This document shows, in pieces, positions 1 through 64,000 of a DNA stretch of 64,000 bases. Origin of the DNA: Vicinamibacteria bacterium (GTDB lineage: Bacteria > Acidobacteriota > Vicinamibacteria > Vicinamibacterales > CAVVIG01); NCBI GenBank assembly GCA_041485905.1, contig JBGPKK010000002.1, positions 4,484-68,483 of the forward strand, read 5' to 3'. Position 1 is the first letter of the stretch, and each line of letters starts with the position of its first letter. The notes beneath the pieces were generated by a model that searched no databases, was not told the origin of the DNA, and worked only from the letters and a program-made list of their open reading frames with translations. Both the position numbers and the translations under genes were made by a program.

Positions 1-142
1 CAAGGAACTGCATCAAAGCGGCGCGACCATCTGCATGGTGACGCACGATCCGCGCTACGCGCGGCACGCCGACCGCAGCATCCACCTCTTCGACGGCCGC
101 ATCGTCGAAGAGCCGCTGGAGATGGCTACTCTCACGCAGTAA
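1..142 (+). CDS. ABC transporter ATP-binding protein, C-terminal fragment (5' end outside window)
   Basis: Frame 2 reads KELHQSGATICMVTHDPRYARHADRSIHLFDGRIVEEPLEMATLTQ*. The H-loop region (MVTHD) and tail parallel the C-terminus of the complete ATPase at 177-845. Stop TAA is at 140-142. Confidence 0.7.
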   Translation, partial: KELHQSGATICMVTHDPRYARHADRSIHLFDGRIVEEPLEMATLTQ

Positions 143-176
143 CAGCGGTTTCGGGTCCAGGGCTCAGTCGGCTGCC

Positions 177-845
177 ATGCTCATCTCTCTGCGCAACCTC
201 GAAAAGTCCTACCCGCACGGCGTTGGGCGGACCTACGTGCTGCGCCGGATCGACGCGGACATCAAGGACGGCGAGTTCGTGTCGATTATGGGGCCGTCAG
301 GGGCCGGCAAGTCGACGCTGCTGCACATCCTGGGCATGCACGACAGCGCCTGGGTCGGCGAGTATTACTTCATGGACCAGGCCGTGCACCGCCTGAATCC
401 GAAGCAGCGGGCCGAGCTCCACAAGAAGCACATCGGGTTCGTTTTTCAGAGCTACCACCTGCTCGACAACTTGACGGTGTACGAAAACCTGGAGATCCCG
501 CTGTCCTACCGGAACGTCAGCCGGAAGGATCGCCAGGGCATGGTGGCTGACATCCTCGACCGCTTCCGGATTGTCGGGAAGAAGGACCTCTATCCGAATC
601 AGCTCTCGGGCGGACAGCAACAGCTGGTCGGCGTCGCGCGGGCGGTGATCGCCAACCCCCAGGTGCTCCTCGCCGACGAGCCGACAGGAAACCTCCACTC
701 CGCGCAAGGCAAGGAGATCATGGAGCTGTTCCGCACGCTGAACGACGGTGGCACCACGATCGTTCAGGTGACGCATTCGGAAGTGAATGCGTCGTACGGC
801 AGCCACGTCATCCACCTCCGCGACGGCTGGATCGTTGACGACTGA
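177..845 (+). CDS. ABC transporter ATP-binding protein (MacB/LolD-type stand-alone ATPase)
   Basis: 222-aa ORF with Walker A GPSGAGKST, ABC signature LSGGQQQ, Walker B LLADEPT and H-loop VTHS. Confidence 0.9.
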   Translation: MLISLRNLEKSYPHGVGRTYVLRRIDADIKDGEFVSIMGPSGAGKSTLLHILGMHDSAWVGEYYFMDQAVHRLNPKQRAELHKKHIGFVFQSYHLLDNLTVYENLEIPLSYRNVSRKDRQGMVADILDRFRIVGKKDLYPNQLSGGQQQLVGVARAVIANPQVLLADEPTGNLHSAQGKEIMELFRTLNDGGTTIVQVTHSEVNASYGSHVIHLRDGWIVDD

Positions 846-883
846 AGAGCACGCCGGCTCGCAGATTCGTACGTACTCGCGTG

Positions 884-1336
884 TCAGGCGCCTGAGTGGC
901 CGAAGCCGCCGCTGCCCCTCGCGGTCGGCGGCAGCTGGGTCACTTCATCCCACGTCACGCGGACGACGGGCGCGATGACGAGCTGCGCGATCCGCATGCC
1001 CCGCGAGACGGTGAACGGCGTGCGTCCCAGGTTGATCAGCGGCACCCGGATCTCGCCGCGATAATCCGAATCGATGGTGGCCGGCGCGTTGGGCACGCAG
1101 ATGCTGTGTTTGACCGCAAGGCCCGAGCGCGGACGAATCTGACCTTCAAATCCCCTGGGAATCGCCATCTCGAGGCCGGTTGGGACGAGGCCGACATCGC
1201 CAGGATGGATGACCATGTCGCTGCCGACCGCGGCATGGAGATCCATCCCCGCAGCACCGTCGGTCATGTAAGCCGGCAACGAGAGGCCGTCAGCGGACGG
1301 CAGGCGTCGGATTGGCAGTCGGAGATCGGCGGGCAC
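884..1336 (-). CDS. dut: dUTP diphosphatase
   Basis: 150-aa ORF with dUTPase motifs [14 protein letters not shown] and C-terminal [10 protein letters not shown]. Confidence 0.9.
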
Positions 1337-1397
1337 GCGCGCATGTTACTCGACGTCGCTCGCCTCCGCTGAATCGGATCGGGCGCATAATGTGGGG

Positions 1398-2255
1398 ATG
1401 ATCAAAGAACTGTTCGTAGGCGCGGCGGTCGGCCTGGTCATCGTGACGGCGCCAGCAACGGTTTCGCTCCGCGCGCAGTCCCCACCCGTTGACGCAGAGC
1501 ACCCGGCCTTCGAAGTCGCGTCCGTCAAGACAGCCAGTGCGGGGAATCCGGGGGTGGCGATGCAAATTCAGGGTGGTCGGTATACGGCGACGAACATCCC
1601 GCTACGCAGCCTGATCATCAACGCCTATCGGGTTCGGGACGCTCAAATCCTGGGCGGGCAGAGTTGGCTCACTGACCGATTCGACATCGTCGCCAAGGCG
1701 GAAGGCAGCCCTTCTCCGGCGCAGATGCAGCTCATGATGCGGAGACTGCTCGCGGATCGATTCAAGCTTGTCGTCCACACGGAGACGAGGGACCTTCCGA
1801 TTTACGCGCTCGTCCTGAACCGGAGCGACGGCAAGCTCGGCCCACAACTTCGCACCGCAGCGGCCGATTGCACCGCTTCGCGCGGTCGCTTCACGTCCAC
1901 GGGATCTTCCGCGTCACCCCTCCAGCGGCCCACCTGTGGCATGACCATGAGCGGAGGCAATCTGATGGCCGGTGGAATCCCGATCGCAAACCTGGCGGCT
2001 ACGCTGTCCGGCTTCGTGAATCGAATCGTGCAGGATCGCACAGGGCTTACGGGCAACTTTGATTTGGATCTCCGGTGGACGCCGGATCAGCTCGGAACCC
2101 AACCGCCTGGGGCGGCCCCTGATGCGCTCCCGCTCGCCGACGGTCCTTCGATCTTCACGGCGGTGCAGGAACAGCTCGGGCTCAAGTTGGAATCAACCAA
2201 AGCCCCGCTCGACGTCCTCGTCATCGATCGTGTGGAAAAACCCACGCCAGATTAG
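1398..2255 (+). CDS. TIGR03435-like soil-associated secreted protein (function unknown)
   Basis: ATG at 1398 (the track ORF begins at GTG 1392). Hydrophobic signal-like N-terminus followed by an FEVASVK motif, which I recognise as typical of the Acidobacteria-enriched TIGR03435 family. Confidence 0.65.
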   Translation: MIKELFVGAAVGLVIVTAPATVSLRAQSPPVDAEHPAFEVASVKTASAGNPGVAMQIQGGRYTATNIPLRSLIINAYRVRDAQILGGQSWLTDRFDIVAKAEGSPSPAQMQLMMRRLLADRFKLVVHTETRDLPIYALVLNRSDGKLGPQLRTAAADCTASRGRFTSTGSSASPLQRPTCGMTMSGGNLMAGGIPIANLAATLSGFVNRIVQDRTGLTGNFDLDLRWTPDQLGTQPPGAAPDALPLADGPSIFTAVQEQLGLKLESTKAPLDVLVIDRVEKPTPD

Positions 2256-2266
2256 GTTGGAAGGAA

Positions 2267-2343
2267 TGGTCGGGACGCCGGGATTCGAACCCGGGATCTC
2301 TTGACCCCCAGTCAAGCGCGATACCAGGCTTCGCTACGTCCCG
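2267..2343 (-). tRNA. tRNA-Pro (anticodon GGG)
   Basis: 77-nt cloverleaf on the minus strand. Acceptor CGGGACG/CGTCCCG, D-arm GCGA...TCGC, anticodon stem CTTGA/TCAAG with loop CTGGGGG (GGG), T-arm CCGGG-TTCGAAT-CCCGG, discriminator A and encoded CCA. Confidence 0.9.
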
Positions 2344-2410
2344 ATTGGCCGATTGTACTCCGAAAGATTTCCGTCTCGCCGCGCTCTGCGGCCCCGGCCG
2401 TGTGATTGTC

Positions 2411-2950
2411 TTACGCTGACCGCTTCCGCCTCGACACCGGGCGCTGCCGGGACGGTGTGCTTTTCCCTCGTGCCGTCTGGACGGGGCGGCGAGCGATCCG
2501 CCGTGGCGGCGAAACTGTGTGCGTCGCCGCGCGAAACTCCCCGTCGCCCGATCGCGTGGCGAGCAGCTCGAGAATCGCGCGAAGGCCGCGCTTCACTTCG
2601 GTCAACCGGTACCGCGCGTTCTGACCGATCAGCTCGTCGAGCGGCGAATCTTCGGCGACCGGCGTCGCTTCCTCTTCGAGCCGGCGCCGCGCGCCGGCGA
2701 GCGTCAATCCCTCGACGAGCAGCAGATTCTTAATCCGTATCACCTGCTCGACATCCGCCCGCCGATACAGGCGCGGACCGCCTGCCGTTCTCGCGATCCC
2801 CAGGTGTGGGAACTCCGACTCCCATGAGCGCAGCACATAGGGCTGCACATGGACAAGCTCGCAGACCTCCGCCGCCTTGAAGAGCGCGCGTTTGGGAATC
2901 TCGATGTGACCCGGAACATCGGCCATCGCCGCAAAAGTATAGCCCACCAA
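2411..2950 (-). CDS. MerR-family transcriptional regulator
   Basis: 179-aa ORF. N-terminal HTH segment LFKAAEVCELVHVQPYVLRSWESEFPHLG...RLYRRADVEQVIRIKNLL is typical of MerR-type regulators. The real start may be the internal Met (MADVPG). Confidence 0.8.
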   Translation of the reverse strand: MVGYTFAAMADVPGHIEIPKRALFKAAEVCELVHVQPYVLRSWESEFPHLGIARTAGGPRLYRRADVEQVIRIKNLLLVEGLTLAGARRRLEEEATPVAEDSPLDELIGQNARYRLTEVKRGLRAILELLATRSGDGEFRAATHTVSPPRRIARRPVQTARGKSTPSRQRPVSRRKRSA

Positions 2951-2953
2951 ACG

Positions 2954-4372
2954 TCAGGCCCGCGACCGCTTCTCACGCGATCGCTTCTCGCGGCGCCGGC
3001 GAACCTGCACGCGGATCGGCGTGCCGAAGAAGTCGAACTCCTCCCGCAGCCGGTTGACGAGATATCGCTGGTAGGAGAAATGGAATGTCGTGGCGACGTT
3101 GGTGAAGAACACGAAGGACGGCGGGGCCACTCCGATCTGGGCCGCGTAAAGAATTCGCACGTGCTTGCGGCCGGGGCTCACGGGCGGGTTCGTGGCCGTG
3201 ACCGCCTCGATGAATTTGTTCAGGGCCGGCGTAGGCACCCGTGTGCGCCGCGACGCCGCCACTTTGTCGATCGTCTCGAGCACGCGCGGCGCTCGCTCCC
3301 CCGTCAAGGCCGAGATGTGCAGAATCGGCGCGTAATCGAGAAACTTCATCTGACGCCGCAGTTCATCATCGAACTTCTCCACGAATTTGGGACCCCGGCT
3401 CTTCACCAGATCCCATTTGTTCGCGACGATGATGATGCCGCGGCCGGCTCGATCGGCCTCGCCGCCGATGTGGGCGTCCTGATCCGCTACGCCGGTGTCT
3501 GCGTCGACGACAAGCACAACCACATCGGCGTCCGCGATGGCGCGCTTGGCGCCGAGCACGCTCACGAGCTCCACCGCCCCGCCCGTTCGCACGCGGCCGG
3601 TTCGACGCATCCCGGCGGTGTCGACGATACGGAAATGCCGCCGGTGCCACGTCAGCGGCGTATCGACCGCATCGCGGGTCGTGCCCGGCATGTCGCTGAC
3701 GAGCATGCGCTCGTCACTGAGCAGTCGGTTCACGAGCGACGACTTGCCGACGTTGGGCCGCCCAACGATGGCGACAGTTGTCTCTTCAAGGGCAGAGGGC
3801 AAAGGGCTCAGGGCAGAGGGGTCAGGGCTCACGGAGGACTGAACAGTTTGCCCTCTGCCCTCAGCCCTTAGCCCTTCGAGCCTGTCCACGATCTCGTCCA
3901 TCAGCTCCGCGACGCCCTGTCCGTGCTCGGCCGAGATCTCGAGCACCGGCTCGAACGCGAGCCGATAGAAGTCCATCGTCGCGTGAAGCGCGCGCTTGTC
4001 GTCGGCCTTATTGATGGCGAGGATCACTGGCCGATCGGCCTCGCGCAGCTCTCGGGCGATGGTTTCGTCGCCCGACACCAGTCCCTCTCGTCCGTCGACG
4101 AGCATCACCAGCAAATCGGCGGCGGCGATCGCCCGCTGACCGTGAATCACGACCAGGCCGTGCAGCGGATCCTCGCTCGCGCCGTAGAGACCACCGGTAT
4201 CGAACAACTCGAACGACATCCCATGCCAGACAACCGGACGCGCCAGCGCGTCCCGGGTTGTTCCCGCGATGGGAGCGACGATGGCTCGACGCGAGCCGGT
4301 CATTCGGTTGAAGAGCGTTGATTTCCCCACGTTAGGACGACCAACCAGCACGACGGTAGGGAGTTTGCGCAA
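2954..4372 (-). CDS. der: ribosome-associated GTPase Der (EngA)
   Basis: 472 aa with two tandem GTPase domains (GRPNVGKSTLFN and GRPNVGKSSLVN P-loops, two DTAG/DTGG motifs) and a KH-like C-terminus. Start codon is TTG at 4372. Confidence 0.95.
   Translation of the reverse strand: MRKLPTVVLVGRPNVGKSTLFNRMTGSRRAIVAPIAGTTRDALARPVVWHGMSFELFDTGGLYGASEDPLHGLVVIHGQRAIAAADLLVMLVDGREGLVSGDETIARELREADRPVILAINKADDKRALHATMDFYRLAFEPVLEISAEHGQGVAELMDEIVDRLEGLRAEGRGQTVQSSVSPDPSALSPLPSALEETTVAIVGRPNVGKSSLVNRLLSDERMLVSDMPGTTRDAVDTPLTWHRRHFRIVDTAGMRRTGRVRTGGAVELVSVLGAKRAIADADVVVLVVDADTGVADQDAHIGGEADRAGRGIIIVANKWDLVKSRGPKFVEKFDDELRRQMKFLDYAPILHISALTGERAPRVLETIDKVAASRRTRVPTPALNKFIEAVTATNPPVSPGRKHVRILYAAQIGVAPPSFVFFTNVATTFHFSYQRYLVNRLREEFDFFGTPIRVQVRRRREKRSREKRSRA
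3789..3882. repeat. low-complexity inverted repeat inside the der inter-domain linker
   Basis: GGGCTCAGGGCAGAGGG (3804-3820) is complementary to CCCTCTGCCCTCAGCCC (3851-3867) at 16/17 positions. GGGCAGAGGGC (3790-3800) is perfectly complementary to 3850-3860. Both arms are built from GGGC(A/T)(G/C)AGG-like units. Confidence 0.6.
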
Positions 4373-4391
4373 GATGAATTTAGCCTCAGCC

Positions 4392-4420
4392 TTGACAGCG
4401 TAAGTGCAACAATCTATAGT
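4392..4420 (+). promoter_or_regulatory. near-consensus sigma-70-type promoter for the IHF/HU gene
   Basis: TTGACA (4392-4397), a 17-nt spacer, then TATAGT (4415-4420). AGGAGA Shine-Dalgarno at 4435-4440 and ATG at 4450. Confidence 0.55.
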
Positions 4421-4449
4421 AGTTACAAGACCTCAGGAGACCCTAACCC

Positions 4450-4719
4450 ATGATCAAGGTCGACATTGTCAACGAAGTGTCGAAACTGGCCGATATCACC
4501 AAGGTCAAGGCCGAGGTGGCCGTCGACGCCGTCTTCGACGCGATGCGGACCTCCATGCAGCGCGGTGAGCGCATCGAGCTGCGTGGGTTCGGGGTCTTTC
4601 AAGTGAAGCCGCGCAAGCGCGGCATCGGGCGCAACCCGCGCACGGGCAAGGAAGTGCGCATCCCACCGGGCCGAACGATTCGGTTCAAACCGGGTAAAGA
4701 TCTGCAGAATATCGGGTAA
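4450..4719 (+). CDS. HU/IHF-family DNA-binding protein (IHF-like)
   Basis: 89 aa. The segment RIELRGFGVFQVKPRKRGIGRNPRTGKEVRIPPGRTIRFKPGK is the classic beta-arm of IHF/HU. Confidence 0.9.
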   Translation: MIKVDIVNEVSKLADITKVKAEVAVDAVFDAMRTSMQRGERIELRGFGVFQVKPRKRGIGRNPRTGKEVRIPPGRTIRFKPGKDLQNIG

Positions 4720-4720
4720 G

Positions 4721-5620
4721 TTGGATCCCGCTTCGCCCGACACTCCCCTCGTTCCATCCGCGTCGGAGACCGGCACCCACGTGGTGCCGCCGTACGAGGT
4801 GTGGCAGCCGCGGCCAAAGTTCCAGGACCGCGTCTGGCTCCACGTTCTGCTCTTCGTGCTCACCATCGGCACCACGTCGCTCGTCGGCGGGCTGGCCTAC
4901 AGTGCAACCATCCTGGCAATTCTCGGCTGCCACGAGCTCGGGCACTATTTCGCGTGTCGCTATTATGACGTTGACGCGAGCTTGCCGTATTTCCTGCCGG
5001 TCCCGATCACGCTGACCGGCACGCTCGGCGCGTTCATCCGCATTCGCGAGCCGATTCGCACCAAGCGGATGCTGTTCGACATCGGCATCGCGGGGCCGAT
5101 CGCCGGGTTCCTGGTCGCCGTGCCCGCGCTGTTTCTGGGGGTCGCGTGGTCCACCGTCACGCCGATTGCGCGCGACGGCGGACTATGGCTTGGCGAGCCG
5201 ATCCTCATAAAGCTCGCGTCGCGGCTGTTCTGGGGACAACTGCCCGACGACTACACGCTGCTGCTGCATCCCGTCGGCTTCGCGGCGTGGTTTGGCCTGC
5301 TTGCAACCGCGCTCAATCTGTTTCCGATCGGTCAGCTCGACGGCGGCCACATCTCGTACGCGGTCCTCGGCCGCCGCTCCACCTACGTGACGGTCGCGAT
5401 GATCGGGGTGACCCTGGGCCTGTCCTACCTGTCGGCGAGCTGGATCGTGTGGACGGTACTGATGGTCGGCATGCTCGTCACCTTTGGACCGCGACATCCA
5501 CGTACGGTCGATGAAGACATCCCGCTGGATCGGACACGCCTTGTCCTGGCGGCCTTCGCCGTCGCGATGTTCGTCCTCTGCTTCACGCCGGCTCCTATCG
5601 AACGACTCATCTCACGCTGA
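4721..5620 (+). CDS. site-2 protease family (M50) membrane metalloprotease
   Basis: 299 aa and polytopic. HELGH zinc motif plus the downstream NLFPIGQLDGGH motif. The start is uncertain (TTG at 4721). Confidence 0.85.
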   Translation: MDPASPDTPLVPSASETGTHVVPPYEVWQPRPKFQDRVWLHVLLFVLTIGTTSLVGGLAYSATILAILGCHELGHYFACRYYDVDASLPYFLPVPITLTGTLGAFIRIREPIRTKRMLFDIGIAGPIAGFLVAVPALFLGVAWSTVTPIARDGGLWLGEPILIKLASRLFWGQLPDDYTLLLHPVGFAAWFGLLATALNLFPIGQLDGGHISYAVLGRRSTYVTVAMIGVTLGLSYLSASWIVWTVLMVGMLVTFGPRHPRTVDEDIPLDRTRLVLAAFAVAMFVLCFTPAPIERLISR

Positions 5621-5653
5621 CGTAGACGTAGAGGCTGGGGCCACCCTCCGGGT

Positions 5654-7879
5654 TCACAGCACCGACATCGGATCGACGTCGACGACAACCCGACGCCCGA
5701 CGTCGGGCCGCTCGGCGATGACCCTCAGAACCAGCTCGCGCATCCGTGTGCGATTGGATCCCTTGACGAGGAGTTGCGCGCGGTATTCGCCGCGCAGCTT
5801 CCCGAGCGGCGCCGGCGCCGGACCCAGCACGCGCACACCCTGTTGGCCCGCATCCTTCCGCAGCCGCCCGGCGATGTCGGCTGCATCCTCCATCGCCCCG
5901 GCAAACGTGCGCGCGCGGACGATCGTGTTGATGATGGCCACGAGCGGTGGATAACGCATCGCCCGGCGGAACGCCAGCTCGCGCTCGTAGAACGCGACGT
6001 AGTCCTGTTTGCACGCCAGTTGAATACTGTAATGGTTGGGATACAGCGTCTGGATAATCGCCTCGCCCGGCTGCACGCCGCGGCCGGCGCGGCCGGCCAC
6101 CTGCGTGAGGAGCTGAAACGTCCGCTCGGAGGCCCGGAAATCGGCCATGCCGAGGCCAACATCCGCCGACACCACGCCGACAAGGGTGACGCGCGGAAAA
6201 TCGTGGCCCTTGGCAATCATCTGGGTTCCGACCAGCACGTCGATCTCGTGATTGCGGAACCGCGTCAGCAGTGACGCCAGCGCGCCTCTCCGGCGAACCG
6301 CGTCGCGGTCCAGGCGCGCGACGCGCGCGTCGGGCCACGCACGCCGGATCTCGGCCTCCACGCGCTGGGTGCCGAAGCCGGTCTGCTCGAGATACGGCCC
6401 TGCGCACAGCGGACACGCGTTGGGCACGCGCACCGAGTAGTTGCAGTAATGGCAGCGCGCCCGGCGCGCCGACCCTTCGCCATGAACGACCAACGACACG
6501 CTGCAGTTTGGACAGTCGAGCGTGCCGGCGCACTGCCGGCAGAACACTGCGGTCGCGAAGCCGCGCCGGTTCAACAGAACCAACGCCTGTTCTTCCCGCT
6601 CGAGCCGCGAGCCGATCCCGTCGGCAAGCGCCCGGCTCAGCACCACGTCCGGGCCCGCTGCCGCGTACTCTTCGCGCATATCGACCACCGTCACAGCCGG
6701 TAGCCGGCGATCGCCCACGCGGCGCTCGAGTACGATGCGCTCGTACCGGCCCGTCACCGCGTTGTGGTAGCTCTCCATCGACGGCGTCGCGGAGGCGAGC
6801 ACCACAAGGGCGTGCTCCCGCCGTGCGCGCACGATGGCCACGTCGCGGCCGTTGTAGCGTGGGCTTTCCTCCTGCTTGTACGAACCATCATGCTCTTCGT
6901 CGACCACGATCAGACCAACGTGTGCGAGCGGCGCAAACACGGCGGAGCGCGTACCGACCACGACGGTGACTTCGCCTCGGCGGATCCGTTGCCACTCGTC
7001 ATGACGCTCGCCGTCCGAGAGGCCGCTGTGAAGGATGGCGACGTGGGTGCCGAACGTCTGGCGGAACAGCGCGGCGGTCACCGGCGTGAGCGCGATTTCC
7101 GGGACGAGCATGAGCACGCGACGTCCGGCGTCGCGAACGGCAGTCGACAGACGGATATAGATCTCGGTCTTGCCGCTGCCCGTGACGCCGTGGAGCAACG
7201 CGACGCGGAATGTTCGTTCATCGGCGAGGCTGCGTAACCTCTCCAACGCCGCCGCCTGCTCGATCGTCAGCCGCCGATCGGGGTCCGACGGCGACAGATC
7301 GAACGGCGCTGCGAACGGATCGCGGTCAATCCGATCGTGGCGCAGGCTGACGAGGCCGCGCGCGGCGAGCCGGGACACAGTGTCCGAGGTGCTGCCTGCC
7401 GCCGCGAGTTCCGGCGTCGGAATGCCGTAGGGCGTTCCCGCGAGCAGCTCGAGGGCGATGCGTTGCCTGGGTGTCAGCGGTAAGGTCTCGGAACCAAGCG
7501 CCTCCAATCCGGCCGCCGTGATCGCGGCCATGCGCATCGTCTTGTGACCGCTGGCCCGCCCTCCGCGCGCCTTGGGAGGAAGGACCGCGGTGATCGTCTC
7601 GCCGGCGCCGGCGGCGTAGTACTCCGCCGTCCATCGCGCCAGCCCGACGACTTCAGGAGGCACGAACCCGTCCGCATCGAGCACGTGTCGAATCGGCTTG
7701 ATCTGCGATTCGTCCACGCCGGCTGACGACACGTCGACTTCCACGACGATTCCGGTGACGACCCGGCGGCCGAGCGGCACGACGACACGAGCGCCGATAA
7801 GCGGCGCGGAGACATCGGGCGGTACGCGGTAGGTCAGCAGATCGAGGGTGGGGACGGGGACGGCGACGCTGATCAGCAA
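5654..7879 (-). CDS. priA: primosomal protein N' (replication restart helicase PriA)
   Basis: 741 aa. Walker A GVTGSGKTE, DEEHD box, and a Cys-rich zinc-binding insert (CRQCAGTLDCPNCSVSL...CHYCNYS...CPLC). TTG start at 7879. Confidence 0.95.
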   Translation of the reverse strand: MLISVAVPVPTLDLLTYRVPPDVSAPLIGARVVVPLGRRVVTGIVVEVDVSSAGVDESQIKPIRHVLDADGFVPPEVVGLARWTAEYYAAGAGETITAVLPPKARGGRASGHKTMRMAAITAAGLEALGSETLPLTPRQRIALELLAGTPYGIPTPELAAAGSTSDTVSRLAARGLVSLRHDRIDRDPFAAPFDLSPSDPDRRLTIEQAAALERLRSLADERTFRVALLHGVTGSGKTEIYIRLSTAVRDAGRRVLMLVPEIALTPVTAALFRQTFGTHVAILHSGLSDGERHDEWQRIRRGEVTVVVGTRSAVFAPLAHVGLIVVDEEHDGSYKQEESPRYNGRDVAIVRARREHALVVLASATPSMESYHNAVTGRYERIVLERRVGDRRLPAVTVVDMREEYAAAGPDVVLSRALADGIGSRLEREEQALVLLNRRGFATAVFCRQCAGTLDCPNCSVSLVVHGEGSARRARCHYCNYSVRVPNACPLCAGPYLEQTGFGTQRVEAEIRRAWPDARVARLDRDAVRRRGALASLLTRFRNHEIDVLVGTQMIAKGHDFPRVTLVGVVSADVGLGMADFRASERTFQLLTQVAGRAGRGVQPGEAIIQTLYPNHYSIQLACKQDYVAFYERELAFRRAMRYPPLVAIINTIVRARTFAGAMEDAADIAGRLRKDAGQQGVRVLGPAPAPLGKLRGEYRAQLLVKGSNRTRMRELVLRVIAERPDVGRRVVVDVDPMSVL

Positions 7880-7885
7880 CTTGAA

Positions 7886-7975
7886 GAACTTAGAACTGAG
7901 AAGTTAGAACTGAGAACTTGAACGGACCACCACGGGCATTTTGCACTTACTTCTAAGTTCTAAGTTCTCAGTTCC
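7886..7975. repeat. unit-built imperfect inverted repeat between udg and priA
   Basis: The 14-nt unit TAGAACTGAGAA(G/C)T is duplicated at 7891-7918. Its reverse complement AGTTCTCAGTTC lies at 7963-7974, overlapping the last udg codons. Further AAGTTCT units lie at 7954-7962. Confidence 0.7.
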
Positions 7976-8646
7976 AGCAGGCCTTTGACCATCTTCATGT
8001 CTTCCCAGACCTCGCGCTTCGACGAGGGATTTCTGAGCAGATAGGCGGGGTGAAATGTGGGAATCAGCTTGGCGCCGCGATACTCGTACACGCGGCCACG
8101 CAGGCGCGAGATGGGATCGAGCGTTCTCAGCAGCGTCCGCGCCGCGAACGTCCCAAGCGCGACGATCACCTTCGGCCTGATGATGTCAATCTGCCGGAAC
8201 AGAAATGGTTCGCACGTGTCGACCTCGTCCTGCTCCGGGTTCCTGTTCTGCGGCGGGCGGCATTTGATGACGTTCGCGATATAGACATCGTCGCGCGTGA
8301 GGCCGATGGCCTCGATAATCTTCGTCAACAGCTGGCCGGCGCGGCCGACGAAGGGAATCCCCTGAATGTCTTCGTCCGCACCCGGCGCTTCTCCCACGAA
8401 CATCAGGTCGGCTGCTGGATTGCCGACGCCAAACACGATTTGTTTGCGTCCCAACCCATGCAGTTTGCAGCGCGTGCAATCGCCGATGTCCACGCGCACT
8501 GCAGAAAGCGCTTCCTGCGGTGACGCCAAAACGGAAATAAAAGGACTCCCGACCCCTTTTCTGCGCCACGCGGGATCCCGGCTCACGCCGGCGACGCCGA
8601 TCTCCTTCGCGAACCTCAGGTGTTCGGTGAGCTGATCGCGGTCCAT
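7960..8646 (-). CDS. uracil-DNA glycosylase, family 4
   Basis: 228 aa with [23 protein letters not shown] and HPAYLLRN motifs. N-terminal Cys cluster (CTRCKL) is typical of Fe-S family-4 UDGs. Confidence 0.9.
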
Positions 8647-9845
8647 TAAAGACGGACCGTGAGCAACGCTTCGACGCGATCGAGAATCGCCATGGCGACC
8701 CGCGACTTGCTCTGGAGCGGCAGCGCCTCGCTTCCCTCAGGTCCCACGATCGTGACCGCGTTGGTGTCGACCCCAAACCCGGCGCCGGCGCGCGAGACGT
8801 CGTTGGCCACCATCAGATCGGCGTGCTTCGCCTCGCGCTTCGCAGACGCGTGGACAAGCACATGCTCCGTTTCGGCCGCGAACCCGACGAGCAGCGGACC
8901 GCGGCCCGATGCCATCCGGCCCCGGCCCAGCTCGGCGAGGATGTCGGGCGTCTTCTTCATGACCATCGTGACCGTGTCGCCGCCCTTCGGGACCTTCTGG
9001 TCGGAAGGTTCGGACGGCGTGTAATCGGCGACGGCCGCGGCCATCACGACCACCTGCATCTCGCCGGCGCGCGCGAGCACGGCGGCGTGCATCTCGGTCG
9101 CGCTCCGCACACGCACGATCTCGTGAACAGGCGGAGGATCGAGCGACGTCGGACCGGCCACCAGGGTGACCAGCGCGCCGCGGCGCGCGGCTTCACCGGC
9201 GATCGCAAATCCCATGCGTCCGCTCGATCGGTTACCGAGGTAGCGCACCGGATCGACATCCTCGTAGGTGGGGCCGGCCGTGACGAGGACGCGCTGGCCG
9301 TGAAGGGGACCCCGAGGTCTGAGGACGTCCTGGGCCGCGGCAACAATCTCGTCGGGCTCCGCGAGCCGTCCCTTCCCGATCCACCCGCACGCGAGATATC
9401 CCTCGCCCGGCTCGACGAAACGCACACCGCGGGCCGCCAGCGCGTTCAGGTTCGCGCGCACAGCCTCGTGCGCGAACATCTGCGTGTTCATGGCCGGAGC
9501 GACGAGCACCGGCGCACGCGTCGCGAGATACAGCGTCGAGAGAAAGTCGTCGGCGATGCCGTTGGCCATCTTGCCGAGGATGTTTGCCGTCGCGGGCGCA
9601 ATGATCAGGAGGTCGATGGTCGACGCGAGCGCGATGTGCCCGATGTCCGCGTTGGCCCCAGGCTCGAACTGATCGATGATGACCGGGCGCCGCGTGATCG
9701 CTTCGAACGTGATCGGGCCGACAAACCGCGTGGCGTTCGCGGTCATGACCGCCACGACCTCGTGGCCGCGCTTCTGCAGCCCGCGGACGACCTCGACCGC
9801 CTTATACGCGCCGATCCCGCCGCTCACGCCGAGCGCTATCAACAT
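8646..9845 (-). CDS. coaBC: bifunctional phosphopantothenoylcysteine decarboxylase / phosphopantothenate-cysteine ligase
   Basis: 399 aa. N-terminal flavoprotein domain (GVSGGIGAYK...PAMN) followed by a CoaB domain (VTAGPT...NRSSGRMG). Confidence 0.95.
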   Translation of the reverse strand: MLIALGVSGGIGAYKAVEVVRGLQKRGHEVVAVMTANATRFVGPITFEAITRRPVIIDQFEPGANADIGHIALASTIDLLIIAPATANILGKMANGIADDFLSTLYLATRAPVLVAPAMNTQMFAHEAVRANLNALAARGVRFVEPGEGYLACGWIGKGRLAEPDEIVAAAQDVLRPRGPLHGQRVLVTAGPTYEDVDPVRYLGNRSSGRMGFAIAGEAARRGALVTLVAGPTSLDPPPVHEIVRVRSATEMHAAVLARAGEMQVVVMAAAVADYTPSEPSDQKVPKGGDTVTMVMKKTPDILAELGRGRMASGRGPLLVGFAAETEHVLVHASAKREAKHADLMVANDVSRAGAGFGVDTNAVTIVGPEGSEALPLQSKSRVAMAILDRVEALLTVRL

Positions 9846-9848
9846 GAT

Positions 9849-10037
9849 CTATTTGGCGGGTTCTTCGGGCTCGATTCGCTCGACGACCTTGGTCACCACC
9901 TCTTGCTGCGCGACCGTGGTCTTCTTGTGGTCGCCGACGGTCACCCGGGGCACCGATCCGGCCATGAGCTGACGCGCCCGGGCGCCGGCGGTCACCACGA
10001 ACTCGAATGAATTGGTCAGCTTGCTCCGGTCTATCAT
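9849..10037 (-). CDS. rpoZ: DNA-directed RNA polymerase subunit omega
   Basis: 62 aa. N-terminal NSFEFVVTAGARARQL matches the omega signature, and the gene sits in the conserved gmk-rpoZ neighbourhood. Confidence 0.8.
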   Translation of the reverse strand: MIDRSKLTNSFEFVVTAGARARQLMAGSVPRVTVGDHKKTTVAQQEVVTKVVERIEPEEPAK

Positions 10038-10049
10038 TTTGTTCTTTCG

Positions 10050-10099
10050 TCGCGGGGCCCCACCCCCGCGGCCTGTGCCTCGCGGCCCCCGCCGCTCGG
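10050..10099 (-). promoter_or_regulatory. two tandem GC-rich hairpins in the gmk-rpoZ spacer
   Basis: CGCGGGG (10050-56) pairs with CCCCGCG (10062-68) around loop CCCCA. GCCTCGCGGC (10076-85) pairs with GCCGCTCGGC (10090-99) at 8/10 positions around loop CCCC. Neither hairpin is followed by a U-tract. Confidence 0.4.
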
Positions 10100-10139
10100 C
10101 ATTGTTAGTACCGACTGTCCGCTTAGTGAGGCAAACGGT

Positions 10140-10802
10140 CTACGAGAACGTTCTCACTATCTTCTCGGCTTCGTCGCGAATCGACCGTAGCCGCACACGC
10201 TCCGCGACGACGATGCCCCGGAGCCGGTCGACGGCTGCAGTCAGCTCGTCGTTGACGACGACGTAGTCGTACTCGGTGAAGGCGGCGACCTCCTCGCGCG
10301 CGACCTGCAGCCGGCGCTGAATCGCATCCTCGCTGTCCTTGCTGCGCCCGCGCAGGCGATCTTCCAGGACCGCGAACGACGGCGGCATCACGAAGACGGC
10401 CGTGGCGTCGATTCCGTTCTGTCGGACCTTGCGCGCGCCCTGCACGTCAATCACCAGCACGAGGTCGCTTCCCGATGCGAGGACACGGTCTGTGTCGCGC
10501 GATGAGGTGCCGTAGAGGTTGCCGAAGACGTCGGCCCACTCCAGGAACTCGCCACCGGCGATCATTCCCTCGAACCGGTGCCGCGTGACAAAATTATAGT
10601 CCACCCCGTCGATCTCGCCCTCGCGTGCGGAGCGCGACGTATAGGAGCGCGACATCTTCAGGTTCGGCACCTGTTCGACCAGTCGCTCGACCAACGTCGT
10701 CTTGCCGGCGCCGGAGGGGGCCGAGACGATGAAGAGCAGGCCCCGTCCCTCGACGGGCTCGGGACGCCCCGCGCTTGTCGAAGGGCGGTTGTTACTCGAC
10801 AT
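10140..10802 (-). CDS. gmk: guanylate kinase
   Basis: 220 aa with P-loop SAPSGAGKTT and TTR/YxF motifs. Overlaps the yicC stop by 11 nt. Confidence 0.9.
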   Translation of the reverse strand: MSSNNRPSTSAGRPEPVEGRGLLFIVSAPSGAGKTTLVERLVEQVPNLKMSRSYTSRSAREGEIDGVDYNFVTRHRFEGMIAGGEFLEWADVFGNLYGTSSRDTDRVLASGSDLVLVIDVQGARKVRQNGIDATAVFVMPPSFAVLEDRLRGRSKDSEDAIQRRLQVAREEVAAFTEYDYVVVNDELTAAVDRLRGIVVAERVRLRSIRDEAEKIVRTFS

Positions 10803-11681
10803 TCTGGACCTGCTCGCGCATCTTCTCGAGCTCAGCCTTCGCTTCGATGATCACCTCTGATACGCGGAGGCCGTCGGCCTTCGAACCCATCGTATTCACT
10901 TCGCGATTCATTTCCTGAAGGAGAAAATCGAGCTTGCGGCCGCACGGGTCGGCGCTGTCGGCGAGCGCCATCCAATGCGACGTGTGACCACGAAAGCGAG
11001 TCACTTCCTCGCTGATGTCCGATCGCGCCGCCATCCGAACGATCTCCTGGGCGACGGCGGTCTCGTCGGCCTGCAGCTCGGTCCGCAGCTCCCGTACGCG
11101 GTCCGCCAGACGCTGCTCCATCGCCGTCCGCCCTTCGTCGGCGGCGGCGGCAATCCGCTCCACGAGGCCGGAGACCAGCGTGCGGCGCTGGTCGAGGTCC
11201 CGCCGCAAATGATCGCCCTCGCGCGTCCGCATCGTGTCGAGATCGGCCAGCGCCTCGCCGACCGCTGCGCATGCGCGATCGGCCAGCTCCTTCTCGACAG
11301 CCTCGTCGGCGTCGCCCTGCCGCTCGCGGATGGTCAGCGCCTGCGGGAGCCGGAGGAGATCGCCTGGCGTCAGCGGTCCTGCGACCAGTCCGCGCGCTCT
11401 CGCCTGATCGAGCGCGGTTGAGAGCGCGTTGCCGAACGCTTCGTTGAACTCGACGTCGACCGCCGTCCCTTGCCGAAGTTGCAGTGAGATGCCGAGCTCC
11501 ACGCGGCCGCGCGCTACGCGCTGACCCACCAGCGATCGCACCTCCGGCTCGATAGCCGCCAACGCCTGAGGGACCCGCACCTGCAAATCCAGGTAGCGGT
11601 GATTCAGTGTCCGGATCGTCACGGCAATCGTCCCGCGATCGTCCTCGCGCGAGACCGAGGCAAAACCGGTCATCGATTTGA

Positions 11682-11685
<4 letters not shown>
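10792..11685 (-). CDS. yicC: YicC/YloC-family stress-induced protein (endoribonuclease family)
   Basis: 297 aa. N-terminal MIKSMTGFA and C-terminal EIIEAKAELEKMREQVQNVE are hallmarks of YicC. Confidence 0.85.
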
Positions 11686-13484
<1,799 letters not shown>

Positions 13485-14435
13485 TCCCAGGCCGTTCTGA
13501 CAATCGATTCCAGATCCGGGAACCTCGGCGTCCAGTGCAGCGCGGCCTGAGCCTTCAGCGCCGTCGCGAACAACGCGGCGGGATCGCCCGGACGCCGGGC
13601 GCCGACCGTCCGCGGCACCTTGTGCGCCGTCACGCGCTCAACCATGTCGATGACTTCACGCACCGAATGCGGCCGGCCGGTGCCCAGGTTGAAGGCGCCG
13701 GAGGCTCCCCTTTCGACCAGCCTCTGGAGCGCCCGCACGTGCGCATCGGCGAGATCGGACACGTGCACGTAGTCGCGCAGGCAGGTGCCGTCGGGCGTCG
13801 GGTAGTCCTCGCCAAATACCTCCAACGGTGGGCCGCCCATCGCAGCGGCGATGGCCCGGGGGATCAGGTGGATTTCCGGCGAATGATCTTCGCCCAGTTC
13901 ACCGTCGGGGTCCGCGCCGGCCGCGTTGAAGTACCGCAGCGCAATCCATCCGAGGCCATACGCACGCTCGAAATGGACGAGCGCGCGCTCGATGGCGAGC
14001 TTGGTGTCCCCGTAGGCGCTGATGGGCCTCTGCGGATGCGTTTCCGCGATCGGCGTCTCGATTGGATCGCCGTAGATCGCGCAGGTTGACGAGAACACAA
14101 AGTGGCGCCGCTGCTCCGCCACCATCGCCTCGAGGACGCTCATGGCGCCGCCAACGTTGTTGCGGTAGTAGCGGGCCGGATCGCGGACCGATTCTCCCAC
14201 GTCGAGAAACGCCGCGAAGTGCATGACCGCGGAGATGTCGTGCTGCTGCAGCGCCCTGCGCACGGCGGCCATGTCGGTGATATCGCCTTCGACCAACTCC
14301 CCGTACCGAACCGCTTCGCGGTGACCCGCCACCAGATTGTCGAAGACGACGACCCTGTGACCGGCCCGATGGAGCGCCTTGGCGGCGTGGCTGCCGATGT
14401 ACCCGGCGCCGCCGGTGACGAGGACGCCCCCCGGC

Positions 14436-15737
14436 CTAGCGTCCAATGGAAAAATACGTGAAGCCGAGCGCGCGCATGTGCTCGGGCGAGTAGATATTGC
14501 GGCCGTCGAACACGATCGGCACGCGGAGGAGGGAGCGCATCTTGTCGAAATCCGGCTCGCGGAATTCGTTCCATTCCGTCACGATCGCCAGCGCGTCGGC
14601 GCCGACCAGCGCATCGTAGCTCTTCTCGCACAGCGCGATGCGGCCGCCAAAGATGCGGCGCGCCGTGGCCGCCGCCTCGGGATCGTAGGCACGCACCGTG
14701 GCGCCGAGCGCCAGCAGCCGGTCGATGATGGCAATCGCCGGCGCGTCGCGCATGTCGTCGGTGCGCGGCTTGAACGCGAGGCCCCACAAGGCGATCGTCC
14801 GCCCTTTGAGGCTCTTGAAGTGCGCCTCCATTTTCTCGACGAGGCGCCCCTTCTGTCCGTCGTTGACCGCCTCGACGGCGCGCAGAATCTTGAAGTCGTA
14901 TCCCTTGTCCATCGACGACTTGAGGAGCGCCTTCACGTCCTTCGGGAAGCAACTGCCGCCGTACCCGACGCCGGGAAACAGGAACGACGTGCCGATGCGC
15001 CGATCCGATCCGATCGCTTTGCGCACGTGATCGACGTCGGCGCCGACGGTCTCGCAGACGTTCGCGATCTCGTTCATGAACGAGATGCGCATCGCGAGAA
15101 TGGAATTCGCGGCGTACTTGCACAGCTCGGCGCTCGCCGTATCCATCATCAGAACCGGCGCGCCCGTGCGCGTGAACGACGCGTACAGCTCCTTCATGAT
15201 CTCGGCGGCCCGATCATCGCCCGGCTCAGTGCCGATGACGACGCGATCCGGCTTCATGAAATCTTCGAGCGCCGCTCCCTGTTTCATGAACTCCGGATTG
15301 CTCACGACGCTGAACGGCTGGGTGGTTTCGCGCGCGATCGCCTCCCGCACTCTGCCGGCCGTGCCGACGGGCACCGTGCTCTTGTCCACGACGACCATGT
15401 AGCTCGTCATCGCGCGGCCGACGTCTCGAGCCACCGCGAGCACGTGTTGCAGATCGGCGGAGCCGTCCTCGTCTTGCGGCGTCCCGACCGCGATGAACAC
15501 GATCTCTGAGGCGCGCACCGCCGCGGGCAGGTCGGTGGTAAACCTCAAACGCTCTTCGGCGTGGTTGCGCCGCACCAGTTCTTCGAGCCCCGGCTCGTAG
15601 ATCGGCATCCGGCCGGCTTCGAGCGTCGCAATCTTTGCCTCGTCCTTGTCGACACAACACACGTTGTTCCCGTTCTCGGCGAGGCAGGCGCCCACCACGA
15701 GACCGACATACCCTGTCCCGACGACGGTGATTCGCAT
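14436..15737 (-). CDS. ugd: UDP-glucose 6-dehydrogenase
   Basis: 433 aa. The N-terminus MRITVVGTGYVGLVVGACLAENG, GGSCFPKD catalytic Cys motif and C-terminal UDP-binding domain are all present. Confidence 0.9.
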   Translation of the reverse strand: MRITVVGTGYVGLVVGACLAENGNNVCCVDKDEAKIATLEAGRMPIYEPGLEELVRRNHAEERLRFTTDLPAAVRASEIVFIAVGTPQDEDGSADLQHVLAVARDVGRAMTSYMVVVDKSTVPVGTAGRVREAIARETTQPFSVVSNPEFMKQGAALEDFMKPDRVVIGTEPGDDRAAEIMKELYASFTRTGAPVLMMDTASAELCKYAANSILAMRISFMNEIANVCETVGADVDHVRKAIGSDRRIGTSFLFPGVGYGGSCFPKDVKALLKSSMDKGYDFKILRAVEAVNDGQKGRLVEKMEAHFKSLKGRTIALWGLAFKPRTDDMRDAPAIAIIDRLLALGATVRAYDPEAAATARRIFGGRIALCEKSYDALVGADALAIVTEWNEFREPDFDKMRSLLRVPIVFDGRNIYSPEHMRALGFTYFSIGR

Positions 15738-15774
15738 TTCACAATAAGATACTGAGTCGGAAAGACTTAAACAA

Positions 15775-16935
15775 GTGCGCGTCCTGTTGGATTATCGGCC
15801 GGCGCTCCGCGAACGCACCGGCGTCGGCGAGTATGCCTATCAACTCGCCAGAGCATTGCTGGCCGCATTCCCGCCGGGAACATCCGCCCGGCCGCTCGAT
15901 CTGACGCTGTTCTCGAGCTCGTGGAAGGACCGGATCGATCCCGATCGTGATCTGGACGGGGCGCGTGTCGTTGATCGCCGCGTGCCGGTCGGCGCGCTGA
16001 ATCTGGCGTGGCACAGGCTCGAGTGGCCCTCTGCGGAGATGCTCGCCAGGGGCCAATTCGACGTGGTGCACTCGCCGCATCCGCTGCTGATGCCGTCACG
16101 AACGGCCGCGCGCGTCGTGACGATTCACGATCTGTACTTCCTCACGCATCCGGACCGCACGCGGGCGGAAATTCGGCGCGACTATCCAAGCCTCGCACGC
16201 GATCATGCGCGCCGCGCGGACCAGATCATCGTTCCCTCGCGGTTCACGGCACTGGAAGTCGAGCGACGCCTGGACGTTCCCCCCGACCGGATTGCCGTGT
16301 GCCCGCATGGCAGGCCGGACTGGACGCCGCGTGCGGCAGCGCCATCAGGCGCTGGATACATACTCTTCCTCGGCACGCTCGAACCGCGCAAGAACGTCGG
16401 GGGACTTCTGGACGCGTACGAGCGGTTATTGGATCTCTGTGGTCCGTCCAAAGCAGGAGGCCACATGCGAGTGCCGGAGCTCGTTCTTGCGGGAAAGGCC
16501 GGCGGAGATGCGCGGCCCTGGCTGGACCGCATCGCCCGGCCGCCGCTTCACGGCCTCGTGCGCCACGTCGGCTATGTGGACCCGGCTGGCCGCCGAGCGC
16601 TGTTCGAAGGCGCACGCATGCTCATTCAGCCGTCGTTCGAGGAAGGTTTCGGATTCCCGGTGCTCGAAGCGATGACCGTCGGCGTGCCGGTCGTTGCCGC
16701 CAGCCGCGGCGCCCTTCCTGAAGTTCTCGGCGACGCGGGCCTGTTGGTCGACCCCGAGGATCCGGATGGGATGGCGTCCGCGATGGCGCGGTTGATCGGG
16801 GACGACGGGCTGGCCGCGGCGAGCGCATCCAAGGGCGTGCTGCGCTCGCGTGAATTCGATTGGCACCACACCGCGCACCGGGTGTACGAGGCGTACGCGC
16901 TGGCGATCGAACACCGGACATGCGAATCGGCATAG
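15775..16935 (+). CDS. glycosyltransferase family 4 (GT-B)
   Basis: 386 aa with a GTG start. C-terminal EEGFGFPVLEAMTVGVPVVAS motif (E-x7-E type). Confidence 0.85.
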   Translation: MRVLLDYRPALRERTGVGEYAYQLARALLAAFPPGTSARPLDLTLFSSSWKDRIDPDRDLDGARVVDRRVPVGALNLAWHRLEWPSAEMLARGQFDVVHSPHPLLMPSRTAARVVTIHDLYFLTHPDRTRAEIRRDYPSLARDHARRADQIIVPSRFTALEVERRLDVPPDRIAVCPHGRPDWTPRAAAPSGAGYILFLGTLEPRKNVGGLLDAYERLLDLCGPSKAGGHMRVPELVLAGKAGGDARPWLDRIARPPLHGLVRHVGYVDPAGRRALFEGARMLIQPSFEEGFGFPVLEAMTVGVPVVAASRGALPEVLGDAGLLVDPEDPDGMASAMARLIGDDGLAAASASKGVLRSREFDWHHTAHRVYEAYALAIEHRTCESA

Positions 16936-18035
16936 ATGCGCGGGAGCTCTGCGGTCGCGCGACCGGCGCCGGCCGGTACCTCGGTGGACTTCTGCACGAG
17001 TGGGCGTCGGACGAAACGACCCGCCGCCACGAGTTCGTTCTCTACTCGCCTGAACCGATCAACCCCGAGCTCGATTCGCGCCGGTTCCAGACGCGCCTCG
17101 TCACGGGGAAGGCCGGCACATGGTGGGAGCAGGTCCGTTTGCCGAAAGTGGTATCCCCCGATCATCTCGACGTGTTCTTTGCGCCGGCGTACACGGCGCC
17201 GCTTCGTCTGCGCGTGCCGATGGTTGTCGCGATCCACGATCTGTCGTTTGTCGCGCATCCAGAATGGTTCCGAATGCGTGAAGGCGTTCGCCGCCGGCTG
17301 ATGACGCGGCAATCCGCGAAGCGGGCCCGCGCCATCGTCACCATTTCCGAGTGTTCCCGCCGCGAGCTGATCGATTCCTTGAGCATCGCCGCCGACCGTG
17401 TGCACGTCATTCCGCCAGGTGTAAGCGCACCCGCGGCCGACCGGCCGGGCGATGCACACGACGCACACGGGGACCGCGTGCTGTTTGTCGGCTCGATCTT
17501 CAACAGACGCCACGTGCCGGATCTGGTTCGATCGTTCGCCCTGGTCGCGCGCCGGCATCCAGAAGCGTTTCTCGACCTCGTCGGAGACAACAGAACGTAC
17601 CCGCACGAAGATCTGCAGCGCACGATTACATCGGAGGGACTCGACGGCCGCGTCCGCTGGCATCGGTACGTGTCGGACGACGAGCTTCGAGATCTGTACG
17701 CACGGGCCCGCGCCTTTGCGTTCCTGTCCGAGTACGAAGGATTGGGACTGACGCCGCTCGAAGCGCTGGCAGCGGGTGTTCCGCCGCTGCTGCTCGACAC
17801 GCCGGTGGCGCACGAAACGTGCGGCGACGCCGCGCTCTACGTGGGCATGGGCGATCTGTCCGCGACAGCGCGGGCGTTGGAGCAGATTCTGACCCACGAG
17901 CCGACTCGCGTGCGTCTGATCGCGGCGGCGCCGGCCGCGCTGGCCAAGTACAGTTGGCCGCGTGCCGCAAGAGAAACGCTGGAGCTCATTGAGAAGTCAG
18001 GTGGGTCCGGTGGGTCAGGCAGGTCTGGTGGGTAG
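16920..18035 (+). CDS. glycosyltransferase family 4 (GT-B)
   Basis: ATG at 16920 (MRIGIDARE), overlapping the upstream stop. YEGLGLTPLEALAAGVPPL motif. The C-terminal tail GGSGGSGRSGG is encoded by the 9-nt repeat array. Confidence 0.85.
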   Translation: MRIGIDARELCGRATGAGRYLGGLLHEWASDETTRRHEFVLYSPEPINPELDSRRFQTRLVTGKAGTWWEQVRLPKVVSPDHLDVFFAPAYTAPLRLRVPMVVAIHDLSFVAHPEWFRMREGVRRRLMTRQSAKRARAIVTISECSRRELIDSLSIAADRVHVIPPGVSAPAADRPGDAHDAHGDRVLFVGSIFNRRHVPDLVRSFALVARRHPEAFLDLVGDNRTYPHEDLQRTITSEGLDGRVRWHRYVSDDELRDLYARARAFAFLSEYEGLGLTPLEALAAGVPPLLLDTPVAHETCGDAALYVGMGDLSATARALEQILTHEPTRVRLIAAAPAALAKYSWPRAARETLELIEKSGGSGGSGRSGG

Positions 18036-18078
18036 AGCTGCACCGGTTTGTCCGACCTACCCGGCCTACCAGACCGGG
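18000..18078. repeat. 9-nt minisatellite array with a partial inverted copy (hairpin-forming)
   Basis: GGTGGGTCC GGTGGGTCA GGCAGGTCT GGTGGGTAG (18000-18035), then CCGACCTACCCGGCCTACCAGACC (18052-18076). GGTCTGGT pairs with ACCAGACC, and GGGTAG pairs with CTACCC. Confidence 0.65.
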
Positions 18079-18080
18079 TG

Positions 18081-18902
18081 ATGCCGACCTTGCCGGACCT
18101 CTCGATCATCATCGTTTCGTTCAACGCCCGGGTGGATCTCGAGCGCTGCCTCGCATCGCTGCACCACTCGCCGCCCGCGATTTCGCACGAGATCATCGTT
18201 GTCGACAACGCGTCGGACGACGGCAGCGCGACGGCGGCGAGAGCGTGGCCGGACCTTCGCATCATCGAAACCGGCGCCAATCTCGGGTTCGCACGTGCCA
18301 CCAACGTCGGCATCCGCGTGAGCACGGGTGCCTATCTATTGCTGCTCAACAGCGACACCATCGTCCCGTTGGGTGCCATCGATGGCCTGGTTGCCGACCT
18401 GCGGAAACACGAGGACGTTGCCGTCGTCGGTCCGCGACTCGTGGATGCGAACCAGCGCGCAGAGGTTTCGTTCGGCTCGATGATCGGCCCGTTCAACGAG
18501 CTTCGGCAAAAGGTGCTCGTTCGAGGACACGAGCGCCGGATCGGAATCGTCTCGTCGCTGGTCGAAGCGCGCACGCGCCAGCCGCATTTCCCCGACTGGG
18601 TCAGCGGCGCGTGTCTGCTGGTGCGGCGGGCGGACGCGGAGGCCGTCGGGCTTCTTGACGAGCGGTACTTCATGTATGCGGAGGATGTCGATTTCTGCGC
18701 CGCTATTCGCGCCCGCGGCCGCCGCATCAGGTTTACGCCCGACGTGACGGTCGTCCACCGCCGCGGACGCTCCGCCGCGACAGCGCGCCAGACGACCGAT
18801 ACCGCGTACCGGCGAAGCCAGTTGGCGTTTTACGAGAAACACCACCCGCGCTGGGTCCCGTTCCTGCGTTTGTATTTGCGTCTCCGCGGCATCGCCTCGT
18901 AA
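18081..18902 (+). CDS. glycosyltransferase family 2
   Basis: ATG at 18081 (MPTLPDLSIIIVSFN...DNASDDGS), a typical GT2 N-terminus with the DxD region LLLNSD. The track ORF starts at TTG 18048, inside the repeat. Confidence 0.85.
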   Translation: MPTLPDLSIIIVSFNARVDLERCLASLHHSPPAISHEIIVVDNASDDGSATAARAWPDLRIIETGANLGFARATNVGIRVSTGAYLLLLNSDTIVPLGAIDGLVADLRKHEDVAVVGPRLVDANQRAEVSFGSMIGPFNELRQKVLVRGHERRIGIVSSLVEARTRQPHFPDWVSGACLLVRRADAEAVGLLDERYFMYAEDVDFCAAIRARGRRIRFTPDVTVVHRRGRSAATARQTTDTAYRRSQLAFYEKHHPRWVPFLRLYLRLRGIAS

Positions 18903-18971
18903 GATCGACTTCCCCCCAGGCGTCCGCCAGCCCGATGTGCACGTTCCAGAGGGCTGCGGGAAGGTATTCAC

Positions 18972-20351
18972 ATGGCCGCGACCGACGAGACGACGTTCAG
19001 TTGGGTGTGTCCGGCCTGTGGACGCCTCGTACCGCGCAAGCTGCGTGAGTGCCGATGCGGACACGTGCAGGGTGCCGCGACCACCCAGCTCGGAGAGCGC
19101 GGGTCGACGGAGCCGATCGCCGAATCCCACCGTTCGTCTGGAATCGGATTGATCGCAGCCCTGCTTGTCGTGGCCGTGGGGCTGTTCTGGATGAACACGC
19201 GCCGCACGCCCGAACACGCAGCGCCGTCAGCGGTCAGGCCGGAACGCGTTTCCCCACCACCGATTGCGCCGATTTCGCCGATCGCGGCGCCGAAGATACC
19301 ACCGCCTCCTGTCGCGGTCGGGCCGTCGCCGCTCCAACCGACGACGAACGGCGTCGCGCCACTGCAAGCCACCGAGAATCTGTCGATCGAAGAAGTCGTC
19401 GGCCGTGCGATGCCGTCGGTTGTGCTCATCGAAACGGCCACCGCACGTGGCAGCGGCTTCTTCGTGAAGCCGGACACCATCATCACCAACGCGCACGTCG
19501 TCGGCGCCGAATCATCGGTGACGATCCATCGCGGCAACGGGGACAGGACGTCGGCGCGCGTCGAGCGGGTGTCGCAGGAATTCGACCTGGCGGTGCTGAA
19601 GACCTCCATCCCATTCGACAACCAGCGCGTGGTTGCGCTCGGATCGGTCTCGGGGCTCCGCGCGGGTCAGGAGGTCATCGCCATCGGATCGCCGCTCGGC
19701 GTGCTCCAGAACAGCGTCACGCGCGGCATCGTGAGCAGCATTCGACAGCTCGGCGCCGTCACCGTCGTGCAGACCGACGCCGCCATCAATCCGGGCAACA
19801 GCGGCGGGCCACTGCTCGATCGCCATGGCGATGTCATCGGCATCACGACGATGGGCGTGAAAGCCGCTCAAGGGTTGTCGTTTGCGGTCGCCGCCGATCA
19901 CGCTCGCCAACTGCTCGACGGTCAGCGCTCGGATCCGGCGACCAACGCGACGCCGCTCTCGAGCCTCAACACCACGCTTCAGGGGACGGCGGCCTCCTCC
20001 GGCTCCGAGGATCTCCGTCAGAAGGGAGCGTCCGTCTACGAGGAGACGCTCGCGAAGCTCGCGCGCCGCGCCGACGGCCTCGACGATTACTGGCGCCGGT
20101 TCAAGGCGTCGTGTTACCAAGGAAAAATCGTGGGGACGTTCGAGCACGAGTGGTTCGCGATCTGGAATCCCCGAGCTATGCCTGGCGCCGTCCCGCAGTG
20201 GTGCGCCGAGACGTTCGCCGACGTCAAGCGCAATGCCGAGCAGATCCACGACGAAGTGTTGACGGCGGAGGAAGCCGCACGACAGGCCGGCGTCTACCCT
20301 GGCGCGCGGCGTGACGCGCGCCGCCGGCACCGCCTCGAGGCCCTGGATTGA
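18972..20351 (+). CDS. zinc-ribbon / single-TM / trypsin-like (S1C) serine protease, no PDZ
   Basis: 459 aa. CPACG...CRCGH zinc ribbon, TM GIGLIAALLVVAVGLFW, Pro-rich linker, catalytic triad context TNAHVV / DLAVLK / GNSGGPLLD, and an unassigned C-terminal domain of about 120 aa. Confidence 0.8.
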   Translation: MAATDETTFSWVCPACGRLVPRKLRECRCGHVQGAATTQLGERGSTEPIAESHRSSGIGLIAALLVVAVGLFWMNTRRTPEHAAPSAVRPERVSPPPIAPISPIAAPKIPPPPVAVGPSPLQPTTNGVAPLQATENLSIEEVVGRAMPSVVLIETATARGSGFFVKPDTIITNAHVVGAESSVTIHRGNGDRTSARVERVSQEFDLAVLKTSIPFDNQRVVALGSVSGLRAGQEVIAIGSPLGVLQNSVTRGIVSSIRQLGAVTVVQTDAAINPGNSGGPLLDRHGDVIGITTMGVKAAQGLSFAVAADHARQLLDGQRSDPATNATPLSSLNTTLQGTAASSGSEDLRQKGASVYEETLAKLARRADGLDDYWRRFKASCYQGKIVGTFEHEWFAIWNPRAMPGAVPQWCAETFADVKRNAEQIHDEVLTAEEAARQAGVYPGARRDARRRHRLEALD

Positions 20352-20359
20352 TGATGGCA

Positions 20360-20399
20360 GGTCGGGTAGGTCGGGTAGGTCGGGTAGGTCGGGTAGGTA
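20360..20399. repeat. perfect tandem repeat (GGTCGGGTA)x4 plus a partial unit
   Basis: Four exact 9-nt units at 20360-20395, followed by GGTA. It is preceded by the related unit GGCAGGTCG in another register. Intergenic between the protease stop and the GT4 start. Confidence 0.9.
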
Positions 20400-20409
20400 T
20401 GATGAGCAC

Positions 20410-21546
20410 GTGCGCATCGGCATAGACGCCCGGAAGCTGCGCGATTTCGGCATCGGCACCTACATTCGGAATCTGCTCCGGCAGCTCGCGCGGCTGGATC
20501 ACGACACGGAGTTCGTCCTCCTCTGCCGGCCACAGGATCGGCAGAGCCTGACATCGCTCGGCGAGAACTTCCGAACGGTCCCCGAAACGGCGCCCAATTA
20601 TTCGCTCGCCGAGCAAATCCATGTACCGTGGACCCTCAGGCGCGAAGGCGTCACGCTGTTTCACGCCCCGCATTACGTCCTGCCGCCGCTCGTGCGGTGC
20701 CGGTCGGTCGTGACGATCCACGACTGCATTCATCTGATGTTCCCGCAGTACCTACCGAACCGGTTCGCGCTTGCATATGCGCGAACGTCGATCACGATGG
20801 CGGCGAGGCGGGCCAATCGCGTGCTGACCGTCTCCGAGAGCTCGAAACGCGACATCCTGCGCTTCGTCGACGTGCCAGCCGACAGGATCGACGTCATCTA
20901 CAACGCGTACGACGAACGGTTCGGCGTGGAGCCGCGCGAAGAGGACGTGGTCCGCGTCAGAGAGCGCTACCAGCTCCACGACGAGTTCGTGTTGTACGCC
21001 GGCAATGTGAAACCGCACAAGAATCTCGCGCGCCTGATCGAGGCCTTCCACCTCGTGCGCAGCCGCGGCCTCGACCACCTGAAGCTCGTGCTCATCGGCG
21101 ACGAGATTTCCAGGTACGCCGCGCTCCGCCGGGCCGTGCACCGTTATCAGCTGCACAAGTACGTGCGGTTTCTCGGCTATCTGCCGGAGGAAACGCTCGC
21201 GGTGATGTACAGGCTCGCTGGCGTATTCGTGTTTCCGTCGCTCTACGAGGGATTCGGCCTTCCGCCCCTGGAAGCGATGGCCAGCGGCACACCGGTCGTG
21301 ACGTCGAATGTGTCGTCGCTGCCAGAAGTGGCCGGCGACGCCGCGCTGCTCGTGGATCCGTACGATCCGAGCGCAATCGCGGACGGGATCTACAAGGTGC
21401 TTACCGACGAGACACTCCGCCGCGACCTCCGGCAGAAGGGCCTCGCACGGGCACGGCAGTTCTCCTGGGAAGATTCGGTACGGCGCGTTCGGGAAATCTA
21501 CGGTGAAGTCGCGAACGAACCGACACGCGAGAAGTCTCATGTCTGA
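20410..21546 (+). CDS. glycosyltransferase family 4 (GT-B)
   Basis: GTG at 20410 gives [10 protein letters not shown], parallel to the MRIGIDARE start of the GT at 16920. [19 protein letters not shown] motif. Confidence 0.85.
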
Positions 21547-21597
21547 AGTCGCAAGTCTCAAACGTGTTCAGACTTCAGACCTCACGCTTGAGACTTG
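21531..21597. repeat. interleaved complementary 10-mers (A-B-A'-B' order)
   Basis: GTCTGAAGTC (21541-50) pairs with GACTTCAGAC (21571-80). CAAGTCTCAA (21552-61) pairs with TTGAGACTTG (21588-97). Both pairs are perfect. An extra AAGTCTCA copy lies at 21532-39. Confidence 0.65.
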
Positions 21598-21603
21598 TGT
21601 CAG

Positions 21604-22728
21604 ATGCCAAGAGTAGCGATCGTCCACGACTGGCTGACCGGGATGCGCGGCGGCGAAAAGGTGCTCGAAGCGCTGTGCGAGCGATACCCGCACGCCGAGT
21701 TGTTCACCTTGCTCCACGTTCGCGGATCGGTATCGCCGATCATCGAGCGGGCACCCATCCATCGCTCGCTCCTGCAGCATCTGCCCGGAGTTGCACGCTA
21801 TTACCGCCGGTGTCTGCCGCTGTTTCCCGCGCTGGTGGAACACTTCGACCTCGAACGCTTCGATCTGGTCATCAGCAGCAGCCACTGCGTGGTGAAGTCC
21901 GTCATCGTCGGCCCCAAGACGATGCACATCTGCTATTGCCACACGCCGATGCGCTACGCCTGGGATCAGTTTGACGCGTACTTCGGCCCGGAGCGCGTGG
22001 GGTCGGTGGCCAGCCAGCTGGCGCGCCCGGTGATGGCGGCGCTCGCCCGGTGGGATCGCGCGACCTCGGGACGCGCACACCGCTATGTCACGAACTCACA
22101 ACATGTTGCGCGGAGGATCCGCCGATATTATAATCGCGAGGCCAGCGTGGTATATCCGCCCGTCGATATCGATTTCTTCAAGCCAGACGCGTCGGTTCCA
22201 GTCACAGGGGGTTGCCTGATCGTGTCTGCGCTCGTCCCCTACAAGCGGGTCGAGGTCGCTATCGACGCGTGCCGCCTTGCCAGTGTGCCCCTCACCATTG
22301 TCGGAAACGGTCCGGACCGCCCAAGACTGGAGCGCTTCGCGACCGAGTCGCGGGCGAACGCGACGTTTCTCGGCCGGCTTCCCGACGAAGAAGTCCGCAC
22401 TCAGTACCACCGCGCATCGCTCGTGCTGATGCCGGGCGAGGAAGACTTCGGCATCGTTCCGGTCGAGGCGCAGGCGTGCGGCCGCCCGGTGGTCGCGCTG
22501 AACCGGGGCGGCGCGTCCGAGACCATCGTGCCTGATGAGACCGGCGTCCTCGTCGACGAGCCGACGCCGCGCGCGTTCGCGGATGCCATTCGATATGCGC
22601 TGACCCGCCGGTTCGACTCGGAGCGGATCCGACAGCATGCCGAGCGGTTTGGCCGCCGCCGTTTCGGAGACGAGATCGAAGCGATCGTGGACGACACGAT
22701 GCGCGCGGGAGCGAATCGGGCATGGTGA
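21604..22728 (+). CDS. glycosyltransferase family 4 (GT-B)
   Basis: ATG at 21604 (MPRVAIVHDWLTGMRGGEKV). EEDFGIVPVEAQACGRPVVA motif. Confidence 0.85.
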   Translation: MPRVAIVHDWLTGMRGGEKVLEALCERYPHAELFTLLHVRGSVSPIIERAPIHRSLLQHLPGVARYYRRCLPLFPALVEHFDLERFDLVISSSHCVVKSVIVGPKTMHICYCHTPMRYAWDQFDAYFGPERVGSVASQLARPVMAALARWDRATSGRAHRYVTNSQHVARRIRRYYNREASVVYPPVDIDFFKPDASVPVTGGCLIVSALVPYKRVEVAIDACRLASVPLTIVGNGPDRPRLERFATESRANATFLGRLPDEEVRTQYHRASLVLMPGEEDFGIVPVEAQACGRPVVALNRGGASETIVPDETGVLVDEPTPRAFADAIRYALTRRFDSERIRQHAERFGRRRFGDEIEAIVDDTMRAGANRAW

Positions 22729-24161
22729 GACGGCATAATCGTCTGCTGATCGCCTTCCATGTCATCTCCGACTCCAGTCTCGGCCTCATGGCCTTCCTCC
22801 TCGCGTACCTGCTGCGGTTCCAAACGGGGCTGATTCCGATCACCAAGGGTATCCCGCCGCTGCGCCAGTACATCAACCTGATGCCCTTGGTCGCGATTCT
22901 GGTGCCGCTGGCGTTTCAGCTCCAGGGTCTCTATCGCCTGCGACGCGGCCGCTCGCGCGTGGACGATTTCTTCGCCGTCTTCGTCGGCAGCATCCTCGCC
23001 GTCGTCTTCGGCGTTGTCGCGACCCTCTACGTTCAGACCTATTTCGCCGACGCCGCCGCCAGAGATCGTGGCGCGTACGAAGTGTCCCAGTTCGTATGGG
23101 CCATCTTCATCGTCGTCAACACCGGTCTGGCGTACGGATCGCGCGAGCTTGTACGCGACATGCTCGAGCGCCGCTGGCGCGCGGGCATCGGCCTCAAACG
23201 GATTCTGATCGCGGGCTCGGGCGAGCTGGGCCGTCTGGTCGCCGACAAGATCCTCGAGCATCGCGAGCTCGGTTACCAGATTGTCGGCTTCGTCGACGAC
23301 CGTGCGGCCGGGGACCACCTCGGGTACCGCGGCCTGCCGCTCCTCGGCACGATCGAAGACGCCGTCGAGGTCGCGCACCGAGAGGCCATCGATCATCTCT
23401 ATGTCGCGCTGCCGCCGGACCAGCATCTTCGGATGATCGAGCTCATCGAGAACACCAGCCGCGAGGTGCTCGACGTGAAGGTCGTCCCCGATCTGCTGCA
23501 GGTGATCGCGTTGCGCGCCAGACTCGAGGATCTCGACGGCCTGCCGGTCATCAACGTGAACGACGGTCCGCTGCAGGGCTTCAACAGCGTCGTCAAGCGC
23601 ACGATCGACATCGCCATCTCGTCGGCCGCGCTGGCGGTCCTTGCCCTGCCGTTGGGCATCATCGCGCTCGTGGTCAGATTCACCTCGCCCGGCCCGGTCT
23701 TTTACCGGCAGGAGCGCATGGGACTGGACGGCAAGCCCTTCACCATCGTGAAGTTCCGATCGATGTACGACGATGCGGAGAGGGATACCGGGCCGGTGTG
23801 GGCGCAGCACAACGACCCGCGCGTCACGACGCTCGGCCGCTTCCTGCGCCGGTCCAATCTCGACGAGCTGCCGCAGCTCTGGAACGTGCTGACGGGCGAC
23901 ATGTCCATCGTCGGTCCGCGACCCGAACGCCCGCACTTCGTGAAGCAGTTCAAGCACCGCATCCCGCAATACATGCTGCGGCACAAGGTGAAGGCAGGGC
24001 TGACCGGGTGGGCGCAGGTGAACGGCTGGCGCGGAAACACCCCGCTCGAGAAGCGTATCGAGTACGATCTTTACTACATCGAGAACTGGTCGGTGCGCCT
24101 GGACCTGAAGATCATGTGGCTCACCGTCATCAAAGGCTTCTTCCACAAGCACGCCTACTAA
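22722..24161 (+). CDS. exopolysaccharide priming polyprenyl glycosylphosphotransferase (WcaJ/EpsB-like bacterial sugar transferase)
   Basis: 479 aa. Four or five N-terminal TMs, a central Rossmann-like segment, and the C-terminal sugar-transferase domain (KRTIDIAIS...PGPVFYRQERMG...FKFRSM...DELPQLWNVLTGDMSIVGPRP). ATGGTGA overlap with the upstream stop. Confidence 0.9.
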   Translation: MVRRHNRLLIAFHVISDSSLGLMAFLLAYLLRFQTGLIPITKGIPPLRQYINLMPLVAILVPLAFQLQGLYRLRRGRSRVDDFFAVFVGSILAVVFGVVATLYVQTYFADAAARDRGAYEVSQFVWAIFIVVNTGLAYGSRELVRDMLERRWRAGIGLKRILIAGSGELGRLVADKILEHRELGYQIVGFVDDRAAGDHLGYRGLPLLGTIEDAVEVAHREAIDHLYVALPPDQHLRMIELIENTSREVLDVKVVPDLLQVIALRARLEDLDGLPVINVNDGPLQGFNSVVKRTIDIAISSAALAVLALPLGIIALVVRFTSPGPVFYRQERMGLDGKPFTIVKFRSMYDDAERDTGPVWAQHNDPRVTTLGRFLRRSNLDELPQLWNVLTGDMSIVGPRPERPHFVKQFKHRIPQYMLRHKVKAGLTGWAQVNGWRGNTPLEKRIEYDLYYIENWSVRLDLKIMWLTVIKGFFHKHAY

Positions 24162-24197
24162 CGTAGTCGGCAGCCATCAGTCGCGGTCAAGCCATCC

Positions 24198-25142
24198 ATG
24201 ACAAAACGCGTCGTGATCACCGGTGCGGCGGGGTTCATCGGTTCTCATCTGGCCGAAACGCTTCTCGACCGCGGCTATTCGGTGACCGGCATCGACAATC
24301 TCCTGACGGGCGACACGGCGAACATCTCGCATCTCGTCAGCCGCGATTTCACGTTCATCAAACACGACGTCACCAATTACATCTACATCGACGGCCCGGT
24401 GGATTTCGTCCTGCACTGGGCGAGTCCGGCCAGCCCGATCGATTACCTCGAGCTGCCGATCCCCACGCTCAAAGTGGGCGCGCTCGGCACGCACAAGGCG
24501 CTGGGGCTGGCCAAAGCCAAAGGCGCCCGCTTTGTTCTCGCCTCGACGTCCGAGGTGTACGGCGATCCACTGGAGCATCCCCAGAAGGAGTCCTACTGGG
24601 GCAACGTGAACCCGATCGGGCCGCGTGGGGTGTACGACGAAGCGAAGCGCTTCGCCGAGGCGATGACCGTCGCCTACCACCGCTACCATGGCCTCGATAC
24701 GAAGATCGTGCGCATCTTCAACACGTACGGGCCCCGCATGCGCGTCAACGACGGGCGCGCGGTGCCGGCGTTCATCTCCCAGGCGCTGCGCAACGAAGAC
24801 GTCACGGTGTTCGGCGATGGATCGCAGAGCCGAAGTTTCACCTATATCACCGATCTCGTCGACGGCATCATCAAGTTGATGCTGTCGGACGTGAACGATC
24901 CGGTCAATATCGGCAATCCGCGCGAGATGACGATCGAGGAGATCGCCAAGACAATCATCCAGATGATCGGCGCCACCAGCAAGATCATCTACAAGCCGCT
25001 TCCGACCGACGATCCGAAAGTCCGCCAGCCCGATATCACCCGGGCGCGCACGCTGCTCAAGTGGGAGCCCAAGGTCCCGCTCGAAGAGGGGCTCGTCAAG
25101 ACCATCGACTATTTCAGGACCAAAATCACACCGCGCACATGA
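24198..25142 (+). CDS. UDP-glucuronate decarboxylase (UDP-xylose synthase)-like SDR
   Basis: 314 aa. [13 protein letters not shown] Rossmann motif, YDEAKR catalytic motif, and strong overall resemblance to UXS enzymes. Pairs logically with ugd. Confidence 0.8.
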
Positions 25143-26869
25143 CCCTTCCATTGGTCACGTGGATTCTCATGGCGCTGTTGACGGCGCTCATGATTCCCGT
25201 CGCCGTGGCGGCCGCTCTCCGCTGGCACGCACGCCGAAGCCTTCTCGCCCAGGTTCGGGCCGCCTGGGGCCAGCCGCGGCAGCGGGATCGCAAGATGGAA
25301 GCGATCGCCGCGAACCACCGCTCACGAATCGAATCGGCTCCTGCCCGCGGCGCGCTGGACGATCGCACGTGGGACGATATGAACCTCGACGAGGTCTTTG
25401 CCAGGATCGATCGGACGGAAAGCACGTTAGGTCAGCAGGCGCTCTACCACCGGCTTCGCGCCGCGCCGGTCGCCGATAACCTCGACGCGTTCGAGGCCCT
25501 GGTGACCCGGATGACCGCGGATGCGCCGGATCGAGAGCGCGCGCAGATCGCCCTCGCGTTTCTACGCGACCCGCACGGATATGACCTGTGGTGGCTTGGG
25601 CGGCCAGACGGGGTGGAAATCCGGTCGTGGTACGTCATCTTTCCAATCCTCGCGGGCGGTATGCTCTCACTGCTGCTCCTGACCTCGGTGTGGCCGGGCG
25701 CACTCCCGGCATTGATCGCAGCGGTCGCGATCAACGTCATCGTTCGCCGCACGACAGATCGTCGGATCGGCGCCCTCGCGGCAGCGTTCCGACAGTTGGC
25801 CCCGCTGATCGCAACCGCCCAATCCCTCGACTTTCTCAACGGCCGCGAGATCGATCCGATCGTTGCCGCTATTGCTTCAGAGGCTCCCCGACTCGGACGT
25901 CTGAAGACGATCGCCCGATGGGTGAGCGGCGATCCGTTCATGCTGCCTCTCGATACCACCCTGGTCGTCGCGGCGACTGACGTTGCCACGGTGATTTACG
26001 AATACTTCAATCTCTTTTTTCTTCTCGACGCGAACGCGGTGTACTTCGGTGCGGCGGAGCTCCGCTCGCGCGCTCCGTCACTGCTTCGGGTGATCGCGGC
26101 CGTCGGCGAAGTGGACGCCGCCATCAGCGTTGCATCGTTCCGGACGGACACCGCACACTGGACGCGACCTCAGTTCCTGCCAGCGGGCTCACGGGCCGTC
26201 CTCTCGGACCTGCGCCATCCGCTCATCGACGAGGCCGTGCCGAATTCAATAACCGTTGGACCGCCGCACGGCATTCTGGTGACCGGTTCGAACATGTCGG
26301 GCAAGACGACCTTTCTCCGCACGCTGGGGGTCTCGGCCGTGCTTGCGCAAACGATCAATACCTGCCTCGCAACCGAGTACGCCGCGCCTGTCTTTCACGT
26401 GCGAAGCTGCATCGGACGCGCTGACGATCTCCTACACGGCAAGAGCTACTACATCGTCGAGGTGGAGGCGGTGTTGGCACTGCTACGTGCGAGCCGCTCG
26501 CCAGAGCCGCATCTGTTCTTGTTCGACGAGCTGTTCCGCGGGACGAACGCGGTCGAGCGAATCGCCGCCGCGGAAGCCGTGCTGGATGAACTTCTCAGGA
26601 GAAAGCGACACGTTGTCGTGGCCGCGACGCACGACGGCGAGCTCGTTGCTCTCTTGCGCGAGAGCTACGTGCCGTACCACTTCACCGACACGCTCGGTAT
26701 AGACGGCCTCGTCTTCGAATACCGTCTACAGGAAGGACCGGCGAGCACCCGTAACGCGATCGCGCTTCTTAAGCTGTACGGTGCGCCGGACGACCTCGTC
26801 TCGAGAGCGCTGGATCGAGCGGCCAGACTCGACCGGCAGCGCGAGCTGACCCAGCTGCCTTCCGGCTGA
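25139..26869 (+). CDS. membrane-anchored MutS-related ATPase (MutS domain V only)
   Basis: ATG at 25139 in an ATGA overlap with the previous stop. N-terminal and central TM segments. The C-terminal domain carries [13 protein letters not shown] (Walker A), FDELFRGTN and ATHD motifs of the MutS ATPase. No mismatch-binding domain is recognisable. Confidence 0.8.
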
Positions 26870-26965
26870 CCACCTCCGCCCAGGCTATGGCGGTCCGCCG
26901 GAGCATCAGCGAAGACGGATGACGGCGCCCCGTCCGCCTGCCGAGTGGCGTAGAATTTGACTCGA

Positions 26966-27415
26966 ATGGCCATGGAGTTCTATCAAGTCGACGACGACGG
27001 GCGGCTGTTCATTTCGGCCGTGATAGCGGATTGGGACGACGTGGCACAGCAGGGCATCGACGTCGTGATTGATCTCGAAGGCGGGCTCGACGAAGGCATC
27101 CCCAACGTCCCGAATCGCTGCCTCTACGTGTACTTTCCGATCGAGGACGACGATCAGCAACTCCCCAACCTCAGCAAGCTGCGAGCGATCGCGCGCATGG
27201 CCGCGTCGTTGATCGCAGAGGGGCATCGCGTGCTCTCGCACTGCAGCATGGGGTTCAACCGATCGGCGCTCCTGGCGGGTCTGATCCTGATGGAGCTTGG
27301 CATGTCCGGACCGCACGCCGTGGTCAGACTGCGCGAGCGCCGCGCCGGGGCGCTGTTCAACGAGATGTACGCGACGTTCCTCGAATCGCTCGGACCTGAC
27401 GCCGCTGGAGTGTGA
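26966..27415 (+). CDS. dual-specificity / tyrosine protein phosphatase-like protein
   Basis: About 149 aa with the HCSMGFNRS (HCx5R) active-site loop. Start is ATG 26966 (the track uses TTG 26957). Confidence 0.7.
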   Translation: MAMEFYQVDDDGRLFISAVIADWDDVAQQGIDVVIDLEGGLDEGIPNVPNRCLYVYFPIEDDDQQLPNLSKLRAIARMAASLIAEGHRVLSHCSMGFNRSALLAGLILMELGMSGPHAVVRLRERRAGALFNEMYATFLESLGPDAAGV

Positions 27416-27419
27416 AGCT

Positions 27420-27647
27420 GTGGATCATCCGGATCTTGTCGTCGTTCGCACGTTCCTGAACAATTTCGACGCCGAGCTCGCGAAAAGCGCGCTGGAGGCC
27501 GCACAGATCGACTCGATGATCCGCGCGGACGACATGGGCGGAATGCGACCGAGTCTGTGGGTCGGTGGCGTCGAGCTCGTCGTCAGAGCGGATGACGCCG
27601 AGCGGGCGAATGAAATCCTGGGCGATGGGCCCCAGACGGCCGCGTGA
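27420..27647 (+). CDS. DUF2007-like small putative signal-transducing protein
   Basis: GTG at 27420. The 75-aa product VDHPDLVVVRTF...ELAKSALEAAQI...VELVVRADDAERANEILG has the two-lobed pattern I associate with DUF2007. Confidence 0.5.
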   Translation: MDHPDLVVVRTFLNNFDAELAKSALEAAQIDSMIRADDMGGMRPSLWVGGVELVVRADDAERANEILGDGPQTAA

Positions 27648-27662
27648 GGCCACGTTAACGAA

Positions 27663-29015
27663 ATGCCGAGAACGCGGTCACCAGCGGCCTTCGCGCTGCT
27701 GTTGCTACTGTGCGGCCATTCCCCACTGCGCGCGCAGGACGATTCACGACAGTCCACGGCTCGCGCTCGCGCGGTTGATGTCGTCCACTACGACGTCGAG
27801 ATTGAGCCTGACCTTGCCCGCAAGAGCGTTTCGGGGAAAGTAGTCGTTCGCCTCGTCACACACGCTGATGCCGTCGCCTCTGTGACATTCGACTGCGGGG
27901 ACCTGACAGTCGATTCCGTTCGTAGCCGCGGACGACAGCTGGTCTTTCGGCAGCAGGACCACCGGCTTATCGTTAGGTTGTGGGCTCCGGCGAAGGCGCA
28001 CGAAACGCAGAGCATCGAAATCCAGTACCACGGTAGTCCACAGCGCGGCCTTAGCTTCTTCGTTGATACCGGGCAGATCTATACCGCCTTTTCAACGAGT
28101 CAGTGGATGGTCTGCGTCGACGCGCCGGACAACAAGGCGACCATCCGTCTCGCCCTGATTGTGCCGGCGTCGTGGGTGGTGGTGGCGAATGGTCACCTGG
28201 TCCACAAGCGGTCGCTTTCCAACGACCGAATGCTCCATCAGTTTCGCCAGGACAGACCGGTTCCCAGCTACACGTTCGGGTTCGCCGCCGGGCGCTTCCA
28301 AACGTTCGTGGAGAAGAGTGGAACCGTGCAGTTGCGCTATATGGCGAGCGGCATCCCGGAGGGAGAGGTGCGTCGTGTGCTTCGCGACACCTCGGACATG
28401 CTGGCGTTTTTCCAATCGCGTGCGGGTCTGAAGTACCTCGATTCGAGCTACACGCAAGTGCTCGCCGCCGGCACGCCACAGCAGGAGATGACCGGTTTCT
28501 CGCTGCTGCCCGATTCGTATGCGGCGTGGGTGCTTCAACACGACCAGGATGTGACGCTGGGCGCTCACGAACTTGCGCATCAGTGGTGGGGCAACCGCGT
28601 GACGTGCCGTGATTGGACGCATTTCTGGTTGAACGAAGGCACGGCGACGTTCATGGCCGCGGCCTACATCGAGCATCGATTCGGTCGAGCGGAGTACCTG
28701 CGACTCATTGAAGAATATCGACTGAGCTACGAGCGTGTGCGCGCCGGAGGGAAGGACAAGCCGCTTGTCTTCCAAGACTGGGTGCGTCCGACAGCTGACG
28801 ATCGGACGCTCGTGTACCGTAAGGGCGCCTTCGTCCTGCACCTGCTGCGCGAGGAATTAGGCGACGCTGCGTTCTGGGCAGGCGTTCGCGCCTACACGCG
28901 CATGTACGATGGCCAGTCGGTCACCACCGCTGACCTTCAAGCAGCCATGGAACGAACGGCTGGCAGAAGCCTCTCCGGGTTCTTCTCGCGGTGGGTGTAC
29001 GGGAGGCAGCCGTAG
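27663..29015 (+). CDS. M1-family zinc aminopeptidase (secreted)
   Basis: 450 aa with a signal peptide. HELAHQWWGN zinc motif followed by the WLNEG glutamate. Confidence 0.85.
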   Translation: MPRTRSPAAFALLLLLCGHSPLRAQDDSRQSTARARAVDVVHYDVEIEPDLARKSVSGKVVVRLVTHADAVASVTFDCGDLTVDSVRSRGRQLVFRQQDHRLIVRLWAPAKAHETQSIEIQYHGSPQRGLSFFVDTGQIYTAFSTSQWMVCVDAPDNKATIRLALIVPASWVVVANGHLVHKRSLSNDRMLHQFRQDRPVPSYTFGFAAGRFQTFVEKSGTVQLRYMASGIPEGEVRRVLRDTSDMLAFFQSRAGLKYLDSSYTQVLAAGTPQQEMTGFSLLPDSYAAWVLQHDQDVTLGAHELAHQWWGNRVTCRDWTHFWLNEGTATFMAAAYIEHRFGRAEYLRLIEEYRLSYERVRAGGKDKPLVFQDWVRPTADDRTLVYRKGAFVLHLLREELGDAAFWAGVRAYTRMYDGQSVTTADLQAAMERTAGRSLSGFFSRWVYGRQP

Positions 29016-29054
29016 ACCTGAGCGCGGTTGACCAGACCTACTCGACCGACCTGA

Positions 29055-30728
<1,674 letters not shown>

Positions 30729-30746
30729 AGGGGATGCGTGAAATTT

Positions 30747-30850
30747 TAGATTGAAGACTGCAGATTGAAGATTTAAGCGAAGATGCCGGACTGAAGATCT
30801 CGGATAATCTTAGGTCAAATCTTCAATCTACAATCTGAAATCTTCAATTT
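30747..30850. repeat. AT-rich unit-built palindrome filling the ettA-dinB divergent spacer
   Basis: AGATTGAAGATTT (30762-74) is perfectly complementary to AAATCTTCAATCT (30817-29). TAGATTGAAGA (30747-57) is complementary to 30820-30. AAATCTTCAAT repeats at 30838-48. CAGATTG pairs with CAATCTG. Confidence 0.7.
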
Positions 30851-30851
30851 C

Positions 30852-31934
30852 ATGGTCCGCCGCATCCTTCACGTCGACATGGACGCGTTCTACGCGTCGG
30901 TGGAACAGCGCGACAATCCGGATCTTCGGGGCAAGCCGCTCGCCGTCGGCGGGCAGGCCAATCGCCGCGGCGTCGTCGCCGCCGCAAGCTATGAGGCGCG
31001 GACGTTCGGCGTCCGGTCGGCCATGTCGATGGCCACGGCCGTGCGCCTGTGTCCTACGCTCGCGATCGTGCCGCCAGATTTCGCGCGATACAAGGCGGTC
31101 TCGACGATCGTCTTCTCGATCTTTCGCGAGGTCACGCCGCTGGTCGAGCCGCTATCGCTCGACGAGGCCTATCTCGACGTGACCGAAAACGCGTGGGGCG
31201 AAGCGCTGGCCACGCCGGTGGCGCGGCGGTTGAAGGACCGCATTCGCGCGGAGACCGGACTGACGGCGTCTGCGGGCGTGGCGCCCAACAAGTTCCTGGC
31301 GAAGATTGCGTCGGGTTGGAAGAAGCCCGATGGCCTCACCGTCATCAGCCCCGATCGCGTCGAGCCGTTCCTCCAGCAGCTGCCGGTCGACGCGCTGTGG
31401 GGCGTGGGACCGGTCACCGCGCGCAGGCTGCGCGCGCGCGGCATCGAGAGACTCGTGGACGTTCGCTCGACCGACGTCCACGTGCTGCGCGAGACGGTGG
31501 GGAGTCTGGCCGACTGGCTGCGCGCGTTGGCACACGGCATCGACGACCGGCCGGTCGTGGCCAACCGGCCCGCCAAGTCGTCCGGCAGCGAGAACACCTA
31601 CCCGGAGGACCTCCTCGATCTCGACATGATGCGCCGTGAGATCGGCGCCATGGCCGAACACGCGGTCAGCTGGCTGGCGCGCAAGCAGTTATTGGCGCGC
31701 ACGGTAACCATCAAAGTGCGTTATTCCGATTTCACGACCGTGACGCGCAGCCACACGACATCGCCGACGCGCGACGCGCCGGACGTCGCCGCACGAGCGG
31801 TACACCTGCTGGCAAAGACCGATGCGGGGACGCGCCCGGTCCGTCTCCTGGGCGTGAGCGTCCACAATTTCTGCGGCGAAACGGACGTCGCAAGCCAGAG
31901 CGATCGATTGCCGTTCTCGAGCGACGAGGAGTGA
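30852..31934 (+). CDS. dinB: DNA polymerase IV (Y-family)
   Basis: 360 aa. ILHVDMDAFYASVE start, SLDEAYLDV motif and little-finger domain. Confidence 0.95.
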   Translation: MVRRILHVDMDAFYASVEQRDNPDLRGKPLAVGGQANRRGVVAAASYEARTFGVRSAMSMATAVRLCPTLAIVPPDFARYKAVSTIVFSIFREVTPLVEPLSLDEAYLDVTENAWGEALATPVARRLKDRIRAETGLTASAGVAPNKFLAKIASGWKKPDGLTVISPDRVEPFLQQLPVDALWGVGPVTARRLRARGIERLVDVRSTDVHVLRETVGSLADWLRALAHGIDDRPVVANRPAKSSGSENTYPEDLLDLDMMRREIGAMAEHAVSWLARKQLLARTVTIKVRYSDFTTVTRSHTTSPTRDAPDVAARAVHLLAKTDAGTRPVRLLGVSVHNFCGETDVASQSDRLPFSSDEE

Positions 31935-31946
31935 TATCGTTCGATT

Positions 31947-32183
31947 ATGCTCAAGGGCACGCGGGACGGGATTCTCAGGCGCGTTCAACCGACCAGCATC
32001 CACGGCCAGGTCTCCTGGGACGTGTACTTCAGCGACGTCGAAGATCCCGACGGACAGGTTCATGTCGCCCGGGTCGGACCCGAGGCGGTGGTCGATCACC
32101 ACATCGAGCCGGGCGACCGCATTCAGGTGGAATATCTCGTCGGCGTCGCCGTGAAGGTCAGCCTTCTCAAAGTTGGAAGTTAG
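31947..32183 (+). CDS. hypothetical small protein
   Basis: 78-aa ORF starting 13 nt after the dinB stop. No recognisable motif. Codon composition looks coding-like but support is weak. Confidence 0.35.
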   Translation: MLKGTRDGILRRVQPTSIHGQVSWDVYFSDVEDPDGQVHVARVGPEAVVDHHIEPGDRIQVEYLVGVAVKVSLLKVGS

Positions 32184-32213
32184 TTCACTTCTGCCTCTTA
32201 CCTTTTAACTTCC
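32175..32213. repeat. hairpin between convergent genes
   Basis: GGAAGTTA (32175-82) pairs with TAACTTCC (32206-13) around a 23-nt loop. The flanks are built from AAGTT(G/A)G units. Confidence 0.5.
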
Positions 32214-32341
32214 TGCCGATCCACGCGCACGCTCTTCAACTCGATCCTCGCGACAAGCGCCTCCCCGTTCCGGGGCGACGCTTCAATCGCCTCGACAACC
32301 GCGAGACCATCCACGACGCGCCCAAACGCCGTGTACCGACC
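32198..32341 (-). pseudogene. out-of-frame fossil of the C-terminus of a second cyclophilin domain
   Basis: An alternative frame downstream of the PPIase reads GRYTAFGRVVDGLAVVEAIEASPRNGEALVARIELKSVRVD. This is paralogous to YTVFGDVTDGMDVVQKISQTPVDDNGLATARVEIKRITIRD at the end of the intact domain. Confidence 0.5.
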
Positions 32342-33011
32342 ACGCCGCCAGTTCCTCCACCGTCTCCGTTGAAAACGGCTCCGGCGTCGGCGGTGGTGTA
32401 TCTCTAATCGTGATGCGCTTGATCTCGACGCGCGCGGTCGCGAGGCCGTTGTCGTCAACCGGCGTTTGGGAAATCTTCTGCACGACGTCCATGCCGTCCG
32501 TCACATCCCCGAACACCGTGTACTGGCCGTCCAGCGCCGGCTGATCGATAACGACGATGAAGAACTGAGCGCCGGCGCTGTCGGGCCGGCCAGGCACCAG
32601 CACGGCTGCCACCGAGCCGGCCGTCATCTTCGGCGCTCGCGCTTCCGCTTTCACCATGTTCAGCCCGCCGGTGCCGTACAACGCGCGCTTGGACGGATCT
32701 GTCGTCAGCGGATCGCCGCCCTGCACCATCCCGAGCTTCACCATCCGATGAAAACTCGTCCCGTCGTACGCGCCGGCCTGCGCCTGCTTCGTGAAGCACG
32801 CGGCATGGTTCGGGGCGGTCTCCGACCGAAGATCGATGATGAACCTGCCGGCCGACGTATCGACGACGGCCTGTTTCGGCGGAGTTTGAGCGTGCAATAA
32901 CGCCGGGCCTGATAAGGCCCGGCCTACGTACGCAGGGCGGACCCTATTGGGTCCGCCGATGGCGACAGCCGCGGCGAGCGCGAGCGCGAATAGCGAAATG
33001 GCGCCCTTCAT
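32283..33011 (-). CDS. cyclophilin-type peptidyl-prolyl cis-trans isomerase (secreted)
   Basis: ATG at 33011 (MKGAISLFALALAAA), ATGA overlap with the pgsA stop. Cyclophilin motifs FHRMV, GGDP and AGAQFFI. The tail after PFSTETVEELAAW looks like out-of-frame read-through. Confidence 0.85.
   Translation of the reverse strand: MKGAISLFALALAAAVAIGGPNRVRPAYVGRALSGPALLHAQTPPKQAVVDTSAGRFIIDLRSETAPNHAACFTKQAQAGAYDGTSFHRMVKLGMVQGGDPLTTDPSKRALYGTGGLNMVKAEARAPKMTAGSVAAVLVPGRPDSAGAQFFIVVIDQPALDGQYTVFGDVTDGMDVVQKISQTPVDDNGLATARVEIKRITIRDTPPPTPEPFSTETVEELAAWSVHGVWARRGWSRGCRGD
32903..32957. repeat. composite REP-like element (two hairpins around CTACGTACG) inside the PPIase CDS
   Basis: CCGGGCCT-GATA-AGGCCCGG (32903-22), CCTACGTACGCA, then GGCGGACCC-TATT-GGGTCCGCC (32936-57). 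The second hairpin plus tail matches the element at 62771-62800 at 27/30 positions in the opposite orientation. Confidence 0.7.
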
Positions 33012-33574
33012 GCGCCCGCTCGTGCCTCGTCGATGATCCGTGCGGCGTGCCAGATGTAGTGCAGTCCCGAGACGAGCGTAATCCCGAGCGAGGCATACAC
33101 GAGCAGATCGACGATGACCGAATGAAATCGCAGGTAGTTGAACAGCATCGCCGCCACGGCCGTCACGATATACGTCGCCGTGGCCGCCTTGCCGAAGATC
33201 GTCGGCCGGAACGTCCGTGGACCGATCGCCAGATTGACGATCGTCACCGTCAGCACGATGCCAATGTCGCGCGTGATGATGAGGACGGTCAGCCAGACCG
33301 GCAGCCGATTGCTGAGCCCCAGCCCAGGCAGGGTCAACACGATGAAGGTCGTCACCAGAAGCAGCTTGTCGGCCATCGGATCGAGCCACGCACCCAGCTG
33401 CGTCTTCTGACCCGATCGGCGCGCGATGAGGCCGTCGAGGGCGTCGGTCGCTCCTGCCGTGGCGAACACGAACAACGCCCACCCGAGGTGCTCGTAGAGC
33501 ATCAGGATCAGGAAGGCGGGAATCAGGAGCATGCGCAGCAGCGTCAGCTGGTTGGCTGGCGTGAGCGCCGTCAT
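33008..33574 (-). CDS. pgsA: CDP-diacylglycerol--glycerol-3-phosphate 3-phosphatidyltransferase
   Basis: 188 aa and polytopic. CDP-alcohol phosphatidyltransferase motif DALDGLIARRSGQKTQLGAWLDPMADK. Confidence 0.85.
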   Translation of the reverse strand: MTALTPANQLTLLRMLLIPAFLILMLYEHLGWALFVFATAGATDALDGLIARRSGQKTQLGAWLDPMADKLLLVTTFIVLTLPGLGLSNRLPVWLTVLIITRDIGIVLTVTIVNLAIGPRTFRPTIFGKAATATYIVTAVAAMLFNYLRFHSVIVDLLVYASLGITLVSGLHYIWHAARIIDEARAGA

Positions 33575-34956
33575 CGTGGATCCTTTCGTCGTCCTCCCGC
33601 TGTGCGCGCCATCGCTTCAATCCGTGCGATGGCCTCCGTTGCCTCCTGGCCGGTCACAGGCCGCGATGGTTGAAACGTGTTGTTGGCACCCACCGCCATC
33701 ACGCCCGACGCGACTGCCGCCGACGCGGCCGGATAGGCAATGTGGCCGGCGGCGAGATCCGAAAACGTCACGCGCGCAGACCGCCACGTATTCGCCTGCC
33801 CCGGAGTGGCTTCGGCCACCTTCGTCAGCAGGCGGCTGACCGCTTGAGCCAGGTCGATGCGCCGCACGACGGTTCGCGGCTGGAAGGCGTGATTGGCGAA
33901 CGGCTCCATCACGCCGGCCCGCGTCACCGTGACGATCCAGGTCGCCGCCCAGCTGTTGCGGATGTCTGTGACGAGGACGGCGTCGCGGCGTCGCGAGCTC
34001 TGCAGCAGCGTCGCGAGGCGCACGCCGACCAGCGCCGCGAGATCGGCGCGCGTCAGCTGTGGAGTCTGGCTGATGGCGCGATATTCCTCCGGCAGATGCG
34101 CGACCTCGATGCGGGCGCGCGCCTTGTCCAGTTTCGCCTCCACATCGTCGTTGGGCTCGGATGCGAGTGCGTCGGCGAACGCCTTCGCCGCGGCTTCGAA
34201 ATCGCCCCGGGCGTCGAGGATGTCTCCGATCTGCACCAGCGACTTCGCGTCCGCGGGATCGAGCGCGATCGCCCTGCGAAAATGCTCCAGCGCGCCCTCG
34301 TCGGCGCCCTGCTGATGTTCCACCGCCGCAAGCTCGCGATACAGGAACGCGCTCTCCGGCGAACTGGCGATCGCGCGCGTGTAGAGCGAGACGGCCTCAT
34401 CGCCGCGGCCGGCGCGCGCTGCCTGGCGCGCGCGAGTCAAATCCTCCTGCTGGCCACGAAACCTCAGAACCTCGATGCGGCTCCCGAGATCTCCGAGCGA
34501 TGGATCGACCCCCAGCGCGGCTTCGAACGCCGCCAGCGCGTCGGCGTCGCGATTCAGCGCGAGCAGCGCCTGGCCCCGTCCGACCAGGGCCGATACGTCG
34601 CGCGGCTGCCGCTCGAGCGCGCGGTCAAAGTGTTGCACCGCGGTCTTGGAATCCTTCCGCGCAAACTCCATCCATCCAAGGCCCGCCTCCGCTGGATAGA
34701 ACACAGGCGCCGCCTTCAGCGCGGCTCCGAACTCCCGCTCCGCGTCTCTGAACTCCCCGGCTTGAAGAAAACGCCAGCCTCGATCCTGATTGACCGCCGC
34801 GGCGCTGCCCGCGAGGTCGGCCGGAACGACCGGCACGATAAACTCCGGAAATTTCGGCGCCGACACCTCCGGGGCGGGGCTCGGCTTCGGCATCCGGGCA
34901 CACCCGGAGACCCCGAAGACCACGCTGATGAGTGCCAGCAGGGCGAGTTTGCGCAT
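33571..34956 (-). CDS. TPR-repeat lipoprotein with C-terminal SLH-like domains
   Basis: ATG at 34956 (MRKLALLALISVVFGVSGC, lipobox). Multiple TPR-like repeats. The C-terminus has two or three SLH-like segments (WAATWIVTVTRAGVMEPF...FQP; FSDLAAGHIAYPAASAAVASGVMA...FQPSRPVTGQEA). Confidence 0.7.
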   Translation of the reverse strand: MRKLALLALISVVFGVSGCARMPKPSPAPEVSAPKFPEFIVPVVPADLAGSAAAVNQDRGWRFLQAGEFRDAEREFGAALKAAPVFYPAEAGLGWMEFARKDSKTAVQHFDRALERQPRDVSALVGRGQALLALNRDADALAAFEAALGVDPSLGDLGSRIEVLRFRGQQEDLTRARQAARAGRGDEAVSLYTRAIASSPESAFLYRELAAVEHQQGADEGALEHFRRAIALDPADAKSLVQIGDILDARGDFEAAAKAFADALASEPNDDVEAKLDKARARIEVAHLPEEYRAISQTPQLTRADLAALVGVRLATLLQSSRRRDAVLVTDIRNSWAATWIVTVTRAGVMEPFANHAFQPRTVVRRIDLAQAVSRLLTKVAEATPGQANTWRSARVTFSDLAAGHIAYPAASAAVASGVMAVGANNTFQPSRPVTGQEATEAIARIEAMARTAGGRRKDPR

Positions 34957-34966
34957 CACAAAAATC

Positions 34967-36250
34967 TTACCGCGGTTCCAGCCGGCTGACGAGCCGGCGC
35001 GGGACGTCGGCGACGATCGAAATCCGGCCGTCGCGGGTCTCGTGTTCGAGCACGCGGCCGTGGCGGTATACCTGCGCGATGCGCTCACGTTCGGCCGGCT
35101 CATCCGGGTCGAACGTCAGTGTGAGGCGGCGGACATCGAGGGCGAGGCGCGATGCGATCGTATCGATCAATTCATCGAGCCCCTCCCGCTGGAGCGCCGA
35201 GATGCACAGGGCGGCAGGATCCTGATCCTGGAGACGCCGGCGCTCGTCGAGCGTGATCGCGTCGCACTTGTTGTAGATCTCCAGCGTCGGCACCTCGTTC
35301 GCGCCGACCTCCTGCAGGACGCCTGTGACCGCCCGCACGCGGCGGTCGCGGTCCGCCGTCGCCGCGTCGATCACGTGCAACACCAGATCCGCCTCGGCGA
35401 CTTCCTCGAGAGTGGCGCGAAACGCCGCCACGAGCGCGTGCGGAAGCCGATCGATGAAGCCGACCGTATCGGACACGAGCAACTGCCGGTTGTCCGGCAG
35501 CCGCACCTGGCGCACCAGCGGATCGAGGGTGACGAACAGAGCGTTCGACGCCTCGGCGTGGGCTTTGGTCAGCGCGTTGAACAGCGTCGTCTTGCCTGCG
35601 TTTGTGTATCCGACCAGCGCCACTGTCGGCACTGACGCCTTGTGCCGCCGCTCGCGCAGCTGCGCGCGCCGCAGGCGGACATGCTCGATGTCGTCGCTGA
35701 CTGCATGGATGCGCGTGCGAATGCGGCGCCGATCCGTTTCCAGCTTCGTTTCGCCAGGACCTCGCGTGCCGATTCCGCCGCCCAGCCGGGACAACGCCGC
35801 GCCGGCCCCGACCAGACGCGGCAGCAGATACTTCAATTGCGCGAGCTCGACCTGCAGCTTTCCTTCTTTCGTGCGGGCCCGTTTCGCGAAGATATCGAGA
35901 ATCAGCTGCGTCCGGTCGATGATCTTCCGGTGCACTTCCTCTTCGATGTGGCGCAGCTGCGCAGGCGTGAGCTCGCTGTCGAAGATCACCACGTCGGCGT
36001 CGGTCTCCGCGCACGACGCCGCCAGCGTGACGATTTTACCGGCGCCGAGAAACGTCGACGGATCGGGCCTGGGCCGCTCCTGCAGGACCCTCAGCACGAC
36101 CGTCGCGCCCGCGGCGCCGGCCAGCCCCGCCAGCTCGTCGAGCGAACGCTCGGCATCGAGCCGCCGCGCCCGGCCGGCGATCAATCCGACAATCGCCGCA
36201 CGTTCGGTGCCCGCTACGCGGCGCGCAGGCATGCCTGGATCTCTTCCCAA
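34967..36250 (-). CDS. hflX: GTPase HflX
   Basis: 427 aa. HflX N-domain (LAQLKYLLPRL...GPGETKLETDRR) and G-domain GYTNAGKTTLFN / DTVGFI. Confidence 0.9.
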   Translation of the reverse strand: MGRDPGMPARRVAGTERAAIVGLIAGRARRLDAERSLDELAGLAGAAGATVVLRVLQERPRPDPSTFLGAGKIVTLAASCAETDADVVIFDSELTPAQLRHIEEEVHRKIIDRTQLILDIFAKRARTKEGKLQVELAQLKYLLPRLVGAGAALSRLGGGIGTRGPGETKLETDRRRIRTRIHAVSDDIEHVRLRRAQLRERRHKASVPTVALVGYTNAGKTTLFNALTKAHAEASNALFVTLDPLVRQVRLPDNRQLLVSDTVGFIDRLPHALVAAFRATLEEVAEADLVLHVIDAATADRDRRVRAVTGVLQEVGANEVPTLEIYNKCDAITLDERRRLQDQDPAALCISALQREGLDELIDTIASRLALDVRRLTLTFDPDEPAERERIAQVYRHGRVLEHETRDGRISIVADVPRRLVSRLEPR

Positions 36251-36867
36251 CCGATGGCGCCGGCGCGCACGAGCTGCGGCTCGTCAGTGGTCGTATCGAC
36301 GATGGTCGACGGCAGACCGCCGGCGGTCGGTCCCGCGTCGACGAGCACGTCGATTCGATCGCCAAGCGCACGCTCGACAGCGTCTGGGTTCTGCGTAGGC
36401 TCGTCGCCGCTCAGGTTCGCGCTGGTGGCGGTGAGCGGCGTGCCACAGGCGCGGCACAGCGCCCGAGCGACGGCGTGCGCCGGCACGCGGACACCGACTT
36501 TTCCGGTGCCTCCACTGACCGCGGTAACGAGCGTGGGCGGTGCGGCCATGAGCAACGTCAGCGGACCGGGCCAGAAACGCAAGGCCAGTCGGCGTGCCAT
36601 CAGCGGAAGCGCGCCAATCCGATCGACAACTTGCGCGACATCGGCGGCAATGAGCGGCAGCGCGCGCTCGACGCTTCGCCCCTTCACGGCAAGTACCCGC
36701 GCGACGGCATCTGTGAGAAACGGATCCACCGCCAGACCGTACAGCGTGTCTGTCGGCACGGCGACGACACCACCGTCGCGGATCGCTCGCACCGCTCGAT
36801 CGAGCGCCCGGTCATGCGGGCCCACGCCGTCGACCTTGATTCGATGCATGAATCGCTGATGATACAC
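36214..36867 (-). CDS. tsaC: L-threonylcarbamoyladenylate synthase (YrdC/TsaC family)
   Basis: 217 aa with GGVVAVPTDTLYGLAVDP and SANLSG motifs. An internal Met at 36849 is an alternative start. Confidence 0.85.
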   Translation of the reverse strand: MYHQRFMHRIKVDGVGPHDRALDRAVRAIRDGGVVAVPTDTLYGLAVDPFLTDAVARVLAVKGRSVERALPLIAADVAQVVDRIGALPLMARRLALRFWPGPLTLLMAAPPTLVTAVSGGTGKVGVRVPAHAVARALCRACGTPLTATSANLSGDEPTQNPDAVERALGDRIDVLVDAGPTAGGLPSTIVDTTTDEPQLVRAGAIGWEEIQACLRAA

Positions 36868-36878
36868 TCGCGTCGTTC

Positions 36879-37373
36879 ATGCTGACGCATTACTCGAGAG
36901 TGCTCCACGGGACGTGGATTGGTCAGGCACTCGGCGGAGGCATTCCCTGGCTTTGGCCCGCCTTCGGGGTCCTCCACTTCCATGGCATGGCGCTTCTGGT
37001 GGGATGCGTCGTCACGCTCGACTTGCGCATGCTCGGCGTCGGCAAAGGGCTCCCGCTCGGACCGATGCAGAAGCTTGTGCCCTGGGGAATTCTCGGGTTC
37101 GTGATCACGCTGATCACCGGCGTCGGGTTCTATGCCGGAAATCCGGAACAGTATCAAAGCGTCGCCTTTGCCGCAAAGATGGCGTTCATCGTGCTGGCGG
37201 GTCTGCACGCCATCCTGTTCTATGTGACCGGGCTCGCCGGCCGCGTCGATCGCGTCGCCGCCGGAGGGGATGCGCCGCTCGCCGCCAAACTGTTCGCCGG
37301 CACGTCGTTGTTCCTCTGGGTCGGGGTGGTGTACTGGGGACGGATGCTGCCGTTCTTCGGCAACGCATTCTGA
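36879..37373 (+). CDS. uncharacterised 4-TM membrane protein, H-x14-DLR[LM][LM]G family (paralogue P1)
   Basis: 164 aa with four hydrophobic helices. Shares H-x14-DLRMLG, a KM motif in TM3 and LW-x6-GRM in TM4 with the ORFs at 37377, 55333 and 55813. Confidence 0.7.
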   Translation: MLTHYSRVLHGTWIGQALGGGIPWLWPAFGVLHFHGMALLVGCVVTLDLRMLGVGKGLPLGPMQKLVPWGILGFVITLITGVGFYAGNPEQYQSVAFAAKMAFIVLAGLHAILFYVTGLAGRVDRVAAGGDAPLAAKLFAGTSLFLWVGVVYWGRMLPFFGNAF

Positions 37374-37376
37374 TCG

Positions 37377-37892
37377 TCAGCCACCGATCCTGTTGATAAG
37401 GCCGGGCACGCCGGACACGGCTCCGAGGTACGCGGTCAACCGGCCCGCGGTCATCGCGCCAAACCACAGCACCAGAGAGACGGCCGCCAGCAGTTTCCCG
37501 GGTCTCCGGATGACGTTGTTCGCGTTCGGATCGCGAAAGACGACACGCCGAATGAGGACCAGGTTCACGACCGCGAGCGCGGTCAGAATCATCTTGATGC
37601 CGAACACGGGATTGGTCACCTTCGTCGTCGCGTCCGCAGCGAGAAGGATCGCGCCCGAAATCCCACTGATCCAGAAGCCAGTCCAGATGATCGGGAAGTA
37701 TCGTTCGAGCGGCGGCACGGGCAGCTTGCCTGCAAACCCGAGCAACCGAAGATCGATCATCACGCTGATGCCCACGGCGGTCACGACGCCCACCGTGTGC
37801 ACGAGCAGGACGCCCGGGTAGGCCCAGAGCGAACTATCTTCACGCACCCATCTGGACAAGCCGGTCTGCTCGAGATATGCGAAAAAGTCCAT
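37377..37892 (-). CDS. uncharacterised 4-TM membrane protein, same family (paralogue P2)
   Basis: 171 aa with H-x14-DLRLLG, KM and LW-x6-GRL. Convergent with P1, with a 3-nt gap between the stops. Confidence 0.7.
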   Translation of the reverse strand: MDFFAYLEQTGLSRWVREDSSLWAYPGVLLVHTVGVVTAVGISVMIDLRLLGFAGKLPVPPLERYFPIIWTGFWISGISGAILLAADATTKVTNPVFGIKMILTALAVVNLVLIRRVVFRDPNANNVIRRPGKLLAAVSLVLWFGAMTAGRLTAYLGAVSGVPGLINRIGG

Positions 37893-37981
37893 GCGGTCAG
37901 GAATGTACCGTATCGGTCAGATCATGTAAACCGCGCCCAGGTCCGCGCTCTGTTAGAATCCGCCGCGAGGAATCGCCCCCC

Positions 37982-38812
37982 ATGAAAGCAACGCCAACAA
38001 CCCCAACAACATCAACAGCATTCACAACCTTCGCGAGGACGCTCAGTGGTCCCGTCGCTGCGCTGGGAATCGTGTGCGCACTGACGTCAACCGCCTCGGC
38101 CCAGTGGGAGCCGTACCCGTGGAAGAACATGCCGCGCACCGCCGACGGCAAGGTCGATCTGAAGGCGCCCGCTCGGCGCCTGCCCGATGGCAAGGTGGAC
38201 CTCTCCGGCTTCTGGGTCCCGACTGTCGCGGTCAAGCATCTGCTCAATCTTGCGGCGGATCTGAAACCAGGAGAGGTGCCGCTGCAACCCTGGGCCGAGG
38301 CGGTGTACAAAGAACGCATCGAGACCAACGGCAAGGATCACCCCGGCGTGCGCTGCTGGCCGTCCGGCATTCCTGAAAAAGACAATATTCCCGATGGGTT
38401 GAAGCTGGTTCAGACGCCGGATCTCGTGCTGCTCCTGCACGAATCCCGCACCATCTACCGGCAGATCTTCACCGACGGACGGCCGCTGCCTCGGGATCCG
38501 CAGCCGACGTGGATGGGTTATTCGATCGGCAAGTGGGAGAACGACACGTTCGTCGTCCAGACCATCGGCCAGAATGGCAGGACCTGGCTCGACATGCGCG
38601 GGCTGCCCGGAACGGACGCGTTGAAGGTGACGGAGCGCTTCACACGTCCCACGATCGGGCACATGGACATCGACGTCACGATCGACGACCCGAAGGCCTA
38701 CATGAAGCCGTGGACCGTCAAGCTGTCCTGGAGCCTGCTGCCGGATACCGATCTGATCGAGAGCATCTGCGAAGAGAACAACAAGGACGTTCCCCACATG
38801 GTCGGAAAGTGA
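37982..38812 (+). CDS. secreted hypothetical protein
   Basis: ATG at 37982, preceded by GAGGAA. Thr/Pro-rich n-region, a signal peptide ending ASAQ, and a mature domain of about 230 aa in which I recognise no motif. Confidence 0.65.
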   Translation: MKATPTTPTTSTAFTTFARTLSGPVAALGIVCALTSTASAQWEPYPWKNMPRTADGKVDLKAPARRLPDGKVDLSGFWVPTVAVKHLLNLAADLKPGEVPLQPWAEAVYKERIETNGKDHPGVRCWPSGIPEKDNIPDGLKLVQTPDLVLLLHESRTIYRQIFTDGRPLPRDPQPTWMGYSIGKWENDTFVVQTIGQNGRTWLDMRGLPGTDALKVTERFTRPTIGHMDIDVTIDDPKAYMKPWTVKLSWSLLPDTDLIESICEENNKDVPHMVGK

Positions 38813-38828
38813 TTTCGTGAACAAGCTC

Positions 38829-41543
38829 TCACTTCACCGGGACGCGCTGCTTTAGGTCTTCGAACCAGTTGAGCGTGACGTTGATCTGCTCGGCTGGAGC
38901 TTTGTCGGGCGCGGCCTGGGACTTGGGCACCATCACGACGAAGTATTTGCCGTCGGGCGTGATGTCGTAAGGTCGCGCGCCGGGCGCGCTGATTCCGCTG
39001 ATTGGTAAGAGTGTGGTCTTGCCGAACGCGAAACCCCGTTGGCTTTGGATCTCGACGGCCATGATTTGCCGCGCAGTGCCAGGGCTCAAGAAAAAGAGCT
39101 CTTTCCCATCCGGCGACCACAACGGATTGTTACCGCCGGTCGTCGTAATCTGATGCTTCTCACCCGTGGGCGGAAACGGCTGAACGTACACCTCGTTTCT
39201 GCCAGATTCATTCGAGTGATACGCGAGCCATCGCCCGTCGGGTGAAAGGCTCGCGTTATTCGCGGGGGCTTTGAGGACGAGCTTTGGTTTCTGATCTGCA
39301 CCGAGGGACAACATCGAGATGCCTTGACTCGTGCCGGTCCCGTTGGTGAGGATCAAGACTTTTCCATCAGGCGACCACGATTCCGGTTGCGGACGGAGCC
39401 CCTGTTCGGCCTTGGCGAGCCGCTCAGCCGACCCTCCATCCACGCGCTGCCAGAAGAGGCCCCAGTCGCCTTCGCGGTCGGAATTGAACACCACGCGCTG
39501 GCTGTCCCTGGTCCAAAGGGGAGACTCATTGTGGCCTTCGAAGGTCAACTTGTGAATCGGCGTCGTGTCGCTCAGGTCATATATCCAAACGATGCGGTCC
39601 TTGCCGTCGTCCGTATAAACCGTCAACTGCTTCCCCGTTGGAGAAATCCGCGGCTGTGAGTACGGTCCTGACGGGATGTTCAAAGGCTTCCGAACGCCGG
39701 AACGGTCGACCAGCGTGAGCGCCAGTTCATTCGTCGTTTGGCCTCCTGGGATGTAGGCCATTGAACCGTTGTTTGCAAAGGCAAACTGAGCGTCCGCGCC
39801 ACCGCCACCTCCGGGGCCCGCTCGCCTCACGCCTTCGATGATCGGGACGGGACCGCCCGTTTGCAGCTTCCTCACATCAAAGGGGACAGCGAGCACGGTC
39901 GTCCCGAGCGCGTAGACGATGTGCCCCGTTGGCACGTACCGGCCATCGCTTCCGCCTGAAATCACTACCTTGCGCTCACCCGTCTTCAATGACTGAACGA
40001 CGATCTGGGCCTTGTCCCAGTTCTCGCTGCCGCCAGCTGAACCGCCGGCCGACAGCGTGAACAGCAAGGCATCGCCGCCGGGCAGGAGTTGCGGACGATG
40101 GGCGGTCTCACCTTCTTTGAGCGTGATGAGGTTTTCCGGTTTACCGCCGTTCGCCGAGACGCGAAGAATGCCCTTCGTCTCACCCCAGTAGATGTAGTCA
40201 TCGGAATTCCAAACCGGGCCGTATCCACCCCTATTGATCTCAACGAGGTCGCAGATCGTTACGGCGGCTCCACCGGCGATCGCAATCTTTTTCACTTTGT
40301 TCTCGGACCGCGAGTTATATCCCACCCAGCGGCCGTCCGGGGAAAAGAACGGATTGGCGGCTTGCGACGTGCCCTGAATGGGCCGGGCGTCCATGTCGCG
40401 CATGCTCCGAAGGTAAAGCTGTCGATTGGCTTCATACACAATGTTTGCGCCGTCCGGCGAAATTGTGATGAGACGCCGTGCCCCTTGCGTGAACTGCTGA
40501 CCCTCGGGAAGCACGAAAGGAAATCGAGTGACGGCTGCCGGCGGCGACGGACGCGAGTTCATCACGGCCACGGTCGCGGCGACCGCAATCCCCGCGACCA
40601 GAACCGCCGTGATCGCGTACGGAACCGCGCGCCTCCACAGGGGCTGCCGTGGGGCTTCGCGAGCTGCATGGACCTTCAGACCGTGCGGGTCGGCCATGAT
40701 CGTCTCGAGCTCAACGCGCACGTCGGCGATCGCATGCCAGCGGTCCTTGCGGTTCTTGGCGAGGCAGCGCCGAATCAGCTCTTCCGTCTTCGGATGCAGG
40801 TTCGCCGGAATCGCCCGCCAGTCGGGGTCCCGCGCGACGATGGAGGCGATCACGTCGGTGACGGTCTCGCCCTGAAAGGTCTGGCGGCCCGTGAGCATTT
40901 CGTAGAGGACGCACGCGAACGAAAAGATGTCGCTGCGCTGATCGGTGGCATGTCCCCGCGCCTGCTCGGGCGACATGTAGCCCGCCGTGCCGAGAATCAT
41001 CCCGGCTTGAGTCGCCATGACGCTGAGCGTGGGCGAGTGCGTGTTCATGGAGCTCGCTTGGGGCGATGCCTCTTCAAGCGCCTTCGCCAAACCGAAATCG
41101 AGGACTTTGACTTTCCCCTCCGGCGTGATCTTCACGTTCGCCGGCTTCAGATCCCGATGAATAATTCCCTTCTCGTGCGCGGCCTCCAACGCCTCGGCTA
41201 TCTGATGCGCGATCTTCAATGCCCCTTCTGCAGGAATCGGCCCGCGCTGGATCTGCTCGGCGAGCGTGTCGCCCGGAACCAGCTCCATGATGAGGAGGTG
41301 CTGGCCGTCGACATGCTCCAAACCGTACAGCGCCGCGATGTTCGCGTGATTGAGTGATGCGAGCAGCTTCGCTTCGCGCTCGAACCGCGCGATTCGCTCG
41401 GGGTCCCGCGCGAACGCTTCCGGGAGCATCTTCACGGCGACACTGCGTCCGAGCCGTGTATCGCGCGCCTGATACACCTCGCCCATGCCGCCCGCGCCGA
41501 GTCGAGCCTCGATCTGGAAATGTGCGATCTGTTTTCCAATCAT
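38829..41543 (-). CDS. serine/threonine protein kinase with TM and C-terminal TolB-like WD40 beta-propeller repeats
   Basis: 904 aa. Kinase motifs GAGGMGEVY, VAVK, HRDLKPAN, DFG and SPEQ. One TM (AVPYAITAVLVAGIAVAATVAVM). Repeated SPDG+W/Y propeller blades. Confidence 0.9.
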   Translation of the reverse strand: MIGKQIAHFQIEARLGAGGMGEVYQARDTRLGRSVAVKMLPEAFARDPERIARFEREAKLLASLNHANIAALYGLEHVDGQHLLIMELVPGDTLAEQIQRGPIPAEGALKIAHQIAEALEAAHEKGIIHRDLKPANVKITPEGKVKVLDFGLAKALEEASPQASSMNTHSPTLSVMATQAGMILGTAGYMSPEQARGHATDQRSDIFSFACVLYEMLTGRQTFQGETVTDVIASIVARDPDWRAIPANLHPKTEELIRRCLAKNRKDRWHAIADVRVELETIMADPHGLKVHAAREAPRQPLWRRAVPYAITAVLVAGIAVAATVAVMNSRPSPPAAVTRFPFVLPEGQQFTQGARRLITISPDGANIVYEANRQLYLRSMRDMDARPIQGTSQAANPFFSPDGRWVGYNSRSENKVKKIAIAGGAAVTICDLVEINRGGYGPVWNSDDYIYWGETKGILRVSANGGKPENLITLKEGETAHRPQLLPGGDALLFTLSAGGSAGGSENWDKAQIVVQSLKTGERKVVISGGSDGRYVPTGHIVYALGTTVLAVPFDVRKLQTGGPVPIIEGVRRAGPGGGGGADAQFAFANNGSMAYIPGGQTTNELALTLVDRSGVRKPLNIPSGPYSQPRISPTGKQLTVYTDDGKDRIVWIYDLSDTTPIHKLTFEGHNESPLWTRDSQRVVFNSDREGDWGLFWQRVDGGSAERLAKAEQGLRPQPESWSPDGKVLILTNGTGTSQGISMLSLGADQKPKLVLKAPANNASLSPDGRWLAYHSNESGRNEVYVQPFPPTGEKHQITTTGGNNPLWSPDGKELFFLSPGTARQIMAVEIQSQRGFAFGKTTLLPISGISAPGARPYDITPDGKYFVVMVPKSQAAPDKAPAEQINVTLNWFEDLKQRVPVK

Positions 41544-41650
41544 CGCGGTCTTTGCGCGCGTATCTTAACAGCAGGAAGCGCACTGGGTCGAACGCCCGTG
41601 TGATTTATCTCAGACATCCGACTTTTGATCGTTGTCTTCGCGTCCCGACG

Positions 41651-41887
41651 ATGCTACCGTCGTCAACCGCTCGCGTGATCAAGATGGATGAGAAACTGCC
41701 CGAACGCGTTGACGACGTCGATTGGCGATTCGCCAGCCTGGAGGCGTTCTTCAAGGAGGAGCGGCGCCAGAACGAAGTTTTGGTCAGGGAAGATGGCATC
41801 GCGACCCGGCGTCACATGGACGTCGTCGCTGAAAGAATAACGGCAGAACTCAAAGTGACCATGGACAGGGTATTTCCGAAGGGCTGA
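41651..41887 (+). CDS. small hypothetical protein, short paralogue of the 42020 gene
   Basis: VDDVDWRFASLEAFFKEERRQNEVLVREDGIATRRHMDVVAERITAELKV parallels FDGVGQQFDRVREDAAATRRELLAFIKDEGVTTRRHFDVVAEAQKSEIKL. The start is uncertain (ATG 41651 or 41684). Confidence 0.4.
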   Translation: MLPSSTARVIKMDEKLPERVDDVDWRFASLEAFFKEERRQNEVLVREDGIATRRHMDVVAERITAELKVTMDRVFPKG

Positions 41888-42019
41888 CCACTCCAGATTC
41901 TGCTGCACCGAGACGTGCTGGCGGTAGCAGCGGTTGACACGTTCCGATGTGAGCCGGACGAAATTCCTTGGATTCTCACGCGGCACAACATGTGCTGGTA
42001 CAGACGCGGAGGATTGCCG

Positions 42020-42445
42020 ATGACTGACGAAGAACTGGCCGGACGATTTGACAACATTGACCAGCGCTTTGCAGCCGTAGACCAGCGCTTCGACGCGGTG
42101 GACCAGCGCTTCGACGCGGTGGACCGGCGCTTCGACGCGGTGGACCGGCGATTTGACGGCGTCGGCCAGCAATTCGACCGCGTTAGGGAGGACGCGGCAG
42201 CGACGCGGCGCGAACTTCTGGCGTTCATCAAGGACGAAGGCGTGACGACGCGGCGCCATTTCGACGTCGTTGCCGAGGCACAGAAGTCGGAGATTAAGCT
42301 GATTGCAGAGGGACACAAGGCTTTGCAGAGCGACATGACTGGCGTGAAGGGAAGGGTGGACCGCGTGGAGACGCGCCAGGACCGCCTCGAAGACCGACAA
42401 GGGGCCCTCGAGCATCGTCAACGAAAGCTGGATGGACGCGAGTAA
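42020..42445 (+). CDS. coiled-coil protein with tandem DQRFDAV heptads
   Basis: ATG at 42020 with GGAGGA 7 nt upstream. 141 aa: seven heptads, a conserved TTRRHFDVVAE core, and a C-terminal charged coiled-coil (RVDRVETRQDRLEDRQGALEHRQRKL). Confidence 0.6.
   Translation: MTDEELAGRFDNIDQRFAAVDQRFDAVDQRFDAVDRRFDAVDRRFDGVGQQFDRVREDAAATRRELLAFIKDEGVTTRRHFDVVAEAQKSEIKLIAEGHKALQSDMTGVKGRVDRVETRQDRLEDRQGALEHRQRKLDGRE
42041..42184 (+). repeat. in-frame 21-bp tandem repeat (7 units)
   Basis: GACCAGCGCTTCGACGCGGTG occurs twice exactly (42080-42121), then GACCGGCGCTTCGACGCGGTG. Flanking units are progressively diverged. Confidence 0.85.
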
Positions 42446-44230
42446 TCAACGCGATTCGAGGGCAAACACCCAGACCGCTCCGCCTTCCGGCACTGGCGGA
42501 TACTCGCCCGGAAAGAGCCCGTTGAGCGTCGCCTGATCCCCTGCCGAGTCCCCGCCCCAACCCGAGTGGACTGCGACATATTGTTTCCCGTCGACCAGGA
42601 ACGTGGTCGGCGGCGCCAGAATGCCCGACGTGGTCGGCCACTCCCACCGCAGCTTGCCCGTAGAGGCGTCGAACGCGTGAATCTTCCGATCGTTGGTCCC
42701 ACCGCTGAACACCAGTCCCCCGGCGGTGGCGAGCATCGACCCCCAGTTTGGGCCCTTGAAGGTGTGGGTCCACACTCGCTGGCCAGTGTCCACGTTCCAT
42801 GCCTGCACTTCACCGAAATGATCGGCGCCGGGGACCCTCGGCGTTGGGCCGCCCCCGAACGCGGTGCCCGTGAACCCCGCGCCCGCCCGGTATTCCACCA
42901 CTGCTGACCCGATCATCGACCCGCACAAGTTGTTATTGGCCGGGATATAGATCATCCGCGTCTGGGGGCTGAACGCGATCGGAGGCCAGTTCTTGCCGCC
43001 ATGAAGTGATGGACAGAATTCCGCACGCTTGCCCGTTCCTGGCTTGCGGGCCGGATCCACGTCGGGTCGCCCGGTCACGGGGTCGAGGCGCAGGAACACG
43101 TTCTGATTCACGTACGGCTTGCCTTCGACGAAACGGATCGGTCCGTTGTTGGTGCGCTCGAGGAACCAGAGGTACCCGTTACGGGCGACGTCGATCAACC
43201 CCTTGATCGTGCGTCCGTTGCGCCGGTAGTCGACGAGGATCGGTGGCGACACCTCGTCCCAGTCCCAGGATTCGTTCGGGCTGTATTGGAAGTGCCCTTT
43301 GATCTGGCCGGTCGCGACGTCAATCGCAATGGTCGACGCCACGTACAGATTGTCGCCCGGACGCTGATCGCCCATCCACGGGCCGCCATTGCCGGTGCCC
43401 CAGAACGCCAGATTGGTCTCTGGATCGTAATTCGCAGTGACCCATATCGGTGCGCCACCAGTCTTCCACTGGTCGCCGTTGGGCCACGTCTCGCTGCCGG
43501 ACTCTCCGGGCGCCGGCACCGTATAGGTTCGCCACTGTTCCTTGCCGGTCTCTGGATCGAGGGCTGCGACGAAGCCACGAATGCCGAACTCTCCACCGGA
43601 CGTGCCGACCATCAGCTTGCCGCCGGCTATGAGAGGCGCGAGCGAAATATAGTAGCCGGACTTGTTGTCCGCAACGGTGCTCGTCCAGACTTGTCGACCG
43701 GTCTTCGCATCAAGCGCCACGACTACGGCCTCGCCGCCGGCAAAATAGACTTTGTCGGCGTACAGTGCGACGCCGCGGCTGGTGTCGTGCGGCACCAACG
43801 CGCCCGCAGCCCGCGGTCTCCGGTAGCGCCAGAGCACATTGCCGGTCCGGGCGTCGATTGCGATCACCTGATTGTTGGGTGTCGAGACGAACATGACGCC
43901 GTTGTTGACGATAGGCGCCGACTCGTGGACTCTGGCTTCGCCGGTCGAGAACCCCCAGACCGGCCGCAGCCGCGCGACGTTTTGCGTCGTGATCTGATCC
44001 AACGGACTGAAGCCCCAGCCGTCATAGGTGCGGCGAATCATCAGCCAGTTGCCGGCCTCTGGGTTCTTGAGGCGCTCCGCGGTCACCGGTAGATAATTCT
44101 GGAGGATAGTCGGCACCGGCGTCGGCACTGGTGTCGGCGCCTGCCGGGCCAAGCCTGTCGCGACCGTTGCGATGAACCAGACGACGGCTACCGCGACTGC
44201 CGCGTCGACACTCCGGGCCAGATTCTTCAT
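42446..44230 (-). CDS. PQQ-dependent dehydrogenase, methanol/ethanol family (PQQ-1)
   Basis: 594 aa with a signal peptide. Eight-bladed propeller W-motifs. Active-site region SPNESWDWDEV (D-W-D at 43256-43264). No vicinal Cys-Cys. Confidence 0.9.
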   Translation of the reverse strand: MKNLARSVDAAVAVAVVWFIATVATGLARQAPTPVPTPVPTILQNYLPVTAERLKNPEAGNWLMIRRTYDGWGFSPLDQITTQNVARLRPVWGFSTGEARVHESAPIVNNGVMFVSTPNNQVIAIDARTGNVLWRYRRPRAAGALVPHDTSRGVALYADKVYFAGGEAVVVALDAKTGRQVWTSTVADNKSGYYISLAPLIAGGKLMVGTSGGEFGIRGFVAALDPETGKEQWRTYTVPAPGESGSETWPNGDQWKTGGAPIWVTANYDPETNLAFWGTGNGGPWMGDQRPGDNLYVASTIAIDVATGQIKGHFQYSPNESWDWDEVSPPILVDYRRNGRTIKGLIDVARNGYLWFLERTNNGPIRFVEGKPYVNQNVFLRLDPVTGRPDVDPARKPGTGKRAEFCPSLHGGKNWPPIAFSPQTRMIYIPANNNLCGSMIGSAVVEYRAGAGFTGTAFGGGPTPRVPGADHFGEVQAWNVDTGQRVWTHTFKGPNWGSMLATAGGLVFSGGTNDRKIHAFDASTGKLRWEWPTTSGILAPPTTFLVDGKQYVAVHSGWGGDSAGDQATLNGLFPGEYPPVPEGGAVWVFALESR

Positions 44231-44236
44231 TCTCCT

Positions 44237-46420
44237 TTATCGCTTGTCCGGGAGCGCGAACACGTACATCGCATTCCCGGTCGCCGGAGGATGCAGTTCA
44301 GGCGCGATTGTTGCCGGCACGAGCCGCGGGCTGCCGCCACCGTTTCCGCTGGTAATGCCGATGTATTGTTTCCCGTCGATACTGAATGTCACCGGGAACC
44401 CCTGCACGGAGGTGGCGAGCCGCGTTTCCCACAACACCGTGCCGGTCTTGACGTCGAATGCCCTGAACTTGCGATCGAGATCTCCCGCAAACACGACGCC
44501 GCCAGCCGTCGAGATCGCCGCGGTCATGAAGGGCGCCCGCTGTTCGTGCGACCACATTTCTTTCATGGTCCTCACGTCGAACGCAGCCAGCTTGCCGATG
44601 TTGCCGTCCGAGCCAGGCAATTCGAAGAAACGCCGGCCCGCTCCGCCCCCGCTCCCGCCGCCTTCCTTCTGCTCGACTCGCTGCGCGCTGATCTCGATGC
44701 AGCTCTGGCTGAGCGGAATGATGATCTGATTCGTTCCCGCGTGATGGCTCGACGCCGGCCAGTTGTGGCCGCCTTCCGTGCTCGGACAGCCCTGCAGCCA
44801 CTCCCCGAACCGCTGCTCCAGGATGTCCGAACGATAGGTAGGCCTGCCGGTCTGCGGATCGAACCGTTCCCACACGTTCTGAAACACGGTTTCCTTATGG
44901 CCAAGGTACTTGCCGGTCTTCCGATCGAGCTTCCACAGGATGCCGTCCTTCCCGACCGTGAATAGCAGGTTCTGGTTATCGTCATCGACGAGCAGGCGCT
45001 CGAACACGACGTCGAGATCCAGCGACTCCGCCGGCGCGTGCTGGAAGTGCCAGGCCAGCTTGCCGGTATCGACATCCAAGGCAAGCGTCGAGCTGGTGAA
45101 GAGCGCATCGTCTTTGATCGACATGCCGCGGCTGATCGGCATCCAGGGTTTCGCCTGCGCGGTGCCCCAGTACGTGAGATTCAGCACCGGATCGTAGCTG
45201 CCGGTAATCCACGACTCGCCGCCGGCGCGGAACAGATTCGTGAGCGGGCCCCAGGAGTCTCCGCCGAGCTCGCCTTGCTTGGCGATCGTGTAGAACCTCC
45301 ACTGCTCCTTGCCCGTCGCGGTGTCGTACGCGCTGATGAAGCATTTCTCTTCGCGATAGGTTGAGCACCCGCCAAGCCCCTGGATCAGCTTGCCCTTCGC
45401 CACGATCGGGCCGCTGCTGGTGCTGTAGTTGCCCTTCGTCCGATCGCCGATGGTGGTTTGCCACACGGTCTTGCCGGTCCTCGCATCGAGCGCCACCAGC
45501 CGCGCGTCGCTTGTCGCCGCAAAGACCTTGTCCTCGTAGATCGAGATCCCCCGCATCGCGGCGCCGTTGGCCTGCGTGCCGTAGCGGTTCTCCCAGATCA
45601 GATCGCCCGTGCGGCCGTCGATCGCCTGCATGACGTTGCCGGGGTTGTTGAGATAGATCACTCCGTTATGCACGAGCGGCGCAGGCTGATTCGCTCCGCC
45701 TTCGTTCATCGCCCAGACCCACTGCAGGCGCAGATCTTTGACGTTGTCCTTCGTGATCTGATTCAGCGTGCTGTAGTTCGACGCGTGGTAGTCGTGTCGA
45801 ATCATGAGCCAGTCGTTGGGGCTCGGGTTGCGCAGCATCGCGTCCGTGACCGGCAGATAATTCTTCACTTCGCCGGCGACCGTGATGGCCGCCACCGGCG
45901 CCGCCGCTCCGCGTCCACGGCCTTGCCCTCCGGCCGCCGCCGCGGGCGCAGCTCCGCGTCCCGGTGCCGCGCCCCGTTGTCCTGCGGCCGCCGCTGCCGC
46001 CGGAGCCTGGCCTGTCGCCATTGCATTGATCGCCACATCTGTCGCCGCCGTCAGTGGCTGATTGCCGGCGGGGGCGCCATTGGACTGAAGGATGAACGCG
46101 ATGATGTTGACGTAATTCTCCGCACTGAGTGCGCCCGGGCTCTGCGGAGGCATGGTCAGTTGCATGAATGAGAGCAGTTCGCGCGCCGAGCGCCGACCCC
46201 AGGCTTCCATGAACTCGGAGCCGGCAAGCGGAGCCGCGTCACCAGAGCCTTTGAGATCGGGCAGGTGGCAGCTGGCACACTGCGCTTGATAGGTCGTACC
46301 GCCTGCCGCAGCCTGCGCGGCGGTGTACCGGCCAGCGGCAGCCTGTTGGCCGGCCAGCATGAGGCCGCCCGCAGCGAGGGCAATCACGACCAGCACAAGT
46401 TGAGTTCTAAAGTCGCGCAT
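44237..46420 (-). CDS. N-terminal cytochrome c fused to a PQQ-dependent dehydrogenase (PQQ-2)
   Basis: ATG at 46420 ([19 protein letters not shown]). CASCH heme motif, Ala/Gly/Arg-rich linker, then a PQQ propeller with AESLDLDVV (D-L-D at 45011-45019). Confidence 0.85.
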
Positions 46421-46433
46421 ACAGTTGTGCCTC

Positions 46434-46868
46434 CTACCGCAGGAACCAGCCCCACAGATTTCCATCCGGGGCTTTCTCGCTTGAAATCTGAATATACAGG
46501 CGGCCCTTCTGAAGGCTCTGCACCTGTTCCGGAGTCAAATCGATCGAGCCGGCGAGCGTCCCGGTCATTCCCTTGGAAACCGTGATGTCGGCAACGGGTG
46601 CTCCGCGCACACCCTTCGTCAGACCGGAATGAAGACGGGCGGTGGTTGCCGCTGAGCGCAGCCCTTGGAACGTTCCGCTGATCGTGAGCTTCGTGCCGGC
46701 CAGCACGGCCGATGCAGCACCTGATCCCGCCACCGTGTCACGCATCCCACCATCCATCGGGATGGTGCTCAGCCGGGCTTTGTACCGTTCCTGATTCTGC
46801 GCGGCCGGCTGTGCGAACCAGACACAGACGACCGCGATCACGGCGATAGCAACAGATTGTGTTTTCAT
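46434..46868 (-). CDS. CHRD-domain-like secreted protein
   Basis: 144 aa with a signal peptide. The pattern [22 protein letters not shown]...ARLHSG...GVRGAPV...[18 protein letters not shown] fits the CHRD consensus as I remember it. Confidence 0.55.
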
Positions 46869-46915
46869 GGTTCACTCGCGTATGGGCTGCATTCTAATCC
46901 TATTCCGGCTTGCGG

Positions 46916-47443
46916 TCAGGGTCGTTTTGTCGTGATGCGAATCCGTTGGAGGGCGTCAGCGTCGGCGTCAAGCTCCTGCCCGCCGGGAGGGAACTTGTTG
47001 GCCTGCAGAATGAACGCCACGATATCGCGATAGCGCTGAGGGGACAAACTGTTGGGCCGGTCCGATGGCATGAGCGTTCGAATCCGTACGAACAGCTCGC
47101 CGATGGTCGCGTCGTCCCACTGAAACGAAAAACTCTCCTCCACAAGGCTCGGCGCGGTGCTGTCGCCGCGAAGGTCTTTGGCGTGACACGAGGCGCACAC
47201 GTCCATATACAGAACCCGGCCGCGCCCGGCCTGTTCTTCGGTGTAGACCCCATCCCACGCCGTGCGTGCCGTGCCCGGTTTGGCCTCTTGAGCGCGCGCG
47301 AGGGTGCCGAGGACGAGCCCGCTCGCCACCAAGGCGATCGCGCCGCAGACGAACGCTGATGTGGCGTAAGGCTTCAGCCTTGCGAGCCGGACGCGCTCGC
47401 AACACTGAAGTGTTGCGCCACACCTGGCGTTGAGCATTCTCAT
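46916..47443 (-). CDS. c-type cytochrome (mono-heme), paralogous to the N-domain of PQQ-2
   Basis: 175 aa. CASCH motif and a TLMP Met-ligand region. ATGA overlap with the PQQ-3 stop. TM/signal segment AFVCGAIALVASGLVLG. Confidence 0.8.
   Translation of the reverse strand: MRMLNARCGATLQCCERVRLARLKPYATSAFVCGAIALVASGLVLGTLARAQEAKPGTARTAWDGVYTEEQAGRGRVLYMDVCASCHAKDLRGDSTAPSLVEESFSFQWDDATIGELFVRIRTLMPSDRPNSLSPQRYRDIVAFILQANKFPPGGQELDADADALQRIRITTKRP
47368..47416. repeat. three consecutive hairpins inside the 5' end of the cytochrome c CDS
   Basis: AAGGCT-TC-AGCCTT (47368-81). GCGAGC...GCTCGC (47382-47400). GCAACAC-TGAA-GTGTTGC (47399-47416). Confidence 0.5.
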
Positions 47444-49227
47444 TGTGGCAGTGCGAACACGAGCAGCGCATTGCCGCTGTTGGGCCGGCGAATTTCTGGA
47501 GCCAATTCGGGCGGAATCAACGCCGACCAGCTCCCGCCGCCAATCCCCGCCGGCATGGCCACGTACTGTTTTCCCTTCGCCAGGTACGTGATCGGAAACC
47601 CCTGAGCGGACGTCGGCAGTCGTGTCTGCCAGAGGATCTTTCCTGTCGTCGCGTCGTACGCGTACATGTGGCGATCCCAGTCACCTCCGAAGACGAGACC
47701 GCCGGCAGTCGCGAGCGCGGCCGTGTTGGACGGCGAGGGCGTGCGATGACGCCACAAGATCTTTCCGGTTCTGACGTCCATGGCCAGGAATTCACCGAGG
47801 TTGCCCCCGGAATCCGGATGTTTGTAATCTCGACGCCGCACCGGACCCGTACCGCCTCTGCCGACGATCTTCTCGACCGGGCCAAAGGTGGCCTTCTCGC
47901 AGTTCAGGTTGAGCGGGATGTACAACGCATTCGTCTGGGGGCTGAAGGCCATCGCGCGCCAGCTCTTGAATCCGGCGGTGCTCGGACACATGTCGACCTC
48001 GGTACCAAGCTGCGGGATCTTGCCGGACCGATAGAAGACTTTGCCGGTCTGCGGATTCACTTCCAGGATGGTCTGATAGCCGAGATCGGTGGCACGGATG
48101 AATGTCCCGGTGGCTCGATCGAGCTGCCAGAGGATTCCGAGCTTGCCCATCTTGAAGAGTGACTTGCGCCCCCCGATGTCGATCAGGATGTTCTCGAACA
48201 CCTCGTCCATGTCCTGCGTCTCACCGGGCAGGTGCTGGTAGTACCATTTCATTTTTCCGGTGTCGGGATCGAGCGCGAGAGTCGAGTTCGTATACAGGGC
48301 GGCGCCGTCGGTGCCGCGGACAACTCTGGCCCACGGCTTGGCTTGCGCCGTGCCCCAGTAGACAAGGTTCGTTTCCGGATCGTAGCTGCCCGAAATCCAC
48401 GCGTCGCTGCCGGCGCGGAAGGCCAGCGGCAGGTCGCCCCACGAGTCGCCGCCCGGCTCACCCGGACGCGCGACGGTCGATGTGCGCCACAGCTCCTTCC
48501 CGGTCGCCGCGTCATGGCCGGTGATGAAGCAGACGTCCTCCTTGTAGCGGCTGCAGCCGGTGATCCCGGCGATCACTTTCCCGCGCACGACGATGGGACC
48601 GGAGGTGTATCCGTATCCCAACCTCGCATCCGCGACCGTGGTGTCCCACACGAGCTTCCCGGTCCTCGCGTCAACGGCCACAATGTGCGCGTCATTCGTC
48701 GTCCCGAAGATCTTGTCTCCGAAAATCGCGATGTTCCTTTGAATGCCTCTACCTTCGTCGCCGCCTCCGCCTGCGGTGGCGGGCCGCTGCGCAAGGCGTG
48801 GGATGGCGGACTGCTCTCCGCCACCGCCGCGCTGAGCGCTCCCCGGGGGCGTCGGTGGCGCGGCCGCCTCGGGCCGAAACTCCCAGAGCAGATCTCCGGT
48901 CGCGGCGTCCAGCGCCTGAATGACGCCGCGTGGGTTCGGCAGATACATGACGCCGTTATAGACGAGCGGTGTCGCCTCCTGTGCACCGGTATCGTCCATC
49001 GCCCACGACCACGCCAGCTGAAGCTGCTGGACGTTCTGTCGGCTGATTTGATCGAGTGGGCTGTAGCCCCACGCGTTGTCGGTGCGCCGCCAGTTCAGCC
49101 AATCACCAGCCGCGGGATTGCGCAGCATCGCCTCGGTGACCGGGCGAGAGTCTTTCACCTGCGCCACGAGCCAGAGGTTTCCCAACAGCACGACCAGCGC
49201 CATCGATGCAGCGAATCGCGGTCTCAT
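47440..49227 (-). CDS. PQQ-dependent dehydrogenase, methanol/ethanol family (PQQ-3)
   Basis: 595 aa with a signal peptide. Active-site region GETQDMDEV (D-M-D at 48205-48213). Gly/Pro-rich insertion near the N-terminus. No vicinal Cys-Cys. Confidence 0.9.
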   Translation of the reverse strand: MRPRFAASMALVVLLGNLWLVAQVKDSRPVTEAMLRNPAAGDWLNWRRTDNAWGYSPLDQISRQNVQQLQLAWSWAMDDTGAQEATPLVYNGVMYLPNPRGVIQALDAATGDLLWEFRPEAAAPPTPPGSAQRGGGGEQSAIPRLAQRPATAGGGGDEGRGIQRNIAIFGDKIFGTTNDAHIVAVDARTGKLVWDTTVADARLGYGYTSGPIVVRGKVIAGITGCSRYKEDVCFITGHDAATGKELWRTSTVARPGEPGGDSWGDLPLAFRAGSDAWISGSYDPETNLVYWGTAQAKPWARVVRGTDGAALYTNSTLALDPDTGKMKWYYQHLPGETQDMDEVFENILIDIGGRKSLFKMGKLGILWQLDRATGTFIRATDLGYQTILEVNPQTGKVFYRSGKIPQLGTEVDMCPSTAGFKSWRAMAFSPQTNALYIPLNLNCEKATFGPVEKIVGRGGTGPVRRRDYKHPDSGGNLGEFLAMDVRTGKILWRHRTPSPSNTAALATAGGLVFGGDWDRHMYAYDATTGKILWQTRLPTSAQGFPITYLAKGKQYVAMPAGIGGGSWSALIPPELAPEIRRPNSGNALLVFALPQ

Positions 49228-49250
49228 GGATTGCTCCTCATCACTTCTTG

Positions 49251-49277
49251 GTCCGGCTAAAGCCGGACACTACGTAC
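49251..49277. repeat. REP-like element: hairpin plus CACTACGTAC tail
   Basis: GTCCGGCT-AA-AGCCGGAC followed by ACTACGTAC. The PQQ-4 stop codon (CTA at 49270-72) lies inside the tail. Matches the copy at 51161-51187 at 24/27 positions in the same orientation. Confidence 0.7.
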
Positions 49278-51192
49278 CAATCGCGAAGGCCAGCAGTCGG
49301 TTGTCGGCGCCCGTGCCGGTTGCGACAACGATGAACTGGCGGCCAGAGCGAGTGCGATACGTCATCGGGTTGGCGGTATTCGGATACGGTATCTTCGTCC
49401 GCCAGACTTCCCTGCCGCTCTTCGTATCGAACGCATAGAAATAGCTGTCGCCGCCGCCGATGAACACGAGGCCACTTCGGGTCACCATCGCGCCGCCGCG
49501 ATTGTTCGGCGACCCCAGGCGATCGGGCAGCGCGACGCCCTCGAGCAGCGGGTTCTTGCGCAGCGCGGCACTCCCTTCGCCCAGTGGAACCCGCCACGCG
49601 ATTTCACCTTTGTTCAAATCAACGGCCGTGAACACGGCGTACGGTGGAGCCGTCAGCGGAAGTCCGCGGACGTTGACCTCTTCGCCGCCGCGCGCAAATC
49701 TATCCGAGTACGCAACCTCCACGAGCGGATCGGATCCGTCGTTCTTCGCGACCCGATTCAGCCCAACCCCACGCGTCGCCCGCACGAAGAGATAGCCGGT
49801 CTCGGGATCGAACGCCGCGCCGCCCCAGTTGCCGCCTCCGCCTTGCCCGGGACGCTGCAGCGTGCCTTCGAGCGAGGGTGGCGTGAACAGCGGACCGAGG
49901 CGGAATTTCTTCATCTGCTCCTGCGCCATCGCTTTGATGGCCGGCGTCAGATCGTTCGCCTCCTCGAGCGAGACACCCTGGTCGACGAACGCCGGGGGCT
50001 TCGTGGGAAACGGCTGCGTGGGATACGGCATCTCGCCCGGCACGTTGCTGTCGGTCGGCACCGGACGTTCCACGATCGGCCAGACCGGCTGCCCCGTCAC
50101 GCGATCGAAGATGTAGGTGAACCCCTGCTTGGTGATTTGCGCCACCGCGTCGATCCGCCGGCCGTTCACCGTGATCGTGACCAGGTTGGGCTGGGCCGGG
50201 TTGTCGTAGTCCCAGAGTCCGTGATGCACCGTCTGGAAATGCCACTTCATCTTGCCGGTCGCCGCGTCGAGACAGACCAGCGACTCGGCGAACAGGTTGG
50301 CGCCCGGCCGTCCGCCGCCGTAGTAATCGCTGCTCGGCGTCGACGTCGGCACGTAGAGGAGCCCTCGAGCCGCGTCAAGCGCCATCGGCGCCCAGGCGTT
50401 GGCGTGGCCGTTGGTTCGCCACGACTCCTTCGCCCACGTCTCGGCACCGGGATCCTTCGGCGACTGGGGAATGACGGAGAAGGTCCACGCGCGCTTGCCC
50501 GTCCGCGCGTCGAAGGCCTGGATGTAACCGACCGGATCGGACACCTGCACGCGGTCGGGCACCTGGCTCCCGACGATGACGAGATCGCGGTACACGACCG
50601 GGGGCGAGCTCTGCGTCGCGTGCCTGATGTCGGAGATTCGGGCCAGGCCGTCGGTCAGCGATACGACGCCGGCGTTTCCGAACGAGCGCACGGGCCGGCC
50701 GTCCTCTGCCTCCAGCGAGAACATGCGATGCCGGCTGTTCAGGAAGACGCGGAGCTTGTTGCCGTCACGCCAGAACGCCGTTCCGCGCAGCTTCCAGCCG
50801 CTCCCGGAGAGAATCTGGCCAAGCTTGTACGCTTCGCCATCGAACCGCCACAGCTCCCTGCCGGTCTCGGCATCGAGCGCCGCGATGCTGTTGTAGGGGG
50901 TCGTGACGTACAGCACGCCATCGATCATCAGCGGCGTGTTCTCGAAAAAGCCCGGCGTGGTTCCGAATTCCTCGAGCCGCGTCTCCCAGTGCTTCCACTC
51001 CCAGGCGACCTGCAGCCGCTGGACGTTCTGCGCGTCGATATCGGTCAGCGCTGAGTACTTGGCGCCGCCCGGATCGCCGCCGTAATACGCCCATTCGACC
51101 TGACGTGAAGGTTGCTGGGCAACCAGGAGGGAACCTGCGGCCAGGACGGCGAGAGCCACGGTCCGGCTCAGGCCGGACACGACGTACTTCAT
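49270..51192 (-). CDS. PQQ-dependent dehydrogenase, glucose/quinate/shikimate family, soluble (PQQ-4)
   Basis: ATG at 51192 (MKYVVSGLSRTVALAVLAAGSLLVAQQ). HHGLWDYDNP motif. 640 aa. The longer track ORF (to 51615) has no signal peptide logic. Confidence 0.9.
   Translation of the reverse strand: MKYVVSGLSRTVALAVLAAGSLLVAQQPSRQVEWAYYGGDPGGAKYSALTDIDAQNVQRLQVAWEWKHWETRLEEFGTTPGFFENTPLMIDGVLYVTTPYNSIAALDAETGRELWRFDGEAYKLGQILSGSGWKLRGTAFWRDGNKLRVFLNSRHRMFSLEAEDGRPVRSFGNAGVVSLTDGLARISDIRHATQSSPPVVYRDLVIVGSQVPDRVQVSDPVGYIQAFDARTGKRAWTFSVIPQSPKDPGAETWAKESWRTNGHANAWAPMALDAARGLLYVPTSTPSSDYYGGGRPGANLFAESLVCLDAATGKMKWHFQTVHHGLWDYDNPAQPNLVTITVNGRRIDAVAQITKQGFTYIFDRVTGQPVWPIVERPVPTDSNVPGEMPYPTQPFPTKPPAFVDQGVSLEEANDLTPAIKAMAQEQMKKFRLGPLFTPPSLEGTLQRPGQGGGGNWGGAAFDPETGYLFVRATRGVGLNRVAKNDGSDPLVEVAYSDRFARGGEEVNVRGLPLTAPPYAVFTAVDLNKGEIAWRVPLGEGSAALRKNPLLEGVALPDRLGSPNNRGGAMVTRSGLVFIGGGDSYFYAFDTKSGREVWRTKIPYPNTANPMTYRTRSGRQFIVVATGTGADNRLLAFAIGT
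51161..51187. repeat. REP-like element copy inside the first codons of PQQ-4
   Basis: GTCCGGC-TCAG-GCCGGAC followed by ACGACGTAC. On the minus strand it encodes YVVSGLSRT, residues 3-11 of PQQ-4. Confidence 0.65.
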
Positions 51193-51272
51193 GATGGGCC
51201 TTTCGACATCCAGGCGTCCCTTGGCGCCGCGCGGTCGATTGTGCGCTGATCCTAGCGCGCCGCCATCGGGAA

Positions 51273-51697
51273 TCAAGGAGAAATCGGGTGCCGCCGAATC
51301 TGGGCCAGCATCTCGAGAACCGCAGATGCGACGGCGTGCGGCCGGCTGTTCCCTATCAAATGGTCGCTCCCGGGAACCATGCGCCACGTGCCTCGCGACG
51401 AGCGACGGGCCAGACGTTGCTGCAAGAGGTTCCAATCCCCGCCCGATCGAGCAGCAGCCGCAAGTCCTCTGTGAGGAGTCCCGCCGTGATCTCGCCGGGC
51501 CCGGGGTCGCTCCACCCCGTGCCCATGCGATCGTAGGAGCACACGCGCGTCCGGGCACCGACCTCCGCGCGGGCCGCTTCAGAGCCGGCCGAGGTCCCAA
51601 ACCCGCTCGACACAAACACGACCGTGGGGTCGCCTTCGCCTATGCACAATAGGCGACATGGTCTCTGCTCTTTTTCTGGCACTGGAGCGCACTGCAA
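51273..51697 (-). pseudogene. alpha/beta-hydrolase remnant (internal deletion plus frameshift)
   Basis: One frame gives an N-terminal hydrolase-like segment GDPTVVFVSSGFG...RVCSYDRMGTGWSDP...LLLDRAGIG. Another frame gives a C-terminal-like segment MVPGSDHLIGNSRPHAVASAVLEML. The nucleophile-elbow region between them is missing. Confidence 0.5.
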
Positions 51698-51744
51698 GAG
51701 TAACCTTCGCGTACGGGTTTGGTACAGCGCCTTTCGAGGTCCAC

Positions 51745-54591
51745 ATGACTATTCACACTCGCGTACGGATGCTGGTGCTCGCGGTGGCCGTCGTGGCCGC
51801 GACCACTCTGGCTGGCGCCCGGCAGCAGGCGGCGGCGAGCTCCGCGCAGACCACGGCGGTCGCCCAGGCGATGCCGGTCGACGCGGAAATCACCCAGGGC
51901 AGACTCCAGAACGGATTGCGCTACTACGTCCGCGCCAACAAGAAGCCCGAAAAGCGGGCCGAGCTCCGGCTCGTCGTCAAGGCCGGGTCGGTGCTCGAAG
52001 ACGACGATCAGCAGGGGCTGGCCCACTTCGTCGAGCACATGGCGTTCAACGGCACCGAGCACTTCCCCAAGAACAACCTCGTGTCGTTCATCGAGTCGCT
52101 CGGCATGCGCTTCGGCGCCGACCTGAACGCCAGCACGAGCTTCGACGAGACGATTTACATGCTCCAGGTCCCCACCGACAAGGCTGAAGCGATGGACAAG
52201 TCGTTTCTGATTCTCGAGGACTGGGCGCACAACATCTCCTTCGATCCCGCGGAGATCGACAAGGAGCGTGGCGTCGTCATGGAGGAATGGCGGCTGCGGC
52301 GAGGCGCGGGGATGCGGACGACCGAGAAGTTACTCCCGGTCCTGCTCAAGGGCTCGCGTTATGCCGATCGGCTCCCGATCGGCAAGACAGAGATCATCCA
52401 GAACGCCAAGGCCGATCGGCTGAAGAAGTTCTATGCGGATTGGTACCGGCCCGACCTCATGGCCGTCGTCGCCGTCGGCGATTTCGACAAGACCGCGATC
52501 GAGAATCTGATCAAGGCTCACTTTGCCGCGATTCCAGCGGCGCCGGCGCCGCGGCCTCGCCCGACCTACGACGTACCCGATCATCCCGGCACCGCGTTCG
52601 CAATTCTGACGGACAAGGAAACGACGGCGGCCACCGTCGAGATCGACTACCTCCTGCCGGCCCGCGATCAGGAATCGGTCGCCGCGTACCGTCAGCGGAT
52701 CGTGGACCGTCTGTTCTCCGGCATGCTCTCCGCCCGGTTTTCGGAGCTTGCGCAGAAGCCCGATGCGCCGTTCCTCGCGGCCGGCGCGGGGCGCGGCCTC
52801 TTCCTGGCCCGCACGAAAGAAGAAGCCTCGCTCAGCGCACGTGTCAAGGAAGATGGCATCGAGCGAGGCCTGGACGGGTTGCTGGCCGAGGCCGAGCGTG
52901 TCTCACGCTTCGGGTTCACGTCCACGGAACTGGACCGACAAAAGGTGTCGGTGCTTCGCGGCTACGAGCGCGCGCTGACCGAGAAGGACAACCGTCTGTC
53001 CGCCGCGCGGGCCAATGAGTACGTCCGAAACTTCACGCAGAACGAGACCCTGCCCAGCCTCGACGACGAATACGCGCTGCACCAGCGCTTCCTGCCGCAG
53101 ATCGCGCTCGACGAGGTCAACAGGATGGCTAGGGAGTGGTTTCCCGATTCGAACCGGCTCGTCATTGTCTCTGCTCCGGAGAAGAACGGTCTCATTCTCC
53201 CGGACGAACCGAAGCTGGCGGCCGTGATGAAGGCCGCCGTCGCCAAGGATCTGAAGCCGTTCGTGGATTCGGTCAGCGCCGTGGCGCTGCTCGCCTCGGC
53301 TCCGCGACCGGGCACGATCGCCAGGACCGCGTCAAAGGACGCCGCCGGCATCACGGAGTGGGAGCTGTCCAACGGCGTGAAGGTGGTACTCAAGCCGACG
53401 ACGTTCAGAGAGGACGAAATCGTCTTTCGAGCCACAAGCCCCGGCGGAACATCGCTCGCGAGCGATAAAGACTTCATTCCTGCCAGCACGGCCACGCAGG
53501 TCGTCACCGCCGGCGGGCTCGGCACGTTCAATCCCATCGATTTGCGGAAGATGCTGACCGGAAAGGTCGCCTCGGCGACCCACTTCATCGGCGAGCTCGA
53601 AGAAGGGCTGAATGGCAACAGCTCCCGCAAGGATCTGGAGACGATGTTCCAGCTGATTTACCTCAGGTTCACGGAGCCGCGGCGGGACGAGACGGCGTTC
53701 GAGGCGCAAACCGCACAGGTGAAATCTCTGCTGGCGAACCAGGGCGCGAGCCCCGACTACGCGCTCGCGCAGACCCTCTCGAACACGATGTCGCAGAATC
53801 ACCTCCGGAGGCAGCTCCCGTCGGCAGCGACCGTCGACCAGTGGAATCTCGACAAGTCGCTGGCCTTCTACAAAGACCGTTTCGCCGACGCGAGCGACTT
53901 CACATTTGTCTTCGTCGGCAGCCTGGATTTGCCGACGATGAAGCCGCTCGTCGAGCGGTACCTCGCGACGCTGCCGTCACTCCATCGGCAGGAGACCTGG
54001 AAGGACGTCGGGGTCCGGACGCCAGCCGGGGTCATCGTGAAGACGGTCGCCAAAGGCATCGAGCCCAAGAGCCAGGCCGCGATCGTGTTCAGTGGGCCGT
54101 TCGAGTACGACGAAACGCACCGCGTGGCGATCCGGGCCATGGCGCATATGCTCCAGGGGAAGCTGCTGCAAACAATCCGCGAGGATCTGGGCGGCACCTA
54201 CAGCATCACTGCGACCCAGAATTTCCAGAAGAATCCCCGTCCGGAGTACTCCATCACCGTCCGGTTCGGGTCCGACCCGAAGCGCACCGACGATCTCATC
54301 ACTCGAGTGATCGAGGAGATCGAACAGTTCAAGGCGAACGGCCCGACCGAGCAGCAGGTGATCGACGAGAAGGAAGCGCTTCTGCGCGAATTCGAGACGA
54401 GCAGCAAGCAGAACAACTACTTGCTGAATCAGATCGTGCTCAAGTATCAGTACCGCGAAGATGTTGCCACCGTGTGGGAGGCTCCGGAGTATTACAAGAA
54501 GCTGGACGCGGCGATGATTCGGCAGGCGGCGAAGACGTACCTGAATATGAACAATCGAGTACTGGTCACGCTGGTCCCTGAGAAGAATTAA
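51745..54591 (+). CDS. M16-family (pitrilysin/insulinase) zinc metallopeptidase, two-unit fusion, secreted
   Basis: ATG at 51745 (MTIHTRVRMLVLAVAVVAATTLAGA). HFVEHMAFNG (HxxEH) motif. 948 aa, consistent with fused active and inactive M16 halves. Confidence 0.9.
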   Translation: MTIHTRVRMLVLAVAVVAATTLAGARQQAAASSAQTTAVAQAMPVDAEITQGRLQNGLRYYVRANKKPEKRAELRLVVKAGSVLEDDDQQGLAHFVEHMAFNGTEHFPKNNLVSFIESLGMRFGADLNASTSFDETIYMLQVPTDKAEAMDKSFLILEDWAHNISFDPAEIDKERGVVMEEWRLRRGAGMRTTEKLLPVLLKGSRYADRLPIGKTEIIQNAKADRLKKFYADWYRPDLMAVVAVGDFDKTAIENLIKAHFAAIPAAPAPRPRPTYDVPDHPGTAFAILTDKETTAATVEIDYLLPARDQESVAAYRQRIVDRLFSGMLSARFSELAQKPDAPFLAAGAGRGLFLARTKEEASLSARVKEDGIERGLDGLLAEAERVSRFGFTSTELDRQKVSVLRGYERALTEKDNRLSAARANEYVRNFTQNETLPSLDDEYALHQRFLPQIALDEVNRMAREWFPDSNRLVIVSAPEKNGLILPDEPKLAAVMKAAVAKDLKPFVDSVSAVALLASAPRPGTIARTASKDAAGITEWELSNGVKVVLKPTTFREDEIVFRATSPGGTSLASDKDFIPASTATQVVTAGGLGTFNPIDLRKMLTGKVASATHFIGELEEGLNGNSSRKDLETMFQLIYLRFTEPRRDETAFEAQTAQVKSLLANQGASPDYALAQTLSNTMSQNHLRRQLPSAATVDQWNLDKSLAFYKDRFADASDFTFVFVGSLDLPTMKPLVERYLATLPSLHRQETWKDVGVRTPAGVIVKTVAKGIEPKSQAAIVFSGPFEYDETHRVAIRAMAHMLQGKLLQTIREDLGGTYSITATQNFQKNPRPEYSITVRFGSDPKRTDDLITRVIEEIEQFKANGPTEQQVIDEKEALLREFETSSKQNNYLLNQIVLKYQYREDVATVWEAPEYYKKLDAAMIRQAAKTYLNMNNRVLVTLVPEKN

Positions 54592-54607
54592 GGTATTGGG
54601 AGGGTTT

Positions 54608-54763
54608 ATGCTTCACAAGACCGGCAAGATGACTGGCTTTCACATACTCGCGACGGACGGCGAAGCCGGCCATGTGGACGATTTCCTGGTCGACGAGAGC
54701 TGGGCGATCCGTGGCACCGCCGACATCGAACTGATTGAAACCCTGCCTCCGGTGATCATGTAG
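54608..54763 (+). CDS. PRC-barrel-like fragment (possibly a gene remnant)
   Basis: The 51-aa ORF MLHKTGKMTGFHILATDGEAGHVDDFLVDESWAIRGTADIELIETLPPVIM* is preceded by GGGAGGG. The segment GxxIxATDGExGHVxDFLVDxxxWAIR matches the PRC-barrel N-terminal half, and the rest is absent. Confidence 0.4.
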   Translation: MLHKTGKMTGFHILATDGEAGHVDDFLVDESWAIRGTADIELIETLPPVIM

Positions 54764-54780
54764 TTGCTCGGTCTGTCACG

Positions 54781-55329
54781 ATGAATACTTTCTTCCGGAC
54801 GGCTCTGCTTGGAAGCCTGGCGCTCGGCATGGCCGGGCTCGCTGCTCAGTCGCGTCCATCGCGCGCCCCGGCTCCGTCGGCGCGTCAGATCGAGCGCGGC
54901 CGCTACCTCGCGACCATCGGTGCGTGCAACGACTGCCATTCGCCGAAAACCGACGCGGCGCAGACGCCCGATCCGAAGCGGCCGTTTTCTGGCCGGCCGC
55001 AGACGACGATGGCACCCTCGCAGAACCCGAAAGAGATTCATGCGTCGCTGGATTTGACGGCGTGGTCGGGGCCCTGGGGCGTCAGCTACGGCGCGAATCT
55101 GACGCCAGACGCTGAGACCGGACTGAAGAAGCGGTATACCGAGGCGTCGTTCATCAGGACGCTGCGCACGGGCAAGAAGCCCGAAGGCGAGGACCTGCTG
55201 CCGCCGATGCCGTGGGCGCTCTACAAGATGATGTCCGACGAGGATCTCAAGGCGCTCTATGCGTATCTGCAGACGATCCCGGCGATTAGGAACAACGTGA
55301 AGAACGCGGCGGCGCCAGGGAAGAAGTAG
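54781..55329 (+). CDS. c-type cytochrome (secreted)
   Basis: 182 aa with a signal peptide. RGRYLATIGACNDCHSP heme motif and a PPMPW Met-ligand region. Confidence 0.8.
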   Translation: MNTFFRTALLGSLALGMAGLAAQSRPSRAPAPSARQIERGRYLATIGACNDCHSPKTDAAQTPDPKRPFSGRPQTTMAPSQNPKEIHASLDLTAWSGPWGVSYGANLTPDAETGLKKRYTEASFIRTLRTGKKPEGEDLLPPMPWALYKMMSDEDLKALYAYLQTIPAIRNNVKNAAAPGKK

Positions 55330-55332
55330 CGG

Positions 55333-55800
55333 CTAGAGGTACATGATCAGCCGCCCGCCGGCGGCCACGCTCATCCAGAGCACGATCGACACCAGCGCCA
55401 CGAGCCTGCCCCAGACAGGGCCCACCCGGCCCTCGTCGGCTGCCGTCACCTTGCGGCGAACCGTGAACGTAAAGATGAGCGCCGCAAAGAGGACATACAT
55501 CTTGAACCAGAAGATCTTGTTGGCGTACTGCTGGGTGGCCGTGGCCATCAGCGCCGGGATGCCGGTCAGGGTCAGTCCGATGAGGCCGCCAATCAGCCAC
55601 GGCCTGGCGCTTCGCGCCACCTGCTTCACGGACTGAGTCGTCAGTCCGGCCCCCATCAGACGCAAATCGACCATCAGGAGCGCGCCCATGAAGGTGCACA
55701 TCGAGACCAGGTGCACCAGGTTCACGCCGGGACCGAGATAGATGGATGACTTGTAGACCGCGAGGCTTTCCATCCCCTTGAAGAACGGCTGTAGAGACAC
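55333..55800 (-). CDS. uncharacterised 4-TM membrane protein, H-x14-DLR[LM][LM]G family (paralogue P3)
   Basis: H-x14-DLRLMG, KM and LW-x6-GRL motifs. GTG at 55800 sits 9 nt after GGAG (the track uses TTG 55809, which abuts the SD). 3-12 nt after the P4 stop. Confidence 0.7.
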   Translation of the reverse strand: MSLQPFFKGMESLAVYKSSIYLGPGVNLVHLVSMCTFMGALLMVDLRLMGAGLTTQSVKQVARSARPWLIGGLIGLTLTGIPALMATATQQYANKIFWFKMYVLFAALIFTFTVRRKVTAADEGRVGPVWGRLVALVSIVLWMSVAAGGRLIMYL

Positions 55801-55812
55801 CAGGTTCAACTC

Positions 55813-56343
55813 CTATTTCACTTGCTCGACGATGGTCCACCAGTCGTAGGCGACCAGTCGCCCGAAACACAGCACGGTGATCCACAAGACAATGGACAGG
55901 ACACCGGCCAGTTTCGCTGCAAACGGCGGCGAGGCATTGGTGTCCCACGCCGCCACTGATCGGTACGTGGTGAAATGAAAGACCAGCAGATTCAGGACCG
56001 CCAGGGGCATCGCCACTAACATCTTGACCCAATAGAAACCCTTACCCCAGTACAGCACCGGCTGTGCATAAAACAGGACGAAGCCGCTGATCGCCATCAC
56101 GATGGCGCCGAGCAGCTGCCACGGGAACAGGCGTTTCTGAATCTGGGAGATGGACGTCTGCGGGTGCGCGACGCCCAGCAGCCGCAGATCCATCATCAGG
56201 ACCAGACCGAGGAACAGACACATGCTGAGGACATGCAGCGTCAGGAAGGTCCCGAAGAAGTTTGGCGCGTCCTCACGCAGATACAGGCTGCCTGGCAGAG
56301 TGCCGACCCACTCGAAAAACCCTTTGTACGGTGGGGGCCACAT
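55813..56343 (-). CDS. uncharacterised 4-TM membrane protein, same family (paralogue P4)
   Basis: 176 aa with H-x14-DLRLLG, KM and LW-x6-GRL. The AAKL motif before TM4 is shared with P1. Starts 7 nt after the upstream cytochrome stop. Confidence 0.7.
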   Translation of the reverse strand: MWPPPYKGFFEWVGTLPGSLYLREDAPNFFGTFLTLHVLSMCLFLGLVLMMDLRLLGVAHPQTSISQIQKRLFPWQLLGAIVMAISGFVLFYAQPVLYWGKGFYWVKMLVAMPLAVLNLLVFHFTTYRSVAAWDTNASPPFAAKLAGVLSIVLWITVLCFGRLVAYDWWTIVEQVK

Positions 56344-56350
56344 CAGCGCG

Positions 56351-56965
56351 TCAAACTCCCGGAATGCAGCGTTTTTCCGGACCCACCTTCGCGCCGCCGA
56401 TGCGGCTGTCCGGCCGGTAAACGTCGTGGCAGTTCGAACACGTCTCGGTGAGCCGATCGCTGAGCTTGTTCACCGCGTCCTGGTTCTTGCTCTTGGCGGC
56501 GTTGTATTCCGCAAGCCCTGTTGCGCGGAGCGCCTGCGCGAACTTCACGAAATCCGGCTGGTTGAGCGGCACGGGCTTGCCATTCGAACACATGCGTCCG
56601 GGAATCAGGATGAGGTTGGCGAATTCCGCGATCGCGAGGCTGGCATTCTCGACGCCCTCCCATCCCTGATAGGTTCCGAGGTACGGACCGTTGGAGTCGG
56701 GCTTCTTCTTGGCGGGATCGGTATCCTGCACGTCGAAAATGATGTTCGAGTTCGGAAACGGGATGGCGCGCATGATCTGGGCAAGCGACCCGTGCGCCCG
56801 GGCGGTGGAACCACCCCGGGCTGGCGCGGCCGCCCCTCGGGCTGGTTGCGCGGCAGCGGCACCCCGGGCAGGCGCCTGAGCGGCCGCGACATTTTCGCCA
56901 GCGGCCAGAAAGGCGGCGACCCCGGCAGAGACAAGTAACGTGACAAGTACGCGACGGATTGTCAT
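56351..56965 (-). CDS. class-II (cytochrome c'-like) c-type cytochrome, secreted
   Basis: ATG at 56965 with GAGG upstream. Signal peptide, Ala/Gly/Arg-rich linker, and a single CSNCH heme motif close to the C-terminus, as in four-helix-bundle class II cytochromes. Confidence 0.6.
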   Translation of the reverse strand: MTIRRVLVTLLVSAGVAAFLAAGENVAAAQAPARGAAAAQPARGAAAPARGGSTARAHGSLAQIMRAIPFPNSNIIFDVQDTDPAKKKPDSNGPYLGTYQGWEGVENASLAIAEFANLILIPGRMCSNGKPVPLNQPDFVKFAQALRATGLAEYNAAKSKNQDAVNKLSDRLTETCSNCHDVYRPDSRIGGAKVGPEKRCIPGV

Positions 56966-57107
56966 CTTCGCACCTCTATCTAAGACCTTGGCGAGCGGAA
57001 CATGCATCAAGCGTTCTTATGAAACGCGAAGGCCATACTACTCAGGAGAGGGAGAGCGCCGCAAGCCACCACGGTAGGGCACGGCTTTCAAGGGGTGCCG
57101 ATGCGGG

Positions 57108-58814
57108 CTACCGGAGCGCGTAGACGAACAGTGCGCTGCCCGCGGCGATGGCGACGTGCTGGCGTCCGCCGACCGAGAACGACATCGGCGCTGCCGAGAC
57201 CGCGCCGCCCACGCTGGTCCTCCAGAGCAGCGCGCCGGTCCGCGCATCGAGCGCGAAGAAATATCCTTCGCGGCCGCCGGAAAAGAGCAGATCCGAAGCC
57301 GTGCTCAAGATGCCGCTGTCGGTGACGTCAGTCATCTTGAACTCCCACTTCTTCTCGCCCGTCTTCGGATCGAACGCCTGCACGGCGCCGTAGCCGTCTT
57401 CCGGCAGCCTCCGGTTGACCAGAGGCCCCGGCTGCAGGCTGCGCACTGGCATCACCGGCAGCGCTCCCGTGAAGCGCTGGCCTTCCGTGTACTCGACCGG
57501 GCGTCTGATGTAGGTCGAGTACGTATCCATCCAACTCGGGATATAGAAAAGTCCGGTCCTCGGGCTGAACGACGGTGAATACCAGTTCGTGCCGCCCTGG
57601 TTACCTGGAAAGATGATCGTGCCCTCGGCGGTTGGGCTGACCACGTTCTGCGGCCTCCCCTTGTCATCGACGCCGCTGGTCCAGGTCACCTTCACGAACG
57701 GTTTGCCGAGCAGGAACTGGCCATTCGTCCGATCGAGCACGTACCAGAGCCCGTTGCGGTTGGCCCACAGCATCGCCTTGCGCGCTCTGCCCTGCCATTG
57801 GATATCGGCGAGCACCGGCACCTGGACCGAGTCGTAGTCGAACTCGTCGTGCGGCGTGAACTGGAAGTGCCATTTCAACTGACCGGTGTCGGCATCGAGG
57901 GCGACGACCGATTCGCTGTACAAGTTGTCGCCGCCGCGCCGGTCGCCGTTCCAGTCCGGTCCCGGATTGCCGATCCCCCAGTACGTCAGGTTGAGATCGG
58001 GATCGTAGGAGCCAGTCACCCACACCGACGCTCCTCCGCTCTGCCATGAATTGCCCGCCCATGTGTCATGACCACGCTCGCCCGGTCCGGGAATGGTGTT
58101 GAAACGCCAGGCTTCCTTGCCGGTGCGGGCGTCAATCGCGGCGAGAAAGCCGCGGATGCCGTACTCGCCGCCGACGGAACCGACGATCACCTTATCCTTG
58201 ACGACCAGCGGCGCCACTGTGAAGCCGTAGCCCGCTTCCGGCCGCGCGCCGCCGACGGCGACGTTCCATACGAGCCCGCCGGTCTTCGCATCGATTGCCA
58301 GCAGGTGGCCGTCGATCGTGCCCATGAAGAGCGTGGTGCCGAGGATCGCGAGCCCGCGGTTGACGCGGCCGCAGCACGGCCGCGCCAGCGTCGACGGTGC
58401 GTACGGATACGTCCAGAACACTCGTCCCGTCGCCGCGTCGAGCGCCACCAGATCGTTCGGCGCCTGGACGGTGTACATGATGCCGTCCACCACCAGCGGC
58501 GTCGCCTCGAACTTCTCCAGTGACTGCGCCTGGAACACCCAGCGCAGCTCGAGGTTCTTGACGTTGGCCGGCGTGATCTCCGCGAGTTGGCTGTAGCGCT
58601 GGCTCATCACGCCGCCCGAATAGGTCAGCCAGTTCTGCGGCTCGGCGGCAGCACGAAGGATGCGATCGAAGGACACTTGTGCATGCAAGCCGGCTACTAC
58701 GGATCCAAGAATCGCCAGATACAAGCCGACACGAAAGCACGAAGCCACGAAGGCTCTCTTGAAGGATGACGTTTCGTGTTTTCGTGTTGTCGCGGCAAAA
58801 CCCTGTTCGATCAT
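57108..58814 (-). CDS. XoxF-like PQQ-dependent methanol/ethanol-family dehydrogenase (PQQ-5)
   Basis: 568 aa. Vicinal disulfide motif RPCCGRVN. Active-site TPHDEFDYDSV (D-Y-D at 57831-57839). ATGA overlap with the upstream cytochrome gene. Confidence 0.9.
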   Translation of the reverse strand: MIEQGFAATTRKHETSSFKRAFVASCFRVGLYLAILGSVVAGLHAQVSFDRILRAAAEPQNWLTYSGGVMSQRYSQLAEITPANVKNLELRWVFQAQSLEKFEATPLVVDGIMYTVQAPNDLVALDAATGRVFWTYPYAPSTLARPCCGRVNRGLAILGTTLFMGTIDGHLLAIDAKTGGLVWNVAVGGARPEAGYGFTVAPLVVKDKVIVGSVGGEYGIRGFLAAIDARTGKEAWRFNTIPGPGERGHDTWAGNSWQSGGASVWVTGSYDPDLNLTYWGIGNPGPDWNGDRRGGDNLYSESVVALDADTGQLKWHFQFTPHDEFDYDSVQVPVLADIQWQGRARKAMLWANRNGLWYVLDRTNGQFLLGKPFVKVTWTSGVDDKGRPQNVVSPTAEGTIIFPGNQGGTNWYSPSFSPRTGLFYIPSWMDTYSTYIRRPVEYTEGQRFTGALPVMPVRSLQPGPLVNRRLPEDGYGAVQAFDPKTGEKKWEFKMTDVTDSGILSTASDLLFSGGREGYFFALDARTGALLWRTSVGGAVSAAPMSFSVGGRQHVAIAAGSALFVYALR

Positions 58815-59566
58815 GGGCGACCTCGCAAAGAAGCCAGGTAGCTGACGACATCCGCCAGCTCCTGGGCGTTCAACTTGTCTCGATACGACGGCATCGGTGA
58901 ACTCTTGAGCACAGCGTACTCCCGCAGGGTCGCCTTCTCGAGCAACATCAGCCGCTCGCTCGAGTCGATCAACTGCAGGGTGAATGTGTCCTGATTGAGC
59001 AGTCGACCGGTGATCGTGTTGCCGTCCCGGGTCACGGCGCGGACGCTGCGATTCTCCGGGCGAATGTCGGCGTCGGGATCAAGGAGCGAGCGTTGCAGCT
59101 CCGCGCCCGGACGAAATGCGCCGATCTCTGTGAGCGCGGGCCCGGTGCGCCCGCCGATCCCGCTCACGCTGTGGCAGGTGAGGCACTGGCCCTTGCCGTC
59201 GAACACCGCCTTGCCGCGGCCGGCGTCACCGCCCGCCGGCACGCCGCCACTCGCCAGCGACCGCACGTACGCCACGATCGTCGCCGCCTGCCCGTCCGAA
59301 AAACTGCTCGGCGGCATCGGTGTATTCGGAATGCCCCGCATGATGACCCGGACGAGGTCATCGTCCGACGTCGAGCGCCGGAACTGCCCCTTGCTGAAGT
59401 TCACGCCGCCGACCCAGTCGCCTTCCGGGCCGTGGCAACCCGTGCAGCTCGACGTAAACAGTCGACCGCCCGCTTCGATTTCCACGGGAACGTAGCGCTG
59501 CTGGGCGACGAGCGCCCCACCCGCGCAGCACGCCACCAACGCAAAGACGCCTGTGATCGTTCGCAT
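58811..59566 (-). CDS. di-heme c-type cytochrome (second domain of the Pirellula/Verrucomicrobium heme-binding type)
   Basis: ATG at 59566 (MRTITGVFALVACCAGG). CTGCHGPEG and CLTCHSVSG motifs. The tail ...GPALTEIG...DGNTITGRL...KSSPMPSYRDKLNAQELADVVSYL resembles the TIGR02603-type domain. Confidence 0.8.
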   Translation of the reverse strand: MRTITGVFALVACCAGGALVAQQRYVPVEIEAGGRLFTSSCTGCHGPEGDWVGGVNFSKGQFRRSTSDDDLVRVIMRGIPNTPMPPSSFSDGQAATIVAYVRSLASGGVPAGGDAGRGKAVFDGKGQCLTCHSVSGIGGRTGPALTEIGAFRPGAELQRSLLDPDADIRPENRSVRAVTRDGNTITGRLLNQDTFTLQLIDSSERLMLLEKATLREYAVLKSSPMPSYRDKLNAQELADVVSYLASLRGRP

Positions 59567-59613
59567 GAAGAACTTCCCCACTTCCCTTGACTTCACTCTT
59601 GCCCTCTGCCCTT

Positions 59614-61164
59614 TCACTTGCAGGTATAGCTCTCGGGGTCCTCAGTGTTCCCGCTGCCTTTGTACATCGCCACCATCGGGTACTGGCAGACCAGGCGCTT
59701 GCCGACTTCCATGCTGTTCTTGTAGTGCGACACGATGAGCGTGTCCGGGGCCTTGCCGGTCTTCTTCCATTCCTCAATCGTGGCAAGGGCGTCGAAGTTC
59801 ATGTTCTCGGCGCCGTTGGTGCCCGGGCCGTGTCCCATCGCGGGCACGACGAAGAATCGCATCGATTTCTTCACCGCGCTCGCGCCGGTCCTGGCGACGA
59901 CGTTCTTGTAGTAGTTGATGGAAACCTTCGGCGGCACCGCGGTGTCGGCCCAGCCGTCCACGAGGAGCAGCTTGCCGCCGCGCGCGAAGAATTTCTTGAG
60001 ATCCGGGTCGACGGCATTGACCGGTTGGATGTCCGGCTTGTCCGCCAGCGCCACGTCCTTGTCGAAATCGATCGGCCGTGTCTTGTAATCCCAGTTCGGA
60101 TCCTTGAACACGAAGTACTTGAAGAACTCCACCGGAATGCCGAGCGGCGCGTCGCCGCCGGCCAGCTGCGCCCAGCCGAGCTCGCTACCCGGATACATCG
60201 GCGAGTACAGCTCCTGCCTGGTTCGGGGGTTGGTCGGTCCCGCGTAGATCTTGCGCGCCGCCTCGACCTGCGGTCCGGTGAGACAGCTCGGGTCCCCGGT
60301 TCCCTTGCACTGAATCACGCCGGGATCGAACTTGCAGTGCTCCACGTCACCGATGATCCCGTCCTTGAGGCCGTCCAACGCGTCGCACGCGTTGAGCGCC
60401 GCCTCGTGGAGGATTGGATATTTGTCCGGCGGGATGTAGCTCGCAGCATCCTTGTGCGTCGCCTGCCAGTACCACATCTGGCCGAACGTGTGACGCGTCA
60501 GATACGACGACATGCCCGTCACGGCGACGACGTCGTAGTCCTCGGGGTACCGCTGCGCGGAACTGAGCGCCGCGATCGTGCCGCCGCCGCCTTCCGCGAT
60601 AACTGAATACGTCAGGACTTTGTCGTAATACGCCTTAATGAGCGCTTTCGCAGCGACGGTCATCTCGTGGGCGGCGCGATAGCCGAAGTCCATGATCTTT
60701 TCGGGATGATCGATCGCGTACCGCGAGTCGCCTTCGTGGCCGGTGTTGTTACCCGCCGTCGCGTATCCAAGCCGGACGCCGTTGGCCAGCGCGCCCGCGC
60801 CCACGGCGGCGCCTCCGCCCAGACCTCCGTTACCGGTGCCGCGAAGCTTGCCGTTCCAGCTCGCAGCTACGGGCATCCACAGTTCGATCTTGATGTCGGA
60901 GTCGCCCGAGGGCTTCAACGTCGCCTGCACGCGGCAGAAAGCCGGAAGGTCGTTGAACTGCTGGCCCCTGCCACCGGCTCCCCCGCGCGCGGGCGCCGGA
61001 GGTGGCGTAAACGCTCCGGCCGCGACCGGCTGCGCCAGCGTCATCGTCGTATTCGGCAACGAGAGCATCGTCAGATTCTGGCAGGTGGTCGCAGCCGCGG
61101 ACGGCGGCGCCGTGACGGCCAACGCCGTGAAAGCGACCGTGGCGACGACAGACTTACGGAACAT
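59614..61164 (-). CDS. tannase/feruloyl-esterase-family protein lacking the catalytic Ser and both motif cysteines (paralogue T1)
   Basis: ATG at 61164 (MFRKSVVATVAF...TTCQNLTMLSLPNTT). AEGGGG (60580-60597) aligns to the GCSTGG of the neighbour, and GHG aligns to its GHC. Confidence 0.85.
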   Translation of the reverse strand: MFRKSVVATVAFTALAVTAPPSAAATTCQNLTMLSLPNTTMTLAQPVAAGAFTPPPAPARGGAGGRGQQFNDLPAFCRVQATLKPSGDSDIKIELWMPVAASWNGKLRGTGNGGLGGGAAVGAGALANGVRLGYATAGNNTGHEGDSRYAIDHPEKIMDFGYRAAHEMTVAAKALIKAYYDKVLTYSVIAEGGGGTIAALSSAQRYPEDYDVVAVTGMSSYLTRHTFGQMWYWQATHKDAASYIPPDKYPILHEAALNACDALDGLKDGIIGDVEHCKFDPGVIQCKGTGDPSCLTGPQVEAARKIYAGPTNPRTRQELYSPMYPGSELGWAQLAGGDAPLGIPVEFFKYFVFKDPNWDYKTRPIDFDKDVALADKPDIQPVNAVDPDLKKFFARGGKLLLVDGWADTAVPPKVSINYYKNVVARTGASAVKKSMRFFVVPAMGHGPGTNGAENMNFDALATIEEWKKTGKAPDTLIVSHYKNSMEVGKRLVCQYPMVAMYKGSGNTEDPESYTCK

Positions 61165-61165
61165 C

Positions 61166-62755
61166 CTATCGCTCCTTACACACAAAGTTGGCGGCCTCGT
61201 TGATACTTCCGCTTCCTTTGTACGTCGCCACCTGCGGGTACGGGCAGAGCGGACGCGTGCGGTCGACTGCGCCGTCTTTCAGACGCGACGCGCTGATCTG
61301 CGCAGGCGCCTTTCCGTTTTCCACCCATTGGTCCAGCGCGCTCAGCATGTCAAACGTACTGGTCCCGTCGCCGCCGCCGCAGTGGCCCATGCCGGGCACC
61401 ATGAACAGACGGACAGAATCGCGCACGTCCTTCACCGTCGTCTTCGCCACCACGTTCTTGTAGTAGTCCACGATGTAGCCGGGAGGAATGCCGGGATCGC
61501 TCCATCCCGCGTACATGAGCAGCTTCCCGTGCCGCAGCAGCTTCGTCAGATCGGGATCGATCGCCGTCAGCTGGCCAACGACCTTGTCGGCTTTCGCGAT
61601 ATCACTGTCATAATTGAGCGTCAGTGGATCCCATTTCGGGTCCTTGAACACGACATACCGGTAGACATCAAGGGCGTAACCGACCGGTTGCGCGCCGGCC
61701 GATGCGGCCCAGCCCATCTCGCTTCCAGGGAACAGCGGCGAAAAGATCTGTTCGCCGGTGCGCGGGTTCCTGGCGCCGGCGTAAATCTTCCGCGCCGCTT
61801 CGACCTGCGAGGCGGTCAGGCAGCCCGGTCCGTCTGCATCCTTGCACTGCACGACTTTCGGATCGAACTTGCAGCGGGTCGGATCTTCGAGCACACCGTC
61901 CTTCACGCCGTCCAGAGCGTCGCAGGCGGCGACCGCCGCGTCGTGCAGCACGGTCAGCTTGTCCGGCGTGAGGTAGCCCGCCGCGTCTTTGTGGGTCGCC
62001 TGCCAGATCCAGATCTGCCCGGCAGACTGGCGCGATGCATAAATCGCCGGCGCGCCGGCGACGATGCCGTCGAAATCGTCGGGGAAGCGCTGTGCGGCGG
62101 TCAGCGCCTGCCGGCCGCCCGTCGAGCAGCCATTGAAGTAGGACGCCTTCGGACCGTTGCCGTAGAACGCCGCCAGGATCGCTTTGCTCTTCACCGCCGT
62201 CTCGTGAACCGCCCGGTCGGCGAAATCGGTCAGCCGCTCGGGATGATCGAGCATGAAACTGCCGCTGCCGCCCTCATGGCCCGTGTCGGTCGTGGCCGCC
62301 GCATACCCGCTGCGAAGCGCCGCGGCGAGACCGGCGGGAGCGATCGCTCCGGCAAATCCGCCGTTGCCGGGCAGGACGAACTTGCCGTTCCATCCCGAGG
62401 CGGGCATCCAGAGCTCGACCTTGATGTCGGAGTCGCTGCTCGGCTTCAGCGTCGCGCTGACGCGGCAGAAGGCCGGCAGATCGGCGAACTGCGCGCCGCG
62501 GCCGCCGGCTCTTCCCGGCGGTTGGCCGGCGCGGCCAGCCTCGGCCGGCGGTGCTGCGCCGCGCGCCCCACCGGCTCTCGCGGGCGGCGCGGGCGGAACA
62601 TACGCGCCGGCAGCCACCAACTGCGCGGATGTGATGGTCGCGTTCGGCAACGAGAGCATCGTCAGCTTCTCGCAGGTGGTCGCGGCGACGGCGGATTGAG
62701 CTCCGCCAACAAAAGACGCTGCCGCAAGCGTTGATAACCAGACGTTTCGGAACAT
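61166..62755 (-). CDS. tannase/feruloyl-esterase-family alpha/beta hydrolase (paralogue T2, motifs intact)
   Basis: 529 aa with a signal peptide. TTCEKLTMLSLPNAT. Nucleophile motif GCSTGG (62114-62131). PGMGHCGGG near the C-terminus. Confidence 0.85.
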   Translation of the reverse strand: MFRNVWLSTLAAASFVGGAQSAVAATTCEKLTMLSLPNATITSAQLVAAGAYVPPAPPARAGGARGAAPPAEAGRAGQPPGRAGGRGAQFADLPAFCRVSATLKPSSDSDIKVELWMPASGWNGKFVLPGNGGFAGAIAPAGLAAALRSGYAAATTDTGHEGGSGSFMLDHPERLTDFADRAVHETAVKSKAILAAFYGNGPKASYFNGCSTGGRQALTAAQRFPDDFDGIVAGAPAIYASRQSAGQIWIWQATHKDAAGYLTPDKLTVLHDAAVAACDALDGVKDGVLEDPTRCKFDPKVVQCKDADGPGCLTASQVEAARKIYAGARNPRTGEQIFSPLFPGSEMGWAASAGAQPVGYALDVYRYVVFKDPKWDPLTLNYDSDIAKADKVVGQLTAIDPDLTKLLRHGKLLMYAGWSDPGIPPGYIVDYYKNVVAKTTVKDVRDSVRLFMVPGMGHCGGGDGTSTFDMLSALDQWVENGKAPAQISASRLKDGAVDRTRPLCPYPQVATYKGSGSINEAANFVCKER

Positions 62756-62770
62756 ATCGCTCTCCTCGCC

Positions 62771-62850
62771 GGCGGACCCAGCAGGGTCCGCCCTACGTAC
62801 TTCTCCTCCTGTGCACCGAAGACGCCTGAGGTCGGCGACGCCGACCGAGG
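62771..62850. repeat. REP-like hairpin plus CTACGTAC tail, followed by a second GC hairpin
   Basis: GGCGGACCC-AGCA-GGGTCCGCC (62771-92) followed by CTACGTAC (62793-800). GGTCGGCG-A-CGCCGACC (62830-46) with partially pairing flanks. Confidence 0.7.
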
Positions 62851-62914
62851 CCGTATTGTATGAAATTGCGGCAGCCGGTCACAGTAGAATGCCCGCGAGA
62901 CGAGGGAGGTTCCG

Positions 62915-64000
62915 ATGAAGCCGAATCGATGGCTGCGTATAGTTTCAGGCGCGGTGCTGGCCGCTGCCGGCGCGTTCGCGGCCCTTCACGCGCAGGCTGT
63001 TACAACATCGAAAGATGCCGACTGGCCGATGTACAACCGCGATCTGGCCGGCACGCGCTACTCCCCGTTGAAGCAGATCAACACCGGGAACGTGGCGAAC
63101 CTCGCTCGCGCGTGGTTGTACAAGTTGGGACGCGATCAGACTGCCGGCTCGCTGTCGGGCGGCTCGGAATTTACGCCGATTGTGGTGAACGGGGTTATGT
63201 ACGTTGCGGCATCCGATCACATCGCCGCGCTCGAACCGGAAACCGGCCGCGAGGTCTGGCGGTATCAGGTCACAAACGGCGTCCCCTCCCGTCGCGGCGT
63301 CGCGCATTGGCCGGGAGATGCAAGCCATCCGCCGCACATCGTGTTCACGTCAGAGCGCCGGCTGATCGCGCTGACGGCGCGCGCGGGCGAACCGGTCGCC
63401 GGCTTTGGACAGGACGGCGAAGTGAACATGGGAGCGCCGTACAACTCGGCGCCGACTGTCTATAAGAACCTGCTGATCGTCGGCACGAACGGCTCGCCCG
63501 GGGGCGTGCGGGCGTTCGATGCGCGGACCGGCGCCAGGGTGTGGGAATTCAACTCCGTCGCGCAACCTGGCGATCCCGCCAACAAGACATGGGAGGCCGA
63601 CAGCTGGAAGAATCGCTCCGGCACCTACAGTTGGGCGTTCTCCCAGACCCTCGATGCGGAGCGTGGCCTTCTCTACGTCGCGGTCGAGGCGCCGGGACCA
63701 AACGATTACTGGGGTGGCGATCGACACGGCGACGATCTGTACGGCAACTCCCTGGTCGCCCTCGATGCCGACACCGGAAAGCTGAAGTGGTACTTCCAGG
63801 CGGTCCATCACGATCTCTGGGACTACGATGTGCCGTCGCCGCCGGCGCTGCTCGACGTCACCGTGAACGGGACGCGCACGCCGATCCTCGCGCTCGCCGC
63901 CAAGACCGGCTACATGTACATTCTCGATCGCGTCACCGGCAAGCCGGTCTTCGGCATCGAGGAGCGAGGGGTGCCTCCGAGCGGCGCGCCCGGCGAGAAG
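62915..64000 (+). CDS. PQQ-dependent dehydrogenase, glucose/quinate/shikimate family (PQQ-6), 3' end outside window
   Basis: ATG at 62915 after GGGAGG. Signal peptide MKPNRWLRIVSGAVLAAAGAFAALHA. DWPMYNRDLAGTRYSPL and HHDLWDYDVPS motifs. The frame stays open to the end of the window, so it is absent from the ORF track. Confidence 0.85.
   Translation, partial: MKPNRWLRIVSGAVLAAAGAFAALHAQAVTTSKDADWPMYNRDLAGTRYSPLKQINTGNVANLARAWLYKLGRDQTAGSLSGGSEFTPIVVNGVMYVAASDHIAALEPETGREVWRYQVTNGVPSRRGVAHWPGDASHPPHIVFTSERRLIALTARAGEPVAGFGQDGEVNMGAPYNSAPTVYKNLLIVGTNGSPGGVRAFDARTGARVWEFNSVAQPGDPANKTWEADSWKNRSGTYSWAFSQTLDAERGLLYVAVEAPGPNDYWGGDRHGDDLYGNSLVALDADTGKLKWYFQAVHHDLWDYDVPSPPALLDVTVNGTRTPILALAAKTGYMYILDRVTGKPVFGIEERGVPPSGAPGEK

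Follow-up and report, generated by a model that had tools for sequence, protein, structure and literature searches.

A GTAG-tagged REP doublet, probably translated and tolerated, in the signal peptide of a Vicinamibacterales cyclophilin

Introduction

REPs that carry a GTAG tag, the REPtrons that RAYT genes form with such repeats, and intragenic REPs that lie in frame, N-terminal ones included, have been described (Di Nocera, De Gregorio & Rocco 2013, PMC3733652). The same paper warned that the true start codon may lie downstream of a REP found at a predicted N-terminus, which would make many such REPs extragenic. REP doublets that form one long hairpin are known as REPINs (Bertels & Rainey 2011, PMC3116915), and palindromic mobile repeats in frame in open genes are represented by the Rickettsia palindromic elements (RPEs; Ogata et al. 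2000, as cited in PMC3733652).

Like the GTAG REPs of RAYT systems (Nunvar et al. 2010; Bertels & Rainey 2011; PMC3733652), the element described here is built on a G+C-rich hairpin of 22 nt that bears a GTAG/CTAC tag, is present in many copies as a species-specific expansion, lies mostly between genes and near their 3′ ends, forms head-to-head dimers, and has a Y1 transposase gene between repeats; in both, a minority of copies is in frame in genes, encoding ∼10–30 residues and in many cases N-terminal (PMC3733652). It differs from them in its host, an uncultured member of the Vicinamibacterales (Acidobacteriota) outside the coverage of PMC3733652; in lying inside a signal peptide, where an ATGA overlap and the need for that signal argue that the N-terminal insert is translated; and in its two arms, whose stems are unlike and which form a hairpin each. 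As in REPINs, inverted REPs at fixed short spacing recur as one unit (five 56-nt doublets here), but under the strict definition of one long hairpin the doublet falls outside that class, its GGCGGACCC and GCCGGGCC arms being unpaired with each other. The likeness to RPEs is one of behavior only, in that palindromic mobile repeats lie in frame, the genes stay open, and surface or linker peptides are added; the host is an acidobacterium rather than Rickettsia, and the repeat is a GTAG REP. RPE-1 is longer (∼100–150 bp), and we know of no GTAG or RAYT association reported for it. A search of the literature for signal-peptide REPs found no dedicated paper, a result that is not proof of absence. 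The kind of element and its mechanism are already known; what is added here is mainly a documented signal-peptide hotspot and its likely cause.

Results

The window, the whole stretch of 64,000 nt that was analyzed, belongs to a genome (G000) assembled as 305 contigs (5.08 Mb, 64.7% G+C). Read directly on the minus strand, positions 32957 to 32902 are GGCGGACCCAATAGGGTCCGCC-CTGCGTACGTAG-GCCGGGCCTTATCAGGCCCGGC, that is, two hairpins with perfect stems of 8 to 9 bp and loops of 4 to 6 nt, joined by a tag linker (Table 1). The earlier note had recognized a composite hairpin element at 32903–32957, a description that stands except for its length of 55 nt, which is one base short. The linker consensus in the repeat family is CTAC-GTAC-GTAG, and the sole departure here is an A to G change in the tag of hairpin 1. 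If the conserved C at 32958, which precedes all five doublet copies, is included, the unit measures 57 nt, equal to 19 codons; the insertion itself may thus be 56 or 57 nt long. Both hairpins form in the predicted RNA fold of the region (−80.1 kcal/mol, z = −4.2), and the minimum-free-energy and centroid folds each place them as separate structures whose arms are mutually noncomplementary. The hairpin pattern matched twice in the window, versus 0.00 matches expected (100 shuffles). A single REP of the same family, oppositely oriented, reads GGCGGACCCAGCAGGGTCCGCCCTACGTAC at 62771–62800 on the plus strand and, as had been noted earlier, shares 27 of 30 bases with hairpin 1 and its tail; it occupies the 159-nt spacer between two divergent genes (61166–62755, minus; 62915 onward, plus), both of which encode signal-peptide proteins. 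Rfam and terminator/promoter scans of window positions 32700–33200 returned no match, so that neither an RNA element already described nor an intrinsic terminator has support.

Table 1. Positions of the repeat elements and host-gene features. Unprefixed positions refer to the window; prefixed positions are contigs of the source genome (G000).
Feature	Position	Strand	Details
Cyclophilin-type PPIase CDS	32286..33011	minus	242 aa; stop 32283-32285
pgsA-like CDP-alcohol phosphatidyltransferase gene	33008..33574	minus	upstream of PPIase; TGA stop 33010-33008
Signal-peptide n- and h-regions	32961..33011	minus	MKGAISLFALALAAAVA, codons 1-17; possible AVA↓ cleavage motif at end
REP doublet	32902..32957	minus	56 nt; in-frame translation GGPNRVRPAYVGRALSGP(A)
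REP hairpin 1	32936..32957	minus	GGCGGACCC-AATA-GGGTCCGCC; perfect 9-bp stem
Tag linker	32924..32935	minus	CTGC-GTAC-GTAG
REP hairpin 2, GTAG-tagged	32902..32923	minus	GCCGGGCC-TTATCA-GGCCCGGC; stem variant with 16 copies
Displaced original c-region LLHAQ	32886..32900	minus	directly before mature N-terminus TPPKQAVVD
Deletion junction and remnant of cyclophilin domain 2	32198..32345	minus	junction ∼32340, GTAC microhomology
Single REP, same family	62770..62800	plus	GGCGGACCC-AGCA-GGGTCCGCC-CTACGTAC; starts 16 nt upstream of ATG of minus-strand gene
56-nt doublet copy	C25:21347		98% identity
56-nt doublet copy	C10:42004		96% identity
56-nt doublet copy	C11:43646		96% identity
56-nt doublet copy	C207:5805		95% identity
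REPtron (locus L024)	C13:46538-47228		doublets GCCGGACCC..GGGTCCGGC-CTACGTACGGTACGTrG-GGCGGACCTTATGAGGTCCGCC flank Y1/RAYT-type ORF
In-frame REPs in eight Pfam-confirmed genes	C7:33381, C15:4633, C21:36263, C80:10592, C207:944, C207:5749, C192:3165, C49:11780		

The hairpin of the window belongs to a family that is abundant in the source genome, where the pattern GGCGGACCY-N4-RGGTCCGCC has 55 exact copies on many contigs and the same pattern written backwards, used as a control, has none. In 60 further genomes from the same bacterial family the pattern occurs 0 to 6 times (0 in both same-genus genomes, 0–6 in the remaining 58), which indicates an expansion of the hairpin family in the G000 lineage. 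Six stem variants, each perfectly self-complementary (GGCGGACCT, GGCGGACCC, GCCGGACCC, GCCGGGCCT, GCCGGACCT, and GGCGGGCCT), together account for ∼110 hairpins and are connected by compensatory changes at three stem positions; the wider REP family in this genome comprises ∼110–140 copies, most of which carry CTAC(GTAC) or GTAG tags. The 56-nt doublet itself is present at four further places, at 95 to 98% identity. A Y1_Tnp ORF (C13:46636–47076) matched PF01797 with 38.8 bits (cut-off 23) and contains an HLH motif and an RYVVTNPVRA tyrosine motif; doublets of the family lie on both sides of it, 60 to 120 nt from its ends, as in a classic REPtron. Relatives have homologues of this transposase in a patchy distribution, none of them more than 49% identical to it, and each is flanked by tagged hairpins of its own. 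The earlier claim of a dispersed repeat rather than protein-driven sequence, for which a lack of additional genomic copies had been named as the adverse outcome, is upheld by these exact-pattern copies, hairpins, and doublets and by the REP-flanked RAYT-type gene.

Placement of the repeats was surveyed at 130 REP loci with a crude codon-usage gene caller written for this analysis, on which the following counts rest: 91 were intergenic, 17 overlapped a gene end, and 22 were inside a called gene, while 68 loci of any class lay within 30 nt of a gene 3′ end. Some internal calls (e.g., C5:35086) appear spurious and were left out of the count. A first census, based on an open frame and coding potential with 150-nt flanks, had returned six internal cases and missed N-terminal ones, the cyclophilin included. 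At least 10 other genes of the source genome carry REPs in frame, and among these hosts Pfam confirmed two AMP-binding enzymes, an Lhr helicase, two Ser/Thr kinases, an ECF sigma factor, an Hsp70-family protein, and HemC; the repeat is located in the activation loop of one of the kinases and in the linker of the sigma factor. The doublet contains only one stop-free frame per orientation, as read directly from its sequence, and for that reason the PPIase gene and an AMP-binding gene on contig C207 read it identically. The doublet also lies in frame at the signal/mature junction (IGGPNRVRPTYRGDTYVGRALSGPA; C1:19366–19438) of an FG-GAP/ASPIC protein whose signal is of the twin-arginine type (RRDFLG), and there its linker is 15 nt longer than in the cyclophilin gene. 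Each REP/RAYT feature that could be looked for was thus found, namely, a palindromic stem-loop, a GTAG/CTAC tag, dispersed copies, a preference for gene 3′ ends, and a REP-flanked Y1 transposase gene, and on this sequence evidence the segment is a GTAG-tagged REP doublet. Mobilization by a RAYT is indicated indirectly, by near-identical copies at unrelated sites and by absence of the family from both same-genus genomes.

The host gene encodes a cyclophilin-type PPIase in which residues 50–201 matched PF00160 (Pro_isomerase) with 123.7 bits (cut-off 21.7). Its ATG (33011–33009) overlaps the TGA of the pgsA-like gene as ATGA, and the doublet begins ∼51 nt downstream of that stop codon. Counting from this ATG, the doublet encodes GGPNRVRPAYVGRALSGPA as codons 19–37, such that the N-terminus reads MKGAISLFALALAAAVA-I-GGPNRVRPAYVGRALSGPA-LLHAQ-TPPKQAVVD and the insert lies between the signal-peptide hydrophobic core and the old cleavage region LLHAQ↓TPPKQ. 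By hydropathy profile and the −3/−1 rule only, the signal is predicted to consist of MK, GAISLFALALAAAVAIG, and then AVA↓ or LHA↓, an arrangement also seen in orthologues; the nearest of them have (I/L)HAQ↓TPPK in common with the window's protein. Removal of 57 nt yields MKGAISLFALALAAAVA(I/M)LLHAQ↓TPPKQ, a normal signal peptide of 23 residues.

This description presupposes that translation begins at the upstream ATG. An in-frame TTG at codon 39 (32897–32895) lies just past the element, and in light of the warning about predicted N-termini (Di Nocera et al. 2013, PMC3733652) it could be taken as the start, which would make the element an untranslated REP in a 5′-leader or intercistronic position and leave the signal peptide unused. 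We consider this very improbable. The ATGA overlap is kept at 10 of 17 syntenic loci in relatives and on two metagenome contigs (L030 and L031), the 17 codons past the ATG form a canonical n/h-region, and most full-length orthologues have a hydrophobic signal segment at the N-terminus. Initiation at the TTG, the only other in-frame start before the catalytic domain, would give a protein lacking a signal (MHAQTPPKQ), and no Shine–Dalgarno-like purine run precedes it. Because the overlap is conserved, orthologues have the signal segment, and the TTG lacks both a Shine–Dalgarno sequence and a signal, the upstream ATG is likely the translation start of the PPIase.

Comparison with relatives, a check that the earlier note had proposed, identifies the segment as an insertion. 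Matches to the orthologues in 40 related genomes (tblastn) begin after the insert, and its peptide (GGPxRVRP or GRALSGP) is absent both from the best matches in these genomes and from the 119 other database homologues, so that only the window's protein among 120 has it. Uninterrupted relatives have signal peptides of ∼20–28 residues ending AQA↓PPKQ or AQ↓TPPKQ, and the distance from the pgsA stop codon to the mature N-terminus is 44–71 nt in them versus 122 nt here.

The same junction is occupied by a second REP family in relatives. The N-terminus was readable in 118 orthologues; in 26 of these (22%), one to six in-frame copies of SGFSRT/RLKPDTT peptides (VVSGFSRT, VRLKPDTT) immediately precede the mature N-terminus, and none occurs in the ∼340-residue mature part of any of the 118. 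The proteins closest to that of the window (P0008, P0002, P0004, and P0093) have this family at the same position, ahead of the HAQ↓TPPK that they share with it; one homologue carries the database name Vicinamibacterales. At the DNA level these peptides correspond to GTAG-tagged hairpins ((T/C)GTCCGGCTTCAGCCGGAC) in loci L012, L030, and L031. On metagenome contig L030, which also has one inverted copy, five tandem GTAG-tagged CGTCCGGC hairpins lie in frame in the cyclophilin signal peptide (1540–1745) with a period of ∼45 nt, and approximately three tandem in-frame hairpins of the same tagged kind (CGTCCGGC) do so on L031 (690–790), which suggests local array expansion in addition to new insertion. 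With 21 to 220 copies in the five genomes tested, the family is old and widespread. When REP presence was placed on a tree of the mature part, 19 changes were needed, at least eight of them forced by well-supported branches, versus 23.7 for shuffled labels; gains and losses at the junction are therefore frequent. Taken together, these comparisons indicate that the pgsA–cyclophilin junction is a recurrent REP landing site in the Vicinamibacterales, the likely reason being that it adjoins a stop codon and lies in signal-peptide coding sequence that would tolerate indels.

Several related arrangements were observed along the way. At L010 (G021:C174), GGCCCAAC-TAAA-GTTGGGCC followed by CTACGTAC splits the signal-peptide hydrophobic core, and REP-like material comes after the ATGA-coupled start; by exact pattern this hairpin is single-copy in its genome, and it was not counted as a proven REP. 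The pgsA–cyclophilin spacers of L015 and L017 (G022 and G020) contain, in place of REPs, heptamer-type arrays (gtttcgtgttttcgtgttttcgtgg, with inverted cacgaaagcac units). Within the window, a second-family REP (GTAG-TGTCCGGCTTTAGCCGGACC; 49250–49273, minus) overlaps a PQQ-dehydrogenase gene at its stop codon. In another genome (L027, G003:C19), GTAG-CGTCCGGCTTTAGCCGGACG hairpins flank a RAYT homologue, and the widespread TCCGGC REP family is therefore RAYT-associated, at least in that genome.

Recurrence at one junction raises the question of function. The inserted peptide might have been exapted as a c-region, spacer, or propeptide, or the mRNA hairpins, 51–107 nt into the ORF, might tune pgsA–PPIase coupling or mRNA stability. 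Such a role would be in keeping with the presence of REP arrays of one to six copies at exactly this junction in more than a fifth of orthologues, with REP peptides that fall within a signal peptide of normal length in some of them (e.g., P0041 and P0043), and with the strong local RNA fold. Set against this are the occupation of the site by different, unrelated REP families, a near-random scatter on the tree, which is compatible with recurrent neutral gain and loss, the fact that the closest relatives with an uninterrupted gene manage without an insert, the lack of any terminator-like site or Rfam family in the region scanned, and the presence of the same doublet in unrelated proteins. Exaptation is accordingly rated as highly improbable, and of the two words offered by the earlier note, "tolerated" and "exapted," the first is the better one and the second finds no support.

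The host gene has itself been altered at its other end. The window's protein has 242 residues, whereas the other 119 homologues have 340–422 residues and two cyclophilin domains each. Relative to the orthologues in both same-genus genomes, ∼112 codons of domain 2 are missing, out of frame; the last ∼40 residues of that domain survive in another frame (32216–32335), and the final 17 residues of the protein (SVHGVWARRGWSRGCRGD minus its first residue) are an out-of-frame tail of unrelated sequence. If the gene were a decaying pseudogene, the REP would lie in frame by luck, or would be too recent to have been purged, rather than being tolerated in a working protein. Besides the loss of most of domain 2 at a GTAC microhomology, the nonsense tail, and the greater length of all other homologues, a long terminal branch (0.22 versus a median of 0.06), a deviant amino acid composition, and a mildly raised dN on the G000 branch (∼1.2–1.9 times that of G001) could be read this way, and selection on the cyclophilin gene may be relaxed. 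Domain 1, however, is open along its whole length and departs at none of 75 columns conserved at ≥95% (mean of the others, 0.83), and its pairwise dN/dS against the G001 orthologue is 0.18, so that neither the conserved columns nor dN/dS supported decay of this domain. Single-domain periplasmic cyclophilins work in other bacteria, and in-frame REPs are likewise found in the 26 orthologues, which are of normal two-domain length. We regard decay as unlikely; were it true, it would weaken the statement that the insert is tolerated in a working protein and leave the identity of the element unaffected.

Discussion

The reading that we favor, and hold to be very probably correct, is that a young GTAG-tagged REP doublet of the RAYT-mobilized kind landed 3′ of the pgsA-like stop codon, is read through as part of the signal peptide, and is tolerated there. 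A non-autonomous doublet would have come to rest ∼51 nt past the pgsA-like stop. The usual place for a REP is directly 3′ of a stop codon, and where the stop overlaps the next start as ATGA, that landing place would fall inside signal-peptide coding sequence. Because the unit of 57 nt equals 19 codons and has one stop-free frame per orientation, a surviving copy would be translated through, here as IGGPNRVRPAYVGRALSGPA. Export would be expected to continue, because the hydrophobic core is untouched. Cleavage may have moved to AVA↓IGG, leaving a flexible N-terminal extension of ∼25 residues on the mature enzyme, or may have stayed at LHA↓Q. The insert would have no function of its own and would be tolerated rather than exapted. 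The earlier reading of the locus as a repeat inside a coding region holds overall; what it lacked was the loss of the second domain in the host protein and the repeated hits by another REP family in relatives.

A more far-reaching interpretation is that the junction is a targeted or selected landing pad, at which arrays of zero to six copies tune either translational coupling or signal-peptide length and cleavage. We judge this to be very unlikely; if true, it would amount to repeat-driven, fast-evolving control of the export of a periplasmic foldase.

For annotation, a REP at an N-terminus is no reason to choose a downstream start when the upstream one is backed by ATGA coupling and a signal peptide, and peptides such as VGRALSGP, GGPxRVRP, VVSGFSRT, and VRLKPDTT are better taken as footprints of mobile elements than as protein motifs. 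The locus provides a clean case from a little-studied phylum, in uncultured soil Vicinamibacterales (Acidobacteriota), that RAYT-type REPs can be read as protein and that a cleavable signal peptide may be a favored and repeatedly used place for them. It also offers a simple cause for the signal-peptide hotspot, in that the site adjoins an overlapping upstream stop codon.

Follow-up and report, generated by a model that had tools for sequence, protein, structure and literature searches.

SdhC and SdhD are two small paralogous membrane subunits, each of which gives one axial His to an interfacial heme b beside a quinone site. CydA and CydB, which also bind heme, are built from two four-helix bundles. 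CopC begins with a histidine brace, and YcnJ-type proteins join it to CopD in one chain. HemJ, a b-type hemoprotein of the membrane, forms a stable dimer (PMC13564367), and PuuD joins a DUF989 domain, which has eight helices in an Nout-Cout arrangement and conserved cytosolic loops I-II and V-VI, to a periplasmic cytochrome c (PMC4562309). Here, we compare these systems with pairs of small membrane proteins of the Pfam family DUF6644 (PF20349), which comprises about 7,000 clusters at 50% identity. Our literature search found DUF6644 and the periplasmic family DUF6152 in no paper and DUF2214 in lists only; neither the A/B pairing of DUF6644 nor its partner genes are described in any paper that we found. 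We propose, at a probability of roughly 40%, that a DUF6644 pair is a heterodimeric, probably heme b-binding transmembrane electron-transfer module partnered with a periplasmic cytochrome.

The window, by which we mean the whole 64-kb stretch of Vicinamibacteria DNA that was analyzed, encodes four DUF6644 paralogues arranged as two pairs. P1 (36879-37373, plus strand) is an ORF of 164 aa and P2 (37377-37892, minus strand) is one of 171 aa. The two genes converge, as the first-pass annotation had reported: the TGA stop of P1 occupies 37371-37373 and is followed by tcg, and the P2 stop reads tca at 37377-37379 on the opposite strand, leaving 3 nt between the stops. Convergence holds for this lineage only, however; elsewhere, the P2-type gene precedes the P1-type gene on one strand, an order conserved in L013, L055-L074, and soil contigs. 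In the second pair, P4 (55813-56343, minus strand, 176 aa) is the first gene and P3 (55333-55809, minus strand, 158 aa as listed) is the second; they share strand and frame and are separated by 3 nt. Public gene calls are identical to P1, P2, and P4. P3 probably starts at the GTG at 55800, giving 155 aa, because AGGAG lies 9 nt 5′ of this codon and P3 orthologues are 154 to 155 aa long.

P1 to P4 find one another with pairwise phmmer E values of 1e-23 to 6e-10 (6e-10 to 1e-16 for P1 and P2 against P3 and P4), and they share the invariant residues, the length of ~155 to 175 aa, and the four transmembrane (TM) helices of DUF6644. P3 (77.9 bits, E = 1.3e-21) and P4 (36.1 bits, E = 9.2e-9) exceed the Pfam gathering score of 27 bits; P1 (21.6 bits, E = 2.7e-4) and P2 (13.4 bits, E = 0.087) fall below it. 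Because P1 and P2 match P3 and P4 by phmmer, score 152 bits each against an HMM that we built from 163 family domains, and contain all the invariant residues, we assign them to DUF6644 as divergent members that form their own subtypes. The A-type HMM scores P4 at 241 bits and P2, the A-like partner of P1, at 111.8 bits (71.9 bits against the B-type HMM), and P3, the B-type subunit, scores 226 bits against the B-type HMM. P1 has orthologues in L004, L013, and L097 and is a short form of its subunit type, which in relatives usually includes an extra N-terminal His-rich 4-TM domain (long forms in L108). Cluster mates of P4 are named “hypothetical protein,” and the clusters of P1 and P2 are unnamed. 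The earlier description of an uncharacterized 4-TM family stands, in that Pfam records no function for DUF6644.

Alignment of the four proteins reveals invariant H33, G42, D48, L49, R50, G53, P68, G73, G81, K100, and M101 and, in the C-terminal part, S143, L146, W147, G154, and R155. All four thus contain the motifs H-x14-DLR[LM][LM]G, KM, and LW-x6-GR noted at first reading, but across the family KM varies at its Met and GR at its Gly. Among 163 domains from 150 representatives at 50% identity, the His (157/157), Arg (159/160), Lys (158/159), and Asp (147/160) are nearly always present, as are the Trp (150/155) and the Arg of the GR motif (149/155); only about half of the domains keep the Met of KM (81 Met, 43 Leu, 19 Ile). 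The His lies exactly 14 residues ahead of the Asp in 134 of 136 DLRxxG instances, and both subunit types keep H-x14-D.R (81/82 A-type and 80/82 B-type domains). Within the window, P1 to P4 are the only ones among 766 six-frame ORFs to contain H-x14-D[LFVIM]R..G.

All 78 testable genome loci, which come from Acidobacteriota, Gemmatimonadota, and Acidimicrobiia, have another DUF6644 gene immediately downstream on the same strand. The 79 genome loci, which we gathered with a close alignment of P4-type proteins, sample the P4-type branch only; A/B pairing is also seen in the more distant loci L008, L092, L094, and L095. Natural single-chain A-B fusions exist, with the P4-type domain before the P3-type domain, as in the two halves of P0121. 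In P0199, A and B are fused to a C-terminal cytochrome c′ domain with CxxCH, and in P0185, a secreted DUF6152 domain is fused N terminally to DUF6644. The 78 loci, the P2/P1-type loci, and the tandem fusions support the earlier suggestion that pairing implies a heteromer. We infer that P2 with P1, and P4 with P3, may form A/B heterodimers.

Lys and Arg are enriched in loops 1-2 and 3-4, and we predict an N-out/C-out topology because the C-terminal cytochrome c fusion and the N-terminal secreted DUF6152 fusion both require such ends. The His, Lys, and Arg would then lie close to the periplasm, on the side of the cytochrome, and the DLR motif at the cytoplasmic end of TM1. An AlphaFold2 (AF2) model of P2 (pLDDT 89.2) has four long TM helices, with two short ones at the N terminus, and the model of P0121 is a confident eight-helix unit (pLDDT 84.8, pTM 0.80). 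When this fusion model was used as a Foldseek query, the best PDB matches were CydA and CydB, with TM-scores of 0.54 to 0.61 and a probability of 1.0 but weak E values (0.01 to 0.2). We rejected homology to bd oxidase as unsupported, since hhalign of DUF6644 against Escherichia coli CydA was not significant; bd subunits also differ in having nine helices and a Q-loop.

The single-domain P2 model retrieved nothing meaningful from the PDB and no bd match, and a PDB sequence search with P3 found no match. The uninformative single-domain search would suit a nonredox role, with the pair serving to anchor or dock the class II cytochrome, w311, or DUF6152 partners described below at the membrane, or to transport small molecules. 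An NCBIfam match to a “putative transporter” family, at an E value of only 0.022, points the same way, and many class II cytochrome partners have a lipobox or signal peptide and hence would act at the membrane surface. Yet a passive anchor would not need buried His, Asp, Arg, and Lys to be conserved almost without exception over ~7,000 clusters, and the cytochrome domain fusion suggests that electrons are exchanged directly. We regard a nonredox role as very improbable.

Conservation in DUF6644 peaks where TM1 ends on the cytoplasmic side and in loop 1-2, a pattern that also fits an integral-membrane enzyme like HemJ or PuuD. In such an enzyme, the 4+4-helix unit would catalyze oxidation or reduction of a substrate, lipophilic or cytoplasmic, at the DLR loop, PW, and S..W, and the electrons would cross to the periplasmic cytochrome c. 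HemJ belongs to the CopD-related set and is itself a membrane oxidoreductase, and PuuD, an experimentally supported urate oxidase (PMC4562309), offers a precedent: P0199 has the same domain logic, with eight TM helices, an Nout-Cout topology, conserved cytoplasmic loops following helices I and V, and a C-terminal periplasmic cytochrome c. PuuD differs in being a single polypeptide with a class I cytochrome c and in its linkage to purine catabolism. We rejected homology to PuuD after hhalign of a tandem DUF6644 profile against Agrobacterium fabrum PuuD gave an E value of 0.59 over 18 columns; the PuuD sequence came from the supplement of PMC4562309 and was confirmed as Urate_ox_N (PF06181; E = 1.2e-136). 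No metabolic pathway genes are consistently linked to the pairs, whose recurrent neighbors encode periplasmic proteins, and we have no substrate to propose. We consider an enzymatic role quite unlikely.

By sequence, DUF6644 is weakly linked to the DUF2214/CopD superfamily, which includes the heme b enzyme HemJ. Among 55 DUF6644 members, 26 cross-match DUF2214 (PF09980; best E = 2e-7), and those scored one by one reach 18.7 to 21.1 bits, below the 34.1-bit gathering score; four cross-match CopD (PF05425; best E = 0.002), and none matches PF03653 (HemJ/UPF0093). HemJ (PF03653) itself matches CopD above threshold. The link to CopD consists of the Pfam cross-matches only, as hhalign of DUF6644 against E. 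coli YebZ, a CopD family member, was not significant (E = 0.25 to 0.28). Against Synechocystis HemJ, hhalign gave, in its best alignment, an E value of 0.014 and a probability of 3%, and this alignment matches up the His of TM1 and the Lys of TM3; the Synechocystis sequence was validated as PF03653 (E = 1.2e-50). DUF6644 proteins resemble CopD, DUF2214, and HemJ in their small size, their multihelix inner-membrane build, and a conserved His near the start of TM1, but no direct sequence comparison with HemJ, YebZ, or any solved structure reached significance. Unlike HemJ, a homodimer also known as protoporphyrinogen dehydrogenase PgdH2, DUF6644 would have two different subunits; it also has a DLR..G motif, a dedicated cytochrome c partner, and no linkage to tetrapyrrole synthesis genes.

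Directly upstream of P4 lies a gene (56351-57010, minus strand) whose product we assign to the class II (four-helix-bundle) c-type cytochromes; its single C-terminal CxxCH is CSNCH at residue 191 of 219. As a single sequence, it matches Pfam Cytochrom_C_2 at an E value of 3.2e-4 and 22.1 bits, below the 26.5-bit threshold; a profile of 23 orthologues finds only cytochromes c′, c-556, and b562 in the PDB (best E = 7.6e-5). Class II partners have an invariant helix-1 Met and two extra invariant Cys residues. A gene for such a cytochrome is present ≤400 nt upstream of the pair in 68 of the 79 loci and absent from there in 11; no cytochrome gene adjoins the P1/P2 pair in the window.

The same-strand gene run that contains P4 and P3 includes a PQQ-dependent dehydrogenase of the methanol/ethanol family (57108-58814, minus strand; Pfam PQQ E = 4.3e-93; TIGR03075, 537.9 bits, above the cutoff), an arrangement also found in L004. 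The start of this gene is overlapped by the gene for a diheme c-type cytochrome (58811-59617, minus strand), which has two Pfam Cytochrom_C stretches (E = 1.1e-19) and a TIGR02603 heme-binding domain. On the other side, a small c-type cytochrome gene (54781-55329, plus strand; CNDCH; Pfam Cytochrom_C, 24.2 bits) converges on P3; a cytochrome gene in this position also occurs in L001 and L002 and in just one of the 79 genome loci. Elsewhere, pairs have as neighbors diheme cytochromes and a PQQ-cytochrome c dehydrogenase, alternative complex III, or a GMC oxidoreductase and a Gluconate_2-dh3 family protein with no adjacent cytochrome c gene. These neighborhoods, in which cytochrome c genes predominate and PQQ dehydrogenases recur, bear out the suggested linkage to cytochromes and PQQ enzymes. 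At L094, the pair adjoins YceI and a separate cytochrome b561; thus, the pair need not be a quinone-reactive cytochrome.

Two further periplasmic families accompany the pairs. Divergent from P2 in the window is the gene for w311 (37982-38812, plus strand), a 276-aa secreted protein of an unannotated family, whose start at 37982 agrees with the public gene call and for which searches of Pfam, NCBIfam, and the PDB, including a profile search, found no match. Homologues of w311 are present in 59 of the 79 loci (directly downstream of the pair in 23), and the P2/P1-type pairs of L102, L108, and L109 likewise have one downstream. DUF6152 genes occur in 42 of the 79 loci and, in soil contigs, are divergent from P2-type genes; the predicted mature N terminus of DUF6152, after an AxA cleavage site, is His-His, and an NPH motif is conserved.

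These DUF6152 genes are among the points in favor of the main rival to electron transfer, CopC/CopD-like copper handling. In that model, a metal ion brought by periplasmic DUF6152 would be taken up or handed on at the inner membrane by the DUF6644 pair, and the cytochrome c would give an electron, e.g., for reduction of Cu(II) to Cu(I). The His-His terminus resembles the histidine brace of CopC and, with the NPH motif, fits this model, as do the DUF6644 cross-matches to CopD and DUF2214. The DUF6152-DUF6644 fusion P0185 likewise recalls CopC-CopD fusion in YcnJ-type proteins, where an N-terminal-His periplasmic domain adjoins a CopD-like membrane domain, and L094 has a nearby HupE/UreJ-type metal permease and TonB receptors. 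DUF6152 need not be related to CopC, however, and the membrane residues of DUF6644 look unlike a metal path: those conserved on the periplasmic side are one His and the invariant Lys and Arg, whose positive charges would repel a cation, and the conserved Met/Cys motifs typical of Cu(I) paths are absent. The nonsignificant YebZ comparison also counts against copper handling, as does the predominance of cytochromes c among the neighbors; no cuproenzyme gene was recognized among the scanned neighbor genes, and the 64-kb window contains no DUF6152 gene. To our knowledge, the function of CopD itself has not been established biochemically. On this balance, we consider copper handling unlikely.

Under the electron-transfer model that we prefer, each subunit would be a four-helix TM bundle with both ends in the periplasm, and A and B would pack as a pseudosymmetric eight-helix unit. 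The unit would carry a redox cofactor, most likely a b-type heme whose ligands would be the invariant TM1 His residues of the two subunits, close to the periplasmic side; the invariant Lys at the start of TM3 and Arg at the end of TM4 would neutralize the heme propionates. The first-pass annotation had suggested cofactor or quinone binding from the invariant polar residues; we infer a cofactor site from the same residues, and the topology, the cytochrome c′ fusion, and the HemJ/CopD kinship now ground it better. SdhC/SdhD is the mechanistic template, by analogy only: the helix number differs, and no iron-sulfur or flavoprotein partner is present here. Electrons would pass between this unit and its dedicated class II c-type cytochrome in the periplasm, the product of the gene just upstream, and the unit may thereby link the membrane to periplasmic oxidation systems, namely, PQQ and GMC dehydrogenases, w311, and DUF6152 proteins. 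The membrane-side partner of the unit may be the quinone pool, reached through the conserved cytoplasmic-side cluster of D-L-R, P-W, and S..W. Acidobacteria are generally menaquinone organisms, so that electron flow from PQQ enzymes to quinone would be thermodynamically unfavorable, and the direction of flow is therefore uncertain. Two other candidate functions were dropped: PQQ or lanthanide transport, as PQQ enzymes work in the periplasm and carboxylates are not abundant among the conserved residues, and a dedicated cytochrome c maturation factor, as there are no WWD-type or Cys motifs.

A more specific form of the proposal, which we hold only tentatively and find somewhat doubtful, is that DUF6644 A/B is a previously unrecognized heterodimeric membrane b-type cytochrome, distantly related to HemJ/CopD. 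It would belong to an undescribed five-gene periplasm-to-membrane redox module (cytochrome-A-B-w311-DUF6152, with a Met/His class II cytochrome c) serving the large PQQ dehydrogenase repertoires of Vicinamibacteria, Gemmatimonadota, and Acidimicrobiia.

Soil Acidobacteriota and Gemmatimonadota have many periplasmic PQQ and flavin dehydrogenases, and the route of electrons from these enzymes into the respiratory chain is poorly understood. Judged from their genes, DUF6644 pairs may be a new two-subunit membrane electron-transfer module. With ~7,000 clusters and a cytochrome that is either co-encoded (68 of 79 loci) or fused, they are a concrete candidate for the missing membrane link. If this is true, w311 and DUF6152, two unannotated periplasmic families, would gain a functional context, and the CopD/HemJ superfamily, for which heme b in HemJ is so far the sole biochemical fact, would gain a second member with a defined redox role.

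Four open reading frames (ORFs) in the window (G+C content, 64.6%) encode paralogues of one membrane protein family: P1 (36879-37373, plus strand, 164 aa), P2 (37377-37892, minus strand, 171 aa), P3 (55333-55809, minus strand, 158 aa as listed), and P4 (55813-56343, minus strand, 176 aa). Exactly 3 bases separate the stops of P1 and P2, and P4 and P3 run in the same direction and frame with 3 nt between them. The proteins share 25 to 30% identity with P1 and have 18 invariant columns in common, including H33, D48-L49-R50, G53, K100-M101, S143, L146-W147, and G154-R155; phmmer E values between pairs range from 1e-23 to 6e-10, and among 766 six-frame ORFs of the window only these four contain H-x14-D.R..G. 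Thus, the ORFs, the convergent stops of P1 and P2, and the shared motif reported in the first-pass annotation were all recovered. Public gene calls contain identical P1, P2, and P4 products; the cluster mates of P4 are called “hypothetical protein,” and the P1 and P2 clusters are nameless. The true start of P3 is probably at 55800, because AGGAG precedes a GTG there and P3 orthologues are 154 to 155 aa long. The listed starts of P1 and the divergent Sua5/TsaC gene (36214-36867) are 11 nt apart (36867-36879), with almost no promoter space, and the P1 orthologue in L004, a related locus, is 8 residues shorter; the true start of P1, Sua5/TsaC, or both may lie further inside the gene.

All four proteins match one Pfam family, DUF6644 (PF20349), P3 and P4 above the 27-bit threshold (77.9 and 36.1 bits) and P1 and P2 below it (21.6 and 13.4 bits). 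NCBIfam yielded no family for P1 to P4, a PDB sequence search yielded no relative, and no paper in the literature searched mentions DUF6644. The family, described as uncharacterised from the sequence, is catalogued yet unstudied, with P1 and P2 as sub-threshold, divergent members. A profile of P1 to P4 matched 7,078 clusters at E ≤ 1e-3, or 3,340 under the stricter E ≤ 1e-10, among 1.84 billion representatives. In 163 domains of the best 150 representatives, the motif is nearly absolute, with conservation of the His (157/157), Arg (159/160), Lys (158/159), Asp (147/160), Trp (150/155), and the Arg of GR (149/155); 134 of 136 motif instances show a 14-residue His-to-Asp spacing. Two positions of the four-protein motif vary across the family: the Met of KM is kept in about half of the domains, and B-type subunits, the products of the second gene of a pair, usually have Ala in place of the Gly of GR. 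A passive anchor or transporter is very unlikely, as it would hardly explain why thousands of clusters keep charged residues that are both buried and invariant. When 55 diverse members were scanned singly, 52 matched DUF6644, 26 matched DUF2214 (best E = 2e-7), and 4 matched CopD (best E = 0.002), which appears to place DUF6644 at the edge of a CopD-like set. P1 to P4 may be CopD/HemJ-like membrane proteins; none was identified as a member of HemJ, CopD, PuuD, or bd oxidase.

A search with the P4-type alignment against one genome per species identified 79 loci in Acidobacteriota (mostly Vicinamibacterales), Gemmatimonadota (Longimicrobiales), and Acidimicrobiia. A second DUF6644 gene lies downstream on the same strand within 36 to 244 nt in 78 of these; the contig of the 79th ends just past the first gene. 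The first and second genes fall into two lineages, A and B; by HMM score, P4 is A-type (241 versus 101 bits), P3 is B-type (226 versus 103 bits), P2 is A-like (112 versus 72 bits), and P1 is intermediate. Co-directional pairs of a P2-type gene followed by a P1-type gene are present in L013, L055, L057, L063, L070, and L074 and in ten soil-metagenome contigs, and pairing extends to the more distant L008, L092, L094, and L095. Three homologues (P0121, P0122, and P0123) carry two DUF6644 domains in one natural chain; in P0121, a P4-type half (E = 2.4e-29) precedes a P3-type half (E = 6.6e-27), matching the gene order P4 then P3. These observations uphold the suggestion that the genes occur as adjacent pairs.

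In most P2/P1-type loci, the P1-type protein is ∼320 aa long (L055, L057, L063, L070, L074, and L098 to L112; e.g., L108 4731-5696, plus strand) and begins with a His-rich membrane domain of four helices (HxHLLLNHxP ... EAH ... GGxIRHxE) that has no Pfam match and is missing from the window P1. The window, L004, and L097 were the only places with a short, inverted P1 beside Sua5. Since P4-P3-P2-P1-Sua5-HflX are contiguous in L004, we conclude that both window pairs derive from one ancestral cluster, here split by ∼17 kb. The insert (38829-54591), which L004 lacks, encodes a Ser/Thr kinase bearing PD40 repeats, an M16 peptidase, a small cytochrome c, and four PQQ dehydrogenases (one with an N-terminal cytochrome c domain, one of 781 aa). 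A short ORF (54551-54760, plus strand) between the M16 peptidase gene and the convergent cytochrome c gene is similar to the PRC-barrel protein encoded after the DUF6644 pair in L002 and L003 (phmmer E = 4e-14); this ORF could be either a small gene or a remnant.

The same-strand run ending in P4-P3 encodes two tannases, a dihaem cytochrome c, a PQQ dehydrogenase (TIGR03075), and a protein of 219 aa that has a single CxxCH, in its C-terminal part (56351-57010, minus strand). In the PDB, a profile of 23 orthologues of the CxxCH protein matched only class II cytochromes (c', c-556, and b562; best E = 7.6e-5). In their alignment, A9, the Met in helix 1 is invariant, suggesting low-spin Met/His ligation like that of c-556 and b562; two additional Cys are also invariant and may form a disulphide. 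Many copies have a lipobox, and Gemmatimonadota copies have a lipoprotein signal. In 68 of the 79 loci, the gene lies upstream of the pair at a distance of no more than 400 nt. PQQ dehydrogenases also recur near the pairs, and the linkage to cytochromes and PQQ enzymes for which neighbourhood statistics had been proposed does exist. The dedicated partner of the pair is a c-type cytochrome, which is often fused to it. Other contexts include alternative complex III, two dihaem cytochromes with a PQQ-cytochrome c dehydrogenase, YceI with cytochrome b561, and, where no cytochrome c gene adjoins the pair, a GMC oxidoreductase plus a Gluconate_2-dh3 family protein. The window PQQ dehydrogenase at 57108-58814 (minus strand) also reaches 488 bits with the NCBIfam model TIGR04528 (“acido-empty-quinoprotein group A”), short of its cutoff of 650.

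AF2 modeling of P0121 from a checked two-block alignment gave eight long helices (pLDDT 84.8, pTM 0.80), with the two bundles predicted to pack as one unit; the best PDB matches, cytochrome bd CydA and CydB and an alternative complex III membrane subunit, were weak (TM-score, 0.54 to 0.61; E, 0.01 to 0.4). P2 alone was modeled with four long transmembrane (TM) helices plus two short ones at the N terminus (pLDDT 89.2), without a meaningful PDB match. Mean Lys+Arg counts are higher in loops 1-2 and 3-4 (2.5 and 2.0) than in the N-terminal region and loop 2-3 (0.7 and 0.9); the domains fused in P0199 (C-terminal cytochrome c' with CxxCH) and P0185 (N-terminal secreted DUF6152) must be periplasmic. 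Together, these features give each DUF6644 domain an N-out/C-out topology, which puts the invariant His (early TM1), Lys (TM3 start), and Arg (TM4 end) toward the periplasm. D-L-R..G marks the cytoplasmic end of TM1, and P-W (TM2 start) and S..W (early TM4) are on that side too. Such a conserved cytoplasmic loop, and the precedent of PuuD (PMC4562309), would suit a HemJ- or PuuD-like membrane enzyme, but PuuD shows no homology to DUF6644 and no substrate pathway is linked to the pair, making this reading improbable.

Two secreted proteins recur beside the pairs. The first, which we call w311 (37982-38812, plus strand, 276 aa), is divergent from P2 and has an N-terminal PRTxDGKPDL(N/S)GxW motif and two conserved Cys; neither the sequence nor its profile matched Pfam, NCBIfam, or the PDB. 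Homologues (e.g., L048 11007-12068; L108 6713-7531 and 7573-8529) are present in 59 of the 79 loci, often right after the pair, and also behind P2/P1-type pairs; tandem w311 arrays adjoin PQQ dehydrogenases. The second, DUF6152 (e.g., L108 3622-4017, minus strand; L048 12153-12611, plus strand; L008 8556-9041, minus strand), occurs in 42 of the 79 loci and ends a five-gene cytochrome-A-B-w311-DUF6152 operon in 23; in soil contigs it is oriented divergently to P2-type genes, and none was found in the window. Its predicted mature N terminus is His-His (AxA cleavage), and NPH is conserved. This N terminus, the operon, and the DUF6644 fusion in P0185 are reminiscent of CopC-CopD. Copper handling by such a system, to which the fusion and the adjacency of the genes point, is nevertheless rather unlikely given the cationic Lys and Arg beside the His and the absence of Met or Cys motifs.

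We tentatively favor, at a probability of roughly 40%, an A/B heterodimer that would bind a redox cofactor, most likely one heme b held by the two TM1 histidines, and carry electrons between the membrane and the class II cytochrome of the periplasm; the cytoplasmic-side DLR cluster would be a putative quinone site or structural. This reading draws on the obligate pairing or fusion of DUF6644 genes with the His kept in both copies, the periplasmic-side His, Lys, and Arg, the cytochrome partner, and the distant link of DUF6644 to the superfamily of HemJ, which matches CopD above threshold. HemJ is a dimeric membrane b-type haemoprotein (PMC13564367), and in the best, non-significant hhalign alignment to it, the TM1 His and TM3 Lys are in register. 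The obligate A/B pairing, the class II cytochrome partner, and the recurrent w311 and DUF6152 genes appear to have no description in the literature searched. For soil phyla that have many periplasmic dehydrogenases, the DUF6644 pair is a specific candidate for a membrane redox link, and one that can be tested.

Follow-up and report, generated by a model that had tools for sequence, protein, structure and literature searches.

A conserved module of paired DUF6644 membrane proteins and a class-II cytochrome c next to a PQQ alcohol dehydrogenase in a Vicinamibacteria bacterium

The 64 000-nucleotide stretch of Vicinamibacteria DNA analysed here (the window) encodes a di-haem cytochrome c, a PQQ dehydrogenase (PQQ-5), a cytochrome c′-like protein (CP) and two proteins with four transmembrane (TM) helices (P4 and P3), which were originally predicted to form a new module carrying electrons from the periplasm to the quinone pool. 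Do these five genes belong to one pathway, and what might the membrane proteins do? Re-reading the sequence confirmed all five open reading frames, on the minus strand between 55333 and 59617 (table 1), along with the predicted ATGA overlap, gaps of 142, 7 and 3 or 12 nt, the PHDEFDYDS motif, the Cys-Cys ring and a CSNCH towards the C-terminus. The di-haem cytochrome starts at GTG 59617 or at ATG 59566, the latter being the end coordinate of the original prediction, and its gene is translationally coupled to PQQ-5, its stop codon overlapping the PQQ-5 start in the sequence ccATGAtc (58811–58814). The CP start at ATG 56965 is preceded by a Shine–Dalgarno sequence (GAGGTG) and fits a 204-residue homologue (P0240), which makes the spacer after the PQQ-5 stop exactly 142 nt. 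This spacer has no promoter-like or terminator-like site and no Rfam match, and its equivalent in a related locus, L070, is approximately 70 nt. CP and P4 are 7 nt apart, and P4 and P3 are separated by 3 nt (TTG start) or by 12 nt (GTG 55800); the GTG has AGGAG just before it and agrees with homologues of 154–155 residues. Tannase-family genes lie upstream of the di-haem cytochrome and PQQ-5, and six PQQ dehydrogenases and four DUF6644 proteins are encoded in the window. As predicted, a Pfam scan found no bc1, oxidase, XoxG or XoxJ; it covered every window gene beyond 36 kb, apart from a single small repeat ORF that had not been called, and most of the large genes upstream. The other genes of the 1–36 kb region, judged from their N-terminal sequences alone, look housekeeping.

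Table 1. Features of the locus and of the related genes elsewhere in the window.
Feature	Coordinates	Strand	Basis and remarks
Di-haem class-I cytochrome c	58811..59617	-	CTGCH and CLTCH; Pfam Cytochrom_C in two stretches
PQQ-5, soluble PQQ alcohol dehydrogenase, methanol/ethanol family	57108..58814	-	TIGR03075
142-nt spacer separating the dehydrogenase genes from the cytochrome/DUF6644 genes	56966..57107		Sequence read
CP, class-II cytochrome c	56351..56965	-	CSNCH near C-terminus; ORF reaches 57010
P4, DUF6644 subunit A, 4 TM	55813..56343	-	PF20349
P3, DUF6644 subunit B, 4 TM	55333..55809	-	PF20349; likely start GTG 55800
Third DUF6644 paralogue, singleton	36879..37373	+	phmmer and HMM matches
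Fourth DUF6644 paralogue	37377..37892	-	Convergent with third, divergent from IFT gene
IFT family protein	37877..38812	+	No family model; real start probably near 37982

The first two genes would make up an ordinary periplasmic alcohol dehydrogenase of the lanthanide type with a probable cytochrome acceptor, and the pair is also present in L070. PQQ-5 scored 537.9 bits against TIGR03075 (cut-off 480) and contains RPCCG, the Cys-Cys ring, as well as TPHDEFDYDS. Its DEFDYD aligns with DGWDFD of PedH, at a site where Ca-dependent alcohol dehydrogenases have Thr (DFT or DYT); by this alignment PQQ-5 carries the lanthanide-type Asp (D-Y-D), two residues past the catalytic Asp, which bears out the XoxF-like feature first noted. 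PQQ-5 has its Cys-Cys ring in common with XoxF and PedH, as well as the extra Asp and the metal ligands Glu and Asn. The claim that PQQ-5 is closest to XoxF fared less well, as the best PDB matches were ADH-IIB (348 bits) and PedH (334 bits), followed by XoxF (320 and 296 bits), placing it overall nearest to type-II alcohol dehydrogenases and PedH. Nor does it resemble XoxF systems in its surroundings: the xoxG (cytochrome cL) and xoxJ genes are lacking, and the cytochrome that partners it is a di-haem protein, which carries a TIGR02603 domain (78.2 bits, cut-off 68.15; Pfam Cytochrom_C 71.9 bits) and scored only 22.7 bits against the cL/MoxG model, for which the cut-off is 147.8.

CP is a periplasmic class-II cytochrome c with a four-helix bundle and, probably, Met/His ligation. 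A signal peptide is followed by an Ala/Pro-rich linker, and CSNCH occupies residues 176–180 of 204 (40 residues short of the C-terminus by another count). The match to PF01322 covers the C-terminal half only and, at 22.1 bits, falls below the gathering threshold of 26.5, while many homologues (45–67% identity) carry a precomputed match to this family. The AlphaFold2 (AF2) model (pLDDT 83.5) yielded cytochrome c′, b562 and a small cytochrome c of Kuenenia as top Foldseek matches (TM-scores 0.55–0.71, normalised by target). A Met in helix 1, at the site of the Met ligand in b562 and c556, is invariant in both sets of homologues (76/76 and 50/50), as is CxxCH. The invariant Met speaks against the original description as cytochrome c′-like, in the sense of a five-coordinate, gas-binding cytochrome c′ proper, and makes CP resemble c556 and b562, with which it also shares the C-terminal CxxCH. 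CP differs from these in being longer (approx. 150 mature residues), in its N-terminal linker, in a β-hairpin insert, in two extra invariant Cys and in its sub-threshold Pfam score.

P3 and P4 matched DUF6644 (PF20349; 155 positions, gathering cut-off 27 bits) with 77.9 and 36.1 bits, respectively, as did all 141 homologues collected. The singleton paralogues elsewhere in the window scored 21.6 bits or not at all, yet were recovered by family HMMs at 1e-36 or better; in L070, the counterpart of the third paralogue adjoins the P3 gene cluster and the orthologue of the fourth comes immediately after P3, in the same orientation. DUF6644 is a large, uncharacterised family with approximately 7700 clusters at 50% identity, and its presence in the Pfam catalogue speaks against the claim of novelty; no known non-redox function was matched. 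The residues first described as invariant, His, Asp, Arg and Lys, are H33, D48, R50 and K103 of P3 and are indeed invariant in the 141 homologues; they are present in 110–114 of 115 diverse representatives at 50% identity. Conservation across these representatives is limited to H, D, R, K, W and R, and extends neither to the Met residues of TM1 nor to other Met or Cys residues. The AF2 model of P3 (pLDDT 78) has four long helices and an N-terminal amphipathic helix, and Foldseek found no solved relative. Natural fusions, of DUF6152 with DUF6644 (P0447) and of DUF6644 with a CP domain, place both termini of DUF6644 in the periplasm, in agreement with Lys plus Arg counts.

Conservation of gene order delimits the unit to which these proteins belong. 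Of 66 related loci, 62 have a B-type DUF6644 gene immediately after an A-type one, and P0360, P0361 and P0363 are tandem fusions of two DUF6644 proteins, which establishes the tightly coupled pair of the original prediction as a real unit. A CP homologue with CxxCH is encoded directly upstream of the pair in 39 loci, Novosphingobium has the same trio in the order DUF6644–DUF6644–CP, and a metagenomic protein, P0423, joins DUF6644 to a CP domain (E-value 2.7e-14) downstream of a separate DUF6644 gene. Gene order in two phyla, together with one naturally fused protein, shows that the linkage between DUF6644 and the class-II cytochrome is conserved. CP, P4 and P3 form a conserved unit that many soil bacteria possess; this uncharacterised module is real, and the window would hold one copy of a widespread envelope system.

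A distant resemblance suggests what this module may do. UPF0093 (PF03653) was matched by 26 of the 141 DUF6644 members (best E-value 0.005) and DUF2214 by 62, and hhalign against three HemJ sequences gave a weak hit (E-value 0.0012, probability 19%) in which H33, R50 and K103 are in register with the His (KAFHII), Arg (LPRL) and Lys (HAKV) of HemJ. Both are small helical membrane proteins in which a conserved TM1 His is followed some 16–17 residues on by an Arg and, where a later helix begins, by a Lys. HemJ (PgdH2), a protoporphyrinogen oxidase, has been shown experimentally to be a homodimeric b-type haemoprotein, and its electron acceptor is unknown (PMC13564367). It differs in working as a homodimer encoded beside haem-synthesis genes, whereas DUF6644 occurs as an A/B pair whose partners are DUF6152, IFT proteins and a periplasmic cytochrome c; on sequence grounds DUF6644 is at most a remote relative of HemJ and no member of UPF0093.

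As a whole, the best explanation, which we put forward tentatively, is that the DUF6644 pair binds haem b and exchanges electrons with the cytochrome. Two paralogues would assemble into an eight-TM heterodimer whose N- and C-termini face the periplasm, and a Met/His-ligated class-II cytochrome c would dock at its periplasmic face. On the strength of the remote homology to HemJ, the invariant TM1 His may bind haem b and would sit in that half of its helix nearer the periplasm, with the invariant Lys and Arg holding the propionates; electrons could then pass between the pair and the cytochrome. They would most probably flow from quinol through haem b and cytochrome c to a periplasmic client, the logic of MsrQ–MsrP, in which a small haem-b membrane protein takes quinol electrons to a periplasmic partner; flow from cytochrome c to quinone is less likely. 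Cytochrome b561 of the CybB family is paired with cytochrome c′ in cycP operons, where a membrane cytochrome gene adjoins that of a class-II cytochrome c, as is proposed here. MsrQ and b561, however, are not homologous to DUF6644 and carry two haems, with two pairs of His, in each polypeptide; the single invariant His per DUF6644 subunit excludes a two-haem transmembrane wire and with it a b561/MsrQ-type di-haem cytochrome. The 25 families listed, out of 40 Pfam families matching DUF6644, include neither Ni_hydr_CYTB nor Ferric_reduct.

The recurrent partners of DUF6644 across phyla are DUF6152 and the IFT family of approximately 300 residues, not PQQ dehydrogenases. These most widely conserved partners were missed in the original prediction, although an IFT copy lies in the window. 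IFT proteins are periplasmic, have two invariant Cys and lack a Pfam or NCBIfam model; of the 66 loci, 38 encode one within 6 kb of the pair, and the association recurs in Novosphingobium and Sinorhizobium. DUF6152 is periplasmic, with an NPH motif and an invariant A-x-A|HH that leaves His-His at the mature N-terminus, probably a metal site to judge from its sequence. It forms the minimal conserved pair with DUF6644 in Azospirillum, Cupriavidus, Sinorhizobium meliloti and Ensifer; four proteobacterial replicons have a single DUF6644 with DUF6152 and no cytochrome, so the core function may not need a c-type cytochrome. Some DUF6644 loci also encode class-I cytochromes or a cupredoxin-like protein, a redox setting in line with the preferred explanation.

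These associations raise the alternative of metal handling of the CopC/CopD type, in which His-His of DUF6152 would bind Cu, Ni or Fe, the DUF6644 pair would move the ion across the inner membrane and the cytochrome would alter its oxidation state. A His placed at the N-terminus behind the signal peptide is a mark of metal-binding proteins (PMC12537917), and such a partner has precedents in YcnI and CopC alongside the CopD-type YcnJ (PMC12362106). The likeness extends to CopC/CopD, YobA–YebZ and YcnI–YcnJ as systems, in which an N-terminal-His periplasmic metal protein is encoded beside, or fused to, a helical membrane protein, and the eight TM helices of CopD equal two DUF6644 subunits; all of these figure among the weak Pfam cross-matches. 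That the His-His partner recalls CopC or YcnI with CopD favours metal handling over pure electron transfer and counts against our preferred explanation. The minimal DUF6152–DUF6644 pair and its fusion in P0447 also fit, as do PepSY_TM genes inside the module in seven loci, a siderophore ABC transporter nearby in Azospirillum and weak matches of four of the 141 DUF6644 members to Pfam CopD (PF05425). On balance we nevertheless consider metal handling unlikely. By profile, DUF6644 is not a CopD (hhalign probability 0.3% against YebZ, the E. coli CopD), and DUF6152 is neither CopC nor DUF1775 by Pfam. Unlike copper-uptake systems, DUF6644 has no conserved Met/His clusters and is frequently partnered by a c-type cytochrome; its invariant membrane His, Asp, Arg, Lys, Trp and Arg, without Met or Cys, do not resemble Cu(I) pathways. 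The module in the window and many acidobacterial copies have the cytochrome and no nearby DUF6152, and none is encoded in the window. An Alternative Complex III operon directly downstream of the module in nine loci points to respiration, although copper delivery to oxidases would fit too.

The route first proposed would make all five genes one operon, with electrons passing from PQQ-5 through the di-haem cytochrome c, the class-II cytochrome and the DUF6644 pair to the quinone pool. The shared strand and the lack of a terminator-like site in the spacer agree with this, and the complete order, from two tannase genes through di-haem cytochrome, PQQ-5 and CP to the DUF6644 pair, is kept in L070, which is 86% identical. 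It is kept nowhere else: relatives at 78–81% identity have unrelated genes (IFT or ABM) before CP and the pair, and a PQQ dehydrogenase occurs no more than 6 kb from the pair in eight of 66 loci, being absent from the other 58. Linkage of the pair to the di-haem cytochrome is not conserved either. The co-occurrence expected in other genomes was thus borne out for the class-II cytochrome and not for the dehydrogenase. With six such enzymes in the window and a genome rich in them, adjacency to one is cheap. Soluble PQQ alcohol dehydrogenases send electrons via cytochrome c to an oxidase, and transfer from a c-type cytochrome to menaquinone would be energetically uphill. The PQQ-to-quinone route is therefore a weak proposition and a single five-gene pathway improbable; the adjacency being lineage-specific, PQQ-5 may feed or share the cytochrome pool without being a member of the module.

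We find it similarly doubtful that the DUF6644 pair is a cofactor-less anchor or scaffold for CP, DUF6152 and IFT. The fusions demonstrate physical association only, and partners differ from locus to locus, as a scaffold would allow; near-invariance of six polar or aromatic membrane residues over thousands of clusters is unexpected for a plain anchor, and three of them are in register with a haem protein, HemJ. A HemJ-like role in porphyrinogen oxidation or cytochrome c maturation, with CP as the electron acceptor that is unknown for HemJ itself (PMC13564367), is very improbable despite the remote similarity, given several paralogues per genome (four in the window), periplasmic partners and no haem-biosynthesis genes among the recurrent neighbours, unlike hemJ, which is found adjoining hemE.

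Returning to haem-b-mediated electron exchange with the cytochrome, a broader and more speculative view is that DUF6644, the class-II cytochrome, DUF6152 and IFT together constitute an unrecognised but widespread envelope system, in which a heterodimer with a single HemJ-type haem b would serve as a new type of electron entry or exit in the membrane for a periplasmic metalloprotein. We regard this as conceivable, if somewhat unlikely; if true, the system would also reveal how HemJ hands on its electrons.

The region comprises five minus-strand open reading frames (ORFs) between 55333 and 59617 with strong coding signatures (GC3 0.74–0.88), encoding a di-haem cytochrome c, the PQQ alcohol dehydrogenase PQQ-5, a class-II-like cytochrome c (CP) and two four-transmembrane-helix (4-TM) proteins, P4 and P3. 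In the sequence ATGA, the start codon ATG of PQQ-5 shares two bases with the di-haem gene's stop codon TGA; CP and P4 are 7 nt apart, and the P4–P3 gap is either 3 nt (TTG start) or 12 nt (GTG at 55800, preceded by AGGAG). From its sequence context, ATG 56965 is the most likely start of CP, which leaves the 142-nt spacer of the original prediction, whose sequence observations (overlap, motifs, spacer and gaps) were accurate in every detail. Promoter and terminator scans and an Rfam search of this spacer yielded no match.

Coordinates of the genes and features discussed (window positions unless a locus, L, is named)
Feature	Position	Strand	Remarks
Di-haem cytochrome c	58811-59617 (alternative ATG 59566)	-	CTGCH and CLTCH; two Pfam Cytochrom_C matches; above TIGR02603 cut-off
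PQQ-5	57108-58814	-	TIGR03075, 537.9 bits (cut-off 480); PCCG, TPHDEFDYDS
CP	56351-56965	-	Shine-Dalgarno present; length agrees with 204-aa homologue P0240
P4	55813-56343	-	DUF6644 subunit A
P3	55333-55809	-	DUF6644 subunit B
Monohaem cytochrome c	54781-55329		convergent
Tannase/feruloyl-esterase paralogues	59614-62755		two in tandem
Five other PQQ dehydrogenase paralogues	42446-51615 and 62915-64000		
PQQ dehydrogenase paralogue	44237-46465		cytochrome c domain at N-terminus
PQQ dehydrogenase paralogue	49270-51615		781 aa; full glucose/alcohol dehydrogenase propeller matched
Repeat ORF	41915-42445	+	21-nt tandem repeat, 5.7 copies, at 42059-42178
Block splitting DUF6644 genes	37893-55332		~17.4 kb
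IFT	37877-38812; L009:6340-7335; L071:2855-3763		~300-330 aa, periplasmic
DUF6152	L028:8144-8575; L071:2475-2858; L072:5543-5926		and 30 other loci
Cupredoxin-like protein	L017:5098-5919; L048:10515-11339		C-x2-H-x2-M motif; CarboxypepD_reg-like C-terminus; weak amicyanin match
PepSY_TM-like membrane protein	L050, L051, L059, L061, L063 (~4050-5600 each)		~520 aa; Vicinamibacterales-type genomes
Alternative Complex III operon	L001, L002, L004, L015, L016, L019, L024, L025, L029		

P3 and P4 belong to Pfam DUF6644, a large family (7743 clusters at 50% identity with E ≤ 1e-3; 3973 with E ≤ 1e-10) that is common in soil Acidobacteriota and also occurs on replicons of rhizobia, Cupriavidus and sphingomonads. 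The genome scan, made via alignment A2, used patterns that limit the sample to members of the P4-like subfamily; the 67 loci fetched were mostly from Acidobacteriota, with Longimicrobiales and one Acidimicrobiia, and 66 were usable. Neighbouring genes were called with a GC3-based caller and strictly clustered. A P3-like gene directly follows the P4-like gene in 62 of the 66 loci and in 39 the gene immediately upstream encodes a CP homologue with CxxCH, whereas a PQQ dehydrogenase is found within 6 kb in only eight. The proposed uncharacterised module of a 4-TM pair and a class-II cytochrome is thus borne out, by this gene order and by the natural fusions described below, while its tie to PQQ-5 is at best unsupported. 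The PQQ linkage is recent and local, since the order tannase-tannase-dihaem-PQQ-CP-D-D (D being any DUF6644 gene) is retained in an 86%-identical relative (L070), but relatives at 78–81% identity have CP-D-D behind a gene for IFT (a family label explained below) or an ABM-domain protein, and the overall frequency is low.

The gene clustering also placed IFT, the label used here for a periplasmic family of ~330 aa, near the DUF6644 pair in 37 loci and Pfam DUF6152 in 30, and these most widely kept partners had been missed in the original prediction. The orders found were CP-D-D, CP-DUF6152-D-D, IFT-DUF6152-(CP)-D-D and D-D-IFT-DUF6152. In nine acidobacterial loci CP-D-D is directly followed by the operon of Alternative Complex III (ActA-like multihaem cytochrome, ActB, NrfD-like protein and ActD), often with genes for a class-I cytochrome c and for a 74-aa membrane protein in between. 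Seven loci altogether carry a PepSY_TM-like protein, in five of them placed within the module; the siderophore reductase FoxB belongs to the PepSY_TM family. A cupredoxin-like protein adjoins the pair in L017 and L064 and is a few genes away in L045 and L048.

Outside the main sample, tblastn against plasmids and chromids extended DUF6644 to Proteobacteria. Azospirillum, Cupriavidus, S. meliloti pSymA and Ensifer have DUF6152 followed by a single DUF6644 gene, without a cytochrome; S. mexicanum has the order DUF6152-IFT-D-D, and in Novosphingobium humi D-D-CP (CP of 144 aa, with CVACH) is divergent from DUF6152 and IFT. DUF6152 with DUF6644 is thus the pairing of deepest conservation, and the cytochrome is a frequent accessory across phyla.

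L070, whose P3 is 86% identical, has four contiguous DUF6644 genes (CP-D-D-D and a convergent D) followed by Sua5-HflX-TPR. The window's DUF6644 genes are split by a block, due to either an insertion in the window or a deletion in L070, that contains four PQQ dehydrogenases and two cytochromes c along with IFT, an M16 peptidase and a Ser/Thr kinase bearing PD40 repeats. The convergent monohaem cytochrome c beside P3 was rejected as a module member, as it falls in this block and has a homologue near none of the other loci. The kinase gene and a PQQ dehydrogenase gene flank an ORF with a tandem repeat encoding DQRFDAV heptads; the GC3-based caller did not call this ORF as a gene.

The closest solved relatives of PQQ-5 are type-II quinohaemoprotein alcohol dehydrogenases (ADHs), PedH and XoxF. 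In the active-site alignment its DEFDYD corresponds to DGWDFD in lanthanide-dependent PedH, while the final residue is Thr in calcium enzymes. Since this extra Asp is a lanthanide ligand in XoxF and PedH, PQQ-5 is, judged by its active-site motif, a lanthanide-type PQQ alcohol dehydrogenase. It had been considered the most XoxF-like enzyme of the window; the lanthanide Asp stands, but PQQ-5 is not demonstrably a XoxF on sequence criteria, because ADH-IIB and PedH score higher and neither xoxG nor xoxJ is found near it. PQQ-5 also matched TIGR04528 (‘acido-empty-quinoprotein group A’), below the cut-off. The obvious candidate for its electron acceptor is the di-haem cytochrome, to which it is translationally coupled. 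The tandem tannase/feruloyl-esterase genes lie immediately upstream of the gene for that cytochrome, with a 4-nt overlap if the di-haem start is GTG 59617. This arrangement, kept in L070, hints at products of aromatic ester hydrolysis, and not methanol, as substrates of PQQ-5. Six PQQ dehydrogenase genes lie in the window, so a position next to one of them is weak evidence for any gene.

In CP, a signal peptide with the ending A-Q-A precedes an Ala/Pro-rich linker. Pfam Cytochrom_C_2 covers only its C-terminal half, below threshold, but is annotated on many homologues, and a PDB profile search returned class-II cytochromes only. AF2 predicts a four-helix bundle (pLDDT 83.5), structurally closest to cytochrome c', cytochrome b562 and a small Kuenenia cytochrome c. 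CxxCH and a helix-1 Met are invariant in two sets of homologues (76/76 and 50/50). Because the Met ligand of six-coordinate class-II cytochromes (c556, b562) occupies the same helix-1 position, we infer that CP is a low-spin carrier of electrons and not a cytochrome c' of the gas-binding type.

In the AF2 model of DUF6644 (pLDDT 78), an amphipathic helix at the N-terminus precedes four long helices; Foldseek against the PDB found no solved structural relative (best E 1.4). PDB sequence-profile searches gave no meaningful match for DUF6644, DUF6152 or IFT, NCBIfam has no model for these families or CP, and IFT has no Pfam match either. Name and accession searches matched no paper on DUF6644 (PF20349) or DUF6152 (PF19649) and found only passing mentions of DUF2214 (PF09980). 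Across 141 homologues and 115 diverse representatives, H33, D48, R50, G83, K103, W145 and R153 (P3 numbering) are essentially invariant, and the Met residues of TM1 are not conserved.

Fusions were sought among the best 150 family representatives. Three are tandem D-D proteins (P0360, P0361 and P0363), P0423 is a D-CP fusion with a separate D gene adjoining, and P0447 is a DUF6152-D fusion, confirmed by precomputed Pfam matches. These natural fusions argue that two DUF6644 subunits and both periplasmic partners would form one complex. Given a secreted domain fused at the N-terminus and a c-type cytochrome at the C-terminus, both DUF6644 termini must be periplasmic, and the K+R distribution agrees. 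This would put H33, K103, W145 and R153 in the bundle's periplasmic half, and D48 and R50 at the cytoplasmic end of TM1.

DUF6152 has an invariant mature N-terminus, A-x-A|His-His, and an N-P-H motif, which suggests a histidine-brace-like metal site; an N-terminal His after the signal peptide is a known marker of metal binding (PMC12537917). IFT, often multi-copy beside DUF6152 and DUF6644, has two invariant Cys (C..xG.P; E..C.E) and a W.G.S.G.WEG(D/N)TLVV motif.

Individual DUF6644 members gave weak Pfam cross-matches to DUF2214 (62/141), UPF0093/HemJ (26/141), DUF4149 (20/141) and CopD (4/141). CopD membership was rejected, as profile comparison (hhalign) with E. coli YebZ revealed no similarity. 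Comparison with three plasmid-derived HemJ sequences gave E 0.0012, with the conserved His, Arg and Lys of HemJ in register with H33, R50 and K103. A single buried His accompanied by Arg and Lys close to the aqueous face is the pattern typical of a b-haem pocket, not of a Cu(I) pathway. This pattern and the HemJ alignment lead us to favour, tentatively, a HemJ-like heterodimer that may hold haem b near the periplasm and exchange electrons with a docked Met/His cytochrome c. HemJ itself is a membrane-bound homodimeric b-type haemoprotein (PMC13564367, a 2026 review). By analogy with MsrQ/MsrP, electrons would pass from quinol to haem b, CP and a periplasmic client, probably DUF6152 and/or IFT where present. 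The opposite direction, from PQQ-5 and the cytochromes to the quinone pool, had been proposed; it is at best unsupported, and the quinol-outward route seems more plausible because the reduction of menaquinone by a c-type cytochrome is energetically uphill and soluble PQQ dehydrogenases normally pass electrons via cytochrome c to an oxidase. The chief alternative, a CopC/CopD-like metal-uptake system for which YcnI/YcnJ provide a precedent, is considered less likely. Haem b, quinone coupling and metal binding are all properties that we infer for the module.

A respiratory chain should not be read from adjacency where a genome is crowded with PQQ dehydrogenases. Gene order and natural fusions define a testable four- to five-component module, a membrane topology and residues to mutate. 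If the pair moves metal ions, it would be a CopCD-like uptake system of a new kind, one that includes its own cytochrome. If it binds haem b, it would add a new family to the few small membrane cytochromes linking the quinone pool to the periplasm, and offer an experimental handle on HemJ.
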